IMG/VR virus record: IMGVR_UViG_3300038466_000012
Coordinates: 1 to 41,602 of that record
Reading direction: 5' to 3' (one strand)
DNA: 41,602 nucleotides
Source of the DNA: a virus
Notes under the pieces: model-generated
The model's database searches: none
What the model was told of the DNA's origin: nothing
What the model saw: the letters and a program-made list of their open reading frames with translations, nothing else
Made by a program: the position numbers and the translations under genes
In this document: piece after piece, positions 1 through 41,602 of the stretch
Layout of the letters: each line of letters starts with the position of its first letter
How positions within the stretch are numbered: position 1 is the stretch's first letter

Positions 1-88
1 CTGTTGGCGAATCACCAACACCCTGTTGGCGAATCACCAACACCCTGTTGGCGAATCACCAACACCCTGTTGGCGAATCACCAACACC
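1..88. repeat. Iteron array, 4 perfect tandem copies of the 22-bp unit CTGTTGGCGAATCACCAACACC
   Basis: Units at 1-22, 23-44, 45-66 and 67-88. Each unit carries the inverted repeat TGTTGG-N7-CCAACA. The array lies inside the initiator reading frame. Confidence 0.9.
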
Positions 89-479
89 GACCACAATTAA
101 CGACAGCGGAGGCAAAGACTTGCGCGACCCTAAATACAATCTTAAATACAACTCTAAATGCAATCTTAAAAGAAAGACTGCGCAGTCTGAAAAAAAATCA
201 AGGCCGCCGTCAGAACTTGAGGCATATTTTTACGACGGGTTCTGTAAAAAATACTCAACCAAGCATCGGAAGTTTTTGGCCCACCAGTGTATTGAATTGA
301 ACCGATTATTGTCCGATTTCACCAAAGAGCAGATTAAGAAAAAAATGGATGACTGGTGGGAATGTGACTTGAATATAAAAGGCCGGAGGTCAATCGGGGC
401 TTTCCTTGCCTGGTTCGACTCCATCGAACACGTCGAAACGCTGGAAGAACGCAAGCGACGCCTGGGGATCATCGAATGA
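1..479 (+). CDS. Replication initiator, lambda O-like, C-terminal part (5' part is at 41169..41602 across the window junction)
   Basis: The frame of ORF 48..479 stays open back to nt 3 through the repeats (..PVGESPTPTTINDSGG..). The C-terminal segment (..KKMDDWWECDLNIKGRRSIGAFLAWFDSIE) resembles the W-rich C-domain of lambda O. An ATGA overlap joins it to the next gene at 476. Confidence 0.7.
   Translation, partial: VGESPTPCWRITNTLLANHQHPVGESPTPTTINDSGGKDLRDPKYNLKYNSKCNLKRKTAQSEKKSRPPSELEAYFYDGFCKKYSTKHRKFLAHQCIELNRLLSDFTKEQIKKKMDDWWECDLNIKGRRSIGAFLAWFDSIEHVETLEERKRRLGIIE
131..178. repeat. AT-rich 12-mer tandem repeats next to the iterons (candidate DNA-unwinding element)
   Basis: TAAATACAATCT (131-142), TAAATACAACTC (143-154), TAAATGCAATCT (155-166), TAAAAGAAAGAC (167-178). 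They are in frame inside the initiator gene and encode PKYNLKYNSKCNLKRK. Confidence 0.75.
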
Positions 480-1027
480 CAAACGACAAAGATCGACTCG
501 TCAACCACTGGATGGCCCGCTTCAAAGAGAACTGGCCCCGCATGGACGCCGGCAAAACCGCGCAGATCGAACGGTTCCTCTACGAGCAAAAAGAAGATAT
601 GATCGAAATCGTCAGCCGAAAAATCATGAGCGATTACAAATTTCCTCCGGTCTATGCCGACCTGATTGACATACAAAATTCATTAACCGCGTCTCGCTCG
701 CAGCAGAAAAATACCGAGGCCTGGGCGAACCTGCCGGTCCTGACTCCCGAGCAACACCGGCGCTCGGCATGGTTTATCGCCAACTGCCGGGCCGCTGAAA
801 TGACCGAAACGCTCGAGGAGTGGCAGCAGGTGATGCACCAGATCGCCGACCAGTGCCAGCGGTGGGGCGGAGAGTATGCTTTGGTCGCCGAACAGATGGC
901 AATGCGGATCGCCAACGAGAAATCCCGGCGGGAACAATCACGGACGAAAACTACACCGGCCAGCGGACGGCCGACCCACCGGGTGTTCCGGCACGGATTC
1001 GTCGAGTATCAGCAGAAGGGAGCGTAA
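476..1027 (+). CDS. Hypothetical protein occupying the position of lambda P (helicase loader) directly after the O-like gene
   Basis: 183-aa ORF with an ATGA overlap onto the upstream stop. I recognise no motif; the functional hint is position only. Confidence 0.6.
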   Translation: MTNDKDRLVNHWMARFKENWPRMDAGKTAQIERFLYEQKEDMIEIVSRKIMSDYKFPPVYADLIDIQNSLTASRSQQKNTEAWANLPVLTPEQHRRSAWFIANCRAAEMTETLEEWQQVMHQIADQCQRWGGEYALVAEQMAMRIANEKSRREQSRTKTTPASGRPTHRVFRHGFVEYQQKGA

Positions 1028-1029
1028 AA

Positions 1030-1407
1030 ATGGCTTTCGTCAAATTTGATAACCGGCTGACGATGGGGCCGCCAAGCCAAAAGAAACTGTGGGACCGTGG
1101 CCGGCTACCGGTGATCATCCTGAACAACCTCTTCGCCGATATCTCCGACGATTTGATTCCTGCCGGATCTAAATGCGTCGAGCTTTTTTTCGATCCAGAA
1201 AATTATCTCATCGGGTTTCGCTTCTGGAAATACGCGGTCACCGGCGCCTTCAAAATCTGCGACCACCGCAAATACCACGACCGGCGCTACGTCAGCATCG
1301 AGGGGCTACTCGCCGAATATCATATCGTCATCCCGCCGGGAGAGACAATCAACTACAACGCCGATGAGGTGGGGAATGACGCGAATTTATTTTTAATCTC
1401 ACTTTAA
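1030..1407 (+). CDS. Hypothetical protein
   Basis: ATG at 1030 sits 2 nt after the upstream TAA and is preceded by AAGGGAG. 125 aa, in frame within track ORF 820..1407. Confidence 0.6.
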   Translation: MAFVKFDNRLTMGPPSQKKLWDRGRLPVIILNNLFADISDDLIPAGSKCVELFFDPENYLIGFRFWKYAVTGAFKICDHRKYHDRRYVSIEGLLAEYHIVIPPGETINYNADEVGNDANLFLISL

Positions 1408-1413
1408 TCTGCC

Positions 1414-1998
1414 ATGATACCGATTGACAAAAAACAAAACGATCCTCCGCCATCAGGATTGTTTTTCTCATCAAGGGATCAACAAGAACCAGCGCAGGGG
1501 AAAGAACTGGCCGCAGTATTTGGGTGGCATAGTCAAAGCCCTTGGGTGAAGGGGGCGAACTTTGATGTCATCAATTGGCGATCAATCGAACGGTTGTTCG
1601 GTGTGCGCCGACCGCTGGTCTTCGGCAAAGTCACCTACACAAAAGAGATGATGGCCTTAACTAAGTGGTGTTCCTGCCGGCTAAATTGTGAGAGTGAAAA
1701 AAAAGAATGGATACGACAGTTGATTAACAGAAACTTCGTTATCCATTCGGTGACGGTTCGCGAGAAATGGCGGGGTGGCTTCTATACTCGCGATTATGAA
1801 TTTATTGCCGTTGTTACCGGTCAGGTGAAAATAATTGATTGGGTTTTTACCGGCCAGCGGGAAATCATCAAACCAGGGGAGGCGAGGCATGACTATAAAA
1901 TCCGATATCAAACCGACGGGCATGACCACCGTCAAGCAGTACCGCAAAAAATTCCCGTGGTTCTTCGACCGCAGCGCCCAGGAAAACAACGGCGATAG
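1414..1998 (+). CDS. Hypothetical protein
   Basis: 194-aa ORF with no clear RBS. The last ~110 nt overlap the next gene, so the true 3' region is uncertain. Confidence 0.5.
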   Translation: MIPIDKKQNDPPPSGLFFSSRDQQEPAQGKELAAVFGWHSQSPWVKGANFDVINWRSIERLFGVRRPLVFGKVTYTKEMMALTKWCSCRLNCESEKKEWIRQLINRNFVIHSVTVREKWRGGFYTRDYEFIAVVTGQVKIIDWVFTGQREIIKPGEARHDYKIRYQTDGHDHRQAVPQKIPVVLRPQRPGKQRR

Positions 1999-2287
1999 CG
2001 AGTACCGCGTCGGCAACGGCTGGCTCTACGTCCTGCGCAGTCCCGGACTGAAAGCAAACTGGACCGCCTACGCTCCCGACCCGGACAACCCAGGGACCCT
2101 GCTGGTCATTTCCGCCGGCAAGCGGGTAAAAAAAGACGACTGCACCGACGTTGTCCGCAACGTGCGGAGCGTGTCATTCCGGCCCAAACCACGACCCAGG
2201 AAGCAGCTGGAACGAGTCCACGCCGGGTCCAGCCGCACCGATTACGTCCTGTACAAAATCTGCTGGAAGCGAAAACCTGCAAAATAA
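1889..2287 (+). CDS. Hypothetical protein
   Basis: ATG at 1889 is preceded by GGGGAGG, in frame within track ORF 1835..2287. 132 aa with a basic C-terminus. Confidence 0.55.
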   Translation: MTIKSDIKPTGMTTVKQYRKKFPWFFDRSAQENNGDSEYRVGNGWLYVLRSPGLKANWTAYAPDPDNPGTLLVISAGKRVKKDDCTDVVRNVRSVSFRPKPRPRKQLERVHAGSSRTDYVLYKICWKRKPAK

Positions 2288-2369
2288 TTTCCCCGCGTTT
2301 ACCCATTGTCAAATAACGACATACGGCGAATTTTCCCATCCGCACCGCCCCGCTCCGTCCAAGAAGTTA

Positions 2370-2397
2370 TTGACACCTCCGCAAAAATGCGTATAAC
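2370..2397 (+). promoter_or_regulatory. Sigma70-like promoter upstream of the methyltransferase/packaging genes
   Basis: TTGACA (2370-2375), 16-nt spacer, TATAAC (2392-2397), in the 128-nt gap before ATG 2416. Confidence 0.5.
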
Positions 2398-2415
2398 CTG
2401 CGGCAGGAGTTGACG

Positions 2416-3708
2416 ATGAAGATCGAGCAAATTAAAATCCGGGAGCTGAAGGAGAACCCGAAAAACCCGCGGCTTAACGATCCAGCAGTGGACGCCGTGG
2501 CCCGGTCGATCCAGGCCTACGGCTTCAATAACCCGATCATCACCGATGAGCAGTTGAACATCGCGGCTGGTCACACCCGGTTGAAAGCGGCAATCAAGCT
2601 CGGGCTGGAGACCGTCCCGGTCATCCGTGTACCGGGCCTGATCGGCACCAAGTTCACCGGGTACGCTATCGCCGACAACCAGACGGCCACCATTGCCACT
2701 TGGGATGACGACGTCTTAAAACAATTGGTCGCCGCCCTGAACGAGGATGACAGTTTTGATCTGCTTGATTTGGGATTCGACGAACACGCTTTGTCGGTAT
2801 TACTCGAAGCGCCGACGGACGAAGATAAAGAAAACGCAGTCCCAGATATACCAAAAATCCCAATTACAAAACTTGGCGACGTGTGGCTGTTGGGCGACCA
2901 TCGGCTAATCTGTGGGGATGCGACGAATGAGGTCCAAGTAAAAATACTCATGGAAAAAGAAACCTCGTCACTCTGTTTTACGAGTCCCCCATACAACAAG
3001 CAACGTGATTATAAAAACAAAATAGTTGATTGGGATGCGCTTATGATCGGTGCGTTTCGTTGTTTGCCCGTCAAAGATGATGGTCAGGTATTGGTGAATT
3101 TAGGATTGATTCATCGCGAAGGGAAATGGGTTGAATACTGGCGGGTATGGATGAATTTTATGATCGATGCTGGCTGGAATAATTTTGGGTGGTACGTGTG
3201 GGATCAGGGAAGCGGGCTTCCGGGCGATTGGAATGGACGACTTGCCCCGAGCTTTGAGTTTATTTTTCATTTTAACCGAGCAGCTATAAAACTCAATAAG
3301 TGCATTAAAACTAAACCAGATACCGTAAAGCGCGGTCGTAAATCGAAAAACGGTAAAGGACTGAGGGGTACCGATGGGGTTGTGAGGGGAATTTCATCAC
3401 CAAGTAAAGTCGGACAAAAATATAAAATACCAGATAGTGTTTTACGCATAACGAGAAATATGTCTTCTTCGCGGCATCATCATCCTGCGACATTTCCAGT
3501 TGCATTGCCAGAATTAATATTACAGACATATTCTCAATCTAGTCATATTTGTTATGATCCCTTCGTCGGCTCTGGCACCACAATCATCGCCGCCGAGAAA
3601 TTGAATCGCCGCTGTTTTGCCATCGAAATCGATCCCGGTTATTGCGACGTCGTCGTCGAACGCTGGGAGCAATTTACCGGCGGAAAAGCGGAAAGGCAGG
3701 TCGCGTAA
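2416..3708 (+). CDS. ParB-like nuclease domain fused to a beta-class N6A/N4C DNA methyltransferase
   Basis: The N-terminus (IRELKENPKNPR..AAGHTRLKAAIKLGLETVPVI) matches the ParB-nuclease pattern. Motif IV is TSPPY and motif I is DPFVGSGTT; the IV-then-I order indicates beta class. RBS AGGAG lies 7 nt before ATG 2416. Confidence 0.85.
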   Translation: MKIEQIKIRELKENPKNPRLNDPAVDAVARSIQAYGFNNPIITDEQLNIAAGHTRLKAAIKLGLETVPVIRVPGLIGTKFTGYAIADNQTATIATWDDDVLKQLVAALNEDDSFDLLDLGFDEHALSVLLEAPTDEDKENAVPDIPKIPITKLGDVWLLGDHRLICGDATNEVQVKILMEKETSSLCFTSPPYNKQRDYKNKIVDWDALMIGAFRCLPVKDDGQVLVNLGLIHREGKWVEYWRVWMNFMIDAGWNNFGWYVWDQGSGLPGDWNGRLAPSFEFIFHFNRAAIKLNKCIKTKPDTVKRGRKSKNGKGLRGTDGVVRGISSPSKVGQKYKIPDSVLRITRNMSSSRHHHPATFPVALPELILQTYSQSSHICYDPFVGSGTTIIAAEKLNRRCFAIEIDPGYCDVVVERWEQFTGGKAERQVA

Positions 3709-3710
3709 TT

Positions 3711-4205
3711 GTGCCGCGCAAAGGACACTCAGGCAAGCCGCTGCCGACCGCGCTCGTGGCTCAAATGCGCGATGAGTACGTGGCCGAACAAAATATATCT
3801 AAAATTGCAAAAAAGTTTGGGATATCTCAACCAACGATTGATAAATACCGGCGCGAGGATCGCTGGGACGAATACGCCGAGCGAATCAAAAAACGAACTG
3901 CCGAACTCTCCATCGAAAAGCTGGCAAAAAACAACGCGAAGCACGTCCTGCTGCTGGACAGCTATCTCTCATTGCAGGCCAAGGCGCTCGTCCGCGAGCA
4001 GAACAACGAGAAGCACGAACTGTCAATTCTTGGCATTGATAAAGCGGTACGCTGCCTCCAGCTTTTGCTTGGCAATCCTGACAGCCGGGTTGATGCAAAC
4101 CGAAAGCTCAGCATCTACGATCTGGCAGATGAACTTGAAGGCGTCGATGAACAAGTGCTCCGAGATCGAATTAAAAACCTGCGAAACGGCGCTGGAAAAG
4201 ATTAA
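3711..4205 (+). CDS. terS: Terminase small subunit (HTH-containing)
   Basis: GTG at 3711 follows the upstream TAA directly. HTH-like ISKIAKKFGISQPTIDKYRRE is followed by a helical C-terminus. It sits immediately upstream of terL. Confidence 0.6.
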   Translation: MPRKGHSGKPLPTALVAQMRDEYVAEQNISKIAKKFGISQPTIDKYRREDRWDEYAERIKKRTAELSIEKLAKNNAKHVLLLDSYLSLQAKALVREQNNEKHELSILGIDKAVRCLQLLLGNPDSRVDANRKLSIYDLADELEGVDEQVLRDRIKNLRNGAGKD

Positions 4206-5781
4206 GACGCCGTTGTTGTGGTGGACAAAGCGCTATCACCGCACCGAGAAGGGTGAGACGGTTGACTTCGATCAATGGAAGCACTTAGTCGGTCCGTATT
4301 CCGACGACGCCAAGAATATCGTGATTATGAAGGACACGCAGACCGGTTGGAGTGTCCGTATGCTGGCCGAGGTCTGGTATCGGTGCGCCGCCGGCTGGTC
4401 GGTATTCTACGTTCTGCCCACGCAAACAATCCGCAACACGTTTGTCAAAAACCGCATTGACACCGGGCGCGATGCCATGCCGTACTACGCCGAGTTGATC
4501 GACAAGGCCGTCGGCAAGTCGGATGAGGTCGGGATGAAACATATCGGCCCCGGCGTCGTCAAGTTTGTCGGGTCGAATGCAATCTCCGAGTTTGGCGAGT
4601 TTCCGGCTGACGAATTAATCATCGACGAATACGACCGTTGCGACCAGGAAAACATCCCCTTTGCGTATGACCGGCTCGACGCGTCGGATTACAAATACAC
4701 GCGCATTCTGGGCAACCCGACGATTGACGGCGTGGGGATTCATCGGCTGTTTGAAAAGTCGGATCAGCGGTCGTGGATGATCCGCTGTCCGCACTGCAAC
4801 GAACGGCAGCCGCTGGACTGGTTCAAAAACGTCGTGCGCGAGACCGGCGATAAATCGTTTGAGTTGATTGACCGAGAATGGTCGATAGATGCAGGCCGGG
4901 ATATTCAGGTCTATTGTTCCTCCTGTTGGGAACCGGTGGATCGGTTAGCGGCCGGGGAATGGGTTGGCACATACCCCGACCGCGCCATCCACGGCTACCA
5001 CTTCAACAAGATCGCCTTTCACAAATGCACCGTCGCCGAGTTATGGGGCTGGTGGCTGGCGGCCCAGGGCAACGAGTATATGCTCCAAAACTTTTGGAAC
5101 TCGAAGCTCGGCCTGCCCTATTCCTCGGAATCAATTGGCCTGACCCAGGCGATGATGGATCGGCTGATTGCCGACTACACCATGCCGTCGCAGTCTCGCG
5201 CGGCGTGTGTGTGCGGTATTGACGTGGGGACGCAACTGCATATTCGCATTGACGAACCCGTGGAGGAGAAGCTCCGCGCGGTATACATCGGCACAGTCAA
5301 CACGTTCGAGGAAGCCGACCTGATCGTCAATACCTACAACGTCAACACCGGCGTCGTCGATGCCCGGCCTGAGACGCGGGCGGCGCGGCAATTCATCGAC
5401 CGGCAAAAGGGCAACTGGTATCTGTGCCAGTACGTGGCGACCGATAAAGTCACGTCGAAAAACTCCGACATGTCAGAATTTTGGATGGAGGTCCGGCACG
5501 CGGAGCGGATCGTCAACACCGACCGCACGCAGAGCATGGACGCCAGTCATGCGGCGCTGGTGCGCGGGAGCGTGATCCTGCCGACCGGGGCCGGGTCGAT
5601 CAAGGATTTTTACGACCAGATGATTTTCGCCAAGCGGATGTTTGACGAGAAGCGCGGGCTGTACTACTGGACGGGCGGATTGGGACATACCGAGGAAAAG
5701 GGCCCCGACCATTACCGGCACGCCGAGAATTACAAAAACATTGCGGCCCGGATCAGCCGCACGTCATGGGCGCTGATATGA
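4147..5781 (+). CDS. terL: Terminase large subunit, lambda GpA-type
   Basis: NIVIMKDTQTGWSVRM..VLPTQTIRNTFVKNRID matches the GpA-family ATPase pattern, and a CPHC..CSSC metal-binding-like insert is present. The start is uncertain: in-frame ATGs lie at 4093, 4129 and 4147. The N-terminal part of track ORF 3709.. overlaps terS and looks non-coding. Confidence 0.85.
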   Translation: MNKCSEIELKTCETALEKIKTPLLWWTKRYHRTEKGETVDFDQWKHLVGPYSDDAKNIVIMKDTQTGWSVRMLAEVWYRCAAGWSVFYVLPTQTIRNTFVKNRIDTGRDAMPYYAELIDKAVGKSDEVGMKHIGPGVVKFVGSNAISEFGEFPADELIIDEYDRCDQENIPFAYDRLDASDYKYTRILGNPTIDGVGIHRLFEKSDQRSWMIRCPHCNERQPLDWFKNVVRETGDKSFELIDREWSIDAGRDIQVYCSSCWEPVDRLAAGEWVGTYPDRAIHGYHFNKIAFHKCTVAELWGWWLAAQGNEYMLQNFWNSKLGLPYSSESIGLTQAMMDRLIADYTMPSQSRAACVCGIDVGTQLHIRIDEPVEEKLRAVYIGTVNTFEEADLIVNTYNVNTGVVDARPETRAARQFIDRQKGNWYLCQYVATDKVTSKNSDMSEFWMEVRHAERIVNTDRTQSMDASHAALVRGSVILPTGAGSIKDFYDQMIFAKRMFDEKRGLYYWTGGLGHTEEKGPDHYRHAENYKNIAARISRTSWALI

Positions 5782-7802
5782 TAAAGTTTTTGAAAAACGT
5801 CGCTGATAGTTTTCGCCGCAAGGGGATGTCGATCTACGTGTCGAATAAGGCGGTGACGATTTCGCAGACCGCGATTGAGGGGCGCAACGCCTACAAGAAG
5901 AACGGCTTTCTCGCGCGGTGCATCAATGCCGTAGCCGATGCCGTGGCCTCGGTCCCGCTCAAGGTCTACCGGGAAATCGTCGTCGATGGTGAGGCGGAGC
6001 GCGAAGAAGTCCTGGTCGGGGAGTTGGTTGACCTGCTGGCGACCCCGCACCCGCAAATGACGGCCCGGCAATTCTGGCGCGCCCATGAAATCGAGTACGG
6101 TCTCATGGGCAATTCGATCTGGTATTTCCCCGATGAATACGGCGGCAAGCGGATCAACCTGCTGGACACGGATGAAATCACCGTGATCGAAACGGCGGAC
6201 GGGTTTGGGATCGACCATTACGTACGCAACGCCAAAGGCGTACAGACGCAAATCGATGTTGAGCAGGTGATTCATTTTCGCAATGACAATCCGTATCAAA
6301 AATGGATTGGCCTGGCGGTGACGGAGATTCTTGTCTCGCCGATTCTGTCCTCGTATTTCATTCGGGAGTGGAACAATAAATTCTTCGCCAACAACGCGGT
6401 GCCGTCCGGCATTCTGACAACCGACCAGACGCTTGATATGACGAAGGCCGATCAGATCAAAGAGCGTTGGAAATCGAAATATGGCGGCGTTGAAAAATTC
6501 CATGATATCGCCGTCCTGGGGGCCGGGTACAAGTTTGAGAAGATATCCGAGTCGCCGAAGGATATGGCCTTCATCGACCTGTTCAAGATCGACCGGGAAG
6601 AAATCATGGCGGTGACCGGCGTGCCGCCGGGTGTCGCGGGGATCATGGAGTACGCCAATTATGCCAATTTTGAGGCGCAGATAAGGTTGTTTTGGGAGTT
6701 GACGGTATCTCACTGCTTGGCCCGCAATGAATCGCTGATAAACGAGATGCTCATCCCGCGCCTGTGGCCGGCCAACGGCTGGTATGTCGAGTATGACACG
6801 TCGGACGTCAAGCCGTTGCAGCAGGACGCGACGGCGCTGGCGGCGCGGCACCAGATATACGTCAATACCGGAATCCTGACGGTCAATGAAATTCGCCGGG
6901 AGATGAATCTCGACGCGGTGGCCTGGGGTGATGATCCGCCGCGGCAGAGTAGCCCGTTTGACGGGTTGCTGTCCGGAGATGCACCGCATAGATTTAAGGC
7001 GCTGGATCGCAAGGACGACCCGGAGGTCGAGAAGCGCAGGGCGTTGTGGAAGGCGTTTGATCGCAAGCTGACCATGCGGTCGTCAAGGTTTGAGACGGTC
7101 ATGCGCGGGTATTTCATCGACCAGAAGAAGCGGCTGCTGGCCGCAATTCAGGATAGGATTAAATCGGTCAAGGACCCGGTGCGTCCGCTAAGCGTCGATG
7201 ATATCATGGCCTTATTTGTCGATGCTGTTGAAATGCTCAAGATGCAGGAGTTGACGGAGCCGATGATTACCAACGTCCTGCACACTGCCGGGAAAGAGGC
7301 GCTCAAGAAGATCGGCGTCGATGCGGCGTTTAACCTGCTCGACCCGCGCGTGGTCAAGTGGCTAGAGCAGAAGGTCCTGAACCTGGTGACGCTGACGACT
7401 ACGACCAGCAAAGAGCAATTGCGCGCAATGTTGATTGACGGCATTGAGCGCGGGGCGACGATACAGGAAATCTCGAAGGAAATCGGGACGCTGTTCGACG
7501 GGTTTGCCGATTATCGTTCGACGCGGATCGCGCGGACAGAGGTCATCTCGGCGCACAACAACGGGGCGCTGGAGGGATATCGTCAATCCGAAGTTGTTGA
7601 GGGTAAGGAGTGGCTGGCAACGTTCGACGATGTAACGAGGGAATCACACGCGGAAATGGACGGCCAGGTTGTTGCGCTCGACGCGCCGTTTAACGTCAAT
7701 GGCTGGTTAATGCAATCCCCCGGCGATCCTGCCGGGCCTGCGGAAGAGGTCATCAACTGCCGGTGTACGATCCTGCCGGTGATGAAGGAAATATCGGAAT
7801 GA
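5778..7802 (+). CDS. Portal protein (HK97-type) fused to a C-terminal MuF / SPP1 gp7 head-morphogenesis domain
   Basis: The N-terminal 2/3 shows the portal pattern (..CINAVADAVASVPLKVYR..LMGNSIWYF..). The C-terminus (RSTRIARTEVISAHNNG..TRESHAEMDGQ..VINCRCTILP) is the classic MuF motif set. An ATGA overlap joins it to the terL stop. Confidence 0.85.
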   Translation: MIKFLKNVADSFRRKGMSIYVSNKAVTISQTAIEGRNAYKKNGFLARCINAVADAVASVPLKVYREIVVDGEAEREEVLVGELVDLLATPHPQMTARQFWRAHEIEYGLMGNSIWYFPDEYGGKRINLLDTDEITVIETADGFGIDHYVRNAKGVQTQIDVEQVIHFRNDNPYQKWIGLAVTEILVSPILSSYFIREWNNKFFANNAVPSGILTTDQTLDMTKADQIKERWKSKYGGVEKFHDIAVLGAGYKFEKISESPKDMAFIDLFKIDREEIMAVTGVPPGVAGIMEYANYANFEAQIRLFWELTVSHCLARNESLINEMLIPRLWPANGWYVEYDTSDVKPLQQDATALAARHQIYVNTGILTVNEIRREMNLDAVAWGDDPPRQSSPFDGLLSGDAPHRFKALDRKDDPEVEKRRALWKAFDRKLTMRSSRFETVMRGYFIDQKKRLLAAIQDRIKSVKDPVRPLSVDDIMALFVDAVEMLKMQELTEPMITNVLHTAGKEALKKIGVDAAFNLLDPRVVKWLEQKVLNLVTLTTTTSKEQLRAMLIDGIERGATIQEISKEIGTLFDGFADYRSTRIARTEVISAHNNGALEGYRQSEVVEGKEWLATFDDVTRESHAEMDGQVVALDAPFNVNGWLMQSPGDPAGPAEEVINCRCTILPVMKEISE

Positions 7803-7865
7803 CATAGAGTGTGATGATACAGTCAATCCCGCTTGGCCGGCGGGGTTAATGACGCCGAAAATCCT

Positions 7866-7916
7866 TCCCCCGTGAGACTGCTTTGGAAGGTAGCAGTCCT
7901 CGCGGGGGATTTTTTT
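7866..7916 (+). terminator. Strong rho-independent terminator-like hairpin between portal and protease-capsid genes
   Basis: A ~16-bp GC-rich stem (TCCCCCGTGAGACTGCT / AGCAGTCCTCGCGGGGGA) has one bulge, one G-U pair and a 9-nt loop, and is followed by T7 (7910-7916). Confidence 0.75.
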
Positions 7917-7935
7917 CGGTCTCGAAAGGAACAGC

Positions 7936-10068
7936 ATGGATAAAGAGCAACTCATAAAGCCGGATAAGACAAAGGACAGCGGCATTGCATTCAAAGTCCT
8001 CGACACAAAAGCCGAGGACAAGTGGATCATCGAGGGATACGCTTCGACGCCTGACCTCGATTCCTACAAAGAGATTGTCTTGCCATCGGCCTTCGCCGAG
8101 GGGATGCCCAAGTACGACAAATTCCCGATTGTGCTGGTCAATCATCTGTGGGGCACGAAGCCGGTCGGTCAGGTTGTTTCGTGGGAAATCCAGGACAAAG
8201 GTCTATGGGTCAAAGTCGAAATATCCAAGACGACCGAGGGGCGCGATGTTTGGACGCTGATCCAGGACGGGGTACTCAAGGCGTTTTCGATTGGCTTCTA
8301 TCTCCAGCAATCAGAAGCGGATGAAGAAACTGGAGTAACCACGCTGACGAAGGTGCAGCTGGTCGAGTTATCGATTGTCAATGTCCCGGCGAACACGCAG
8401 GCGTTGTTTGCATCGGCGAAGATGCTGGGCTTAAAGTCGTTTGCCAACTATAAAACGAGTGAACCACCTAACACGCAAGGGGAGGCCGCAATGGACCTCG
8501 AAGAAATCAAAAAAGAAGTGAAAACTGCGGTTGACGCCAAAACGATTGACGTGACCGCGAAAGCAGCGGAGGCGGTCGGCGCAGTCGTTGAGCCGAAGAT
8601 CACGGCGATGAAGGAGACCATCGACACGCTGATTGCCAACGCGAAGCAGGCCGCCGAGTCGTGCGCGACGAAAGCGGAGCAGGCCGAACTCGTGGCGAAA
8701 CTTACCGCCGTCGAAGAAAAGCTGCACCTGGTCGATGAGCAACAGCGCAAGGCCGTACACGCCGACGGGCCGCAGTACAAAGCCGACGTGCTGATGAGCG
8801 AAGAGGCCACGACCCACAAACTCAATCGGATCAACCCGGACTACGGCAAGGCGCTGTTCACGCCGAGCCGGATGTTCAGCGGGACGCTGGCCGAAAAGCA
8901 TCGGGCGTTTTGCGAGGCCCATGACAATCTGGCGTTTCTGCACGCGATGCTCGACGGGATGAAGAAGCACTCGCGCGGCTTTAACTACCCCGGTCCGGAG
9001 AAGCTGAAATCGTTTGCCGAATGGGAAGGGCGCCGGGAAGCGTTGTTCGGCAAGGCGATGTCCAGCACTACCGGCTACGGCGGCGAGTTGATCCCGAGCG
9101 ATCTATCGGCTAACCTGACCGAGAAGATCGAGCTGGCGGCAATTGTCACGCCGATGTTCGAGGAAATCCAACTGCCGACGAAAGTGTACACCGTGCCGTT
9201 TGTGGGCACACGCCCGACGGTCTACAATTTCGACGAACAGACTGGCGACTTCGCGACCGAAGCGCGCAAGAGCACACCGACCACGGGCAGCAATACCATG
9301 ACGGCAAAGGGCTTCGCCGTCGCAACTAATTGCTCGGTCGAGGAAACCGAGGATTCAATCATCCCGGTATTGGGGATGATCCAGAACACCTTCATTCGGG
9401 CCTGGGCCGAGGCGATGGACGACGCCATTGTCAATGGTGACAAGACCACGGTTCACCGCGATACAGGGTTCACCACGACCGGGTATTCGACGCTGTTGAC
9501 TGCGGACGTGCGGCGCAACTTTGACGGGCTGCGGCACCAGGCGAACGCCGACAGTGCGGAGTACGATTGCAAGACGGCAACCGCCCTACCGAATACTGCG
9601 GACTTTGAGTTAGCAGATTTCGTCAAGGTCTTGCAACTGATGGGGCCAGCGGCACAGCCGGAACGGTACAACGATCTGTTCATTCTGATGTCATTGGCGC
9701 GGTTCTGGACGCTGATGTTGTTTGATGAACATCGGACGGTTGACAAATTCGGAATGAGCGCGGCCAACGTTGCCGGTCCGATTATGCGCGTCCTGGGGAT
9801 TCCGGTTTACGCGACGTCGTATCTGCGCAACGATTACACGAGCGCGGGCTTGTACACCGGCACCGGTACGGCCAGCGTGTTCTTGATCGTCAACAAGACG
9901 CTGCATAAACGCGGTTCCAAGCGCACGTTTACGATTGAGAGCCAGAAGAACATCCTGACGCAGCAATTCGAGTTGGTCGGGACGGCGCGGAAATCGTTCG
10001 ACCTGTTGCGCACGGCCTCGACTGAAATCCCGGTCGGCGCGGGGATCAATGTCCCGACGACCATCTAA
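7936..10068 (+). CDS. Prohead protease (S78/HK97-type) fused to a scaffold-like coiled coil and an HK97-fold major capsid protein
   Basis: aa 1-165 follow the prohead-protease pattern (..IEGYASTPDLDSYKEIV..FSIGF..ELSIVNVPAN). aa ~185-280 form an Ala/Glu/Lys-rich coiled coil (delta-domain-like). The rest shows the capsid pattern (GYGGELIPSDLS..). Confidence 0.85.
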   Translation: MDKEQLIKPDKTKDSGIAFKVLDTKAEDKWIIEGYASTPDLDSYKEIVLPSAFAEGMPKYDKFPIVLVNHLWGTKPVGQVVSWEIQDKGLWVKVEISKTTEGRDVWTLIQDGVLKAFSIGFYLQQSEADEETGVTTLTKVQLVELSIVNVPANTQALFASAKMLGLKSFANYKTSEPPNTQGEAAMDLEEIKKEVKTAVDAKTIDVTAKAAEAVGAVVEPKITAMKETIDTLIANAKQAAESCATKAEQAELVAKLTAVEEKLHLVDEQQRKAVHADGPQYKADVLMSEEATTHKLNRINPDYGKALFTPSRMFSGTLAEKHRAFCEAHDNLAFLHAMLDGMKKHSRGFNYPGPEKLKSFAEWEGRREALFGKAMSSTTGYGGELIPSDLSANLTEKIELAAIVTPMFEEIQLPTKVYTVPFVGTRPTVYNFDEQTGDFATEARKSTPTTGSNTMTAKGFAVATNCSVEETEDSIIPVLGMIQNTFIRAWAEAMDDAIVNGDKTTVHRDTGFTTTGYSTLLTADVRRNFDGLRHQANADSAEYDCKTATALPNTADFELADFVKVLQLMGPAAQPERYNDLFILMSLARFWTLMLFDEHRTVDKFGMSAANVAGPIMRVLGIPVYATSYLRNDYTSAGLYTGTGTASVFLIVNKTLHKRGSKRTFTIESQKNILTQQFELVGTARKSFDLLRTASTEIPVGAGINVPTTI

Positions 10069-10093
10069 CGCGAAAGGAAAAGGAGATAAAGCG

Positions 10094-10633
10094 ATGAAAC
10101 GTTTTTTGATTCTGATTGCACTGGCGGCGCTGGTAGTAGCCGCCAGCACTGCGCCGGTTTCCGCAGGATGGCAGCGGGAGCCGATCAAAACGAGTTACGA
10201 CAGTCTCGGGGTTTTCCAGATTTCGGACAGTGAGGCGTCCGGGGCGGATCTGCTGGACACCGCGTCAACCTGGGTCGCCAGCGCAAACGGCCATGCGGCA
10301 AGCGAAGTTATTACCGTCGCCTATTACGAGGACGGCGGCGGGATGTATACGTACGCCTACCTGTGGGCGCATATGACCGACTCGTGCGCGACGACCGATT
10401 CAAACCGATTTTATGTTGTATTGGAGCAGTCAATGGGCGGCGATGGCACGCCGACAGAAGATGCCTTTTGGGAGCCGGTGGATTCAGTATTGTTTAACGG
10501 TGGTGCAGTCCCAACAGGAAAGAAGGTTACGCTGAACGGTATGCCGTTGCTTCGCGTGCGGAATCAACTCGCGGCGAAAACGCCGGTCAATGACACTCTG
10601 TCGTGCATCGTCAAATTGAATTTAATCCGCTAA
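10094..10633 (+). CDS. Exported head-region protein (Sec signal peptide), possible distant paralogue of 11201/11581 products
   Basis: ATG at 10094 follows GGAG. N-terminus MKRFLILIALAALVVAASTAPVSA|GW. The C-terminal pattern VVLEQS..GDG..AFWEPVD..LLRVRN..VKL echoes the two downstream paralogues. Confidence 0.6.
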   Translation: MKRFLILIALAALVVAASTAPVSAGWQREPIKTSYDSLGVFQISDSEASGADLLDTASTWVASANGHAASEVITVAYYEDGGGMYTYAYLWAHMTDSCATTDSNRFYVVLEQSMGGDGTPTEDAFWEPVDSVLFNGGAVPTGKKVTLNGMPLLRVRNQLAAKTPVNDTLSCIVKLNLIR

Positions 10634-10662
10634 CGCGGTAGCGGTAAAGGAGAGGTGCAATT

Positions 10663-10959
10663 ATGTTTGGATTACCCTTGAACAACCTGCAGCTGCGGTG
10701 CGGAATGGCAACGGGCGGCGCTGCATTGGCAAACCTGGCCCTGACGACCTACGACCGGGCAGGGTCTACCGATACGGTCAGCATCACGTCCAGCGATACA
10801 ATCCTTGCTGCATGGCACGTATCGACGGCGGCCGCAGTGGCAACGATTGCGGATATCACGTCGGAAGTCTCTGTCCCGGCAACGGGCTATGTTGAATGCA
10901 GTACAACCGACACGACCAGTGACCAGTTGATCGTGTTCTGGCACGATAACACCATTTAA
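10663..10959 (+). CDS. Hypothetical head-region protein
   Basis: 98-aa ORF preceded by AAAGGAGAGG. Confidence 0.6.
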   Translation: MFGLPLNNLQLRCGMATGGAALANLALTTYDRAGSTDTVSITSSDTILAAWHVSTAAAVATIADITSEVSVPATGYVECSTTDTTSDQLIVFWHDNTI

Positions 10960-10973
10960 CCCGGAGGTGAGTG

Positions 10974-11201
10974 ATGCAGATAGTATTCAATCCCTCCGGC
11001 CCGAGTCATGAATTTAAGGCGTTGGTCGGCCCCGGCTATGTGGAGTGTCACGTAGCCGGGCCGGTCGAGGTGACTCCGGAACAGGCGGCGATCCTGCTGG
11101 CGCAGTACCCGAAAAACTTTGCGGCCAAAGCCGAACCGGGGCCGCCGGCAAATAAGGCCGAGCCGAAACCGCCGAAGAACAAAGCGGGGGGAGGTCGATA
11201 A
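10974..11201 (+). CDS. Hypothetical small protein with a Pro/Lys-rich repeated tail
   Basis: ATG at 10974 lies 6 nt after GGAGG. The C-terminus is KAEPGPPANKAEPKPPKNK (two 9-aa units). Confidence 0.55.
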   Translation: MQIVFNPSGPSHEFKALVGPGYVECHVAGPVEVTPEQAAILLAQYPKNFAAKAEPGPPANKAEPKPPKNKAGGGR

Positions 11202-11581
11202 TGCCTTCGACAACTGGCTCCTGGATCAGCGAAGCAATCCCGACAGCGACGACCTGGACGCTGGTCGGCGACGTGCGGAATGCGGTCTACGCCTACGATA
11301 AGCTGATTATCACGGCACGGTGTGTAACTGCCCCGGCCTCGGGCAACATGAGCGTCAAAGTCCAGCACTCGGCCAACTACAACGACGTGGAGTCCAGCGC
11401 GGCCGCGTGGGAGGATTTGGCTGATTTGGGGTCATATGATTCGGCAGGGGCGGGAACGCAGAAGACGGTGATGCTCGAAGATTTTCATTCGGTCATTCGG
11501 ATCGTGGCGATTAATTCGGTGGCGTCGATGTCGCCGGTTTTGTCGGTGTACATTCGCGAAAAACAATTCGGAGCTGATTAA
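11201..11581 (+). CDS. Head-region small protein, paralogue A
   Basis: 126 aa. It shares PASG..KVQxSxNY.D....AAAW.DL......IRIVA.NSVA with the next gene. ATGs overlap the stops at both ends. Confidence 0.7.
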   Translation: MPSTTGSWISEAIPTATTWTLVGDVRNAVYAYDKLIITARCVTAPASGNMSVKVQHSANYNDVESSAAAWEDLADLGSYDSAGAGTQKTVMLEDFHSVIRIVAINSVASMSPVLSVYIREKQFGAD

Positions 11582-11994
11582 TGGGAAGCAGCAGCGGCGG
11601 AAGTAGCGGGACAACCGTCCCCTGGGTCGATCAGACTGCCCAGACGTCGAATGGGGGGGCGACATATGTCCAGCACGGCAACCCCATAGACGTGGGGGCC
11701 GCCTCGAAGTTGGCGATCTTCCTGCACGTGATAAATGGCCCGGCGTCGGGAACGACGACGATCAAGGTGCAGGAGTCGCCCAACTATGGCGATGACGGCG
11801 TAACTGATGCTGCGGCGGCATGGATTGACCTGAAATCATTTTCGGCGGTCAATTTGGCGAGTACGGGGACGTGGCAAAAGATGCAAATCCCTGACGGGAC
11901 GATCTACAGTTTTGGTCAGTGGATTCGGATCGTGGCGACAAATTCAGTCGCCGGTCAAACGTGTTTATTCGAGGTCAAGCTGGTCGGGTATTGA
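11581..11994 (+). CDS. Head-region small protein, paralogue B
   Basis: 137 aa, a tandem paralogue of 11201..11581 with the same motif string (see above). Confidence 0.7.
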   Translation: MGSSSGGSSGTTVPWVDQTAQTSNGGATYVQHGNPIDVGAASKLAIFLHVINGPASGTTTIKVQESPNYGDDGVTDAAAAWIDLKSFSAVNLASTGTWQKMQIPDGTIYSFGQWIRIVATNSVAGQTCLFEVKLVGY

Positions 11995-11995
11995 T

Positions 11996-12565
11996 ATGGC
12001 CAATAGGCAGCTATTCACAGTCGAAGAGGCGCGTCCGTTTCTCGACTTGGAGGATGACTCTGAGGACGACCTGATTTCGCTTATTATCGACAGCGTGACG
12101 CGGCAGATCGAGAACTACTGTAATTGCACCTTTGAGGTCGGCGGGGTGACGTACAGCGAGACGTACGACGGCAACAATGGCGTGACGCTGTACCTAAACC
12201 ATGCGCCGATTATCTCCGTATCGTCTGTGGTGATAACCGACTCCTCGGACGTTGCCGAGACCATTGCCGCCGCTGACTACAAAATCTATTCGTCTGTGGG
12301 CAAGATCGTCTTGACCGAAGGTGACACGTTTGTCTCCGGCGACCTGAATGTTGCCATAACCTACGTAGCCGGGGAATCGACATTGCCTCCTGATGTAAAG
12401 TTTGCCGGTCTCAAGCTGGCACGGTGGTACAAGCGCAAGTGGACGGACAACCGGGACGGCATATCATCGGTGACGGTCGAGGGGCAGACGACCAGTTATG
12501 AAACGGGCATCCCGGAGGACATTAAGCGGATGCTCAACCAGTATCGCGTTCCGGCGTTCGGGTGA
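11996..12565 (+). CDS. Head-tail connector/adaptor (gp6-like)
   Basis: ATG at 11996, in frame within track ORF 11912... N-terminus ..FTVEEARPFLDLEDDSEDDLISLIIDSVTRQIENYCN.. is typical of gp6-like adaptors. Confidence 0.65.
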   Translation: MANRQLFTVEEARPFLDLEDDSEDDLISLIIDSVTRQIENYCNCTFEVGGVTYSETYDGNNGVTLYLNHAPIISVSSVVITDSSDVAETIAAADYKIYSSVGKIVLTEGDTFVSGDLNVAITYVAGESTLPPDVKFAGLKLARWYKRKWTDNRDGISSVTVEGQTTSYETGIPEDIKRMLNQYRVPAFG

Positions 12566-13035
12566 GTGGGAATGTGTTCGATCTCAAATTGTCAATCGAC
12601 GGGAATAAGCGGGGGTCGATCAAACTCGCTAAGTTTGGGCGTGAGAAAATCCCGAACCTCAAACGCGGGATCGACCGGGGTACGTCGCGGCTCGAACGCA
12701 CGATCAAAGAGAAAAAGCTGTCGGGGCAGGTGTTGAATGTACGGACTGGATTGCTGCGATCCTCATGGCATACTACTCCAGCGCGGTATCAGCCGGGAGT
12801 TGGAGTGTCCGGGCAGGTCGGAACCAATGTCAAATACGCGCGGGTGCATGAATATGGCATGGTCATCAAAGCCAAAAACTTTCCTTTCATGCGGTTTCGC
12901 ACCGCTGACGGGGCCTGGCATATGGTAAAGCAAGTTACCATTCCCGCGCGCCCGTCCGCGGGCCCGGCCATGCGCGAGGACCGGGATGCGATTGCCAGTG
13001 ACATTATCGCCGAAATGATGAGGCCGCTTAAATGA
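12562..13035 (+). CDS. HK97 gp10-like neck/tail-completion protein
   Basis: GTGA overlap start. It carries the ..VGTNVKYARVHEYG.. motif characteristic of the HK97 gp10 family. Confidence 0.6.
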   Translation: MSGNVFDLKLSIDGNKRGSIKLAKFGREKIPNLKRGIDRGTSRLERTIKEKKLSGQVLNVRTGLLRSSWHTTPARYQPGVGVSGQVGTNVKYARVHEYGMVIKAKNFPFMRFRTADGAWHMVKQVTIPARPSAGPAMREDRDAIASDIIAEMMRPLK

Positions 13036-13454
13036 GTGTCAGGGATACCATACTCGCCAACCTGGAAACTGCGCTGCAATCTGTCTCCGGGGTAAGCAAG
13101 GTTAGCCGGGACTTCAAGGAATATCCCTGCCCGAGCGCAACGTGGTATCCGGCGCTTTTCATTGCCGATGACGGCGGGGATGAAATAACCAACTACTGCG
13201 ACAACAGTAAGGCGCAATGCACGATGCTTATTCTTGTTGCCGGGTATTATCATCGGGCGGCAAACCTGTCGGCGGGGTTTAATGAGTTCCTCGAAAACAC
13301 GATCAATGCGATTTATGCGCCGGTCTCGCTCGGCTCGTACGCGCGGGACTGCACTATCGTTTCGGTAAACCCGATTGTGACGATCCCGTCGGAGAACGCG
13401 GCATTGTTCTATATGCACTTGGCAATCAAATACTGGCGGACGCTGGGGGCATAA
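13032..13454 (+). CDS. Putative neck / tail-terminator protein
   Basis: 140 aa with an ATGA overlap. The call rests on position between the gp10-like gene and the tail tube gene; no motif recognised. Confidence 0.5.
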   Translation: MSVRDTILANLETALQSVSGVSKVSRDFKEYPCPSATWYPALFIADDGGDEITNYCDNSKAQCTMLILVAGYYHRAANLSAGFNEFLENTINAIYAPVSLGSYARDCTIVSVNPIVTIPSENAALFYMHLAIKYWRTLGA

Positions 13455-13942
13455 TGGCGGAAATTTATAAGGCGGCGCAAAGCACCATCATGGAGACGGC
13501 GCGGGATACGCTCAAGACCGCGCTGGATGCGATTGTCTGGACGGATATTTCCCCGGCGATATCGTACGTCTACGACAACCACCGTATCGCCGATATGTCG
13601 TTTAACGCCGTCTCGCTGGAGATTGCCGGAGTTGAGAAGGAATTTACCGGGCAGCAGTCGGCGCCGTCCGGGCCGATCATCAACTACTGGCTGCAGACAG
13701 AACTGCGAATCCATACCGCGGTGGCCGGGCGGCACAACGATTATGACGTGTTCATGCGGCTGGCAAATTCATTGCAGAATTTTATTGCCGAGAAAAACCA
13801 TCTCGGGACACACGTAAACGGACAAATGGTCATCGGCCGGCAAGGGATTATCACTCCCGGCCAGACGTTCGAGGAATCGGACACCGTTGGCGGGACGCTG
13901 TCCTTTGCAATTTTGTGGACAGGAAAACATACGCAGGTGTGA
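13454..13942 (+). CDS. Putative neck/tail-joining protein
   Basis: 162 aa with a TAATG overlap. The call is positional only. Confidence 0.5.
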   Translation: MAEIYKAAQSTIMETARDTLKTALDAIVWTDISPAISYVYDNHRIADMSFNAVSLEIAGVEKEFTGQQSAPSGPIINYWLQTELRIHTAVAGRHNDYDVFMRLANSLQNFIAEKNHLGTHVNGQMVIGRQGIITPGQTFEESDTVGGTLSFAILWTGKHTQV

Positions 13943-13943
13943 T

Positions 13944-14135
13944 ATGCGGGTGAGAATAATCGACGGGAAAACGTTGCCGCGCTGGACGGTCGCGCTCGAT
14001 ATGAGCGGGCAGGAATGTACGCGGATGGATTACAGCGCCATCCAGCATGGCGAAGTCCGCAACATCGATAATCAATTTGCCTTGTGGCTGATTGCCCAGG
14101 GCTACTGTGAGCATAGACACGAGGAGTCAGAATAA
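13944..14135 (+). CDS. Hypothetical small protein
   Basis: ATG at 13944 lies 1 nt after the upstream TGA. 63 aa, in frame within track ORF 13887... Confidence 0.45.
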   Translation: MRVRIIDGKTLPRWTVALDMSGQECTRMDYSAIQHGEVRNIDNQFALWLIAQGYCEHRHEESE

Positions 14136-15178
14136 TGGTCTACGACATTTACACCCGGCATGAATCGCGGATCGGGTTCAAGGAGCAGGCGACCTGGGGG
14201 ACTGCGGCGGTGGTCGGGGACGCCTTCAAGGAGCTGCCTAACGATCCGGGGGCGGTATTTAACAAGGACGTGAAGCTACGGCGCCCGAACCGGTCATATG
14301 CCAGCACGCTCGGCGGACAGCGTATGCCCGATATCCGCGACGTGCAGAACGACACTAAGGGGGCGGCCCCGACGGTCACGACCAGCGGCGACGTGCGGCT
14401 GGCCGATTTCGGCGAAATCCTCTACCTGACAATGCAGGGCGTGACTGAGGACGGGACGACGCCGTTTGAAAAGCAGTTTGAATTTCCGGCGACACAACCG
14501 GACTTTACCGCGAACGAGGGGATGTTCGGCTCGGTCTGTCGTCGGGAAACTCTCGCATCACAATCAGAGTTGCTCGGAGATTCTATTATCCGCTCTGCGA
14601 CTTTTACAGTCCATCCCGAGAACGATGAGGGGCGGCTGCATTATTCAGCCGAGCATGTTGGGAGAGGGCCGATAACAGAAATTTTCAATCCGAGCGGGAC
14701 TTGGACACGGGCAGCGGAGACGTTCTTCTATTTCCACAATATCGGCGGCGTGTTGCTCGACGCGGTTGACATTGATATCTTTTCAATGGAATTGACGATT
14801 AGCAACAATGCCATACCTGTAGGTGTGGAAGTCGGCGGGACCGGCAAGTTCAAGTCGTTTGCTCTGCCGAAATACACGGCGACCGCCAAAATCAATATGC
14901 TCTACACTGCTGCCACTGAAGTCTGGATGCGATCATTTTACAACTCCGGCACACAAACTACGTTCCGCATTTATTGGGGCAATGCGGTCCCGGCGGCGAC
15001 CGGCGACCTGCGGATTGACATGAGTTCCGTTGTGACCGCCGCGCCGCGCATTCTCGGCGATGTCCACCAGATTGAGTTGTCGCTCGAATGCGTGACCGAT
15101 GTTGTGACCAGCGGCGAGGATTCCGACGATCACGGTCTGGTCATCCAACTATGCGACGCTGTAGACCGGGGGTGGTAA
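14135..15178 (+). CDS. Major tail (tube) protein
   Basis: 347 aa, directly upstream of the G/GT chaperone pair and tape measure. The call is positional. Confidence 0.6.
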   Translation: MVYDIYTRHESRIGFKEQATWGTAAVVGDAFKELPNDPGAVFNKDVKLRRPNRSYASTLGGQRMPDIRDVQNDTKGAAPTVTTSGDVRLADFGEILYLTMQGVTEDGTTPFEKQFEFPATQPDFTANEGMFGSVCRRETLASQSELLGDSIIRSATFTVHPENDEGRLHYSAEHVGRGPITEIFNPSGTWTRAAETFFYFHNIGGVLLDAVDIDIFSMELTISNNAIPVGVEVGGTGKFKSFALPKYTATAKINMLYTAATEVWMRSFYNSGTQTTFRIYWGNAVPAATGDLRIDMSSVVTAAPRILGDVHQIELSLECVTDVVTSGEDSDDHGLVIQLCDAVDRGW

Positions 15179-15179
15179 G

Positions 15180-15536
15180 ATGATGCGATTGATCGATCCA
15201 AAGGGGACTCACGTTTTCATCCCCGAGAGCGAAAAGGGGGCCGACAAACCGACGACGTTTCACGTCCGGCCGATGACACTGCGGCAATCCGTTAAGATCG
15301 CCGAGGCCGCGCGCCAGTCACGCGACGGCGGACAGACAATCCCGATTGACGCCATTTATGAGTTGGTGTCCGGGACGGTGGTCAAGATTGAAAACGGTTT
15401 GCCGGGGCTGGACGAAACCGACGTGGCGGCGTTTCTCGACGCCTGTTCGACGCCGGAGGCGATTGGCGTGGTCTTCGACCTGTTTCGATTCATTCAGAAT
15501 CTATCAACTCTGGACGAGGCCGAACGGGGAAACTGA
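15180..15536 (+). CDS. Tail assembly chaperone G
   Basis: 118 aa, sitting between the tail tube and tape measure genes. It ends ..DEAERGN* with a slippery heptamer immediately before the stop. Confidence 0.7.
   Translation: MMRLIDPKGTHVFIPESEKGADKPTTFHVRPMTLRQSVKIAEAARQSRDGGQTIPIDAIYELVSGTVVKIENGLPGLDETDVAAFLDACSTPEAIGVVFDLFRFIQNLSTLDEAERGN
15527..15533 (+). promoter_or_regulatory. Candidate programmed -1 ribosomal frameshift site G_GGA_AAC (G to GT fusion)
   Basis: The zero-frame codons are GGA (15528) AAC (15531) TGA (15534). A -1 slip gives GGG AAA, then CTG ACG ATG.., which is exactly the frame of ORF 15539..15988. Confidence 0.65.
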
Positions 15537-15538
15537 CG

Positions 15539-15988
15539 ATGCTGGTACGGTACGCTGATATGGTGCGCAATTCAAAATCGGCGAAGAGGCGGGACTGCGC
15601 CTCGTGCGACCGCGAGCATAGCAAATGCCTGCTGAGCGGGAAGCCGTTCGATGTGGCCCTTCCGGGGCGTCCGGGGCTGGGCCGCTTCACCGTGCGCGAC
15701 CGGGCGGATATTCCGGCGATGATTACCTGGGCGCGCCGGAATGACGCCCATGCGGATCTGCCGGAGTTTGCAATCATCCGGGAGTTGGGTATTTGCCCGC
15801 TGCCGCTGTTTACCACGCTGAGCGCGGAGTGTATGCGGCTGTACCAGCACTGCCAGGCGACGAATGATTTCTCTATTGTCGAGGGAAAATACTACGACCA
15901 GCCGGCGTTTTACATGGAGTCGATGCATTTGATTGCGGCGGAAGAGGCGGTGATACGTTCCGAGAAGCAGGAGGGAGACAATGGCTAA
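15539..15988 (+). CDS. Tail assembly chaperone T segment (expected as a GT fusion; its own ATG is also present)
   Basis: 149-aa ORF in the -1 frame relative to G. It ends 8 nt into the tape measure gene. Confidence 0.6.
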   Translation: MLVRYADMVRNSKSAKRRDCASCDREHSKCLLSGKPFDVALPGRPGLGRFTVRDRADIPAMITWARRNDAHADLPEFAIIRELGICPLPLFTTLSAECMRLYQHCQATNDFSIVEGKYYDQPAFYMESMHLIAAEEAVIRSEKQEGDNG

Positions 15989-17573
15989 ATATGCCGAGGA
16001 TTTTGAACTGCGGATCGGGGCAACGGATAAGACGGCAGGGGCTATCTCCAGCGTGCAACGGTCACTGGTGAAAATGGCTGCAGGGCTTGTCTCGGTAACG
16101 GCGGCAGCTACCGCGCTAAAATTCGCGTTCGGCGCTGCGATGGAAAGCGAGGCGGCCTTTAACGATCTGGCGGCGGCGGTGAAGCGCGCGGGTGCGTCGT
16201 GGAAGGCCGAGGAAAAATCACTCCGGGCCTTCACAACGCAGATGCAGATGCTTACGGCCACATCGGACGAATTGTCGGCGAGGTCACTACAATTGCTGCT
16301 TGATTATGGAATGAACATCAGTACGGCCATGCGCACGATGACCACTGCCGCCGATCTTGCCGCCGCGCGAAGTATTGATTTGAAAACCGCAGTTGATCTT
16401 CTTGGCAAAGCATACGTCGGGTTCACCGGGACATTGACTCGCTACGGCATTATCATCGACCAAACAATGTCACAATCTGAAAAGTTTGAGTCGGTCATGA
16501 AAAAGATTAACGAGACGATGGGGGGGGCTGCTGCCGAAAAGATGAAGGCGACGATCAGTCAATGGCAATTATTTAAGGAATTAATTGGTGATCTTGCAGA
16601 AAGTGCTGGGTCGGTAGCGACGGGGCCTGCAAATACCGGCTTAAAAAAATGGAATGATTTACTTTTTGCGATCAATAATGTTTCAGGTGGTTTAGAAAAA
16701 TTGAATATAATCATGTTCGCTGTTTTGGATAAGGTAATTACAGGAGGCATTGATTTTGAAAAATATGTGCAGCGGGTAAAAGATGAACAGCAAGCTCTTT
16801 TGGAAAAGGCAGAAGTCCAGCGGTTAGAAATCGAACTGCGTCAATTGAACGGCGAAGTCATCATGACCGCCGAGCAGGGTCTTGCACGGTTCAAACAACT
16901 TATCGGAGAAGAAAAAACTGAGACGCAAAAACTGATCGAGGAATTGCGGGCAAAAATTGCCCTACGAAAACAAGAGATTGCGGCCATCGATGATTATACG
17001 AAAAAACAGCAGGCCATGAATGTCGCTTTGGGGATCGAGGCAAGAGAGCGACATATTGGAACACCAGGACAACGGACCGGCCCAGCCATTTATGGATATG
17101 GCGAATTGGGAAATATGCATCAATACATTAATCAGGCAGCCGATGCCCTCGGCGAGGTGGAAGAAAAATTTAAAGATATCGACTATGCAACTCAGTCCTT
17201 TGCCGCATCCATCCAATCGGCTTTTGCCAGTCTCGGCGACGGCATTGTGGATATCCTTTGGGGTGTCGAGGACGCCTGGGATAACATCCTGAAGAATATG
17301 CTACAGGCATTCACGCGCACGCTGGCGCAAATGGCGATGAAGTACGCGGCCGCCTCGTTTCTCAATGTCCTGTTCCCCGGCGCGGGATTCCTGACTTCGG
17401 GACTCGGCCTGCTCGGCAAGACAGCGCCGGAGACTGCGACCAATGCGAAAATCACGCTCAATTTTAACGGCGATATCATTGGCGAAGAGTCCTACGTGCG
17501 CGAGCGCATGATCCCGCTGATCGAGGGCGCGTCCCGGCGCGGGTTCTCCGCCATTGCCTTGAAGGGATATTGA
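15981..17573 (+). CDS. Tape measure protein
   Basis: 530 aa, helical and Ala-rich. The N-terminal core ..AAFNDLAAAVKRAG..MNISTAMRTMTTAADLAAARSIDLKTAVDLLGKAY.. is typical of tape measure proteins. RBS GGAGGGAGA. Confidence 0.8.
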   Translation: MAKYAEDFELRIGATDKTAGAISSVQRSLVKMAAGLVSVTAAATALKFAFGAAMESEAAFNDLAAAVKRAGASWKAEEKSLRAFTTQMQMLTATSDELSARSLQLLLDYGMNISTAMRTMTTAADLAAARSIDLKTAVDLLGKAYVGFTGTLTRYGIIIDQTMSQSEKFESVMKKINETMGGAAAEKMKATISQWQLFKELIGDLAESAGSVATGPANTGLKKWNDLLFAINNVSGGLEKLNIIMFAVLDKVITGGIDFEKYVQRVKDEQQALLEKAEVQRLEIELRQLNGEVIMTAEQGLARFKQLIGEEKTETQKLIEELRAKIALRKQEIAAIDDYTKKQQAMNVALGIEARERHIGTPGQRTGPAIYGYGELGNMHQYINQAADALGEVEEKFKDIDYATQSFAASIQSAFASLGDGIVDILWGVEDAWDNILKNMLQAFTRTLAQMAMKYAAASFLNVLFPGAGFLTSGLGLLGKTAPETATNAKITLNFNGDIIGEESYVRERMIPLIEGASRRGFSAIALKGY

Positions 17574-18457
17574 TCGTGGCTGCTATTGGTACACGGTTCT
17601 GGTGTCCGACGACGTACCGGTCAAGGATGATCCTGACTGAGGCGACGCCGTTTAAGGGCAGTGAGCATGACCTGCTGGACTATAACCCGGCCACGTCGTA
17701 TATCAGCGCGGCCAAGACGACCAATACCGGCTACATTGATTATGACGTAAAAAACGATTTCAATTTCAATCAGTCGTTTATGGCGGCGTTCTTCCTCAAC
17801 ACTCACAATTACACTAACGACCTGGGCTTTCAAATATGGCGGTCGAACGATTACAATAATTGGGGCAGTGTGATTTATACGGATACTCTGGTGCGGAGCA
17901 CCTACAGCTTTCCTTTGTTGCTTTGCGACCTGTCCGGGCTGTCGGTTCCCGTCCCCTATATGCGATATTGGAAATACTACTGCTGGAACAACTACAGTCA
18001 GACGATTGACCTGGCTATGATTATGCTGGGCCGTATTTGGGACTTGGCGCCGCGTTGGGATTGGGGATCACCGGAAGGAACTGGATACCGCAACCTGGGG
18101 ACGACGACGTTCTCCGGGCGCAAGACGATCCGCCTCGGCAATGAGAACGGGCTGTTTGTCGCCGACCGCTCGTACGAGTATATTTCGACCACGGACATGG
18201 ATAAAATCCGTGGGGCCTGGGACGACACGAAGGGTGGGGCCTATCCGATGGTCATCACCGACGATATCCCTTCATCCGGCTGGAACGCGCATAGCGCAAC
18301 GTGTAATTCCAGCACGTCGCGGCTGGTGCGGTTCAACCATGAGCCGGACAGTAACGGCCTCGTGCGCCTGGGCGAGGTGCAGGTACAAAACGGATTATGG
18401 AATGTAACGATCCACCTGGCTGAGGTCGCATGGCCGGGCAATGGGATAATCGAGTAA
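17570..18457 (+). CDS. Distal tail protein (Dit)-like
   Basis: 295-aa ORF directly after the tape measure gene. The start is uncertain (TTG 17570, GTG 17576 or ATG 17627). The call is positional. Confidence 0.45.
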   Translation: MIVAAIGTRFWCPTTYRSRMILTEATPFKGSEHDLLDYNPATSYISAAKTTNTGYIDYDVKNDFNFNQSFMAAFFLNTHNYTNDLGFQIWRSNDYNNWGSVIYTDTLVRSTYSFPLLLCDLSGLSVPVPYMRYWKYYCWNNYSQTIDLAMIMLGRIWDLAPRWDWGSPEGTGYRNLGTTTFSGRKTIRLGNENGLFVADRSYEYISTTDMDKIRGAWDDTKGGAYPMVITDDIPSSGWNAHSATCNSSTSRLVRFNHEPDSNGLVRLGEVQVQNGLWNVTIHLAEVAWPGNGIIE

Positions 18458-18460
18458 GCG

Positions 18461-20905
18461 ATGCTGACGACAACTGGTGACTATAACGAATATGCGCGGC
18501 GCACTGTTGGCGGTGCGGTGTATGTGGTTACAATTCAATCTGCTTCTGGCATGTATGCGTTTGCTGATAGAGTAATTGCCAATTCCAGCGATACATTCAC
18601 TGTGGATGTGCTTGATTTAATTGTTGGGGATGTTGTTATTTCAGAAAAATGTGATATCATAAGCCGCACATGGGCTGATGCTGAGGCGACGTTTACCATA
18701 GATAACAGTCCTTTTTTTAGAGCTTCATCGTCGGCGGACGACGGGCGGCTGTTACGTCCATCGGATGTTTTGGGTGACTGTTATCAAAGGTCGTGCGCGA
18801 TATATTTATTAATTGGCGGGATAAGCGCGAGTGTCATCACGTTGTTCTCCGGGGTGATTAGTGAATATCCGGCAATAGATGAATCTGAGATGCAGTTTGT
18901 TGCTACGGTAAATGCAGCGGCATTAAACAAAAAAGTCCCGACCACGGTAATAACAAAGGCAACCTACCCCAATGCTCCCGTGTATTCGATCAACCGTACA
19001 ATGCCCCGCGTGTATGGGTATTTTTCGGAAGAGCAGTTTCTTAATCACGGCGGGTTAATTCCTTGTGAGCAGATCGATACCAATAAATGGGCGGTCTGCA
19101 GCTCCGGTCAGGGATTCAACAGCATTGATGCGGTTTGGGTTTACTGTGATGGGTTAGGGATGTGGGTCAAACTCTATGATGATTACACAACGTATTTATC
19201 GCCGACAGGTGTTAGTTGGGTGCGGCTGGATTATATCTATCCGAAGGCATATGCTTACATCTATCCCGATTCCGGGGTCGATAATAATACTGACACGCTG
19301 CCGAATACATTGTCGCCGAATATAACAGATCATCGTGGTCTGTATCTCCAGCCGGACGGCTATCAGACATACTATTCCATGACTGCCGGGAAAGGGCCTG
19401 GGATATCGACGACCGGCACAAAGGCGGCCCGGATCATTTTGCTTTGGACAAAAGTTTTTGAAAAAGATGACAACAGCGCCACTCTTTACGGGACAAAGAT
19501 CGGACAGATTATAACGCCGACATCTGAAACCGATTTAGAAAATACGGCAGCTTTAGAGTATCATTTCCATTTTGCAACAGGGAAATCAAATGCGGACAAC
19601 GGTACGTATGGGATGCAATTCTATACAGCATACTCTGCTGGGGTGTCTACCGCAAGTAACTTGTGGGAGGAGATATCTATTCAGCGGGCGCACGTTGTTG
19701 ATGCCGGGACTGTCTATTGGAAGCGGACATATCTTGACACATACCATTCAGCGCAGGATTTGGCCGAGCAATTACGCTGGCATTTTGGCGACGGTATGGT
19801 TGACAGTGCATGGTACGGTAATGCTTACGGGGTCGTATTTGCCTTTCAGGTTGCGGAAGCAGCATCAGACGGTACTGAGATTGGTCGGCTCTATGAAGCG
19901 CGGCTGCGCATACCATTTCGGATGAAGCTCGGTGCGCATCCATTCCCAATAATGGTTGGGCCGTACTATAAGTACAATGAGAATATCCGCGTTGCTGTAG
20001 AGTGTTCCGGGGTGAAATACTCTGCTTCTATGTTAAATGCTCCGCGACTTAATCCGAGCGGCCATACGACAAGCGAGGTGATAACGTCGCCGATATATAT
20101 TATTGAGGATATTCTCAAGAACGTGTGCAGTATGACGTATGATACCGCGTCATTTGACAACGCCGAAACATACCTGCCGGTGATTAATGGTTCGGCCCCG
20201 CGACGCATGTGCGCGCACATGGCGGTGCTACACGGGGAAAAGCAGAAGACGGCAAAGGAGTATATTATCGAACTGTTGCGGCAAATCCCTTACTCTATGA
20301 CCGTTAACGCTATCGGACGCCCGCGAATGATGACCATGACGGGGAACGCATTTCTGTATACAACGGCAACAGAAATTGCCGCCGCAGATATTGACCCGGC
20401 ATCGTTCATGATCGCCAAGACACCAAGTAGCGACGTGATCAATTCTCTTACCGTATCGCATATGCGGCGACCGCACGACGGACAAATGTCTTTTGTTCAC
20501 ACGCTCGATGATACGTCAAGTCAGTCAACCTATGGGATTCGGCAAATGGAGGGCGAGCTTGAGTGTGATTACATCGGCGGCGGTGGGAGTTATTACAACG
20601 ATTTTCTTTCGGCGACGGTGTTTAGAAATTGGTTGACTGATAAGCTGTTGTCATATTACAAGCACGGCAAATTTTTCTCTGCACCCAAGTACATCGTCGG
20701 CATGTTCCTCCCCGGCTGTAAGTGGATGCACCTGGAACTTGGGGACTATATTAAGATCGACCCGGCGATGGATGAGCACATGAAGTTGTTCGGCGTGTCG
20801 TGGGGGGACACGACGCATGACGCGAAGGCGTTTATGATCGTGGAGATCGTCAAAACTATACAGGGCGTGCGGATCGTCGCAATGGACCCGCTGGCCGATG
20901 TATAA
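18461..20905 (+). CDS. Tail tip / Tal-like large tail protein
   Basis: 814 aa, following the Dit-like gene. The 5' two-thirds have clearly lower GC than the flanks. Confidence 0.5.
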   Translation: MLTTTGDYNEYARRTVGGAVYVVTIQSASGMYAFADRVIANSSDTFTVDVLDLIVGDVVISEKCDIISRTWADAEATFTIDNSPFFRASSSADDGRLLRPSDVLGDCYQRSCAIYLLIGGISASVITLFSGVISEYPAIDESEMQFVATVNAAALNKKVPTTVITKATYPNAPVYSINRTMPRVYGYFSEEQFLNHGGLIPCEQIDTNKWAVCSSGQGFNSIDAVWVYCDGLGMWVKLYDDYTTYLSPTGVSWVRLDYIYPKAYAYIYPDSGVDNNTDTLPNTLSPNITDHRGLYLQPDGYQTYYSMTAGKGPGISTTGTKAARIILLWTKVFEKDDNSATLYGTKIGQIITPTSETDLENTAALEYHFHFATGKSNADNGTYGMQFYTAYSAGVSTASNLWEEISIQRAHVVDAGTVYWKRTYLDTYHSAQDLAEQLRWHFGDGMVDSAWYGNAYGVVFAFQVAEAASDGTEIGRLYEARLRIPFRMKLGAHPFPIMVGPYYKYNENIRVAVECSGVKYSASMLNAPRLNPSGHTTSEVITSPIYIIEDILKNVCSMTYDTASFDNAETYLPVINGSAPRRMCAHMAVLHGEKQKTAKEYIIELLRQIPYSMTVNAIGRPRMMTMTGNAFLYTTATEIAAADIDPASFMIAKTPSSDVINSLTVSHMRRPHDGQMSFVHTLDDTSSQSTYGIRQMEGELECDYIGGGGSYYNDFLSATVFRNWLTDKLLSYYKHGKFFSAPKYIVGMFLPGCKWMHLELGDYIKIDPAMDEHMKLFGVSWGDTTHDAKAFMIVEIVKTIQGVRIVAMDPLADV

Positions 20906-20928
20906 CCGAGGCCGCAGAAGGGGCAACG

Positions 20929-21180
20929 ATGGGCGCAGAAGTAGTTGCAACGATCACCGTGGTTGTGTTTCTCCTGGGGATACTGATCGGGAACCAGGCG
21001 ACGAAAGTCAATACGCTCAGTCTGACTTTGGACGGCAAGATCAATATGGTAAAGACCGATACGGACAAGCGCCTCTCGCAAGTCGAGGCGGATATGAAGG
21101 AATATCGGGGCAACATGGCGGCAATGGCTGCCGACATCCGGGAAATTAAAACGCTGGTCAGCCGGGAGTACAAAACATGA
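20929..21180 (+). CDS. Small N-terminally anchored coiled-coil membrane protein (paralogue 1)
   Basis: TM segment VVATITVVVFLLGILIG is followed by a coiled coil. It shares DGKINMVKT / DAKIDTVKT with the next gene. Confidence 0.6.
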   Translation: MGAEVVATITVVVFLLGILIGNQATKVNTLSLTLDGKINMVKTDTDKRLSQVEADMKEYRGNMAAMAADIREIKTLVSREYKT

Positions 21181-21560
21181 ACCCGCAGCAAAAGAAAACA
21201 AGCTTAAACCTGAATTGGGTAGCGACCGGCTTGATAACGATACTGGTGTTTATCGGCGGGGCATTAATCAATGCGCAAAACAAGCTGGATGATAAGATGG
21301 ACGCCAAGATCGACACGGTGAAAACTTTCCAAGACGCGAAGATTAAGGAATGCTTTACGGCGACAAAGGAGAACGCCGACAGCATTGTCGAGTTGAGGGT
21401 GGCGCAGGCGGAGATTCGGACTGAGATGAAGTATGCCAACGAGAAACTTGACCGGATATTGAACTACCTGGACATCCCGATTCCGCGACGGGTTCCGCCG
21501 GTGACCAATTTGCAGGGCCGGGCCAGTGCGGTAGATAGTACAGGAGATTCGATGCGATGA
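21177..21560 (+). CDS. Small N-terminally anchored coiled-coil membrane protein (paralogue 2)
   Basis: TM segment WVATGLITILVFIGGALI is followed by a coiled coil. ATGA overlaps join it to both neighbours. Confidence 0.6.
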   Translation: MNPQQKKTSLNLNWVATGLITILVFIGGALINAQNKLDDKMDAKIDTVKTFQDAKIKECFTATKENADSIVELRVAQAEIRTEMKYANEKLDRILNYLDIPIPRRVPPVTNLQGRASAVDSTGDSMR

Positions 21561-23944
21561 AGTGGTGTCTCACAATTCTCCTCTTGTTGTTCGCGGTCGA
21601 GGCGTGGGCGCAAGACCTTACGCCGTCGATCAATACCACGTCCTACGTCTGTGGGGCTGACGGTAGTTGGGATGACGGCTACTGTTGGGATATGCTGGAT
21701 ATTGTGGAGCAGTATATCGGCTGGTCGGATGGTTCGTTGAATTGTTCGACCGATCCCGATTGGGCCGATTCTGTTCGGGCGCACGGGGCCGGGATCAGGA
21801 TGTACAACTACGCGACGATCAAGGGGGCGTGGGCGCAACGATATGGGGACACGTCAGGATATTCCGTGGGCCGGTTGTTGTTTTTCCCGGCGACCATGCT
21901 CTATAATATCTGTGCCCGCCGCTGGCCGGACTCGGCGGGGAATATGTATGAGCGACTCCACGAACATTATCAGGACAGCGTTGTATTTATTCATGGCGCA
22001 AATTACGTCCTATGCCCTCCGGCCGATGAAGATGCCGACGGTTTGATTGAAGCCGTGGACAGTTGTGCGCGAGTGATTTATTACATCAACGAGTATGCGT
22101 ACAGCGCGGAGGAAGTCGGCTACCGGGGAACAACCTGCAAAAAGGCGACGGGCAAGGGGCGCGTTCTCTATGCCATGAATGAGCCGTGGCAGCGGGAAGT
22201 CATTGCGGAGTATTTTCAATTCGCCTGCACGACGACCAGCGTGACGTTCTATTGTGATGGTGGGCCGCCGTACGACATTTATCTGGACAATGCCGACCAT
22301 GGCAACTCGCAAGTCCGGGGACGGCAGGACGACGCCAGCGGGGATCAGTTGGGGTCAATCGCTTCGAGTTGGGAAGCTCCCGACGACAGCAACGATATTG
22401 CCACTGGCGATGACTGCAACTGGTCGCCGTGGAAACACCAGCAGATGATGATTACTCTACAGGTGATCCGCGATTCAGTTGAATCAATCGGTCATCGGCT
22501 GTCAATCAATGTCGTGTACGGTACGCCATTGTCATACTACTACGACGTAGATACCGGGAGCGGTAACCTGTTCAACCCGGCGCGAATCCAGTTGAATGAG
22601 GAACGCATGGGCAGTTACGGGATAATGACTGCAAATAATTATGCCGGGTTATATCTGCCGACGCGGGTTGCCGACATAGAATCATGCGCGGCCAAAAACA
22701 TCCCCGTCAATTGGGATTCGTGGAATATCGTTTATACCGGGACGGCCAGCACGGAGCCGACCGTGCCGACCGGGTTCACCGGGATCGCCGAGTACATGAA
22801 TTACAATTCAATGTGCGCCTACTATCTGGCAAAACCACAGGCGACTGCCGACGACACGTTGTTTTGGATGTCGTTTAACGTGTCGTCATGTTCGGTGTGT
22901 GACCCTGTGACGTTGTGGTCGGGGGGCCACTGGTCGGACGCGATGGGGATAGATGTTGGCGTTCCTGATGCGCCGATGTTCACGGCATATACCGGGCCAT
23001 GCGATGACGGGGTTGCTCGCGGGGTAGAACCGGACTTGACCCGCATCTTCCGCCGGGATTATAACGATACCGGCTTTATGGTCTTATACCAGCCGTGCTG
23101 GGAATACTCCGATCATCCATATAACGTTCTCGGCGATTCGGTCTATGTGACGTATGACCCGCTGGACGTGGATACGATGTGGATGTTGCTCGGCGACGGG
23201 ACGTATAGCGATCCGATGCTGTCGGTTGACCTGCCTATTGGCTGCGGGGTCGTGCTGTTGACTTCGGGGAGCAACGGCTATGTGCCGGAAGAATCCGGGG
23301 TGACGGCGGTTGTGTTCGGCGGGACCGGGGCGGATTCGTCACTACTGGATGACGGGTTTATCAGTTATTTCGAGCAGGATTCACTCTATGGGATAGATAC
23401 CCTGGGCAATTACTTACGGATGTACGCCCACAACGACGTATACCCGCCGCCGTTACACGTCTCTTTATTGATTCCAGATTTGACGACGCTCCGGGCAATT
23501 GACGACACCCTCGACCGGGCCGTGTGGTATGGTTACTTCCCGTCGGGACAAGTGAGCGCCGGGGATTATTTCACGGCGTACTGTCTTGAGACTGATATCA
23601 CCTGGGACAATGTGACGTTTCCTTCTCGCAATCGGCCAAAGTCGGGATCGTATTGGGCAGGCGGCGGAGACTTTTCCTATCTCGATTTGGCGGGGGGCGA
23701 CGATACGGCAGACTTCGACATGAACATCTCCATGCCGTGTAGTGATTCGCTTGTGATAACCGGGCTGATGCAAAAGCTGAAGGATTCGACAACCTACGAG
23801 GGAATAGTATTTTGGATGCAGGACGATGATGCTTACAATTATATTTATTCACGTCAGGTTGAACATCCCGACACGCCGGATTCAATCGTTGTCTGGTACA
23901 GCGCGGATGAAACGACTTCCCGCAAGGTGAGGGTGCGGCGATGA
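21557..23944 (+). CDS. Secreted 795-aa protein; possible TIM-barrel glycoside-hydrolase-like core and DNRLRE-like C-terminal domain
   Basis: Signal peptide MKWCLTILLLLFAVEAWA|QD. ..NEPWQREVIAEYF..YDIYLDNADHG.. resembles the GH114/GHL-type pattern. The C-terminus ..ITWDNVTFPSR..YSRQVEHPDTPDSIVVWYS resembles DNRLRE domains. Both domain calls are tentative. Confidence 0.55.
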   Translation: MKWCLTILLLLFAVEAWAQDLTPSINTTSYVCGADGSWDDGYCWDMLDIVEQYIGWSDGSLNCSTDPDWADSVRAHGAGIRMYNYATIKGAWAQRYGDTSGYSVGRLLFFPATMLYNICARRWPDSAGNMYERLHEHYQDSVVFIHGANYVLCPPADEDADGLIEAVDSCARVIYYINEYAYSAEEVGYRGTTCKKATGKGRVLYAMNEPWQREVIAEYFQFACTTTSVTFYCDGGPPYDIYLDNADHGNSQVRGRQDDASGDQLGSIASSWEAPDDSNDIATGDDCNWSPWKHQQMMITLQVIRDSVESIGHRLSINVVYGTPLSYYYDVDTGSGNLFNPARIQLNEERMGSYGIMTANNYAGLYLPTRVADIESCAAKNIPVNWDSWNIVYTGTASTEPTVPTGFTGIAEYMNYNSMCAYYLAKPQATADDTLFWMSFNVSSCSVCDPVTLWSGGHWSDAMGIDVGVPDAPMFTAYTGPCDDGVARGVEPDLTRIFRRDYNDTGFMVLYQPCWEYSDHPYNVLGDSVYVTYDPLDVDTMWMLLGDGTYSDPMLSVDLPIGCGVVLLTSGSNGYVPEESGVTAVVFGGTGADSSLLDDGFISYFEQDSLYGIDTLGNYLRMYAHNDVYPPPLHVSLLIPDLTTLRAIDDTLDRAVWYGYFPSGQVSAGDYFTAYCLETDITWDNVTFPSRNRPKSGSYWAGGGDFSYLDLAGGDDTADFDMNISMPCSDSLVITGLMQKLKDSTTYEGIVFWMQDDDAYNYIYSRQVEHPDTPDSIVVWYSADETTSRKVRVRR

Positions 23945-24528
23945 AGAAGCTCTTGCTGCTGTTGTTCCTGCTGGTGCCGTCGGTCGCCGGGGCGGAGGTG
24001 TTCGGGAAGCAGACCGTGGAAACTGCCGGGCGATTGTCGATTGAAGCGACAACGTGTTGGGGATCGTTTCATTGGTATGATGCTTCAGGTAAGCAGCTTG
24101 ACAGCTTGACCGTTTACATACAGAACGAGAGCGTGGCGCGGAATATTCGCGTTGCTTTATTCAAGCGGACTTCTTCGACGACGTGGACGCTGGTTGACTC
24201 CGCTATTGAGAAAAGCGTTCCGGTTGATACTGATTGGGTTTCATTCCCGGCAGTCAACAATGCGATATTAGAAAACGGTTGTTATCGTATTCAAGCATGG
24301 GCACAAGCGGGGACAAACGGTATCTACGTTGTCTATGGCACGGGGTCGGCTTTAACAGACTCGGTGACGAGTGTCGCATTCAGTGGGTATGATGGATATA
24401 ACTGGCCTGCTACGTTGTCCGTTGGCACGCCGTATTATTACGACATTTCAGCATACGCAACAATATCAGTTCCGCCGGAAGGATCAACGAGTTCACGTCG
24501 TCGTCGGATAATCGGAGGTTCACAATGA
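23941..24528 (+). CDS. Secreted 195-aa beta-rich protein
   Basis: Signal peptide MKKLLLLLFLLVPSVAGA|EV. ATGA overlaps at both ends. Confidence 0.6.
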   Translation: MKKLLLLLFLLVPSVAGAEVFGKQTVETAGRLSIEATTCWGSFHWYDASGKQLDSLTVYIQNESVARNIRVALFKRTSSTTWTLVDSAIEKSVPVDTDWVSFPAVNNAILENGCYRIQAWAQAGTNGIYVVYGTGSALTDSVTSVAFSGYDGYNWPATLSVGTPYYYDISAYATISVPPEGSTSSRRRRIIGGSQ

Positions 24529-27500
24529 ACGAGTATACAAAGGTCAAAATAATCATCGCCGTTTTGATTACGGGGATATTGCTGTGTGTCTTGCCGTTTG
24601 CCTGCAATCAGGCAAGGGCCGGAATCCATAACAACAGTGCGGCAGATTCAGGGGAAGATACTGTTACGGTGACTTTCTCCCTGTTGGATACATTGGGCCA
24701 ACCGACACTTGCGGTAACGGGTGATTCTGCAATCATCTTTTACTTGAATCCCACGGGGGCAAAAAGCGACTCTATGAGAATAGATATTGCCGCCAGCGCA
24801 ACGACGACGAAAACACTTCTCGGCGGAAAAACAATTATTACGTATACCTATCCTCAATTGGTCGCTAATATTGATGATATTTGTGCGACTTGCAATGGTG
24901 TGTGGCGGTGGAAGGTATATGCCATTGACGAAGATTTAGATTTGGTGAGCTATTTTACCGACGAGTTCCAAGTCAACACAGGGTGGAATTTATCCGACTC
25001 GGCCATTGTTGACGGGTCGAGTTTTGCGTCATTGGACAACGCGATTGACGTGGGAGTCCTTGCTCAAAACTGTATCGGCACAGACGAAACAGGAGCGGGT
25101 TGTATAGATAGCTTCGCAATATCCTTCAACGCAAAGGTGGCCCTTGCCAATTTTATTTTTGGCTTTAACGACACCACGAAATTAGACACGTCTAAATTTG
25201 GTGCGTGGTTAAAGACAAACATCGGTACGCCGGGGCAAATATGGGGAGCGAACGACACCGGGGTCGTGGACACATCCAAGATCGGCGCTTGGCTGAAAAC
25301 AAACATCGGGACTCCGGGGCAGATATTCGGCACAAACGACACGTCGATCATCGACACGTCGAAACTCGGAGAATGGTTGGCATCGAATATGTCTATCGAT
25401 ACCGATGAGTTGACCGCCAAGGTCGATACCAACGTGTGGGAAACAAAGCAGGTTTACAACACTCTCTCCGCCGAGGACTGGACGAATCACTTTTTCCAGT
25501 ACGACGACGGGATATTGTTCTCCAACTGCGATACGATTACCGACTGGACATTTGAGCATGGCGGCAACGGGCGCATTGACGAAGAATACACCTTCAAAAA
25601 AGAAGGTGACGCCGGGGTCCATATCTGGACTGGCGACGGCGACACGGCGGTAATTTATACCACGTTGCCGACGTACTCGACAGGACGCCCACGGATACCG
25701 CACTTGTCAAATATCACCTTTGATTTGTACATCGACACGAATACCTTCTATCGGTCGCCGCGCTGCGTGAGCTACGCTGACAGCGCGTCAAGTCTACATT
25801 ATCTCAAAGTGATGCTGAGCCGCAATCTTGAGGACGGGCCGTTCAACACGACGACCGGCGGGTTTATGCAATACCTATTCCTCGATCAATCACTTGTTTC
25901 CGGTTGGCAGACTGTGACGGTGCCGGTACAGGGCATGGCTGAAATCGGTGACGCGGATTCATGCGATATTGATTTGGCGAATAAATATATCGGGTTCGAG
26001 GTCGGTGTTGATGGTGCTGGTGATTCGGTTTCAATCGTCATTGACAATATCAGGTTCAATGAGCGCGGACGAGCTAAGGTGATCTTCCGTTATGATGACG
26101 GCCTGATAAGTCAGTATACTCGTGCTTGGCCGTTGCATCGGAAATATCACCAGCGGGCAGCGTTTGCCGTGCGCGGCAATGACATATTGGGTGTTGGCGC
26201 AACAGACATGCACAAAGCCGAATTGGATGAAATTTATGCTGGCGGCAATGATATCATCAACCACGGGTGGAACGCACTGGCGCTTATCGACGTGACAGAT
26301 TCCACTGCGCGGATTGGAATTGACAAGGGGCAGCAGGTATTGCTTGATCTTGGCTACCCTCGTGGGGCGGGAGTATTCGCGCACGCGTCAAATTCGATTG
26401 ACACTATCGGGCTGAGGATCGTAAAGGAAAATCACCAGTTTGCTTGTGGCGGGCGGAACTCAATTCACCGGGGGCACGTTGATGTTATCACCGACCCGAC
26501 CGCCGATGAATTGTACAACTTCCCATACGTGTATATGGAGTATTCTGAGTCGGAAACAATGGACAGATACCGCCGGATGATTGACACGGCGATCATGCAG
26601 GGGAGCTTGTTGATCTTGTCCATGCACGACATTTGCAGTGCGGACAGTGCCAACGGGTCAGATGGTGCAGATATTTCAACGAACGTCGATTCGCTTGACG
26701 CCTTGTTGAGTTACGTCTATGACCTCCGGGCCAGCATCGACGTGACGACGTTCTCCGAGTATTTCAGTCACCAGCGTACATGGTCGGCGCAGTTGAATAC
26801 CATTGAGGATAACACAGATGAACTGAAGGACTCTGTGAAAACCCTCGACAACTGGATATGGGCGTTACGTGATTCGCTTGCTCTGGCCTACGCCGACCTC
26901 GACGCGATAGCCGATGGTGAAGTTGCTGACGGCGCATTGGATTTCGGCGGGGAGATTGACACTACCGGTCTGGGCGCGGCACCGTGGGCGCACGGCACGA
27001 AGGCCCTGACTGATAAATCCGGGTTCGCCCTGACCACCCAGGACTGGACGACCGATGCGGACTTGTTTTTGACTGCTGCCGGGGAAGATTCACTCTCGGT
27101 CCTTGTGAATAAGTTGATCTTACAATTGGACAGCGATTCCTTGCAAACATTGATGCAGGCGGTTATTGCCGGGGCGATTGCCGGAGATTCCGATGGGACG
27201 GCAATTCAGCGGCTTGCTTGGCTATGCCAGCAGGAGTATATCGACAGTGCAGGTCTTGTGGCCGGGGTGTGGGATGTAGATTCCTCGGCAGCGTTTGTCC
27301 TTGCCGGGGGAACAACGGCGACACTGTTGACACGGGCGGCAGCAGGGGGGGCGGCGGCATCATCACCCTGGACGGTTGCTGGTGTTGATTCGATGATTGA
27401 TATGTCGCTCGTTGTTGCAAAAGAGGCATCGGTAACGGCAGTACGCGATTCAATGGACGAAGCGGCGCAAGTTGCCGACGTGTCCGCTCTCGCGCTCGAA

Positions 27501-29600
27501 GCGTCCATAACCGCCATCCGAGATAGTTTGGACGAATGTGTGACCGCAGATGTTTCCGCTCTCGCGCTTGAGGCCAGTGTGACGGCTGTTCGGGACAGCA
27601 TGGATGAGGCCGCACAGGTAGCGACCGGCTTCTCCACTCACTCGGCGGCTGACGTGTGGGCGGTCGGGACGCGGACGTTGACCGCACTCGATGAGGACGC
27701 GACGACCATTGACTTGAATGCGACGGCTGTTGGGTCGGTGGCTGGCGGCGTTGGGTCGGTGACGGGGAGCGTCTTGGGTAATGTCAATGGGTCGGTCGGA
27801 TCGGTGACGGGGAATGTAGGCGGATCAGTCGCGTCGGTAACCGGAGCGGTTGGTTCCGTGACCGGAAATGTCGGCGGAAACGTAACCGGTTCCGTTGGGT
27901 CAGTTGTTGCAGCAGTTAATGTCGGATCGGTCAGTGGCAGCACACCGGCAGCGGATACTCTCGAATTGCGGATGTTGCGCAAGGCGCCGATATCCGGCGT
28001 AACCGAAGGAGTTGATCTTAAAGTTGCTTCCCCCGGATATGTTGGTGTAAATTGGGGAGATATCTATCTGCCGTCGTCCACAGTTTCTTTATCAAACACA
28101 ACAATAAAGGCGGTGGCCGAATTGTCCGCAACGTATCATCCTGGAGCAATTGCGGCCCACGTGCACGATACTCTAAATGCTCGCGCCGATGTCCCGGTGA
28201 ATGCTACGCAAATCAGCGGCAGTGCTGCGGCGGCGGATTCGGTTGAGCGTCAAATTCTTACCGGCAGAATTTTGGCCGACGTAAAGGCCCTCGACGGTGA
28301 CACGCTATCACTCGAAGATTTGAAGGATTTCGCCGACGACGGCTATGACCCGGCGGGCGATACGGTGCATACCGACATTGCGCTGGCCGGGAGTCTGATT
28401 ATCAGCGACGCTGATATGGGCCACGTTGCCGATTCGGTCTGGCAGAAGAACCGAAATGACGTAACAAAAAATGATGGGATGTATGGGAAATTGCTGGACA
28501 CCACCACCACGTCACGGGCAACGACCGGCACCAGTGTAACCGATGCAGATATGGTTGCCATTGCCGATACAATCCTCAATCGCAAGAGCTACCAGCAGAC
28601 CGACACGACAACCGTCGGCGGTCGGATTCATGCGTTGGGCGATTCGTTAATCAGTCAGGAGTGGGCGACCGCTGGGGCAACCGACGTGAGCGACGGGGAT
28701 ATGATTGCCATTGCGGATACCGTGCTCGGCCGCAAGGCGCACCAAAAAACGGATACGTCTACCGTCGGCGGGATCATCCATGCCATAGGTGATTCACTTA
28801 TCAGCCAAGAGTGGGCCACGTCCGGCGCGTCGGCGATCAGTGATGCAGACATTATTGCAATCGCCGATACTGTACTCAATCGCAAGAGTCATCAGCACGA
28901 TGACACCACGACTATCGGCGGTAAAATTCACGCGATGGGCGACTCCCTGAGTACGCAACTATGGGCAGGGTCATCGTACGGCAGCGGGCTACAGGTGGAC
29001 AGCATTTTCGTCTACGATTCATCCGGGACGGATACCCCGGTTCCCGGCGTTTCGGTCACGATCAAAAACGCGGGGATGACCGCCGACGTGGACTATGGGA
29101 TCAACACCAATTCGTCGGGCTATGTGACCTACAACCTCAATGCCAGCACAGCGTACAAGGGCGTATGTGCGGCACCCGGATACACGTTCCCGGTCTCAAG
29201 TTTCACCACGGGGGCCGGGGCGACCAACAACGATACCGTTTGGGGGTACAATATCACCGTCAGCGCACCGGATGACGCCGATCTCAAACGGATTTACGGC
29301 TGGATCAAGGACCTGTCGGACAGGGCACTGTCCGGGGCGATTGTCTCGCTTTCCCTCGACGTGCCGCATGATTCGATCCCGTGCCTGACCGGGACGGGCG
29401 TCACGGTCTACCGCACGGCAGTCCTCGACACGACCGACGCCAACGGATACTGGCAGCTGGATATCTATCCGACCGACGCGCTCACTCCGGCGGCCTGTAC
29501 CTATCAGTATCGGGCGACGTATAACAACGAGTATTTGCGGTGGCACAAGAAAACATTCTCGCCGACGGGGACAACATCACAACCGATCACGGACTATTGA
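24525..29600 (+). CDS. Giant 1691-aa repeat-rich fibre/surface protein with N-terminal anchor, CE4 polysaccharide-deacetylase-like core and C-terminal carboxypeptidase-regulatory-like beta-sandwiches
   Basis: N-terminus KIIIAVLITGILLCVLPFAC. NodB-like motifs are VIFRYDDGLISQY, INHGWN and LLILSMHD (nt ~26070-26640). There are four internal tandem-repeat blocks. The C-terminus has ..VPGVSVTIKN..NSSGYVTYNL.. and ..GAIVSLSL..DANGYWQLDIY... Confidence 0.75.
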   Translation: MNEYTKVKIIIAVLITGILLCVLPFACNQARAGIHNNSAADSGEDTVTVTFSLLDTLGQPTLAVTGDSAIIFYLNPTGAKSDSMRIDIAASATTTKTLLGGKTIITYTYPQLVANIDDICATCNGVWRWKVYAIDEDLDLVSYFTDEFQVNTGWNLSDSAIVDGSSFASLDNAIDVGVLAQNCIGTDETGAGCIDSFAISFNAKVALANFIFGFNDTTKLDTSKFGAWLKTNIGTPGQIWGANDTGVVDTSKIGAWLKTNIGTPGQIFGTNDTSIIDTSKLGEWLASNMSIDTDELTAKVDTNVWETKQVYNTLSAEDWTNHFFQYDDGILFSNCDTITDWTFEHGGNGRIDEEYTFKKEGDAGVHIWTGDGDTAVIYTTLPTYSTGRPRIPHLSNITFDLYIDTNTFYRSPRCVSYADSASSLHYLKVMLSRNLEDGPFNTTTGGFMQYLFLDQSLVSGWQTVTVPVQGMAEIGDADSCDIDLANKYIGFEVGVDGAGDSVSIVIDNIRFNERGRAKVIFRYDDGLISQYTRAWPLHRKYHQRAAFAVRGNDILGVGATDMHKAELDEIYAGGNDIINHGWNALALIDVTDSTARIGIDKGQQVLLDLGYPRGAGVFAHASNSIDTIGLRIVKENHQFACGGRNSIHRGHVDVITDPTADELYNFPYVYMEYSESETMDRYRRMIDTAIMQGSLLILSMHDICSADSANGSDGADISTNVDSLDALLSYVYDLRASIDVTTFSEYFSHQRTWSAQLNTIEDNTDELKDSVKTLDNWIWALRDSLALAYADLDAIADGEVADGALDFGGEIDTTGLGAAPWAHGTKALTDKSGFALTTQDWTTDADLFLTAAGEDSLSVLVNKLILQLDSDSLQTLMQAVIAGAIAGDSDGTAIQRLAWLCQQEYIDSAGLVAGVWDVDSSAAFVLAGGTTATLLTRAAAGGAAASSPWTVAGVDSMIDMSLVVAKEASVTAVRDSMDEAAQVADVSALALEASITAIRDSLDECVTADVSALALEASVTAVRDSMDEAAQVATGFSTHSAADVWAVGTRTLTALDEDATTIDLNATAVGSVAGGVGSVTGSVLGNVNGSVGSVTGNVGGSVASVTGAVGSVTGNVGGNVTGSVGSVVAAVNVGSVSGSTPAADTLELRMLRKAPISGVTEGVDLKVASPGYVGVNWGDIYLPSSTVSLSNTTIKAVAELSATYHPGAIAAHVHDTLNARADVPVNATQISGSAAAADSVERQILTGRILADVKALDGDTLSLEDLKDFADDGYDPAGDTVHTDIALAGSLIISDADMGHVADSVWQKNRNDVTKNDGMYGKLLDTTTTSRATTGTSVTDADMVAIADTILNRKSYQQTDTTTVGGRIHALGDSLISQEWATAGATDVSDGDMIAIADTVLGRKAHQKTDTSTVGGIIHAIGDSLISQEWATSGASAISDADIIAIADTVLNRKSHQHDDTTTIGGKIHAMGDSLSTQLWAGSSYGSGLQVDSIFVYDSSGTDTPVPGVSVTIKNAGMTADVDYGINTNSSGYVTYNLNASTAYKGVCAAPGYTFPVSSFTTGAGATNNDTVWGYNITVSAPDDADLKRIYGWIKDLSDRALSGAIVSLSLDVPHDSIPCLTGTGVTVYRTAVLDTTDANGYWQLDIYPTDALTPAACTYQYRATYNNEYLRWHKKTFSPTGTTSQPITDY
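25185..25391 (+). repeat. In-frame 84-bp (28-aa) tandem repeat, about 2.5 copies
   Basis: DTSKFGAWLKTNIGTPGQIWGANDTGVV / DTSKIGAWLKTNIGTPGQIFGTNDTSII / DTSKLGEWLASNM, starting at 25185, 25269 and 25353. The copies differ mostly at synonymous positions. Confidence 0.9.
27423..27623 (+). repeat. In-frame 72-75-bp tandem repeat, about 2.7 copies
   Basis: EASVTAVRDSMDEAAQVADVSALAL / EASITAIRDSLDECVTADVSALAL / EASVTAVRDSMDEAAQVA. Confidence 0.9.
27727..27946 (+). repeat. Low-complexity Gly/Ser/Val/Asn repeat (GSVTGNVGG-like nonamers)
   Basis: VGSVAGGVGSVTGSVLGNVNGSVGSVTGNVGGSVASVTGAVGSVTGNVGGNVTGSVGSV... Confidence 0.85.
28404..28980 (+). repeat. In-frame ~150-bp (45-50-aa) tandem repeat, 4 copies
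   Basis: Units start at 28404, 28539, 28689 and 28839. Consensus: (S/T)D(A/G)DM(I/V)AIADT(I/V)L(N/G)RK.HQ..DT(T/S)T(V/I)GG.IHA.GDSLISQEWAT.GA. Confidence 0.9.
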
Positions 29601-29601
29601 G

Positions 29602-29994
29602 ATGGGCGACCTGAGTAAAAACTTTGCGACCAGTGAGTTTCGCTGTCATTGCGGGTGTGAGCGGATGCAGGCCGATCCGCGCCTGCTGGCCGGGCTGGAG
29701 AAATTGCGCTCATTCATCCAGCGGCCGATCACAATCAACAGCGGGTTCCGTTGCCCGGCGCACAATGCAACTGTGGGTGGGGCGGCCAACAGTCAGCACG
29801 TGCTCGGGCGCGCGGCGGATATCACCGCTGAAAACTACACTCCATCGGAGCTATTTGTCGTCGCCGAGCACGTTCTCGAATTTCGCAATGGCGGGATCGG
29901 TATCTACCCGCTCGATGGATTTCTCCACGTCGATGTCCGGCAGGGGCGCGCGCGGTGGGGCTTGGATAAATTACTGAAAACGAAGGAGGTTTGA
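29602..29994 (+). CDS. Endolysin, peptidase M15 (zinc D-Ala-D-Ala carboxypeptidase-like) family
   Basis: Motifs SGFRCPAHN, SQHVLGRAADI and GFLHVD. No signal peptide. The gene starts 1 nt after the fibre gene stop. Confidence 0.85.
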   Translation: MGDLSKNFATSEFRCHCGCERMQADPRLLAGLEKLRSFIQRPITINSGFRCPAHNATVGGAANSQHVLGRAADITAENYTPSELFVVAEHVLEFRNGGIGIYPLDGFLHVDVRQGRARWGLDKLLKTKEV

Positions 29995-30204
29995 ATGAGC
30001 AAACTCCCGACCGATTCAGTCACGTTGATCGGGCTGATTGTGGTCTGTGCCAGTTTCGTCATCCCGCTGTGCATGGGAGTGACGGTCGCAGACCTGAAGG
30101 AGCTGGGCTTGGTCCTCAGTCCAGTCATCACTGGTTTTTTCACCTACCGGGGGTCAAAAATGACGCAAAACGGCAACGGAACAAAACCGCAGGAGGTAAA
30201 GTGA
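29995..30204 (+). CDS. Holin, two transmembrane segments
   Basis: 69 aa with TM1 VTLIGLIVVCASFVIPLCMGV, TM2 LGLVLSPVITGFFTY and a charged C-terminus. RBS GGAGG. It directly follows the endolysin (TGAATG). Confidence 0.7.
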   Translation: MSKLPTDSVTLIGLIVVCASFVIPLCMGVTVADLKELGLVLSPVITGFFTYRGSKMTQNGNGTKPQEVK

Positions 30205-30734
30205 AACCATTAAAGATCATCTTACTGGCCGCGATCCTGGCGGCCCTGATGTATCCCAACTGCATGGCGCAATGGGTTGCCGAACCGTCGGCGGTTGTCG
30301 GCGGCGCATTCATGGGCTTCGACCATAAAGTCCCCTACGGCGCGACGAAATACAGTTGGTTCGGTTTTTTCACGGCGGTCAAAACTGCCGAGGTCATCGA
30401 CGGGCGTATCTGGTGGTACAACGGCATCCAATATGGCAACGCGATATACCCCGGCGCCGCGGATAATTGGGGCGGCAATGCCCGGCTGGTATTCAAGGGA
30501 CGCTGGCCGGGATCGTATTTCTGGATCAGCTCCGGCTGGTATGATCACATTGCCGAAAAGGGAACTGATTACGAGTCCGGCCTGACGGTGTACGCCGGCG
30601 GATCCTACGATCTCGGCTCCGGGTTTAACCTGATGGGCGAGTACGGCTGGTCGGACCGGGGACCGGCGTTTCATTCCGAGGTCAAAATCGGCGTCGGTCT
30701 GGACGCCTGGGATTTGCTCAAAAAGAAAAAATGA
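30201..30734 (+). CDS. Exported aromatic/Gly-rich beta-strand protein (outer-membrane-barrel-like)
   Basis: GTG at 30201 follows GGAGG and overlaps the holin stop (GTGA). Signal peptide KIILLAAILAALMYPNCMA|QW. Alternating patterns such as GLTVYAGGSYDLGSGFNLMGEYGWS are present. There is no canonical lipobox and no terminal aromatic residue. Confidence 0.55.
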   Translation: MKPLKIILLAAILAALMYPNCMAQWVAEPSAVVGGAFMGFDHKVPYGATKYSWFGFFTAVKTAEVIDGRIWWYNGIQYGNAIYPGAADNWGGNARLVFKGRWPGSYFWISSGWYDHIAEKGTDYESGLTVYAGGSYDLGSGFNLMGEYGWSDRGPAFHSEVKIGVGLDAWDLLKKKK

Positions 30735-30742
30735 GGTGAGCC

Positions 30743-30952
30743 ATGAAATACGTTTTGATCGGGCTGATAATCGCGGCGGTGTTGATCGTGATCCGTGGCG
30801 CTGGCGGGGATGACCAGCCGCAGTTGTCGCAGCAGATTGAATTGCAGGGACCGCAGCAGGTAATGCAGCTCGTATTGATTCCCGACGGGGACGCCGTGCC
30901 GTTTTGCAGTCCGCTCCGGGGCTGTGTCGGAGGCCATTGGGAGCTGCTATGA
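30743..30952 (+). CDS. Small N-terminally anchored membrane protein
   Basis: 69 aa with TM YVLIGLIIAAVLIVI. RBS GAGGTGAG. An ATGA overlap joins it to the patatin gene. Confidence 0.55.
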   Translation: MKYVLIGLIIAAVLIVIRGAGGDDQPQLSQQIELQGPQQVMQLVLIPDGDAVPFCSPLRGCVGGHWELL

Positions 30953-31761
30953 GGGCACTGGTATTGTCCGGCGGCGGGGCGAAAGGCGCGTTCGAAGCCG
31001 GGGTATGTCTGGAGCTGGCCGCGGCCGGCCGGGACTACGACCTGATCGTCGGGGTTTCGACCGGCGCGCTGGCCGCAGTAGTGCTCGGCCAGGATACGTT
31101 TGCCGAGGCCGCCGAGCGGTTGCGCGCCCACTACCAGGCGATCCGGGGGCCGTCCGACGTATACCATTCCCGCTCGTTGTGGGGCAAAATCCGGGGCGGG
31201 CTATACTCCCCGGCGCCGCTCCGCAAAAAGATCGAGACCGAGGTTGCCCGTGGGAAATGGCAGCGGCAGGTGGCCGTGGGCGTGGTCGATATGCGATCGG
31301 GGGAATTTAAGACCGTCGGCCCGGACGATCCCTGTTTCGTCGATTATGTGCTGGCCTCGTGCAGTTTCCCGCCATATTTTCCGCCGGTTAAAATCTGGGG
31401 GCGGCCATACATGGACGGCGGCCTGCGCAATATCGCGCCGCTGGCAACGGCGATACAGGCCGGGGCGTCGTACGTGGATATGATTCTGGCGAGTCCGGCG
31501 ACGGTCGACGAGTGGCCGGGGACCGGCTGGACGTGGGATATCGCGGGCCGGGCGATCACCGTCGCCGTCAACGAGGTCTACCGGGACGATATGACGTACA
31601 GCGGCTATGCGGATATCCTGAGGTACGAGCCGTCGGTCGCCGACTGGCGGCGGCTGTACGGCAACATCCCGTATATCGGCACGCTGGAGTTTGACCCGGC
31701 CCAGATACAGCGGGCGATTGAGTATGGCCGGATTGCCGGGCACAAAATTTTGAGCGTTTGA
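30949..31761 (+). CDS. Patatin-like phospholipase
   Basis: 270 aa. Oxyanion motif SGGGAKGAFEAG, nucleophile elbow GVSTG and catalytic Asp motif MDGGLRN are all present in the canonical order. No signal peptide. RBS GGGAG lies 5 nt upstream. Confidence 0.85.
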   Translation: MRALVLSGGGAKGAFEAGVCLELAAAGRDYDLIVGVSTGALAAVVLGQDTFAEAAERLRAHYQAIRGPSDVYHSRSLWGKIRGGLYSPAPLRKKIETEVARGKWQRQVAVGVVDMRSGEFKTVGPDDPCFVDYVLASCSFPPYFPPVKIWGRPYMDGGLRNIAPLATAIQAGASYVDMILASPATVDEWPGTGWTWDIAGRAITVAVNEVYRDDMTYSGYADILRYEPSVADWRRLYGNIPYIGTLEFDPAQIQRAIEYGRIAGHKILSV

Positions 31762-31795
31762 CCTGCCCTGTGGTGGGGCAGCATCCTCCGTGGAC

Positions 31796-31832
31796 ACCCC
31801 GTCGGGCCGCATCCCCGACGGGGTTTTATTTT
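31796..31832 (+). terminator. Rho-independent terminator ending the late/lysis operon
   Basis: ACCCCGTCGGG (31796-31806), loop CCGCAT, CCCCGACGGGGT (31813-31824), then TTTATTTT. Confidence 0.8.
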
Positions 31833-31943
31833 GCCCGGCGGCTGCGCCCGCTTGCGACTGCGCGACGATAATTTCCCCGGCGACCACAGGGCCAATAAAA
31901 AGATCGTCGCTGTACGGGCATTTCTCGCGGTTTTTGGGCTGGT

Positions 31944-31970
31944 CAACCGTTAAGGATTTCTTAATGGTTG
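31944..31970. promoter_or_regulatory. 11-bp inverted repeat, candidate operator
   Basis: CAACCGTTAAG-GATTT-CTTAATGGTTG with one mismatch. It lies ~70 nt upstream of the early promoter in a 360-nt non-coding gap. Confidence 0.45.
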
Positions 31971-32003
31971 CAAGTCTGTGCGTTGTAAATGCTTGGTGGG
32001 AAA

Positions 32004-32065
32004 TTGAAAATAAATTGAAAAAATATTGAAAAAAAGCTTGACAAATGTTAAACTAATCGTATCTT
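32004..32065 (+). promoter_or_regulatory. Early promoter with phased A-tract/TTGAAAA upstream element
   Basis: TTGAAAA occurs at 32004, 32015 and 32026 (11-bp phasing). TTGACA (32038-32043) is followed by a 16-nt spacer and TATCTT (32060-32065). The first early gene starts at 32122. Confidence 0.6.
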
Positions 32066-32121
32066 GCGGTCGATAAAAATAGCAGGCCGCGGCAATAACG
32101 CCGGGGCAGAACGGGGGAAAA

Positions 32122-32451
32122 ATGAACATCACAATCACAACCGAGCACTCGGCCAGTAGCTACGGCAAGCCGGTCATCCTGATCGACGGCGAGGTTGCCG
32201 ATCAAACCGCAGGCGTGACCGCCGTGTACGAGGCGATCAAATGCGTGCCGATCGACGGTTTTTTGGGCCTGCCGACCACGCTGGCCGAGCAGCATGACCC
32301 GGCAGCGTATGTCAAGATGGCCAACGCGGCCTACGCGCAGTATGATAATTTACAAGCGGCGGTCCGTGCCCTTGCTCTCCGCCGTGGTGTTGCCCCAGAG
32401 GACGCCACTGCGGCCGATTTTTTGCTCATGGATTTTTTGGCGGCGATCTAA
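32122..32451 (+). CDS. Hypothetical first early protein
   Basis: 109 aa, RBS GGGGGA. It is the first ORF after the early promoter. Confidence 0.6.
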   Translation: MNITITTEHSASSYGKPVILIDGEVADQTAGVTAVYEAIKCVPIDGFLGLPTTLAEQHDPAAYVKMANAAYAQYDNLQAAVRALALRRGVAPEDATAADFLLMDFLAAI

Positions 32452-32530
32452 CCCCGGCGACACAACGGCGGGGGTGGGTGTCCCCGGCGCCTGCCCCGCC
32501 GCGCCGGGAGAACATAGGAGAAAAAAAGAT

Positions 32531-32731
32531 ATGGGACTGAAATTTGATGGGCACTTGGTGAAAAACGGAAACTCGACCTACATCCTGTTGCCACAATGGC
32601 TGGTGCGGCAACTGGCAATCGACGCGGACACCATGTCGTTTGTCGGCGACGCGGCCCAGTGGGATTCCGGCGTGATTAATTTGCGGATATCCATTGTCTC
32701 CGACCCGCCGAAAACTGATGACGAAAAATGA
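32531..32731 (+). CDS. AbrB/MazE/SpoVT-type DNA-binding protein
   Basis: 66 aa. MGLKFDGHLVKNGNSTYILLPQWLVRQLAID fits the swapped-hairpin AbrB pattern. RBS AGGAG. ATG at 32531 is in frame within track ORF 32294... Confidence 0.6.
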   Translation: MGLKFDGHLVKNGNSTYILLPQWLVRQLAIDADTMSFVGDAAQWDSGVINLRISIVSDPPKTDDEK

Positions 32732-32892
32732 CAGCGGAAAACAACGACCGACGTTTTGAGAAAGGAGGCCCTCCCGAAAAACCAAACGTGCGCGGGAACA
32801 AACAACGAACCAAAGCCCTTTCTATTGTTGCATTGCAGAACCCATATCCCGCGCACCGAAATCATTCCCGGCCCGACGCCGGATCACGATAG
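32728..32892 (+). CDS. Possible small basic protein (54 aa)
   Basis: Hand-translated ORF with an ATGA overlap onto the AbrB-like stop. It is below the track length cut-off, and its composition is not strongly protein-like. Confidence 0.25.
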   Translation: MTAENNDRRFEKGGPPEKPNVRGNKQRTKALSIVALQNPYPAHRNHSRPDAGSR

Positions 32893-32900
32893 GAGATAAC

Positions 32901-33029
32901 ATGCGCAACACAATCACGCACTGGTTGGATTTGCCGCCGAACAAACTCACAGCGGAACTCCGCAGGGCACTGGCGGAGAAGCTGCGGCTTTTCCGGCTGG
33001 AAAAGAAAAGAACGGAACGCAAAAAATAA
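32901..33029 (+). CDS. Possible small helical basic protein (42 aa)
   Basis: Hand-translated: MRNTITHWLDLPPNKLTAELRRALAEKLRLFRLEKKRTERKK. RBS TAGGAG lies 6 nt upstream. Confidence 0.35.
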   Translation: MRNTITHWLDLPPNKLTAELRRALAEKLRLFRLEKKRTERKK

Positions 33030-33068
33030 ACCCCGACCCGATTGCGGGGCCAGGGTAAGGAGAACTGA

Positions 33069-33431
33069 ATGTCGAACGATAATAATGAAACCGGGCAGGA
33101 CGTGTCAAGGCCAAAAACAAACGCCTACACGATTTATCTGGCGCGCGAACTGGCAGAATACCTGCCGCTCTCGCTACACGATTTATTGAATCAATTCGGC
33201 GCGGTGCAATTCCTGACTATGTGCCGACTGCACGACCGGCCTCTCGGCGACCTCGGCGGGCGGGACCTCGTCGGGTTTGCCGTCGATCACGGCGTGGACC
33301 TCCGGCAGGTGGTGGAGTGGAACGCGAAACTGATCGTCGAGACCTACGCGCCGGACGGCGTTCTGCCCGACGGCATGATCCTGAGCAATATCGCCTGCCT
33401 CGATGCGCGGGATTTTTGCGAGAGAGAATGA
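33069..33431 (+). CDS. Hypothetical protein
   Basis: 120 aa, RBS AAGGAG. Confidence 0.6.
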   Translation: MSNDNNETGQDVSRPKTNAYTIYLARELAEYLPLSLHDLLNQFGAVQFLTMCRLHDRPLGDLGGRDLVGFAVDHGVDLRQVVEWNAKLIVETYAPDGVLPDGMILSNIACLDARDFCERE

Positions 33432-34636
33432 TGGTCAACAAGGTCAAAAACTGGAGAGCATTGTACGAAACGGAGAAAAATATGATCGACATATTAAAAC
33501 CAGCAGAATCGACAATGGCCTATCTCAAGGCGGGGCTGCTCGGATTCAATGGCAGCGGGAAGACATTCACCGCAAAAGAAATTGCCATCGGACTGCATGG
33601 GTACATCAAATCCACGAAGCCGATCTTCTTCATTGATACTGAGACGGGGTCTGATTTTATGATCCCGGCATTCAAACGGGCGGGAATTGAAATGCTGGTG
33701 GCGAAGACCCGCGCCTTTGCTGATGTTATCCAGATACTAAAAGACACTGACGGGCAGTGTGACATCGGTATTATTGATTCAATCACCCACGTCTGGCGGG
33801 AACTATGTGAAGCGTACAAGAAAAAGAAGCACACAAACCGTCTCTATTTTCAGCACTGGGCCGAACTGAAAGACGAATGGCAGCGGTTTACCGATCTCTA
33901 CGTGAACTGCAATACACACCTCATTCTGTGCGGTCGTGCCGGGTATGAGTATGATTATTTTGAGAATGAGGAAGGCAAAAAAGAACTGATGAAAACCGGC
34001 ACGAAGATGAAGGTCGAGACCGAATTTGGTTTTGAACCGTCGCTTTTGATCGAAATGGATAGGATGAAAAAAGCGACGCCTAAAAACCCTGAATTGAAGG
34101 GCTGGACACATCGAGCCACCATCTTGAAAGATCGTACTGACATGATCGACGGCGAGCAATTCGACGACCCGAAATTTGAGGTATTCCTGCCCCACATTAC
34201 CAACTTGAATATCGGTGGAAAACATCTCGGCGTCGATATTGAACGCACGTCTGAGCGGGAATTTGACAACAACGGAAACACCGAGCGGCAGCGCCGAGTC
34301 AAGGACGTGGCAATTGCGCTCGAAGAAATCCAGGGGGAAATAACGTCAATGTTCCCCGGTACGACCAACGCCGAGAAGAAGGCAAAGATCGACTTGGTTG
34401 TTGCCCTGTTTGAAACCCGCAGTTGGACGGCTGTTGAGGGAAAAAGTCTCGAAGAATTGAAGGCCGGGTTGTCCGTCCTGAAACCGATTGCTGAAGCATA
34501 CGGCAGAAGCCAAGTCGATGGAACGTACTCGCCGGAACTCTGGGTCGAATTACTGGTCGATGCTCGGGATAAGGTTGTCCTCGGACATCAGCAATTAGTG
34601 GAGGCAATGCAAAATGCCGAAACCGACAAAAACTGA
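33428..34636 (+). CDS. AAA_24 / Sak4-like RecA-superfamily ATPase with C-terminal extension
   Basis: ATGA-overlap start at 33428. Walker A GFNGSGKT and Walker B DIGIIDSITH are present. The Arg-rich N-terminal part of track ORF 33221.. overlaps the upstream gene and was discarded. Confidence 0.65.
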   Translation: MMVNKVKNWRALYETEKNMIDILKPAESTMAYLKAGLLGFNGSGKTFTAKEIAIGLHGYIKSTKPIFFIDTETGSDFMIPAFKRAGIEMLVAKTRAFADVIQILKDTDGQCDIGIIDSITHVWRELCEAYKKKKHTNRLYFQHWAELKDEWQRFTDLYVNCNTHLILCGRAGYEYDYFENEEGKKELMKTGTKMKVETEFGFEPSLLIEMDRMKKATPKNPELKGWTHRATILKDRTDMIDGEQFDDPKFEVFLPHITNLNIGGKHLGVDIERTSEREFDNNGNTERQRRVKDVAIALEEIQGEITSMFPGTTNAEKKAKIDLVVALFETRSWTAVEGKSLEELKAGLSVLKPIAEAYGRSQVDGTYSPELWVELLVDARDKVVLGHQQLVEAMQNAETDKN

Positions 34637-34802
34637 GCAGTTTATCCTGGACACGCTGCGCCGGTATGGCAAGCCGGTATTCCGCGAGACGCTGGTCGGC
34701 TCGTGTCTTGCCGGATATGAGCGGATCCAAAATGCAATCGAAAAACTGATCGACAGCGGTATCATCGAAGAACGTAAAGGGATGATTTCCCGAAAGGAGT
34801 AA
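34614..34802 (+). CDS. Small winged-helix-like DNA-binding protein
   Basis: 62 aa. ..FILDTLRRYGKPVFRETLV..GYERIQNAIEKLIDSGIIEE.. fits a wHTH pattern. Confidence 0.45.
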   Translation: MPKPTKTEQFILDTLRRYGKPVFRETLVGSCLAGYERIQNAIEKLIDSGIIEERKGMISRKE

Positions 34803-34805
34803 GGC

Positions 34806-35129
34806 GTGGGCAGAGAAAAAATGAAACTGGGGAAAACTGCGAGGGATACTATTTCAGGGTATGAGGGTGTTATTACAGCACTTGCCGAATACATGAACGG
34901 ATGCCTCCGAGTGTGTATCACACCAAAGGGGTTAACATCTGAAGGAAAACCATGGGAAGGAGAGTATTTTGACTCGCGGCAGGTGGAAATTGTCGGCAGT
35001 TTCACTGACATTACCAATTCTACAAATGGTGAGGGGCCTATGGGCGATCCACCTGTCGAGCCACCGCCACGAAGAATACGAGAGGACAAGAAGCCAGATC
35101 GTAACTGGAAAATCCCCCGAAAGGAGTAA
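34806..35129 (+). CDS. Hypothetical protein
   Basis: GTG at 34806 lies 6 nt after AAGGAG. 107 aa with a Pro-rich basic tail. Confidence 0.5.
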   Translation: MGREKMKLGKTARDTISGYEGVITALAEYMNGCLRVCITPKGLTSEGKPWEGEYFDSRQVEIVGSFTDITNSTNGEGPMGDPPVEPPPRRIREDKKPDRNWKIPRKE

Positions 35130-35132
35130 CCA

Positions 35133-35324
35133 ATGGACGTTAAGGCGATTATCGCGGCCGCCAAGCCGCCGAAAACCGAAAAAGCGCCGATGCATTTCAC
35201 CGCTCCGCTTGAATTGAAACAGGAATTTGACCGGCTCTGTCAAGAGCAAGGCGCGGACAAGTCGCTATTGCTGGTCGGTATGGTCGAAACTCTGGTTGCG
35301 GCCATGAAGGGGATCGACGATTGA
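35133..35324 (+). CDS. Ribbon-helix-helix (CopG/Arc-like) protein
   Basis: 63 aa. MHFTAPLELKQEFDRLCQEQGADKSLLLVGMVETLV fits a strand-helix-helix pattern. RBS AAGGAG. Confidence 0.45.
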   Translation: MDVKAIIAAAKPPKTEKAPMHFTAPLELKQEFDRLCQEQGADKSLLLVGMVETLVAAMKGIDD

Positions 35325-35341
35325 CCAAGCGGAAACCAAAA

Positions 35342-35440
35342 CTCCGGGGGACGTTGATCCCCCGGAGACCCGCCGGAGAGCCGGGAATCAACCTCTGCGC
35401 GATCAACAATAAGAACCGCGAGCAGACCGCGGTGTTGATC
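35342..35440 (+). other. Structured non-coding segment: two strong stem-loops carrying a recurrent GTTGATC/GATCAAC motif
   Basis: Hairpin 1: CTCCGGGGG (35342-50) / CCCCCGGAG (35359-67), with GTTGATC in the loop. Hairpin 2: GATCAAC (35401-07) + ACCGCG (35415-20) pairs with CGCGGT (35428-33) + GTTGATC (35434-40). A GAATCAAC variant lies at 35385. Confidence 0.55.
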
Positions 35441-35464
35441 TAGACGAAGCTCGGCAAGGTCAAA

Positions 35465-35629
35465 GTGCGCTGCCGTATCTGCGGGGCCGAGGGGCCGCAC
35501 CTGATACTGGCCGGGGCGGAGAACAAGAGCCGGTACTACTGCGAGAAAGCGCGGTGCCAGCGGGCGTATCGGAGAATAGAGAAACGGAGAGAGAGCAATG
35601 GACAAAGTTCACTTCCAGAAAATGAATGA
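35465..35629 (+). CDS. Possible small zinc-ribbon protein (54 aa)
   Basis: Hand-translated from GTG 35465: (M)RCRICGAEGPHLILAGAENKSRYYCEKARCQRAYRRIEKRRES... The RBS is weak, and the ORF overlaps the next gene by 32 nt. Confidence 0.3.
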   Translation: MRCRICGAEGPHLILAGAENKSRYYCEKARCQRAYRRIEKRRESNGQSSLPENE

Positions 35630-35906
35630 TGCGGAGTGGCATATTGTGATTAATGGGGAGCCGTTTATTCTCCGCCTCGGAAAGCCGCGACCCATCCCGC
35701 CGGACGAGTTCGATAAGGCGGTGGCGGAGAAATTCGCCGAATTAAAGATTCCATTTACCACCACGAAAAGGTTATGCAAGGCGGGGTATTGTTGTTTTGC
35801 CGCAGTTGAAATGGTCTCCGTGCGTTATGAGGCGATGCAGGAAATTATCTTAGCCGCCGCTAATCTCAAGAACGCATGGAAATTGCTCAAGGAGCAGGGG
35901 GAGTAA
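35598..35906 (+). CDS. Hypothetical protein
   Basis: 102 aa, RBS GGAGAGAGAG. Confidence 0.6.
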   Translation: MDKVHFQKMNDAEWHIVINGEPFILRLGKPRPIPPDEFDKAVAEKFAELKIPFTTTKRLCKAGYCCFAAVEMVSVRYEAMQEIILAAANLKNAWKLLKEQGE

Positions 35907-35907
35907 C

Positions 35908-36144
35908 ATGAGTTCAATTGGAGACCATGATGCGTTTCCGGCAACCGAGTCCGGTTGTGGGATGTCCTATCGTATGTGGCTGATCGGGCAGATATCGATT
36001 GCCACTGCTGCTAATCATCCGGGGCTACCCCCACCTCATTATGATGATGCGCAATATTGCCTCCGGTACGCCGATGCAATCATTGCCCGGCTGGACAAGG
36101 AAATAACTGCGGCCAACAAAGAGGATGCGCCAAATGCCGACTGA
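35908..36144 (+). CDS. Hypothetical protein
   Basis: 78 aa, RBS GGGGGAG. Confidence 0.55.
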   Translation: MSSIGDHDAFPATESGCGMSYRMWLIGQISIATAANHPGLPPPHYDDAQYCLRYADAIIARLDKEITAANKEDAPNAD

Positions 36145-36580
36145 CACGCAAGACCTGATTCTTGAGTTTGGTAAAAAACATCGGGGCGAGAGGGTACAGC
36201 GGGTCGTTGCCAGTTATCTGCTGTGGATGGTCAACGAGCTTGAACAGGAGAACCCGTGGCGAGCGATTGCTGAGGCCGAACTCAAGCGGCGCGGGACAGT
36301 ATTGCCGCAGATAGATATTTCCGGCCATGCGATTGATCGGGCGTCGCTCAATCCAAAAGTGCGCGCAATCTGGCATGAAACGTCTAACCCGGATGAGGGG
36401 CTTCATGCGTGGCTGGTGCGTGCGGGGCAGGAAGCGCGGATCACCGGGCTTGTCGAAAAGCAAGGTGACGATGAAGTCGCCTACTATGGCGGGATCAAAT
36501 GGGTGTTTGAACTCGGCAACAACTGGCCGACACTCAAGACCCTGATGCCGAAAGAACGGAGAGATACCGATGACCAGTAA
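36134..36580 (+). CDS. Hypothetical protein, N-terminus DUF3820-like
   Basis: The ATG at 36134 has better RBS spacing than 36125. ..LEFGKKHRGERVQRVVASYLLWMV.. resembles the FGKHKG..YL.W motif. Confidence 0.5.
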   Translation: MPTDTQDLILEFGKKHRGERVQRVVASYLLWMVNELEQENPWRAIAEAELKRRGTVLPQIDISGHAIDRASLNPKVRAIWHETSNPDEGLHAWLVRAGQEARITGLVEKQGDDEVAYYGGIKWVFELGNNWPTLKTLMPKERRDTDDQ

Positions 36581-36932
36581 ACGAACCCTCGCCCTCGTGG
36601 TGATTATTGCATTCTTTTTCGGTGTATTGAGTTGCTGGCAATTTTTCTACTTCCATGTGCCTATATCTGTAAAAGAAAGAATTGTGCATATATTGGTGCA
36701 GGAGCCGTCAGATCGCTTACATCGTTTGTTGCTACAGTCGAAAGATTACACCTCTTACAAATCTTACAAAGAGCTTGGAACTTATCTGTTGGTTTCCGAA
36801 GATACAACAAAAATTTATGATTCTCCGTGCTGCGGAGATACGAGCATTGTCGTGACGGTCTGGTGTGATTCAGTATGGATAGTTGAAAATTGCGAAATTA
36901 ATACAATCCAGAGGGGCCAGCATGACCACTAA
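36570..36932 (+). CDS. Membrane-anchored or lipoprotein-like protein in a low-GC patch
   Basis: 120 aa with N-terminus MTSKRTLALVVIIAFFFGVLSC (a lipobox-like VLSC). Two sampled 60-nt lines hand-counted at 37-40% GC. Confidence 0.55.
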   Translation: MTSKRTLALVVIIAFFFGVLSCWQFFYFHVPISVKERIVHILVQEPSDRLHRLLLQSKDYTSYKSYKELGTYLLVSEDTTKIYDSPCCGDTSIVVTVWCDSVWIVENCEINTIQRGQHDH

Positions 36933-37044
36933 GCGTGATATAAACCCGTTCGCCATTGCGCTGATCGTCTTTCTTTTCATTGTGGCGTTAATCCTGTGCC
37001 TGCATAGCGGCGCGCTGGATTTCGTGCCGGGTAGAGTAAGATAA
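36922..37044 (+). CDS. Possible 40-aa single-TM peptide
   Basis: Hand-translated: MTTKRDINPFAIALIVFLFIVALILCLHSGALDFVPGRVR. A TAATG overlap joins it to the next gene. Confidence 0.45.
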   Translation: MTTKRDINPFAIALIVFLFIVALILCLHSGALDFVPGRVR

Positions 37045-37454
37045 TGAAACGCAAGCAGGTCTGGCGGTACTACTGCGATTTTTGCGGTAAGGGCGGTTGT
37101 TCGGCGTCCAGCATGAGCCAACATGAAAAGCACTGCACGATGAACCCGAAACGCGATTGTCGCATGTGTGAAATAGCCGGGAATTACCAACAGCCAATGG
37201 CGGAATTGATTGCCTTGATCCCGAAGAATCACTTTGATTTTAACGACGCGGTACTTACCGCTCTGCGCGATGCCACCGAGAATTGCCCGGCCTGTATTCT
37301 TGCCGTACTGAGGCAATCGGGAATCACGGCAACGTATGCCGGCTTCCGCTATGATGAGGAATGTAAGCAGTTTTGGGCGGACATAAACGAGCGTGAAAGT
37401 AGAGAAGAATTTAGAGAAGATGTCTCCTATGAGTTACAATGTTTGGGAGAATGA
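37044..37454 (+). CDS. Cys-rich (multi CxxC) protein
   Basis: 136 aa containing CDFC..HEKHC, CRMC and CPAC. Confidence 0.6.
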   Translation: MKRKQVWRYYCDFCGKGGCSASSMSQHEKHCTMNPKRDCRMCEIAGNYQQPMAELIALIPKNHFDFNDAVLTALRDATENCPACILAVLRQSGITATYAGFRYDEECKQFWADINERESREEFREDVSYELQCLGE

Positions 37455-37502
37455 GGTGACACTCAAGGGGCGGCTGCTGTGACCGCCGGAAGGGAAATGA
37501 AC

Positions 37503-37736
37503 ATGGAGAGTTTTGATCTTTTTAAGTCGATCTTGGAACATCATCGCGATCAATGGGAAGCGCATTGCCGGGATTGGATCGTTAAGCAAAGCGACGATGA
37601 TATATTGACCTTCACAAAATATCTGATGGATATGACGAGGGACGGCGCTGACATAAAGATGTTGTCCGGGTATTTTGCTTTATTGGGATTGGTCTCGGCG
37701 TGGGTTCATGCGACAGATTCCGAGGTGTCTGAATGA
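37503..37736 (+). CDS. Hypothetical protein
   Basis: The ATG at 37503 lies 7 nt after GGAAGGGA. In-frame alternatives are 37479 (GTG) and 37497. Confidence 0.5.
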   Translation: MESFDLFKSILEHHRDQWEAHCRDWIVKQSDDDILTFTKYLMDMTRDGADIKMLSGYFALLGLVSAWVHATDSEVSE

Positions 37737-37927
37737 GTCATAAAGTGCGAAAGGCCATTGATTGGCAGAAATATAGGGTACGTCAGTGCCTGACACTCCA
37801 CCATTGCGAAATCTGCAAAGGCGAAATCAAATACAATCAGCACTACTACGATGGTGGATATGATCGGCGTGCCCATATTTCGTGTGTTGATTTTTCTCCC
37901 GCTGTGACCGCCGGAAGGAGTGAGTGA
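37733..37927 (+). CDS. Small Cys/His-containing protein
   Basis: 64 aa with HHCEICKGE..AHISC. ATGA overlap. Confidence 0.5.
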   Translation: MSHKVRKAIDWQKYRVRQCLTLHHCEICKGEIKYNQHYYDGGYDRRAHISCVDFSPAVTAGRSE

Positions 37928-38151
37928 TGGATAAGTGGATTGAGGAATTTGGTAATCACTATGCGGAATTATTAAGACTTGAAATCTCCAAGCCATTATC
38001 GGAGAACTTGGAGATATTACATGCTCGAGGTTGCCCCGCGCACCTTGCCGTCAAAGCGGCGGCGGAAAGGAACAACGTCAGTATGGAACGCATCATCGAA
38101 GTGATTGACCGGTTGAGTGTGTGTGACGTAATTGAAGCAACAGATTTTTAA
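37927..38151 (+). CDS. Hypothetical protein
   Basis: ATG at 37927 lies 6 nt after GGAG. 74 aa. Confidence 0.5.
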   Translation: MDKWIEEFGNHYAELLRLEISKPLSENLEILHARGCPAHLAVKAAAERNNVSMERIIEVIDRLSVCDVIEATDF

Positions 38152-38161
38152 TGGTGAAGTG

Positions 38162-38368
38162 ATGCCAAACTGTCCGAATTGTATAGCGCGGAACGATGAC
38201 TCGGATTGCGAATTTGACGGGCCGTTCAAACACGAACCACTTATCAAGCACGGCAACTCGCAACTATGGTGTCCAGTTTGCAAAACAGCATGGGATGACT
38301 GGCCGAAGTGGCCGCTAAAAATTAGACGGGCAATCAAAAAGTTAAAGGAGGCCAACGATGACAAGTGA
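38162..38368 (+). CDS. Small zinc-ribbon protein
   Basis: 68 aa with CPNC....CPVC. Confidence 0.5.
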   Translation: MPNCPNCIARNDDSDCEFDGPFKHEPLIKHGNSQLWCPVCKTAWDDWPKWPLKIRRAIKKLKEANDDK

Positions 38369-38681
38369 AGTCAAGCCGTGCCCAATATGTGAATCACCAT
38401 GCCACAGAATGTCCGGCGGTCAATTTGGCTGTGATGGGATTGAGTGTTCGTGGTGTGGGTATAAAATAGAGGAGCAAACCGACACTGCATCTTATACAGC
38501 GTGTCTTGCTGCCCACAACCGCATCTGCGCGGCGGTGGAGTTTACAAAATTGATTTCACGGATGTTGCTAAGTCACGGTGCAAAGTATCTGGAGGGCAAC
38601 CAACAGTGTTTGAATGGTCTTATAGACACAGCCAAACAGATCATGGGGCAGGAGGCCAACGATGACCAAACCGACGACTGA
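38358..38681 (+). CDS. Zinc-ribbon protein, weakly Lar-like N-terminus
   Basis: 107 aa. VKPCPICES..CSWCGY resembles the KPCPFCG start of Lar-family restriction-alleviation proteins; this is tentative. Confidence 0.5.
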   Translation: MTSEVKPCPICESPCHRMSGGQFGCDGIECSWCGYKIEEQTDTASYTACLAAHNRICAAVEFTKLISRMLLSHGAKYLEGNQQCLNGLIDTAKQIMGQEANDDQTDD

Positions 38682-38958
38682 GCAAATGCTCCGCCGCATG
38701 GCGGAGACGCTGGGGTGGACGAATAAACATTTGCCGCAGTGGGAATATTCCCTCGACGCCCTGTGCGCGAAGGGCGGGCCGGTGGAGTGGTGTGTTCAAC
38801 ATGGTTATGAGTTCAGCATCAGCATAAATAGCTGCCGGGTTAGGGTTACGGTGTATGACAACAACGGAGACTTAATAGAGGGGTTTAGATCAAGGGTTGG
38901 CAATATTGCCGACCCACTATTCCGCGCCTGCTGTCAGGCGATGGGGGAGGACAAATGA
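38662..38958 (+). CDS. Hypothetical protein
   Basis: 98 aa. It shares the 17-nt start context AGGAGGCCAACGATGAC with the previous gene. Confidence 0.55.
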   Translation: MTKPTTEQMLRRMAETLGWTNKHLPQWEYSLDALCAKGGPVEWCVQHGYEFSISINSCRVRVTVYDNNGDLIEGFRSRVGNIADPLFRACCQAMGEDK

Positions 38959-39176
38959 AGTGTCCGAAGTGCAATAGTGATCTTGAGGCACAGTTTGTCT
39001 GCGAGAACTGCGGACGCCGGGAAAGCATGCCCGACCGCCGGGCGGTGGCGGAGAAGATTGCGGAAGAATTAGATGCAGCTGGATATCTACTGGACGCATA
39101 CACTGATGACCCGCTGACACCTGAACAACTAGTAAAAATTAGTACCACCATCGAGCGGGCGATGGGGGAGGCATGA
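38955..39176 (+). CDS. Small zinc-ribbon protein
   Basis: 73 aa with CPKC....CENC. RBS GGAGG. Confidence 0.55.
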   Translation: MKCPKCNSDLEAQFVCENCGRRESMPDRRAVAEKIAEELDAAGYLLDAYTDDPLTPEQLVKISTTIERAMGEA

Positions 39177-39271
39177 ACTCAGAAGAAAAATGGGCTGTTG
39201 CTGTTATGATCCTGTCAATTATGTCGCTGGTCGTGTCGTTTATGATCTTTGTTTTGATTTTCGCTCGATAA
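39173..39271 (+). CDS. Possible 32-aa single-TM peptide
   Basis: Hand-translated: MNSEEKWAVAVMILSIMSLVVSFMIFVLIFAR. ATGA overlap. Confidence 0.45.
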   Translation: MNSEEKWAVAVMILSIMSLVVSFMIFVLIFAR

Positions 39272-39280
39272 GGGGGACGC

Positions 39281-40009
39281 ATGACAAAGATTTCGTGGAC
39301 AAACCGGACGTGGAACGTCGTAACCGGCTGCACTCCGGTATCTGCCGGGTGCAAAAACTGCTACGCCCGGACGATGGCGCGGCGGCTGAAAGCGATGGGT
39401 CAGAAGAAATACCGCAACGAGTTTGCCGTTACCCTTCACCCGGAGTGCCTTAATGAACCGCTGCACTGGCGCAAGCCGTCGATGGTGTTCGTCTGCTCAA
39501 TGGGCGATTTGTTCCATAATGACGTGCCGTCGTTGTTTATAGATAAAGTTTTTACGCGAACGAGTATCAGTAACCAACACGTTTATCAGGTATTGACCAA
39601 ACGTGCAGATCGGATGGCGGAGTTTTTCTCTCATGCGTGCAACCAAGTGTTCCTCGAAAACAAGAACCTCTGGCTCGGCACGTCAGCCGAGGACCAACCA
39701 ACATTAGATGATCGGGTGAAGCACCTGCTGCGAATCCCGGCGGCGGTGCGGTTCCTGAGTCTGGAGCCATTGCTCGGCCCGATTGACATTCCGCCGTCGG
39801 TCTTGGAAAAGATTCAATGGATTATCGTCGGCTGTGAGAGCGGCCCCAAGCGGCGGCCGTGTGACATTGAGTGGATAAGGTCAATCGTCAGGCAGTGCCA
39901 AGCAGCGAAAGTCAGAGTGTTTGTCAAGCAGGTCTCAATCAATGGCCGGGTGTCCCACAACCCCGCCGAGTGGCCGAAGGATTTACAAAAGCAGGAGTGG
40001 CCAAAGTGA
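39281..40009 (+). CDS. Phage Gp37/Gp68 family protein (DUF5131)
   Basis: N-terminus MTKISWTNRTWNVVTGCTPVSAGCKNCYA, together with ..FLSLEPLLGPI.. and ..WIIVGCESG.., is the family signature. Confidence 0.8.
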   Translation: MTKISWTNRTWNVVTGCTPVSAGCKNCYARTMARRLKAMGQKKYRNEFAVTLHPECLNEPLHWRKPSMVFVCSMGDLFHNDVPSLFIDKVFTRTSISNQHVYQVLTKRADRMAEFFSHACNQVFLENKNLWLGTSAEDQPTLDDRVKHLLRIPAAVRFLSLEPLLGPIDIPPSVLEKIQWIIVGCESGPKRRPCDIEWIRSIVRQCQAAKVRVFVKQVSINGRVSHNPAEWPKDLQKQEWPK

Positions 40010-40425
40010 AAAAGCCAACGCATGAACCGCCGTCATTGCTCGCCGTTATTCGCCGACCATTGCCGGATAGGATGCTGCACCCGAACGGGTCTAAGCGTCC
40101 AGCCGCCAAAGTCCGGAGATTGCAGCGCGAATACAAGGACAGCACGTACTACGCGACTCGAGAGTTGAATATCGTCGGCGATAAAACCGCGACGTATGAT
40201 GTTCTGTTGAAATTCTTTTTGACGCCCAGGGCCGCAGCACAAAAGCCGGACAGGGATAACCTGATCGCCTGGATGAAATGGGGCCTCGACGGAGTGGCGA
40301 TGGGCTTGGGGATTGACGATAATCAATTCCGCACACCTGAGGTGTGGGTGAATGTTGATCGCGATTACCCGCGTGTGGAGGTTCTGGTGGCGCTTGGTGA
40401 TTTCAGTCTGTGGCCGAGGGAGTAG
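40006..40425 (+). CDS. rusA: RusA-like Holliday junction resolvase
   Basis: GTGA-overlap start. It carries KPDRDNLIAWMKWGLDGV..GIDDNQF, matching the RusA acidic motifs. Confidence 0.7.
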   Translation: MKKPTHEPPSLLAVIRRPLPDRMLHPNGSKRPAAKVRRLQREYKDSTYYATRELNIVGDKTATYDVLLKFFLTPRAAAQKPDRDNLIAWMKWGLDGVAMGLGIDDNQFRTPEVWVNVDRDYPRVEVLVALGDFSLWPRE

Positions 40426-40863
40426 ATGATGAAAATGTTGATTAAAAGGACGTTGGGAATTGTCTGTTTTATTGGTGCGTGGTTCTTCACTGTATGGGTC
40501 TGGTCATCGATTATTTTCCCGCCGGCCCAGCGCTCCTGCTTCGCCGAGCCGCACCAGTGGCAATACATCCCCGACAGCAATAAGGTCTCGTACTCGATGG
40601 CGCAGCGGTTCGTGATGCTCTATTCCCAAAAGGCCCCGTCGGGGATTGTCACTGTCGATACCGTGCTGTACATCCTCGAATTTGATTTCGACGTGGCAAC
40701 GCTGGACACAGATAAATATCCAAACTACGCGACCGGGAAAAACGATTATCGGCCGCCGGAGTTATTTATCAAGCCGCTGGATTTGCGCATGAGTCAAGGG
40801 CTGATCGTCAACCGCTCACAAAAATCATGGCTGGAGGAACGTAATGAAACGACAGACAAATGA
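40426..40863 (+). CDS. Membrane-anchored hypothetical protein
   Basis: 145 aa with N-terminal TM LGIVCFIGAWFFTVWVWSSIIF. RBS GAGGGAG. Confidence 0.55.
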   Translation: MMKMLIKRTLGIVCFIGAWFFTVWVWSSIIFPPAQRSCFAEPHQWQYIPDSNKVSYSMAQRFVMLYSQKAPSGIVTVDTVLYILEFDFDVATLDTDKYPNYATGKNDYRPPELFIKPLDLRMSQGLIVNRSQKSWLEERNETTDK

Positions 40864-41041
40864 AATCATTTTCGTCAAGGAGACCGCGGGCGAACTACAG
40901 GCCAACGGCGCAATCATGGATCACGTCGGCGAGGAACCGGTCATCCTCCACGTCTATCGCTTTGTGCGGACGATCACGGTCAACCCGGTGAACAATGGGA
41001 CCGGCGAAAAAGCACTTGACAACCCCACCGGCGCGGCGTAG
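40844..41041 (+). CDS. Hypothetical protein
   Basis: 65 aa, RBS GGAGG. Confidence 0.5.
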   Translation: MKRQTNEIIFVKETAGELQANGAIMDHVGEEPVILHVYRFVRTITVNPVNNGTGEKALDNPTGAA

Positions 41042-41044
41042 AGT
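41016..41044 (+). promoter_or_regulatory. Sigma70-like promoter directing transcription into the initiator gene/origin
   Basis: TTGACA (41016-41021), 17-nt spacer, TAGAGT (41039-41044). A ~120-nt leader precedes ATG 41169. Confidence 0.5.
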
Positions 41045-41168
41045 GCGGGCGTCAGTGGCGGTCGTATGAATACGGAACTTGACATAAAACCCTGGCCCTG
41101 GCGGGAGCTTGCCCTTACGGCCGACTCACTGACACCGCCGGGCGCCGGGGGTTATTTTGGGCTTGACG

Positions 41169-41602
41169 ATGAAGCCGAATAGTGGATACATCAGGATAAA
41201 GGTCGAGGAAGTGTTGTTGCCGATCTTCGCTAAGGGATTGCTCAACCATCGTGAGCAGCGGGTTGTCTGGGCTGTAATTGCCGATTCATGGCGGTGGTCG
41301 GGCCAGCAGTATACTCAGAGGCCGATTACGTTGGGGCGTATTAGTGAGGCGACCGGGATTAACCGGTCCGACATTTCTCGGACATGGCGCGGCCTAATCG
41401 AGAGAAAGATTGTCATATTAGACGACAGAAATTGCGCCTCTTTTAACGAACATTATGAGCAATGGACTGTTGGCGAATCACCAACACCCACTGTTGGCGA
41501 ATCACCAACACCCACTGTTGGCGAATCACCAACACCCTGTTGGCGAATCACCAACACCCTGTTGGCGAATCACCAACACCCTGTTGGCGAATCACCAACA
41601 CC
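41169..41602 (+). CDS. Replication initiator, lambda O-like, N-terminal winged-helix part (open at window end; continues at nt 1)
   Basis: ..YIRIKVEEVLLPIFAKGLLNHREQRVVWAVIADSWRWSGQQYTQRPITLGRISEATGINRSDISRTWRGLIERKIVI.. parallels the lambda O N-domain (..KRQFKVLLAILRKTYGWNKPMDRITDSQLSEIT..). The frame stays open through the repeats to nt 41602. Confidence 0.75.
   Translation, partial: MKPNSGYIRIKVEEVLLPIFAKGLLNHREQRVVWAVIADSWRWSGQQYTQRPITLGRISEATGINRSDISRTWRGLIERKIVILDDRNCASFNEHYEQWTVGESPTPTVGESPTPTVGESPTPCWRITNTLLANHQHPVGESPT
41468..41602. repeat. Iteron array, 6 copies of the same 22-bp unit with variable spacing
   Basis: Units at 41468-89 and 41492-513 are each followed by CA (24-bp spacing). 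By my reading, 41516-36 lacks one G (21 bp). Units at 41537-58, 41559-80 and 41581-602 are perfect. Confidence 0.9.

Follow-up and report, generated by a model that had tools for sequence, protein, structure and literature searches.

Sec-exported endolysins provide a single-gene precedent for late phage proteins that use the Sec pathway, and genes for exclusion or conversion frequently show linkage to those of the tail tip or tailspike. Lom, a Sec-exported late phage protein encoded between the lambda tail genes, is one such conversion/exclusion gene linked to the tail-tip region (PMC12309495). Here, a cassette of consecutive late genes with predicted N-terminal export signals or anchors is described in the window, i.e., the whole stretch of DNA analysed (IMGVR_UViG_3300038466_000012, positions 1 to 41,602), which is a complete circular siphophage-like genome of roughly 41.5 kb. 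Their predicted export from the cytoplasm, the site of phage particle assembly, would be unusual and as yet lacks an explanation.

All genes of the window lie on one strand, and no cultured relative of the phage was found. The clade was defined by homologues of its putative tail-tip protein (Tal; 21-49% identity) on eight related metagenomic contigs (given L numbers below). This clade of siphophages has not been described before; its cassette is bordered by the tail-tip gene on one side and the lysis genes on the other. Its hosts appear to be bacteria that use Shine-Dalgarno motifs and are probably diderm, with two membranes in the envelope. The 814-aa tail-tip gene comes after the tape-measure (TMP) gene and a 295-aa Dit-sized gene. 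The 814-aa product matched nothing in Pfam, PHROG or PDB, where no match supported a Dit identity for the 295-aa product either, and the AF2 model of the former was unusable (pLDDT 38); the label Tal-like, and the view of the following slot as one where tail fibres are expected, are deduced from gene order only. The Tal-like protein has no N-terminal hydrophobic segment, and it is kept over its full length among relatives with differing cassettes. The features of the window are listed in Table 1.

Table 1. Coordinates of the cassette, its flanking genes and related features in the window. A slash marks the predicted signal peptide cleavage site.
Feature	Position (nt)	Strand	Remarks
Head-module protein, 179 aa	10094..10633	+	Sec signal peptide, residues 1-24, MKRFLILIALAALVVAASTAPVSA/GW (VSA/GW)
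TMP (tape measure)	15981-17573		PHROG tape-measure matches
Putative tail-tip protein, Tal-like, 814 aa	18461..20905	+	Gene order only; upstream edge of cassette
Small coiled-coil protein, 83 aa	20929-21180	+	Hydrophobic segment VVATITVVVFLLGILIG
Coiled-coil protein with predicted type-II (N-in/C-out) anchor, 127 aa	21177..21560	+	KK, then 20-residue hydrophobic segment
Cys-rich acidic protein, 795 aa	21557..23944	+	Sec signal peptide, residues 1-18, MKWCLTILLLLFAVEAWA/QD (AWA/QD)
195-aa protein	23941..24528	+	Sec signal peptide, residues 1-18, MKKLLLLLFLLVPSVAGA/EV (AGA/EV); directly 5′ of giant gene
Mosaic giant, 1691 aa	24525..29600	+	N-terminus MNEYTKVK-IIIAVLITGILLCVLPFA-CNQARA/G
CE4 polysaccharide-deacetylase domain of 1691-aa protein	26070-26348		Pfam Polysacc_deac_1
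Three ~50-aa tandem repeats of 1691-aa protein	28542-28945		150-nt spacing
Conserved C-terminal domain of 1691-aa protein, ~200 aa	28971-29597		
Endolysin, Peptidase_M15 family	29602..29994	+	Pfam PF08291 1e-22, PHROG endolysin 3e-36; downstream edge of cassette
Holin-like protein, 69 aa	29995..30204	+	Two transmembrane segments
Aromatic- and Gly-rich protein, 177 aa	30201..30734	+	Sec signal peptide, residues 1-23, MKPLKIILLAAILAALMYPNCMA/QW (CMA/QW)
Patatin-like phospholipase	30949..31761	+	Pfam Patatin 4e-28; last late-operon gene
Strong terminator, only one	31796-31824		3′ of patatin gene

The earlier note had counted seven consecutive proteins with export signals or anchors. Five are indeed consecutive (20929-29600, 8.7 kb or 21% of the genome), whereas the other two lie elsewhere, in the head module (10094) and the lysis cassette (30201); both were confirmed as signal-peptide genes, the former with its start behind a good ribosome-binding site and the latter with a GTG start behind AGGAGG. 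A hydrophobic N-terminus, said to occur on each product after the Tal-like gene, was seen in all five cassette genes up to the endolysin gene; each of these plus-strand genes encodes an N-terminal membrane anchor or a Sec signal peptide. In a rule-based check of n-region charge, h-region and small residues at -3/-1, the n-regions carry charges of +1 to +3, except for that of the 83-aa protein (-1; hydropathy 2.97 at residue 6), the h-regions are uncharged, and small residues occupy -3/-1 in the signal-peptide proteins. By the same check, the two proteins credited with textbook Sec signal peptides, of 795 and 195 aa, have the n-h-c layout, and the N-terminal anchor of the 1691-aa protein (residues 1-32, ARA/G) is a long-h-region signal peptide or a signal anchor. 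In a permutation analysis, a run of at least five among the 11 N-terminally hydrophobic genes of 56 had p ~0.006. Shine-Dalgarno motifs precede all start codons of the signal-bearing genes, and no internal start with Shine-Dalgarno support was found that could yield a leaderless isoform. As judged from their N-termini, the five cassette proteins and the head-module and lysis-cassette products are predicted to be targeted to the Sec pathway.

Comparison with related metagenomic phages, proposed earlier as a check, showed that the export pattern is kept. Genes between Tal and the endolysin gene or contig end were counted with a strict N-terminal hydrophobicity test in the window and seven of the eight relatives (L001, whose context is unknown, was counted apart), and 21 of 23 cassette genes were positive compared with 0 of 47 core virion genes (Fisher p ~1e-14 for a count of 20 of 23). 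Because the signals occur on many unrelated, non-homologous families, export itself appears to be selected, and the N-termini have the look of genuine export signals under selection, not of hydrophobic segments that arose by chance. It had also been suggested that the N-termini serve another role. In one such reading, the products would be ordinary fibres of the cytoplasm whose segments act as an assembly or trimerisation helix or are removed by a phage protease. This would retain the standard cytoplasmic assembly pathway, but it is very unlikely, since the segments are diverse in sequence, uniform in their canonical n-h-c layout with small residues at -3/-1, and spread over unrelated families, whereas sequence conservation would be expected of a docking helix shared by all. 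N-termini of this kind should be recognised by SRP or SecA, and the Cys-rich, acidic mature domains fit extracytoplasmic action.

Across the clade, the position of the cassette is constant and its content is variable. It is best explained, tentatively and with somewhat less than even confidence, as a Sec-exported, hypervariable cassette for envelope or glycan processing whose products are not assembled in the cytoplasm. Its recognisable modules are of types that act on or bind carbohydrate, as predicted from domain matches: a CE4 deacetylase and, more weakly, beta-helix and DUF4082-like modules. The 1691-aa protein comprises, in order, the N-terminal signal, Ig-like and repeat modules, the CE4 domain, fibrous Gly-rich repeats, tandem repeats and the C-terminal domain. 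Its Polysacc_deac_1 matches scored 25.9 and 27.3 bits against the Pfam cut-off of 23.1, and a CE4 domain is also present in the giant protein of L002. The giants of L002, L005 and L008 show mosaic homology to it in three regions, namely the first 150 aa, the core and the last 200 aa, and a small-x-small site occurs at residues 31-33 in all four giants. The 195-aa protein has signal-peptide-bearing homologues in L002 (197 aa) and L001 (201 aa) and shows weak profile similarity (hhalign E=6e-4) to a 228-aa protein of L008; the latter weakly matches DUF4082, and the L008 Beta_helix match is weak as well. The 195-aa protein is probably a lectin or jelly-roll-like (DUF4082-like) module. The 795-aa protein belongs to a near-orphan family with only two relatives among 1.84 billion representative proteins; it matched nothing in Pfam, PHROG, NCBIfam, PDB or phage genomes, and its AF2 model (pLDDT 27) was unusable. 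Its 67%-identical homologue P0002 retains a signal peptide (MRRLILTLILLTFGVNAWA/TD). The protein contains 20 Cys. With 2.5-3.8% Cys, it and its homologue, like the beta-helix protein of L008, are richer in this residue than the core virion proteins (1.2%), as would suit proteins that fold in an extracytoplasmic compartment.

The two small transmembrane coiled-coil proteins proved to be paralogues, as had been stated (33% identity over 67 aa, E=9e-5). A member of the 83-aa family lies directly 3′ of Tal in seven of the eight relatives, whereas L008 has only a 40-aa TM ORF there. The 127-aa protein has a conserved DS..DTT-like C-terminal tail and, in the predicted topology, one periplasmic Cys; a single periplasmic Cys is found in four of eight members of the anchor and coiled-coil family. 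The relatives' members match PHROG holin/antiholin (3.5e-8) and Rz-like spanin (5e-4, 2e-3) profiles, and the family weakly resembles such lysis proteins; for the anchored coiled-coil proteins, the most likely identity is that of membrane proteins from the lysis module, of i-spanin, antiholin or XhlA type. The whole block could be lysis machinery, in which anchored i-spanin-like and signal-peptide proteins form an envelope-spanning or envelope-degrading complex that replaces canonical spanins. The type-II topology and the periplasmic Cys agree with this, no canonical o-spanin was found anywhere in the genome, and in the stretch from Tal to patatin only the endolysin and patatin genes encode neither a signal peptide nor a transmembrane segment. 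In L005, moreover, a 65-aa gene directly 3′ of Tal and 5′ of its cassette encodes a product 46% identical to the 69-aa holin-like protein; this holin homologue adjoins the coiled-coil family, and the cassette is therefore flanked by lysis genes on both sides there, a link that, like the PHROG matches, also favours the glycan-processing reading. Extending the lysis role to the whole block is nevertheless quite improbable: no lipobox-bearing partner is embedded in or adjacent to the coiled-coil genes, the window's own two proteins match PHROG only marginally, the matches may be due to transmembrane and coiled-coil composition and not to homology, and large hypervariable proteins of carbohydrate type are not needed for any known lysis step.

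With regard to expression, neighbouring cassette genes overlap by 4 nt or abut (the 127-aa gene overlaps both neighbours by 4 nt), no strong internal promoter or terminator was found in the cassette, and its genes are translationally coupled as part of one late operon. For the envelope/glycan-processing cassette favoured here, the following course is proposed. Transcription and translation would occur late, coupled to the tail and lysis genes, and the host Sec system would carry the products across the inner membrane. The 795-aa and 195-aa proteins, and probably the 1691-aa giant as well, would be cleaved by signal peptidase I, while the two small coiled-coil proteins would remain anchored with the N-terminus in and the C-terminus out. 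The exported proteins would fold in the oxidising periplasm and presumably act on or bind envelope glycans, with the CE4 deacetylase and lectin-like modules, and the beta-helix in relatives, as candidate effectors. Once holin, endolysin and patatin break the envelope, the cassette proteins would be freed as factors that remove or alter capsule, EPS or receptor glycans in the surroundings of the lysing cell and of adjacent cells; progeny might thus escape trapping, and the receptor for the tail tip might be exposed. The earlier suggestion of secreted envelope/EPS-remodelling enzymes made late is upheld in part, by the late operon, the above-threshold CE4 domain and the weak beta-helix/DUF4082-like matches, but, given the tail-fibre-like traits of the cassette, its products are only presumed to be absent from the virion.

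The late operon also bears on lysogenic conversion or superinfection exclusion, in which prophage-expressed proteins would modify or mask the receptor glycan or block DNA entry, as likened to Lom/Bor, Cor, Llp, HK97 gp15 and the O-antigen-modifying cassettes beside tailspike genes. An integrase gene lies just 3′ of the patatin gene in L002, L003 and L004, the small anchored protein directly 3′ of Tal is kept even at 21% Tal identity, which would fit co-evolution with the tail tip, and a periplasmic deacetylase could modify glycan precursors. On the other hand, the cassette lacks its own promoter and terminator, its genes overlap, its GC content is no different from that of its flanks, it occupies a constant place throughout the clade and is not sporadic, no integrase was present among the ORFs scanned in the window, where all genes share one strand, known exclusion factors do not resemble fibrous proteins of 795 and 1691 aa, and PADLOC gave no match. 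Such a role is accordingly considered improbable.

The main rival to a glycan-processing cassette is a new one, namely that the products are periplasm-matured virion add-ons, with the cassette encoding fibres or receptor-binding depolymerases and the 179-aa protein decorating the capsid. In this two-compartment assembly, the proteins would be exported, cleaved and folded in the periplasm. Docking to completed capsids and tails would have to wait until holin opens the inner membrane; it would take place while the outer membrane still encloses the compartment, ahead of the rupture of that membrane by patatin and an outer-membrane-protein-like factor. The slot, coupled to Tal, is exactly where Dit-Tal siphophages encode receptor-binding proteins, and no other fibre candidate was found in the genome; since Tal is conserved while the cassettes differ, host-specific recognition is more plausibly located in the cassette. 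Fibrous repeats combined with an enzyme domain, as in tailspikes, mosaic exchange with conserved termini, and a phage-restricted, nearly orphan family make the giant fibre-typical. Signal peptides occur only at slots that would be accessory and outside of the particle (decoration, post-Tal). For an enzyme that lysis simply sets free, a signal peptide would not be strictly necessary, which speaks against the glycan-processing reading. The endolysin has neither a signal peptide nor a SAR domain (no h-region by the rule-based check), so holin holes must pass protein, and a lipase in place of a canonical spanin pair could lengthen the stage with an intact outer membrane.

The head-module gene is relevant here as well. 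The 179-aa signal-peptide gene stands at a decoration-protein position, directly 3′ of the protease-major capsid fusion gene, which a free enzyme does not explain. It is kept there with its signal peptide in L002 (64%), L005 (41%) and L008 (31%), has evolved about as fast as the structural genes around it, and gave no hit when compared with Pfam, PHROG, PDB and phage genomes; this stable inheritance keeps the add-on reading alive. That reading is still doubtful, given that no tailed-phage precedent was found in the literature searched, that phage fibre or tailspike proteins are stated in two papers to lack signals, and that attachment must be efficient in a short time window. The N-terminal type of the giant (that of the window's phage, W, with L008; L002 with L005) does not co-vary with Tal (W with L002; L005 with L006 and L008), unlike what would be expected of a docking domain, and the AF2 models (pLDDT 27 and 38) gave no structural support. 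In favour of the glycan-processing reading, known tail-fibre families and a set of 50,697 phage genomes gave no match to any cassette protein, and the 1691-aa protein has no tail-fibre homologue in that set. Against that reading stand the tail-fibre-like traits of the cassette, namely its position, mosaic module exchange, fibrous repeats and near-orphan status.

In the lysis region, the 177-aa protein had no family match in the databases searched, Pfam and PHROG among them, and its composition suggests that it may be outer-membrane beta-barrel-like; counterparts with signal peptides occupy the same position in L002 and L008. The patatin shares 67% identity with the L002 protein encoded at the equivalent place. 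Two more late ORFs with hydrophobic N-termini, beyond those tallied earlier, are the holin-like gene and a small ORF at 30743-30952.

Every product encoded within 20929-29600, between the putative tail-tip gene (Tal) and the endolysin gene, begins with a hydrophobic segment (five of five genes, termed here the cassette), as an earlier note made from the sequence alone had claimed. The note had counted seven consecutive export- or anchor-bearing proteins in this interval; five are consecutive there, and the other two are real but lie elsewhere, in the head module (start 10094, ..APVSA/GW; predicted cleavage sites are marked by a slash) and in the lysis operon (GTG start 30201, ..NCMA/QW). Two further late ORFs with an N-terminal transmembrane (TM) segment, a 2-TM holin-like gene and a small ORF upstream of the patatin-like gene, had been left uncounted. 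The positions of all features are collected in the table below.

The Sec (SPase I) signals were assessed by a rule-based scan, which looks for a positive n-region, an uncharged hydrophobic h-region of 7-15 residues, and a polar c-region with small residues at -3/-1. This layout was found in the 795- and 195-aa cassette proteins, whose signal peptides had been described as textbook examples and are so in the scan, as well as in the 179-aa head protein and the 177-aa lysis-cassette protein. In that order, their n-regions read MK, MKK, MKR, and (V/M)KPLK, and their sites AWA/Q, AGA/E, VSA/G, and CMA/Q. The h-region spans 12-15 residues in the first two, and the uncharged stretch in the scan 22-24 residues in the last two; homologues of all four have the same layout. 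Across the whole set, the n-region charge is +1 to +3, except in the 83-aa protein (-1), h-regions are uncharged, small residues occupy -3/-1, and each start codon has a ribosome-binding site of the GGAG or AGGAGG type before it. Five such genes in a row are improbable by chance (p ~0.006, permutation within the window). With regard to the giant 1691-aa protein, an h-region of at least 18-20 residues without a usable site was taken to indicate an anchor, and a conserved small-x-small site after it to indicate cleavage. The h-regions of the giant proteins are ~18-20 residues long and anchor-like, yet ARA/G, CRA/D, AKA/G, or AHG/T occurs at residues 31-33 in four of four giants. That all these segments are hydrophobic helices rather than export signals is very improbable in view of their diversity and the AXA sites.

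Several other possibilities were discarded. No Shine-Dalgarno-supported in-frame start that could yield a leaderless isoform lies just past any signal peptide, no canonical lipobox marks a lipoprotein signal, and NCBIfam gave no match to a C-terminal sorting domain, whether of T9SS or of another kind. The 795- and 195-aa proteins end in basic tails that were considered as a targeting motif, but the Shine-Dalgarno sequence of the next, overlapping gene lies at the same place.

Features of the viral genome, with positions in the window
Feature	Position	Strand	Description
Terminal repeat	1-110 and 41471-41602		tandem 22-nt units
ParB-methyltransferase fusion	2410-3708	+	432 aa, ParB-like nuclease domain + DNA methyltransferase, PHROG 498 at 4e-92; just 5' of large terminase
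Large terminase	3709-5781	+	PHROG match
Portal	5766-7802	+	PHROG match
Apparent prohead protease-major capsid fusion	7936-10068	+	single 710-aa ORF, matches head-maturation-protease and major-head-protein PHROGs
Head protein	10094-10633	+	179 aa, signal peptide
98-aa gene	10663-10959	+	follows head protein gene
Tape-measure protein	15981-17573	+	PHROG match
Tal	18461-20905	+	814 aa
83-aa protein	20929-21180	+	anchor + coiled coil
127-aa protein	21177-21560	+	anchor + coiled coil, paralogue of 83-aa protein
795-aa protein	21557-23944	+	signal peptide ..AVEAWA/QD
195-aa protein	23941-24528	+	signal peptide ..PSVAGA/EV
1691-aa (giant) protein	24525-29600	+	18-residue h-region, then CNQARA/G
Endolysin	29602-29994	+	Peptidase_M15
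Holin-like protein	29995-30204	+	2 TM
177-aa protein	30201-30734	+	signal peptide
Small ORF	30743-30952		69 aa, N-terminal TM
Patatin-like phospholipase	30949-31761	+	last late-operon gene
Terminator	31796-31824		sole strong terminator
Early-region ORF	36570-36932		120 aa
Early-region ORF	40426-40863		145 aa

Between 21177 and 30204, adjacent cassette genes either abut or share 4 nt (ATGA or GTGA), and a sigma-70 consensus scan, which may not apply to the host of this virus, found no strong promoter or terminator inside the cassette. The cassette thus appears to belong to one late transcript with the tail and lysis genes, which ends just 3' of the patatin-like gene. Morons and lysogenic-conversion genes are recognised by a promoter and terminator of their own, atypical composition, and sporadic distribution; none of these marks was seen here, the GC content being like that of neighbouring genes and the slot being filled in every relative. 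Expression from a prophage as exclusion or conversion genes, a reading for which the integrase in the related contig L002 could speak, is unlikely for a cassette that lacks its own promoter.

Relatives were collected from Tal homologues and pattern scans, which gave eight metagenomic contigs whose Tal is 21-49% identical to that of the window. The comparison with related phages that the earlier note had proposed found the export-signal pattern kept (see the following table), and the order of the post-Tal slot is the same in relatives whose contigs span the region. By a strict hydropathy criterion, 21 of the 23 cassette genes of the window and seven relatives pass (20 of 23 as tested, before the coordinates of one gene were corrected), against 0 of 47 core genes from terminase to Tal (Fisher p ~1e-14 for the 20 of 23). 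These cassette genes represent many mutually unrelated families, so common descent of a single protein does not by itself account for the signal; whichever gene occupies the slot carries one. The head protein with its signal peptide, which had likewise been singled out, recurs at the same position in L002 (64% identity), L005 (41%), and L008 (31%) and diverges at about the same pace as its structural neighbours, while a translated search of 50,697 phage genomes returned no match to it. Taken across the clade, the predicted signals are canonical, occur only at accessory positions, and are conserved as a feature in families that are unrelated to each other.

Gene content around the post-Tal slot in related contigs
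Contig	After Tal	Further observations
L002, L003, L004, L007, L009 (~37-kb contigs, many samples)	115-aa anchor + coiled coil; 197-aa signal-peptide; 1314-aa anchor/signal-peptide + CE4	downstream: lysin, holin, 177-aa signal-peptide protein, patatin, integrase
L005	holin homologue; 107-aa anchor + coiled coil; 142-aa and 256-aa signal-peptide; anchored >830 aa	
L008	40-aa TM; 546-aa signal-peptide (weak Beta_helix); 228-aa signal-peptide/TM (weak DUF4082); 802-aa anchored	past 802-aa gene: holin, lysin, 188-aa signal-peptide protein
L006, L011, L015	anchor + coiled coil, then signal-peptide protein	contig ends
L012 (Tal 21% identical)	anchor + coiled coil	
L001		67%-identical 795-aa homologue, signal peptide kept; two more signal-peptide proteins 5' of it

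Residues ~516-700 of the giant protein match PF01522 (CE4/NodB) at 25.9 and 27.3 bits against a gathering cut-off of 23.1, and a CE4 domain is also precomputed for its L002 homologue. The catalytic/metal motif set of CE4 enzymes comprises DD, H-x-x-x-H, R-x-P-Y, and LxHD; by eye, RYDDG and LSMHD are present, and H-x-x-x-H is seen as HGWNA, in which the second His is not evident. The protein also contains short-period repeats rich in Gly and a ~50-aa unit repeated three times in tandem (150-nt spacing). Its make-up is mosaic: the N-terminal 150 aa resemble L008, the core L002 (50% over ~820 aa), and the C-terminal 200 aa both. A database homology search with it found the L002 homologue only, and tblastn of the 795- and 1691-aa proteins against the 50,697 phage genomes gave weak CE4-domain matches only; neither the fibre half of the giant nor the 795-aa protein had a match. 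The 795-aa protein is acidic and Cys-rich (20 Cys, 23 in its homologue; 17 in the L008 beta-helix protein), Cys making up 1.2% in core virion proteins. It is a near-orphan: a search of 1.84 billion representative proteins gave two relatives and a word-indexed search one. Its AlphaFold2 model from a 2-sequence alignment was unusable (mean pLDDT 26.8). The 195-aa family lies directly 5' of the giant gene in the window and in L002, as does a weakly similar counterpart with a weak DUF4082 match in L008.

In sequence and profile searches of Pfam, PHROG, NCBIfam, PADLOC, and PDB, the cassette proteins and their neighbours gave nothing beyond CE4, endolysin, and patatin, and no tail-fibre, tailspike, or baseplate family matched a cassette protein (PHROG, Pfam, NCBIfam, and PDB sequence). 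The recognisable modules of the cassette, judged by such family matches, are of carbohydrate-active or carbohydrate-binding type. A signal peptide combined with a CE4/NodB domain is also found in PgaB and PelA, deacetylases of exopolysaccharide pathways that act on polysaccharide in the periplasm; however, only the generic CE4 domain is held in common, the other 1,400 residues of the giant protein have no counterpart there, and a short stretch matching the NCBIfam PgaB model (E=2.6e-4) falls far below the cut-off of that model.

The two small proteins that open the cassette had been called paralogous TM coiled-coil proteins, and their alignment bears this out (33% identity, E=9e-5). Members of this family share a C-terminal DS..DTT-like tail, a KK or K n-region (net -1 in the 83-aa paralogue and the L006 member), a ~20-residue hydrophobic segment, and a charged helical region. 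Their predicted features correspond to the i-spanin architecture, an N-in/C-out TM segment with a periplasmic coiled coil, and coiled-coil Pfam families match the 83- and 127-aa proteins weakly. Family members from relatives match PHROG 10340 (holin/antiholin, 3.5e-8), PHROG 739 ("Rz-like spanin", 5e-4 and 2e-3), and XhlA (0.01), and those of the window itself reach E ~6e-3 at best, to PHROG families of unknown function; compositional bias in these matches is likely. Rz i-spanin, the T4 RI antiholin, and PBSX XhlA likewise combine an N-terminal anchor with a periplasmic coiled coil of ~60-100 residues. In contrast to these, the present family has no o-spanin lipoprotein, is linked in every relative to the 3' end of Tal and not to the endolysin, and is duplicated in the window, and the TM segment of XhlA lies at the C-terminus, the opposite arrangement. 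No lipobox ORF was found in or beside 20929-21560 or in the lysis cassette, the downstream signals being of SPase-I type. In L005, the coiled-coil family adjoins a holin homologue that itself directly follows Tal, before the cassette. That the cassette encodes a lysis complex replacing spanins is quite improbable.

The lysis genes of the window run in the order M15 endolysin (no signal), 2-TM holin, 177-aa signal-peptide protein (aromatic/Gly-rich), and patatin-like phospholipase, and include no canonical spanin pair. Because such a pair is absent, the patatin-like protein may serve as an outer-membrane-disrupting factor; a full-text literature search found nothing that connects patatins with phage lysis cassettes. 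The protein at the same position in L002 (18506-19318) shares 67% identity with it. The patatin-like protein also resembles CBASS/defence lipase effectors (NCBIfam 7e-13, PADLOC 7e-14); a defence system was considered and rejected, with no PADLOC match except this lipase. In the endolysin slot, L002 (17362-17784) and L008 (17611-18087) encode an unrelated protein of ~140-158 aa, and by this comparison the predicted endolysin is swapped between close relatives. The 69-aa ORF that overlaps the 5' end of the patatin-like gene has a good ribosome-binding site and no L002 counterpart, and may represent an extra lysis-membrane protein or be spurious.

Several known phage proteins provide points of comparison. 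Lom, encoded between lambda J and stf, has an N-terminal signal peptide (PMC12309495). Like the cassette products, lambda Lom and Bor, phi80/N15 Cor, and T5 Llp are Sec-targeted and encoded beside siphophage tail-tip or fibre genes, and the 177-aa lysis-cassette protein is of comparable size and composition. Each of those, however, is one small "moron" gene on its own, in many cases expressed in lysogens, whereas the cassette comprises 3-5 consecutive genes that occupy the whole post-Tal slot, includes 795- and 1691-aa proteins, is translationally coupled to late genes, and is clade-wide. No homology of the proteins of the window to Lom/Bor/Cor/Llp-type proteins was detected with family libraries. 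A second precedent is given by Sec- or SAR-exported endolysins (Oenococcus phage fOg44 Lys44, P1 Lyz, and phage 21 R), which reach the envelope before lysis via host Sec, so that the export of late enzymes is well established among phages. The endolysin of the window differs from them in having no signal, and the exported proteins are large and of carbohydrate-active or unknown type rather than peptidoglycan hydrolases.

We tentatively favour, as close to an even call but short of it, the reading that the cassette is Sec-exported, hypervariable, and devoted to conditioning the envelope with its glycans. The encoded proteins would fold in the periplasm and act there, or as free factors after lysis, and the anchored coiled-coil proteins would form a functional part of the lysis membrane machinery. 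Such a cassette would extend, by analogy, the single-gene precedents of Lom among the lambda tail genes and of Sec-exported endolysins. The export of a late phage protein via Sec is a known kind of thing; a multi-gene, clade-wide exported cassette filling the tail-fibre slot appears to be undescribed, no description having been found in the literature searched, and the same appears to hold for a signal-peptide protein in the decoration slot. The mechanism as a whole, export and virion membership included, is predicted from sequence.

The main alternative, possible but doubtful, is that the virions are built in two compartments, with the core (capsid, connector, tube, Dit, and Tal) assembled in the cytoplasm, and the decoration protein and fibres or depolymerases exported by Sec, folded in the periplasm, where disulfides would be possible, and docked once the holin has joined cytoplasm and periplasm. 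Attachment would then occur while the outer membrane still seals the envelope, before the patatin lipase opens that membrane. In line with this, the cassette occupies the position of receptor-binding proteins, a conserved Tal lies beside a variable, mosaic cassette, fibrous repeats are present and no other fibre gene is, and the signals are restricted to the decoration and post-Tal slots. As expected of tail-fibre genes, the cassette lies directly downstream of Dit and Tal (themselves named by position) in the late operon; tail fibres are also expected to lack export signals, but a signal peptide or an anchor is present in each of the five products. P22 tailspike, G7C gp63.1, and the Vi-antigen deacetylase tailspikes resemble the cassette in following tail-tip genes, in carrying glycan enzyme modules, and in being mosaic, fibrous, and fast-evolving, but known depolymerase and deacetylase tailspikes have no signal peptides and assemble in the cytoplasm. 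Explicit statements in the literature that phage fibres and spikes lack signals argue against assembly in two compartments: P22 tailspike is stated to have none (bioRxiv 10.64898/2026.09.13.751334), and the target proteins of phage diversity-generating retroelements (DGRs), tail fibres included, have none (PMC6199706). A full-text search for signal-peptide-bearing tail fibres found no example, leaving this alternative without a precedent, and the N-terminal type of the giant protein does not co-vary with Tal.

In the prevailing view, the whole assembly of a tailed-phage particle takes place in the cytoplasm, and annotation pipelines recognise virion proteins by, among other marks, their lack of a signal peptide. 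In the present clade, the receptor-binding slot is filled by Sec-targeted proteins alone, with a further one in the decoration slot, which leaves two alternatives. If envelope conditioning is correct, a fifth of the genome is given to exported, hypervariable, non-virion enzymes that condition the host surface at exit, which would be an under-appreciated side of lysis and release and a source of new glycan-active enzymes. If, instead, virion accessory proteins mature outside the cytoplasm, the textbook assembly pathway changes. In both cases, the cassette genes would be missed by any host-range prediction or receptor-binding-protein search that discards proteins with signal peptides. The spanin-less, patatin-containing lysis cassette is a second lead, on how outer membranes can be breached.

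With regard to the genome itself, all credible genes lie on the plus strand. The window begins and ends with the same 88 nt, built of 22-nt iterons, which indicates a complete circular assembly of ~41.5 kb. The tandem 22-nt units at both ends, CTGTTGGCGAATCACCAACACC, each contain an inverted repeat GTTGG...CCAAC, and the ~7 units of the terminal repeat suggest an iteron or operator array. No nucleotide-level match was found among the 50,697 phage genomes, and portal and capsid reach at best ~28% identity to cultured phages, which infect unrelated hosts. A head-tail adaptor was also identified by PHROG. The names of the 295-aa "Dit" and the 814-aa "Tal" after the tape measure are given by position only: family libraries and PDB offered no support for either, a translated search of the 50,697 phage genomes found no match to Tal, and its AlphaFold2 model from 6 sequences was unusable (mean pLDDT 38.3). 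Two scans of 185,579 GTDB species genomes, with profiles of Tal and of a conserved 162-aa protein of the head-to-tail region, found no prophage.

From the ribosome-binding sites, we infer a host that uses Shine-Dalgarno sequences, a usage that argues against Bacteroidota; short signal peptides together with outer-membrane-protein-like and lipase genes point to a probable diderm. In L002, L003, and L004, a tyrosine integrase lies on the opposite strand directly past the patatin-like gene (19548-20624 in L002), and 31762-32121 of the window holds just the terminator and a short gap, with no integrase among the ORFs scanned; the phage may have lost the capacity for lysogeny. Pfam annotation of the L002 homologue of the 710-aa ORF (Peptidase_S78 + Phage_capsid) agrees with the apparent protease-capsid fusion. 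The 98-aa gene is present as a tandem duplicate in L005 (2206-2487 and 2498-2779), and its product could be a small head accessory protein. Outside the late operon, the two early-region ORFs of the table carry strong N-terminal hydrophobic segments.

What the first reader, a model, noticed from the sequence alone, without database searches (positions are those of the whole stretch)
29602..31832. Five-gene lysis operon ending in a phospholipase, with no recognisable spanin pair
The operon runs M15 endolysin, 2-TM holin, exported beta-rich protein, 69-aa TM protein, patatin-like phospholipase. The genes are chained by TGAATG, GTGA and ATGA junctions, and a strong terminator closes the operon. 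In Gram-negative-type lysis cassettes the genes after the holin and endolysin are normally Rz/Rz1 spanins. Here I see no lipobox protein and no embedded or overlapping Rz1-like ORF. I infer that outer-membrane disruption may instead be enzymatic, by lipid hydrolysis. That would be conceptually like mycobacteriophage LysB, but using a patatin fold helped by an exported OMP-like protein. I do not know of this arrangement as a described lysis route.
Basis: partly seen in the sequence, partly recalled or inferred. Interest (0 to 1): 0.75.

Follow-up and report, generated by a model that had tools for sequence, protein, structure and literature searches.

The report
Phage lysis genes with barrel and lipase
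An uncultured phage ends its late genes with a cell-wall enzyme, a membrane hole-former, an outer-membrane barrel protein that always travels with them, and a less constant phospholipase; no standard outer-membrane-breaking pair sits next to them, so one or both extra proteins may do that job in a way nobody has tested.

Summary
Five tightly chained, selection-constrained genes lie at 29602-31761, closed by a strong terminator. They are an M15 endolysin, a small holin-like protein, an exported 177-aa protein (g3), a 69-aa protein with an N-terminal transmembrane domain (g4), and a patatin with all its catalytic motifs. No lipobox o-spanin or u-spanin exists anywhere in the 41.6-kb genome.

In relatives, the constant partner of holin and endolysin is g3, not the patatin. 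g3 is predicted to be an eight-stranded outer-membrane beta-barrel of the OmpX/Ail/OmpA class. It directly follows a holin-like gene in 9 of 10 lineages, alongside three unrelated endolysin types.

The patatin is present in only 3 of those lineages and is the strongest GC outlier in the genome. It lacks an export signal and behaves like mobile cargo. Even so, it sits beside an endolysin or an endolysin remnant in 4 of 5 lineages of its own clade, and a distant patatin abuts a GH108 endolysin in another phage group. A patatin-based lytic cassette has already been hypothesised for Wolbachia phage WO.

Two i-spanin-like ORFs (20929-21560) lie in the tail module. My best reading is a holin/endolysin cassette whose outer-membrane step is carried by the barrel protein, with the patatin as a late-released lipolytic accessory. 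Nothing here is functionally proven.

The parts
24525..29600 (+). Upstream 1691-aa tail-fibre-like gene with a polysaccharide deacetylase domain. Its stop codon lies 1 nt before the endolysin ATG, so the lysis genes are the end of the same late transcription unit.
   Evidence: ORF and junction. Pfam Polysacc_deac_1 at E 1.1e-5. No + strand promoter-like site between 29000 and 29602.
29602..29994 (+). Endolysin: a 130-aa single-domain zinc peptidase of family M15 with no signal peptide or TMD, hence dependent on the holin for release.
   Evidence: Pfam Peptidase_M15_3 at E 1.1e-22. PHROG 894 'endolysin' at E 3.3e-36. Best 15-residue hydropathy average only 0.9. Orthologues at 48% identity head the same cassette in L010 and L018.
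29995..30204 (+). Holin-like 69-aa membrane protein with one strong TMD (about residues 9-31), a weaker second hydrophobic segment (about 36-51), and a charged C-terminal tail carrying an NG-rich motif.
   Evidence: Sequence and hydropathy. Proteins of equivalent size and architecture sit directly upstream of g3 in 9 of 10 lineages. The L110 C-terminus is 83% identical. No PHROG or Pfam family matches, so 'holin' rests on architecture and position.
30201..30734 (+). g3: a Sec-exported 177-aa protein predicted to be an eight-stranded outer-membrane beta-barrel with a short C-terminal helix. It is the conserved third gene of the cassette.
   Evidence: The signal peptide has an AxA-type cleavage site, and its Cys is not conserved in relatives. 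AlphaFold2 model: pLDDT 78, pTM 0.68, 8 strands. Foldseek matches a designed transmembrane barrel, OmpX, Ail, NspA and the OmpA transmembrane domain at E 9e-5 to 1e-3, and phage 'outer membrane protein beta-barrel' models. The 12-sequence family alignment has no invariant Ser, His or Asp. dN/dS is 0.20.
30743..30952 (+). g4: a 69-aa protein with an N-terminal TMD and a Pro/Gln-rich tail of about 45 residues with one conserved Cys. Its stop overlaps the patatin start (ATGA).
   Evidence: ORF. The orthologue in L011 is 64% identical with dN/dS 0.18. It is absent from the L001-L007 patatin cassette and from all cassettes that lack a patatin. No family match.
30949..31761 (+). Patatin-like phospholipase: 270 aa, catalytic domain only, with no signal peptide or TMD.
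   Evidence: Pfam PF01734 at E 3.6e-28, above the gathering score. GGGAKG, GVSTG and DGG are invariant in the phage clade. AlphaFold2 model with pTM 0.77 matches viral patatins. GC is 0.647 against a gene mean of 0.537 (sd 0.038). It is not CapV: 48.5 bits against a cut-off of 200.
31796..31834 (+). Intrinsic terminator closing the late unit.
   Evidence: An 11-bp stem with 9 G-C pairs, a 7-nt loop and a TTTTATTTTG tail. The next promoter-like site is at 32038-32065.
20929..21560 (+). Two overlapping small ORFs (83 aa and 127 aa), each with an N-terminal TMD followed by a coiled coil. This is i-spanin-like architecture, but they sit inside the tail module about 9 kb upstream. They are possible inner-membrane partners, unproven.
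   Evidence: Hydropathy and sequence. Weak PHROG 739 'Rz-like spanin' hits: E 0.023 for the 127-aa ORF and 4.9e-4 for the L002 homologue. Homology to L002 3973-4320 at E 1e-7, with a Cys aligned in both sequences. No lipobox ORF is embedded in or adjacent to them.

Best explanation
The region is the terminal lysis module of the late operon of an uncultured siphovirus-like phage that infects a diderm host.

Shown:
- a cytoplasmic M15 endolysin;
- a small holin-like membrane protein;
- a Sec-exported protein, g3, predicted to fold as an eight-stranded outer-membrane beta-barrel;
- a small TMD protein, g4;
- a patatin with complete catalytic motifs and no export signal;
- co-transcription of all five genes and purifying selection on g3, g4 and the patatin.

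Inferred mechanism:
1. The holin permeabilises the inner membrane and releases the endolysin, which degrades the wall.
2. The outer-membrane step is carried by g3. It is the only extra gene that stays attached to the holin gene across ten lineages and three endolysin types, and it sits in the slot where spanins normally lie.
3. g3 has no conserved catalytic residues. It would therefore act structurally, as an outer-membrane-anchored disruptor or as the outer-membrane half of a non-canonical spanin-like bridge.
4. The patatin, with g4 where present, is an accessory and horizontally mobile add-on. It is made in the cytoplasm and reaches envelope phospholipids only after the holin fires. It then hydrolyses lipids of the inner membrane and the inner leaflet of the outer membrane, which speeds or completes envelope collapse. 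In logic this resembles mycobacteriophage LysB, but it is not the core outer-membrane device.
For: Identity of the parts.

Synteny:
- A g3 homologue (24-75% identity) directly follows a 60-70-aa holin-like gene, overlapping it or separated by at most 47 nt, in the window, L011, L012/13, L014-17, L010/19, L018, L001-7, L109 and L110.
- The endolysin upstream of the holin is M15, NlpC/P60 or a PHROG-3108 lysozyme-like protein, depending on lineage.
- In L010 and L018 the cassette is only endolysin-holin-g3, followed by early HTH genes.

g3 family: it is tiny and phage-restricted, with 9 hits among 1.84 billion representatives and none in GTDB genomes.

Patatin:
- It is present in 3 of the 10 g3 lineages and is a GC outlier, z = 2.9 in the window and 0.604 against 0.505 in L002.
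- It lacks a signal peptide or TMD.
- It is adjacent to an endolysin or endolysin remnant in 4 of 5 lineages of its clade.
- A 25-26%-identical patatin overlaps or neighbours a GH108 endolysin in L024 and L025.

Spanins: no lipobox protein exists in the genome.

Literature: about 13% of phages of Gram-negative hosts lack recognisable spanins, and 'an OMP could act as an o-spanin' (PMC6139136). Patatin has been proposed as a lytic enzyme of phage WO (PMC9203015).
Against: - No functional data exist for any of the five genes.
- Conserved position is guilt by association. The ends of late operons and the neighbourhood of lysis genes are also classic sites for cargo genes.
- g3 resembles lambda Lom and Ail/OmpX-type barrels, which are not lysis proteins.
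- No mechanism is known by which a monomeric eight-stranded barrel would rupture an outer membrane, and barrel assembly is slow relative to a lysis trigger.
- One g3-like gene (L108) is not next to a holin or endolysin.
- The g3 model rests on six sequences (pLDDT 78).
- An unregulated cytoplasmic phospholipase made before holin triggering should damage the inner membrane early, so some control must exist that I cannot see.
- The host is unknown.
Confidence: 0.42

Rival explanations
1. The patatin is the functional replacement for spanins. After holin and endolysin action it hydrolyses outer-membrane phospholipids and so ruptures the outer membrane, with g3 and g4 as helpers.
For: - The patatin has a complete catalytic apparatus.
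- It is translationally coupled into the lysis operon.
- No canonical spanin exists in the genome.
- Patatin-endolysin adjacency recurs in this clade, in the L024/L025 GH108 lineage, and in phage WO according to the literature.
- LysB is a precedent for an enzymatic outer-layer step.
Against: - Seven of ten lineages with the same holin-g3 module have no patatin. Some end the cassette at g3 (L010, L018). Others carry a different ~200-aa protein or a RyR-domain protein in the patatin's place.
- The gene is a compositional outlier.
- The L008 orthologue is not near any lysis gene.
- In L009 the patatin is intact beside a decayed endolysin. That fits a role independent of lysis.
- g4 is missing from the L001-L007 cassette.
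Confidence: 0.15
2. g3, g4 and the patatin are cargo (moron-type) genes that merely ride on late transcription at the operon end and do not take part in host lysis. Possible roles are surface remodelling or superinfection exclusion by the barrel protein, as with Lom-type proteins. The patatin could be an enzyme or toxin liberated by lysis to act on other cells, on membrane debris or on vesicles.
For: - The patatin's GC deviates from the genome, and its presence and position vary among relatives.
- In temperate relatives it sits next to the integrase and attachment end.
- The downstream slot is a swap site. It holds a patatin, a RyR-domain protein, a ~200-aa family, or nothing.
- In L025 the endolysin neighbourhood also holds an esterase/lipase, a secreted SNase and a solute-binding protein. 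That looks like a cargo hot spot.
- Small phage-encoded outer-membrane barrels are common in environmental phages without any known lysis role.
Against: - No separate promoter precedes g3 or the patatin. The genes overlap or abut the holin gene.
- The g3-holin linkage survives three endolysin replacements and 24-75% sequence divergence. That is tighter than expected for an unrelated passenger.
- g3 is present in the window phage, where I found no integrase, although not every ORF was screened.
- The g3 family is absent from bacterial genomes.
Confidence: 0.3
3. A spanin does exist but is non-canonical and split. One or both of the TMD-plus-coiled-coil ORFs at 20929-21560 form the inner-membrane subunit, and the barrel protein g3 replaces the lipoprotein o-spanin as the outer-membrane subunit. 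The patatin is irrelevant to the outer-membrane step.
For: - The ORFs have i-spanin architecture, with a Cys aligned in the window and L002 sequences in the predicted periplasmic part.
- They give weak hits to Rz-like spanin PHROG 739, at E 0.023 and 4.9e-4.
- ORFs of similar architecture occur in L002 and L010 at the same place.
- In L108, a 143-aa ORF with an N-terminal TMD and a coiled coil lies 78 nt upstream of the g3-like gene.
- Kongari et al. foresaw OMP-type o-spanins and widely separated pairs.
Against: - The PHROG hits are weak and could reflect coiled-coil composition.
- The ORFs lie inside the tail-gene block, 9 kb from g3.
- The L108 protein shows no significant similarity to them.
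- The database search found no homologues at all.
- No interaction evidence exists.
Confidence: 0.1

Closest known systems
Two-component spanins (lambda Rz/Rz1) and unimolecular spanins (T1 gp11)
   Same: g3 sits in the same genomic slot, directly after holin and endolysin at the end of the late operon. The host envelope problem is the same: removing the outer membrane. g3, like an o-spanin, is an outer-membrane protein made late. ORFs with i-spanin-like architecture exist elsewhere in the genome.
   Different: There is no lipobox protein, no embedded or overlapped gene pair, and no C-terminal TMD. The outer-membrane protein is an integral beta-barrel rather than a lipoprotein. g4 has only about 45 residues beyond its TMD, in a Pro/Gln-rich tail, where i-spanins carry a longer coiled-coil periplasmic domain; g4's secondary structure was not computed.
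Mycobacteriophage Lysin B (mycolylarabinogalactan esterase; e.g. PMC7246905, PMC7022511)
   Same: Both are lipolytic enzymes encoded in the lysis cassette beside the endolysin and holin. Both have no signal sequence and are thought to attack the outer lipid layer once the inner layers are breached.
   Different: LysB has a cutinase-like alpha/beta-hydrolase fold and cleaves the mycolate-arabinogalactan ester of mycobacteria. Here the fold is patatin, with a Ser-Asp dyad, and the host has a classical outer membrane with barrel proteins. LysB is near-universal in its phage group, whereas this patatin is sporadic (3 of 10 lineages).
Putative patatin-based lytic cassette of Wolbachia phage WO (PMC9203015; PMC3173496)
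   Same: Both are tailed-phage patatins placed next to a small holin-like membrane protein near the tail module and proposed to act in lysis. Both are untested experimentally.
   Different: In WO the patatin is proposed to replace the endolysin, in a host in which peptidoglycan has not been detected, and it is accompanied by ankyrin proteins. Here a bona fide endolysin is present and the patatin follows an outer-membrane barrel. I did not test sequence relatedness to the WO patatin.
Small eight-stranded outer-membrane barrels: OmpX, Ail, lambda Lom, NspA and the OmpA transmembrane domain
   Same: g3 has a signal peptide, a mature size of about 150 residues, a predicted eight-stranded antiparallel barrel, and Foldseek probability 1.0 with TM-scores of 0.5-0.76. 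Lom is likewise phage-encoded.
   Different: g3 gives no Pfam, PHROG or NCBIfam sequence match. The family is tiny and phage-only. It is fixed next to the holin rather than in a tail or lysogeny-expressed moron position. A short C-terminal helix follows the last strand.
phiKT gp28 'disruptin' (bioRxiv 10.1101/515445)
   Same: It is a precedent that phages of Gram-negative hosts without spanins use a different protein for the outer-membrane step.
   Different: gp28 is a small cationic antimicrobial-peptide-like protein. It is neither an exported barrel nor an enzyme.
CBASS effector CapV and other defence patatins
   Same: They share the patatin catalytic core. The best PADLOC and NCBIfam hits are to these, as are the sequence matches to solved CapV structures.
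   Different: The score is 48.5 bits against the 200-bit equivalog cut-off, and only residues 2-170 align. No cyclase or other signalling partner is nearby. The gene lies inside a phage late operon.

Membership tests
Patatin-like phospholipase (Pfam PF01734) | Profile match above the curated gathering score | tested here: met
   99.5 bits against a cut-off of 27.7, E 3.6e-28, residues 4-168.
Patatin-like phospholipase (Pfam PF01734) | Oxyanion-hole motif GGGx[KR]G, nucleophile motif GxSxG, and catalytic Asp in DG[GA] | tested here: met
   SGGGAKG at residues 7-13, GVSTG at 35-39 and DGG at 156-158. All are invariant in the five-member phage clade.
Patatin-like phospholipase (Pfam PF01734) | Lipid acyl-hydrolase activity | not testable with these tools
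   Needs an enzyme assay.
CBASS cGAMP-activated phospholipase CapV | NCBIfam equivalog score at or above the cut-off, and an adjacent CD-NTase | tested here: not met
   NF041079 scores 48.5 bits against a cut-off of 200. The neighbours are lysis genes and a terminator.
Two-component spanin (i-spanin plus o-spanin) | o-spanin: a small outer-membrane lipoprotein with a lipobox, encoded embedded in, overlapping, or just downstream of the i-spanin gene | tested here: not met
   Strict and relaxed lipobox scans of all ORFs on both strands gave only three hits, none credible. The one near the cassette is off-frame and not conserved.
Two-component spanin (i-spanin plus o-spanin) | i-spanin: an N-terminal TMD plus a periplasmic coiled-coil domain | tested here: inconclusive
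   g4 has the TMD but only a ~45-residue Pro/Gln-rich tail beyond it. ORFs 20929-21180 and 21177-21560 have the architecture and weak PHROG 739 hits at E 0.023 and 4.9e-4, but they lie in the tail module and have no lipoprotein partner.
Unimolecular spanin (T1 gp11 type) | An N-terminal lipobox and a C-terminal TMD in one protein | tested here: not met
   No ORF combines the two. The Cys in the g3 signal peptide is not conserved, and g3 has no C-terminal TMD.
Holin | A small protein with at least one TMD and a charged C-terminus, encoded next to the endolysin | tested here: met
   69 aa with a strong first TMD, a weaker second hydrophobic segment and a Lys-rich C-terminal tail. It abuts the endolysin stop.
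Holin | Timed lethal permeabilisation of the inner membrane | not testable with these tools
   No PHROG or Pfam holin family matches. The function is inferred only.
Small outer-membrane beta-barrel (OmpX/Ail/OmpA-TM class) | A cleavable signal peptide and eight antiparallel transmembrane strands | tested here: met
   The AlphaFold2 model shows a signal helix plus 8 strands of 10-15 residues, with pLDDT 78. Foldseek hits are OmpX, Ail, NspA, the OmpA transmembrane domain and a designed barrel at E 9e-5 to 1e-3.
Small outer-membrane beta-barrel (OmpX/Ail/OmpA-TM class) | Sequence membership of a described OMP family, or a terminal aromatic beta-signal | tested here: inconclusive
   No Pfam, PHROG or NCBIfam hit. 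Close members end in a Lys-rich helix, while distant members end in ...GLF or ...GIL.
Barrel enzymes acting on outer-membrane lipids (PagP, PagL, OMPLA) | Conserved catalytic Ser/His (plus Asp, Asn or Glu) | tested here: not met
   The invariant residues in the 12-sequence alignment are Gly, Tyr and Trp only. None of these enzymes is among the listed (top 50) fold hits.
Mycobacteriophage LysB | A cutinase-like alpha/beta-hydrolase fold with esterase activity on mycolyl-arabinogalactan | tested here: not met
   The fold is patatin. The host has a barrel-protein outer membrane. The resemblance is in logic only.
Moron / cargo gene | Its own promoter and terminator, plus composition deviating from the genome | tested here: inconclusive
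   The patatin's GC has z = 2.9 and its presence is variable. However, there is no upstream promoter, its start overlaps g4, and the terminator is shared with the operon.

The most novel reading that the evidence does not exclude
The g3 family is a previously unrecognised class of phage outer-membrane-disruption protein. It is an integral eight-stranded beta-barrel that takes the place of the o-spanin lipoprotein. It would work either alone or bridged to an inner-membrane TMD/coiled-coil partner (20929-21560, or g4). In some lineages a holin-released phospholipase (patatin) would be added as a second, enzymatic hit on the envelope. This would be the 'OMP as o-spanin' possibility that Kongari et al. 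2018 raised but that has no example.
Probability: 0.28. Interest if true: 0.85.

Novelty: new variant of a known kind. Interest (0 to 1): 0.6.

Why it matters
About one in eight phages of Gram-negative hosts has no recognisable spanin, and only one alternative (phiKT gp28) has been shown experimentally. This cassette offers two concrete, clonable candidates for further routes. One is an outer-membrane barrel protein locked to the holin gene across ten lineages. The other is a patatin phospholipase that repeatedly lands beside endolysins in unrelated phages.

Both candidates can be tested directly in the established lambda Rz/Rz1-null complementation system. A positive result would add a new class of lysis protein and would give the first experimental footing to the patatin-lysis idea so far only hypothesised for phage WO. 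It would also improve annotation of environmental phages and widen the toolbox for breaching Gram-negative envelopes. A negative result would show that late-operon ends collect envelope-active cargo, which is useful for interpreting such gene neighbourhoods.

Tried and rejected
- **DNA relatives among cultured phages:** none for the region by blastn. The g3 protein also found nothing by tblastn.
- **Portal protein for host assignment:** uninformative, at most 28% identity.
- **GTDB genome scans for a prophage copy to name the host:** nothing for g3, and only patatins of at most 34% identity over the full length in cellular genomes. The host remains unknown.
- **g3 as a lipoprotein or u-spanin:** rejected. 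The Cys is not conserved and there is no C-terminal TMD.
- **g3 as a PagP/PagL/OMPLA-type barrel enzyme:** rejected. No conserved catalytic residues and no such fold hits among those listed.
- **Patatin as a CBASS or other defence effector:** rejected. It scores far below the equivalog cut-off and has no partner genes.
- **Lipobox ORF 29624-29977 inside the endolysin gene as an embedded o-spanin:** rejected. That frame is closed by stops in both M15 relatives.
- **Homologue search for the 127-aa i-spanin-like ORF:** found only the ORF itself.
- **The ~200-aa protein that replaces the patatin downstream of g3 in four lineages:** I suspected a permuted papain-like or lipid-active hydrolase because of a VCS[ST]G motif conserved in its two full-length members. 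No Pfam hit at E up to 1 and no PDB profile hit at E up to 10, so the idea is dropped as unsupported.
- **My earlier reading that the L009 patatin was unrelated to lysis genes:** corrected. The ORF upstream is the C-terminal remnant of an NlpC/P60 endolysin.
- **L147 (M15 peptidase near a 29%-identical patatin):** not used as evidence. I saw no phage structural genes by eye in its ORF list (no family scan was run), so phage origin is unsupported.
- **Rhodothermus phage RM378 patatin:** it lies among replication genes, not lysis genes.

Full report
**What is there**

The window is a whole 41,602-nt JGI metagenome contig. The patatin and g3 products were both recovered from a single contig of exactly this length. 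Its two ends carry the same 22-nt tandem array, so it is probably a complete, circularly assembled phage genome.

All recognisable genes lie on the + strand:
- a ParB-methyltransferase fusion, 2410-3708;
- large terminase, 3709-5781;
- portal, 5766-7802;
- a protease/major-capsid fusion, 7936-10068;
- tape-measure protein, 15981-17573;
- large tail proteins;
- a 1691-aa fibre with a polysaccharide deacetylase domain, 24525-29600.

No cultured phage is close. There is no blastn hit, and the portal is at most 28% identical to any cultured phage.

**Checking the observation**

The five ORFs and their junctions are exactly as described:
- The endolysin (29602-29994) is a 130-aa single-domain Peptidase_M15_3 (E 1.1e-22; PHROG 'endolysin' E 3.3e-36). 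It has no hydrophobic segment.
- The 69-aa protein (29995-30204) has one strong TMD, a weaker second hydrophobic stretch, and a charged tail.
- g3 (30201-30734) starts at a GTG that overlaps the holin stop.
- g4 (30743-30952) follows after 8 nt that contain GAGGTGA.
- The patatin (30949-31761) starts at an ATG overlapping the g4 stop. It carries GGGAKG, GVSTG and DGG.
- A terminator with an 11-bp stem (9 G-C pairs) and a T run closes the unit at 31796-31824. The next promoter-like site is at 32038.

Against the L011 orthologues, dN/dS is 0.18 for g4, 0.20 for g3 and 0.21 for the patatin, so all three are maintained by selection.

Two corrections apply. First, the endolysin ATG lies 1 nt after the fibre gene stop and no promoter-like site precedes it. 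The 'operon' is therefore the tail end of the late transcription unit. Second, the holin is called on architecture and position only, because no holin family matches.

**Is a spanin really missing?**

I scanned every ORF from every start codon on both strands for lipoboxes, with strict and then relaxed patterns. Only three hits appeared:
- One is off-frame inside the endolysin gene, and the same frame is full of stops in the two M15 relatives.
- One is on the minus strand inside the tape-measure gene.
- One (36570-36932) sits in the early region, where the motif lies within a long N-terminal hydrophobic stretch.

So there is no o-spanin or u-spanin.

Each has an N-terminal TMD followed by a coiled coil. 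The 127-aa ORF is homologous to a 115-aa ORF at the same place in a related phage (E 1e-7, with a Cys aligned in both sequences). Both give weak hits to the Rz-like spanin PHROG 739, at E 0.023 and 4.9e-4. These hits are too weak to call a spanin, the ORFs have no lipoprotein partner, and a database search found no other relatives. They do mean that 'no i-spanin-like protein anywhere' cannot be asserted.

**What g3 is**

Its N-terminus is a Sec signal with an AxA-type cleavage site. The single Cys in it is not conserved among homologues, so it is not a lipoprotein.

An AlphaFold2 model built on six sequences (pLDDT 78, pTM 0.68) shows the signal helix, eight antiparallel strands of 10-15 residues, and a short C-terminal helix.
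- Foldseek against the PDB returns a designed transmembrane barrel, OmpX, Ail, NspA and the OmpA transmembrane domain, at E 9e-5 to 1e-3.
- Foldseek against viral models returns phage 'outer membrane protein beta-barrel' entries.

In a 12-sequence family alignment only Gly, Tyr and Trp are invariant. An enzymatic barrel of the PagP, PagL or OMPLA kind is therefore unlikely.

The family is very small. It has nine significant hits among 1.84 billion cluster representatives, none in 185,579 GTDB genomes, and none among cultured phages. An exported outer-membrane barrel also settles that the host is diderm.

**What relatives show**

This is the decisive evidence. I recovered the context of g3 homologues (24-75% identity) in ten lineages. 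In the table, 'holin' means a holin-like gene.

| Lineage | Gene order |
|---|---|
| Window | M15, holin, g3, g4, patatin |
| L011 | NlpC/P60, holin, g3, g4, patatin |
| L001-L007 / L111 | NlpC/P60, holin, g3-like, patatin, then integrase on the other strand |
| L012/13 | PHROG-3108 lysozyme-like, holin, g3, RyR-domain protein, ~200-aa protein |
| L014-17 | NlpC/P60-like, 99-aa protein, holin, g3, ~200-aa protein |
| L010/19 | M15, holin, g3, then early HTH genes |
| L018 | M15, holin, g3, then early HTH genes |
| L109 | endolysin end, holin, g3, ~200-aa protein |
| L110 | holin, g3, ~200-aa protein |
| L108 | 143-aa TMD/coiled-coil protein, then g3-like |

In nine of the ten lineages, a 60-70-aa membrane protein lies directly upstream of g3. 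It overlaps g3 or is separated by at most 47 nt. The endolysin type changes three times around this pair.

The gene downstream of g3 varies. It is a patatin in three lineages (with g4 in two of them), an uncharacterised ~200-aa family in four, and nothing in two. The constant companion of the holin is therefore the barrel protein, not the phospholipase.

**What the patatin looks like from outside**

- Its clade is small and distinct, with five members at 46-68% identity. The next relatives are cellular RssA/NTE-type proteins at 39% identity or less.
- It is the most GC-rich gene in the genome: 0.647 against a mean of 0.537 (sd 0.038, maximum 0.598) for 38 other genes. The same holds in L002.
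- It has no signal peptide or TMD.
- It is not a CapV-type defence effector: 48.5 bits against a cut-off of 200, with no partner genes.

Of the five lineages of its clade:
- three carry it after g3;
- in L009 it directly follows the C-terminal remnant of an NlpC/P60 endolysin (tblastn 36% identity, E 2.6e-7), beside a tRNA-Arg gene and an integrase;
- in L008 it lies after regulatory-looking genes and before the ParB-methyltransferase gene, with no lysis gene in view.

Independently, a 25-26%-identical patatin overlaps or neighbours a GH108 endolysin (Pfam E 5e-27) in viral contigs L024 and L025. That neighbourhood also holds a 172-aa protein (PHROG 1544, function unknown), a secreted SNase and, in L025, an esterase/lipase.

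Patatins are otherwise rare in tailed phages. Only 10 of 50,697 phage records matched. RM378 carries one among replication genes. Structural matches are mostly to giant-virus proteins.

**How it most likely works**

Shown: the gene identities, the predicted barrel fold, co-transcription, purifying selection, and the synteny pattern.

Inferred:
1. The endolysin has no export signal, so the holin must form lesions large enough to release folded proteins. The same lesions would release the 30-kDa patatin.
2. The outer-membrane step is most economically assigned to g3. It is the only additional gene fixed to the holin in all but one lineage, and it sits in the slot where spanins normally lie.
3. 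Lacking catalytic residues, g3 would act structurally. It could work alone, or as the outer-membrane anchor of a bridge to an inner-membrane protein (g4, or the coiled-coil ORFs at 20929-21560).
4. The patatin, with g4 where present, is an accessory that hydrolyses envelope phospholipids after holin triggering. This follows LysB-like logic but is not the core device.

I put this composite reading at about 0.42. The main rival, at about 0.30, is that g3, g4 and the patatin are cargo carried at the operon end. A split non-canonical spanin formed by the coiled-coil ORFs and g3 gets about 0.10, and it overlaps with the best reading.

**Weak points**
- There are no functional data.
- No mechanism is known for a monomeric eight-stranded barrel to rupture a membrane.
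- The g3 model rests on few sequences.
- A cytoplasmic phospholipase made before triggering needs some form of restraint that I cannot identify.
- The host is unknown.

**Comparison with what is known**

The cassette fails every defining test for canonical spanins, because it has no lipobox, no nested pair and no C-terminal TMD. It still occupies their position.

Kongari et al. 2018 reported that about 13% of phages of Gram-negative hosts lack identifiable spanins. They noted that 'an OMP could act as an o-spanin' (PMC6139136). My full-text searches of the held open-access library turned up no example of such a case.

phiKT gp28 is the one demonstrated non-spanin route (bioRxiv 10.1101/515445). 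LysB is the enzymatic precedent, but it has a different fold and envelope (PMC7246905, PMC7022511). A 'patatin-based lytic cassette' of patatin plus a holin-like protein has been proposed, untested, for Wolbachia phage WO, where it would replace the endolysin (PMC9203015, PMC3173496).

The recent LambdaSo study found that an apparent absence of spanins hid a nested Rz/Rz1 pair, and it also uncovered an additional small TMD lysis factor (bioRxiv 10.1101/2024.01.23.576932). This is a reminder that small membrane proteins such as g4 can have holin-level roles.

**Verdict**

The finding is best filed as a new variant of the holin/endolysin lysis cassette with two untested candidate outer-membrane factors. 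The more novel and better-supported lead is the holin-linked outer-membrane barrel family. The patatin is a recurrent but dispensable companion. Interest is 0.6.

Noticed in passing
window 1-88 and 41467-41602: Both contig ends consist of the same 22-nt tandem unit, CTGTTGGCGAATCACCAACACC, with 4 copies at the start and 6 at the end. The first 88 nt recur at 41515. The contig is probably a circular, complete genome joined inside an iteron-like array of about ten copies.
   Followed up: partly
window 20929-21180 and 21177-21560: Two overlapping small ORFs inside the tail-gene block, each with an N-terminal TMD and a coiled coil. An L002 ORF at the same place is homologous, and an L010 ORF there has a similar N-terminal TMD. 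They give weak hits to Rz-like spanin PHROGs.
   Followed up: partly
window 10049-10633, 23941-24528, 24525-29600: Three proteins in the structural module begin with signal-peptide-like or TMD-like hydrophobic N-termini: MKRFLILIALAALVVAASTAPVSA from an internal Met; MKKLLLLLFLLVPSVAGA; and MNEYTKVKIIIAVLITGILLCVLPFAC on the 1691-aa fibre. This is unusual for virion proteins. The 195-aa protein has a 35%-identical homologue in L002.
   Followed up: no
L012 3679-4287; L014 1933-2523; L109 819-1004; L110 677-907: An uncharacterised cytoplasmic protein family of about 200 aa follows g3 in four lineages, in the slot the patatin occupies in three others. Its two full-length members share a VCS[ST]G motif. 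It has no Pfam or PDB-sequence match.
   Followed up: partly
L024 3594-7064; L025 1879-6349: A separate phage lineage packs a GH108 endolysin, a distant patatin, a 172-aa protein (PHROG 1544, function unknown), a secreted staphylococcal-type nuclease, a solute-binding protein and, in L025, an alpha/beta esterase/lipase into one block. This suggests that envelope- or debris-degrading cargo gathers around lysis genes.
   Followed up: partly
L009 342-3524: An intact patatin directly follows only the C-terminal remnant of an NlpC/P60 endolysin; I saw no catalytic-Cys region. Next come a tRNA-Arg(CCT) gene and an integrase. It looks like a decayed prophage end in which the patatin has outlived the endolysin.
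   Followed up: partly
window 30949-31761: The patatin is the most GC-rich gene of the genome: GC 0.647 and GC3 0.80, against means of 0.537 and 0.64 for 38 other genes. The L002 orthologue deviates in the same way.
   Followed up: yes
window 36570-36932: A 120-aa ORF in the early region has a lipobox-like GVLSC within a long N-terminal hydrophobic segment and the lowest GC3 seen (0.45). It could be a membrane or lipoprotein moron. No family match.
   Followed up: no
window 32001-32065: Three copies of AAATTGAAAAA lie immediately upstream of the best promoter-like site (TTGACA, 16 nt, TATCTT), which opens the next gene block after the terminator.
   Followed up: no
window 2410-3708; L008 3106-4353: A ParB-like nuclease domain fused to an N6/N4 DNA methyltransferase lies just upstream of the terminase. 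In L008 the same fusion gene follows the patatin after an intergenic gap of about 500 nt.
   Followed up: no

Follow-up and report, generated by a model that had tools for sequence, protein, structure and literature searches.

A compact patatin-like phospholipase at the end of a phage lysis operon, a candidate outer-membrane lipase

The final cistron of a phage lysis operon encodes a 270-residue protein whose profile match, motifs and fold identify it as a genuine patatin-like phospholipase, and which represents a new, very small clade of this known enzyme family. We tentatively propose, with a probability of about 40%, that the enzyme is a lipid hydrolase released by the holin to attack outer-membrane phospholipid, functionally akin to the mycolylarabinogalactan esterase LysB. 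Phages without spanins breach the outer membrane by means that are mostly unexplained, and an enzymatic route has a concrete candidate in this operon.

The gene lies on a 41,602-bp contig from IMG/VR, hereafter called the window. The two ends of the contig carry the same 88-nt block, made up of a 22-nt tandem repeat, which suggests a probably complete, circularly assembled genome. The window has a GC content of 54% and encodes a ParB-methyltransferase and a Sak4-like protein, as well as a large terminase, a portal, a protease-capsid fusion, a tape measure and an M15 endolysin, hallmarks that uphold the first-pass annotation in assigning the patatin to a phage; no tRNA genes were found in it. 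Among 50,697 GenBank phage records there was no nucleotide match to the window, and its portal protein is less than 29% identical to that of any cultured phage. Patatin matches occur in 10 of these records, all below 35% identity and none from a Wolbachia phage.

A search with the patatin profile, proposed by the first-pass annotation, matched PF01734 to residues 4-168 at 99.5 bits (E 3.6e-28; gathering cut-off 27.7), and no other domain was found by the Pfam search. The three catalytic signatures described earlier were located in canonical order at G8GGAKG13, G35VS37TG39 and M155-D156-G-G158, matching the patterns G-G-x-[KR]-G for the oxyanion loop, G-x-S-x-G for the nucleophile elbow and D-G-[AG] for the catalytic aspartate. 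The GGGAKG, GVSTG and DGG motifs are unchanged in all five clade members. Across an alignment of 50 sequences G8, G9, G13, S37 and D156-G-G are invariant and G10 is at least 90% conserved, with K12 not listed. The five clade genes are under purifying selection, with dN/dS values of 0.18-0.39 at saturated dS. Using the same alignment as input, AlphaFold2 (AF2) returned a model with pLDDT 92 and pTM 0.90 that adopts the alpha/beta/alpha patatin fold, matched by Foldseek at probability 1.0 and TMq 0.64-0.77 to PlpD, CapV, CapE and Pat17 (potato patatin). The protein is compact in the way first described, with neither signal peptide nor sensor domain: no transmembrane (TM) or signal segment was detected, and the highest Kyte-Doolittle mean over 19 residues (KD19) is 1.46, at the strand of the nucleophile elbow. 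It is shorter than its bacterial homologs (median 294 aa) mainly because it lacks a loop of some 20 residues that would follow position 222. By its motifs and fold, the protein is predicted to be a soluble Ser-Asp lipid acyl hydrolase of the phospholipase A type.

The first-pass annotation had also framed the protein in terms of CapV, the patatin effector of CBASS, and of toxins; as a statement of family membership, this framing failed. Both CapV and CapE share the patatin fold with the phage protein, and CapV, which ranks first by Foldseek E-value (TMq 0.75), also shares its catalytic core. However, the phage protein is 60-90 aa shorter, and the CapV equivalog NF041079 gives 48.5 bits where 200 are required, with only residues 2-170 aligned. 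PADLOC models of CBASS phospholipase effectors reach 50 bits in an alignment that is likewise confined to the generic catalytic core (aa 1-170). The gene is flanked by endolysin, holin-like, outer-membrane barrel and TM protein genes and then by a terminator, rather than by a CD-NTase cyclase. ExoU and VipD are multidomain proteins of more than 500 aa with C-terminal membrane-localization or cofactor-binding domains, in contrast to the single domain of 270 aa found here, and their structures fit poorly (Foldseek TMq 0.35-0.54, rmsd 14-18 Å). Membership of the RssA family was likewise rejected (NF007623 equivalog, 20.6 bits versus a cut-off of 272). By sequence, the best match of solved structure is PlpD, a type Vd autotransporter of Pseudomonas aeruginosa (E 1.7e-11), whose passenger, a compact domain of ~250 aa, also provides the most complete structural match (TM-score 0.79-0.82 normalized on PlpD). 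The signal peptide, POTRA domain and fused 16-stranded barrel of PlpD are nonetheless all absent from the phage patatin, which is therefore not a type Vd autotransporter.

A late operon of ~29 kb ends with the patatin gene (Table 1). The start of this gene overlaps the stop of the preceding membrane-protein gene in the ATGA at 30949-30952, as previously annotated, the patatin ATG occupying 30949-30951 and the TGA of the upstream reading frame 30950-30952; a Shine-Dalgarno-like GGGAG lies 5 nt 5' of the ATG. No strong promoter for the patatin alone was found, the sole nearby consensus match (9/12, 30743-30771) falling inside the upstream TM gene. The gene order from tail fiber to patatin, together with the terminator behind it, shows that the patatin ends the late/lysis transcription unit, and from this position the gene would be expected to be expressed late. 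A GC-rich hairpin with a T-run is also present 3' of the patatin in the related genomes L001, L008 and L007. In base composition the gene ranks first among 19 genes measured, with a GC content of 64.7% and a GC3 of 80%, and it could be a recent acquisition.

Table 1. Features of the late/lysis operon end in the window, and gene order around the patatin in related genomes.
Feature	Position	Strand	Description
Tail fiber, 1,691 aa	24525-29600	+	Polysaccharide-deacetylase domain
Endolysin, Peptidase_M15_3, 130 aa	29602..29994	+	PF08291, 80.6 bits; phrog_894 endolysin, E 3.3e-36
Holin-like protein, 69 aa	29995..30204	+	Two hydrophobic segments and charged C-terminus; max KD19 2.63
Secreted protein, 177 aa	30201..30734	+	Predicted 8-stranded outer-membrane beta-barrel (AF2, Foldseek)
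TM protein, 69 aa	30743..30952	+	N-terminal TM anchor; one hydrophobic helix, max KD19 2.41
Patatin-like phospholipase, 270 aa	30949..31761	+	Ser37/Asp156 dyad and GGGAKG oxyanion loop (Pfam, AF2, Foldseek)
Intrinsic terminator closing the late/lysis operon	31796..31824	+	11-bp stem with 9 GC pairs, then TTTTATTTT
Promoter-like site	32038-32065		Early genes after it
L008 (patatin 68% identical)			NlpC/P60 endolysin, 63-aa TM, 179-aa barrel, 67-aa TM, patatin
L001-L005 (patatin 67% identical; phages of ~37 kb)			NlpC/P60-like endolysin, 62-aa TM, 177-aa secreted protein, patatin, convergent integrase
L007 (patatin 55% identical)			NlpC/P60-like gene overlapping patatin start; integrase downstream
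L006 (patatin 46% identical, most divergent)			Patatin upstream of ParB-methyltransferase and packaging genes; no recognizable lysis gene near

The genes preceding the patatin form a lysis cassette. The M15 endolysin has neither a signal nor a SAR segment (maximum hydropathy 0.84), so its release is predicted to require a holin. The adjoining holin-like protein had no family match in Pfam, PHROG or NCBIfam. Small proteins of 60-69 aa that are positional equivalents of this holin-like protein follow the endolysin in L001, L008, L096, L097 and L100. The barrel gene begins with a GTG that overlaps the stop of the holin-like gene, and its product was modeled by AF2 (pLDDT 78) as a signal helix followed by eight antiparallel strands, with a Foldseek probability of 1.0 to Ail, OmpX, NspA, OmpA(-TM) and OprF. 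This barrel family comprises only six clusters, each placed after an endolysin and a 60-69-aa TM gene. The presence of a phage-encoded OmpX-like barrel suggests that the host is a classical diderm with an outer membrane. The barrel is encoded as a separate gene without fusion to the patatin, and barrels of eight strands are too small for a translocator role. Homologs of the 69-aa TM protein were found in L008 (67 aa, 5' of the patatin) and in P0128/L183 (73 aa, 5' of a 194-aa protein), whereas the L001 clade lacks it.

Spanins are recognized by a lipobox-bearing outer-membrane lipoprotein (o- or u-spanin), by a type II protein of the inner membrane whose periplasmic domain is a coiled coil, or by both, and a lipobox scan of all frames found no credible spanin in the cassette. 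One nested lipobox reading frame, at 29624-29977 in an alternative frame of the endolysin gene, was discarded, as it is not conserved in the homologous endolysin of L096. The 69-aa TM protein, being short and missing from the L001 clade, was likewise rejected as a spanin.

Among 5.8 billion clustered proteins, the patatin clade consists of five clusters, the four relatives being 68, 67, 55 and 46% identical to the window protein. All remaining homologs share at most 39% identity and are bacterial 'NTE family' proteins, the nearest at 31-39%, and no PHROG family matched the patatin. No close copy was found in 185,579 GTDB species genomes, where the best match is 34% identical (Nitrospirota), indicating that no prophage of this clade is present among those genomes. 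In four of the five clusters the patatin sits at the end of the lysis genes, and in L001-L005, L008 and L007 it overlaps the upstream gene by 1-4 nt or is separated from it by 2 nt. Comparison of the window with L001 showed the tail fiber and the patatin (67%) to be conserved, whereas the endolysin, holin-like and barrel genes between them have no tblastx similarity; the two barrels align colinearly by profile, though only weakly (hhalign probability 32%). No homolog of the L001 integrase was found in the window phage. The contexts of two more distant patatins (35%; L010 and L011) gave no PHROG matches.

The slot after the barrel is variable. It is filled by the patatin in the window, L008 and L001, by a 196-aa protein overlapping the barrel stop in L097, and by a RyR-domain protein and a 202-aa protein in L100; in L096 it is empty, and an HTH gene comes next. 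Sister endolysin/holin-like/barrel cassettes that carry other genes or no patatin thus indicate that the patatin is dispensable for this type of cassette. In L183, translational coupling links the 194-aa protein to a homolog, 65% identical, of the 69-aa TM protein of the window. The shared slot and this coupling make the patatin and the proteins of 194-202 aa positional alternatives.

A lysis context was also observed for viral patatins outside the clade. In an unrelated lineage from IMG/VR (L012-L014), patatins 25-26% identical to the window protein overlap a GH108 endolysin gene or lie within 900 bp of it. The endolysin gene overlaps the patatin start in L012; the order in L013 is an alpha/beta hydrolase, the GH108 endolysin, three small genes, the patatin and a gene with an SNase domain (Pfam) and a lipoprotein-like N-terminus. 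The patatin therefore recurs beside three different endolysin types. We had expected a general enrichment of endolysins near viral patatins, and a survey of 33 non-redundant homologs on IMG/VR contigs below 100 kb spoke against it: with two genes taken per side, only 1 of 128 neighbors matched an endolysin-type Pfam family (Peptidase_M15_4) among the matches listed, which are the 25 most frequent of 47 families, so that a singleton match to another endolysin family may lie outside them. In phage RM378, the patatin sits amid replication genes. Together with the survey, this argues that the linkage of patatin to lysis is specific to a few lineages and not general to viral patatins.

Of the options named in the first-pass annotation, which ranged from lysis accessory and membrane-remodeling factor to decoy or counter-defense element, the context of endolysin, holin-like protein, barrel, TM protein, patatin and terminator favors the lysis accessory. 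We infer an enzymatic activity, a timing, a holin-dependent release, an outer-membrane target and a contribution to lysis as follows. The patatin would be made late, as the last and translationally coupled cistron of the lysis operon, and, lacking a signal, would be held in the cytoplasm like the M15 endolysin until the holin opens the inner membrane. Once released it would enter the periplasm and hydrolyze glycerophospholipid in membrane remnants and in the inner leaflet of the outer membrane, yielding lysolipids and free fatty acids that would weaken the last envelope layer, and lysis would be completed without spanins. In support of a role in lysis, the terminal position is kept even though the endolysin of the relatives is NlpC/P60 and not M15, and no lipobox protein or spanin candidate is conserved in the cassettes, while the patatin motifs are invariant at a dN/dS of ~0.2-0.4. 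Points against it are the sister cassettes without patatin, the distance of L006 from lysis genes, the survey count of 1/128 among the matches listed, the highest GC and GC3, and the adjacency to an integrase in temperate relatives, which is a classic position of a moron. Furthermore, an unregulated cytoplasmic phospholipase could harm the inner membrane too early.

Several of these points would be explained equally by exchangeable cargo: a moron or auxiliary gene that occupies the last place in the late operon, has a role unrelated to lysis and is co-transcribed with the lysis genes only because this boundary tolerates insertions. Such a gene might serve in remodeling or scavenging of host lipid, in lysogenic conversion or in superinfection exclusion, and the patatin would then be an ordinary accessory gene. 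We regard this as the main rival, only a little less probable than the lysis role. It accords with the changing content of the slot (patatin, a 196-202-aa protein, a RyR-domain gene or nothing), its proximity to the integrase in temperate relatives, the compositional extremes of the gene and a nearest kinship to ordinary bacterial 'NTE family' proteins; L006 and, among the matches listed in the survey, most other viral patatins have no lysis link, and patatins of Burkholderia prophages have been described as morons (PMC2920897). However, cargo would not be expected to lack a strong promoter of its own, to overlap or abut the upstream lysis gene in four genome variants, to be kept through a mosaic swap of the neighboring lysis genes, or to recur independently beside a GH108 endolysin, and the window phage retains the patatin without a homolog of the L001 integrase.

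Two further explanations place the site of action at the inner membrane or in immunity, and we regard both as improbable. CapV-type patatins kill cells through breakdown of the inner membrane, a precedent for a phage patatin that attacks this membrane from within the cytoplasm, killing the cell or setting the time of lysis through a collapse of the proton-motive force that triggers the holin. The cytoplasmic location without an export signal is compatible with such a role, as is the coupling to a small protein of the inner membrane, by which the enzyme could be recruited or held back. Early membrane damage would nonetheless cut the burst size, the L001 clade does without the 69-aa partner, and nothing in the sequence tells attack on the inner membrane apart from attack on the outer one. 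Alternatively, the 69-aa TM protein and the patatin could be a module that interferes with, or mimics, membrane-targeting immunity of the CBASS CapV type. The decoy or counter-defense idea of the first-pass annotation gained one indirect hint here: in L183, an Acb2/Tad1-hairpin protein (32 bits; cut-off 27) is encoded immediately upstream of the homolog of the 69-aa protein. The rank of CapV among the top Foldseek matches and the PADLOC scores point the same way, but the CapV equivalog score reflects only the generic core, and PlpD matches the patatin equally well or better. Moreover, L183 itself has no patatin, a tblastn search with its Acb2-like protein found no match in the window, and no cyclase was present among the flanking genes or the ~20 larger reading frames scanned. 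A pure decoy is argued against by the intact catalytic dyad under purifying selection.

The proposed outer-membrane lipase has its closest functional counterpart in LysB. Like the patatin, LysB is a lipid-ester hydrolase with a GxSxG serine nucleophile, encoded without a secretion signal in a lysis cassette with an endolysin and a holin; LysB is non-essential, and its action on the outer lipid layer concludes lysis (PMC7246905, PMC7022511). In contrast to the patatin fold with its Ser-Asp dyad, LysB is a cutinase-like alpha/beta-hydrolase with a Ser-Asp-His triad, and its substrate is the mycolate-arabinogalactan ester of the mycomembrane, whereas the host here appears to be a classical diderm. 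Because fold and catalytic residues differ, the patatin is not itself a LysB, and the likeness is functional and positional only.

A putative patatin-based lytic cassette has been proposed for phage WO of Wolbachia, where a patatin would take the place of an endolysin (PMC9203015). As in the window, a patatin and a small holin-like membrane protein adjoin the tail module, in that case of a temperate phage; in phage WO, however, the host has no detectable peptidoglycan and an ankyrin-repeat protein is present (PMC9203015). Although the patatin and holin-like protein of the window also adjoin a tail fiber, an endolysin is present (M15, or NlpC/P60 in the relatives) and the patatin occupies a spanin-like third position, so that the cassette is not of the phage WO type.

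That position, and the outer-membrane step proposed for it, is shared with the spanins (Rz/Rz1, gp11) and with disruptin (phiKT gp28) (PMC6139136; bioRxiv 10.1101/515445). Spanins act by fusing the two membranes, disruptin as a cationic peptide; unlike the patatin, neither is an enzyme. An estimated ~15% of phages of Gram-negative hosts are spanin-less (bioRxiv 10.1101/515445), and an arrangement of endolysin, holin-like protein, outer-membrane barrel, TM protein and patatin without a spanin was not found in open-access papers and preprints. Should the patatin act on the outer membrane, the LysB principle of a lipid esterase as third lysis component would extend from mycobacteria to classical diderms, and the patatin hypothesis for phage WO would gain support. 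Enzymatic disruption would then join two-component spanins, unimolecular spanins and disruptin as a fourth class of outer-membrane breaching. Being small, soluble and cofactor-free, such a membrane lipase could also serve as an outer-membrane-permeabilizing partner for endolysin antibacterials.

The positional alternatives to the patatin bear on a broader picture. The 196-aa (L097), 202-aa (L100) and 194-aa (L183) proteins are mutually homologous (29-35% identity, E 1e-12 to 1e-33) and had no match in Pfam, PHROG or PDB sequences. It is conceivable, though rather unlikely, that they are lipid-acting enzymes analogous to the patatin, in a spanin-less phage lineage of an uncultured diderm host that disrupts the outer membrane enzymatically by means of a holin-released patatin, possibly with the barrel and the 69-aa protein as partners. 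In this family an invariant His precedes an invariant Cys, and by this order of residues it may, as a conjecture, be a circularly permuted NlpC/P60 family.

The predicted outer-membrane barrel protein of the late operon belongs to a very small family, which comprises only 6 clusters out of 5.8 billion proteins. In phage contigs, genes of this family always lie directly 3′ of the endolysin gene and a gene for a 60-69-aa transmembrane (TM) protein. Given this constant placement, the barrel may itself be an uncharacterised component of lysis that acts on the outer membrane; alternatively, it may be a Lom-like moron.

Coordinates of the features discussed, on the window or on related contigs.
Feature	Location	Strand	Remark
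22-nt tandem-repeat arrays, unit CTGTTGGCGAATCACCAACACC	window 1-110 and 41471-41602
ParB_N + N6/N4 DNA methyltransferase fusion	window 2410-3708	+	immediately 5′ of terminase gene
Same fusion	L006:3106-4353		just downstream of divergent patatin
710-aa single ORF, head genes	window 7936-10068	+
Tail-fibre-like protein, 1,691 aa	window 24525-29600	+
Secreted 177-aa protein, predicted 8-stranded OmpX/Ail-like outer-membrane barrel	window 30201-30734	+
194-202-aa family in patatin's place	L097:1933-2523; L100:3679-4287; L183:959-1543
Acb2/Tad1-hairpin-domain protein	L183:376-684	+	32 bits vs cut-off 27
Patatin region of second phage lineage	L012:7501-10064; L013:5634-9349; L014:1-2686

In L097, L100 and L183, the place of patatin is taken by the 194-202-aa family at two positions, either 3′ of the barrel gene or 3′ of a gene homologous to that for the 69-aa TM protein of the window. 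Members share an invariant His followed by the invariant Cys of a VCS motif, together with a YD..EL motif, and searches against Pfam, PHROG and PDB sequences returned no match; the family might consist of papain-like or NlpC/P60 enzymes with a circular permutation. Immediately 5′ of the 69-aa TM homologue, L183 encodes the Acb2/Tad1-hairpin protein. Proteins with this domain form an anti-CBASS/anti-Thoeris sponge family.

The patatin region of an unrelated phage lineage (L012-L014) also contains a GH108 endolysin gene and a further gene whose product combines a Pfam SNase domain with a lipoprotein-like N-terminus; in L013, an alpha/beta hydrolase gene lies within it as well. The overall impression is of a lysis or exit region comprising several enzymes.

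Directly 3′ of patatin, relatives carry a tyrosine integrase gene and two more reverse-strand genes. When window positions 31825-33070 were compared with L001:10814-13141, from a contig with a same-clade patatin, the window segment proved to contain nothing beyond small ORFs and one promoter-like site, and tblastx found no homologue of the relatives' integrase in the window. The window phage may be a non-integrating derivative. Repeat arrays at both window ends and an identical terminal 88 nt suggest a circular assembly. An inverted repeat, GTTGG...CCAAC, is present in every 22-nt unit. The array, just 5′ of the ParB-methyltransferase and terminase genes, could serve as iterons, as an origin or as a pac-like site.

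Among the head genes, the 710-aa ORF matches both a head-maturation protease family (aa 12-268) and a major head protein family, and thus appears from these matches to be a protease-capsid fusion. The tail-fibre-like protein includes a polysaccharide-deacetylase domain (aa 516-608), and its gene contains a three-copy repeat of 150-nt period (window 28542-28945). The L001 homologue is shorter (1,314 aa) and also possesses the deacetylase domain.
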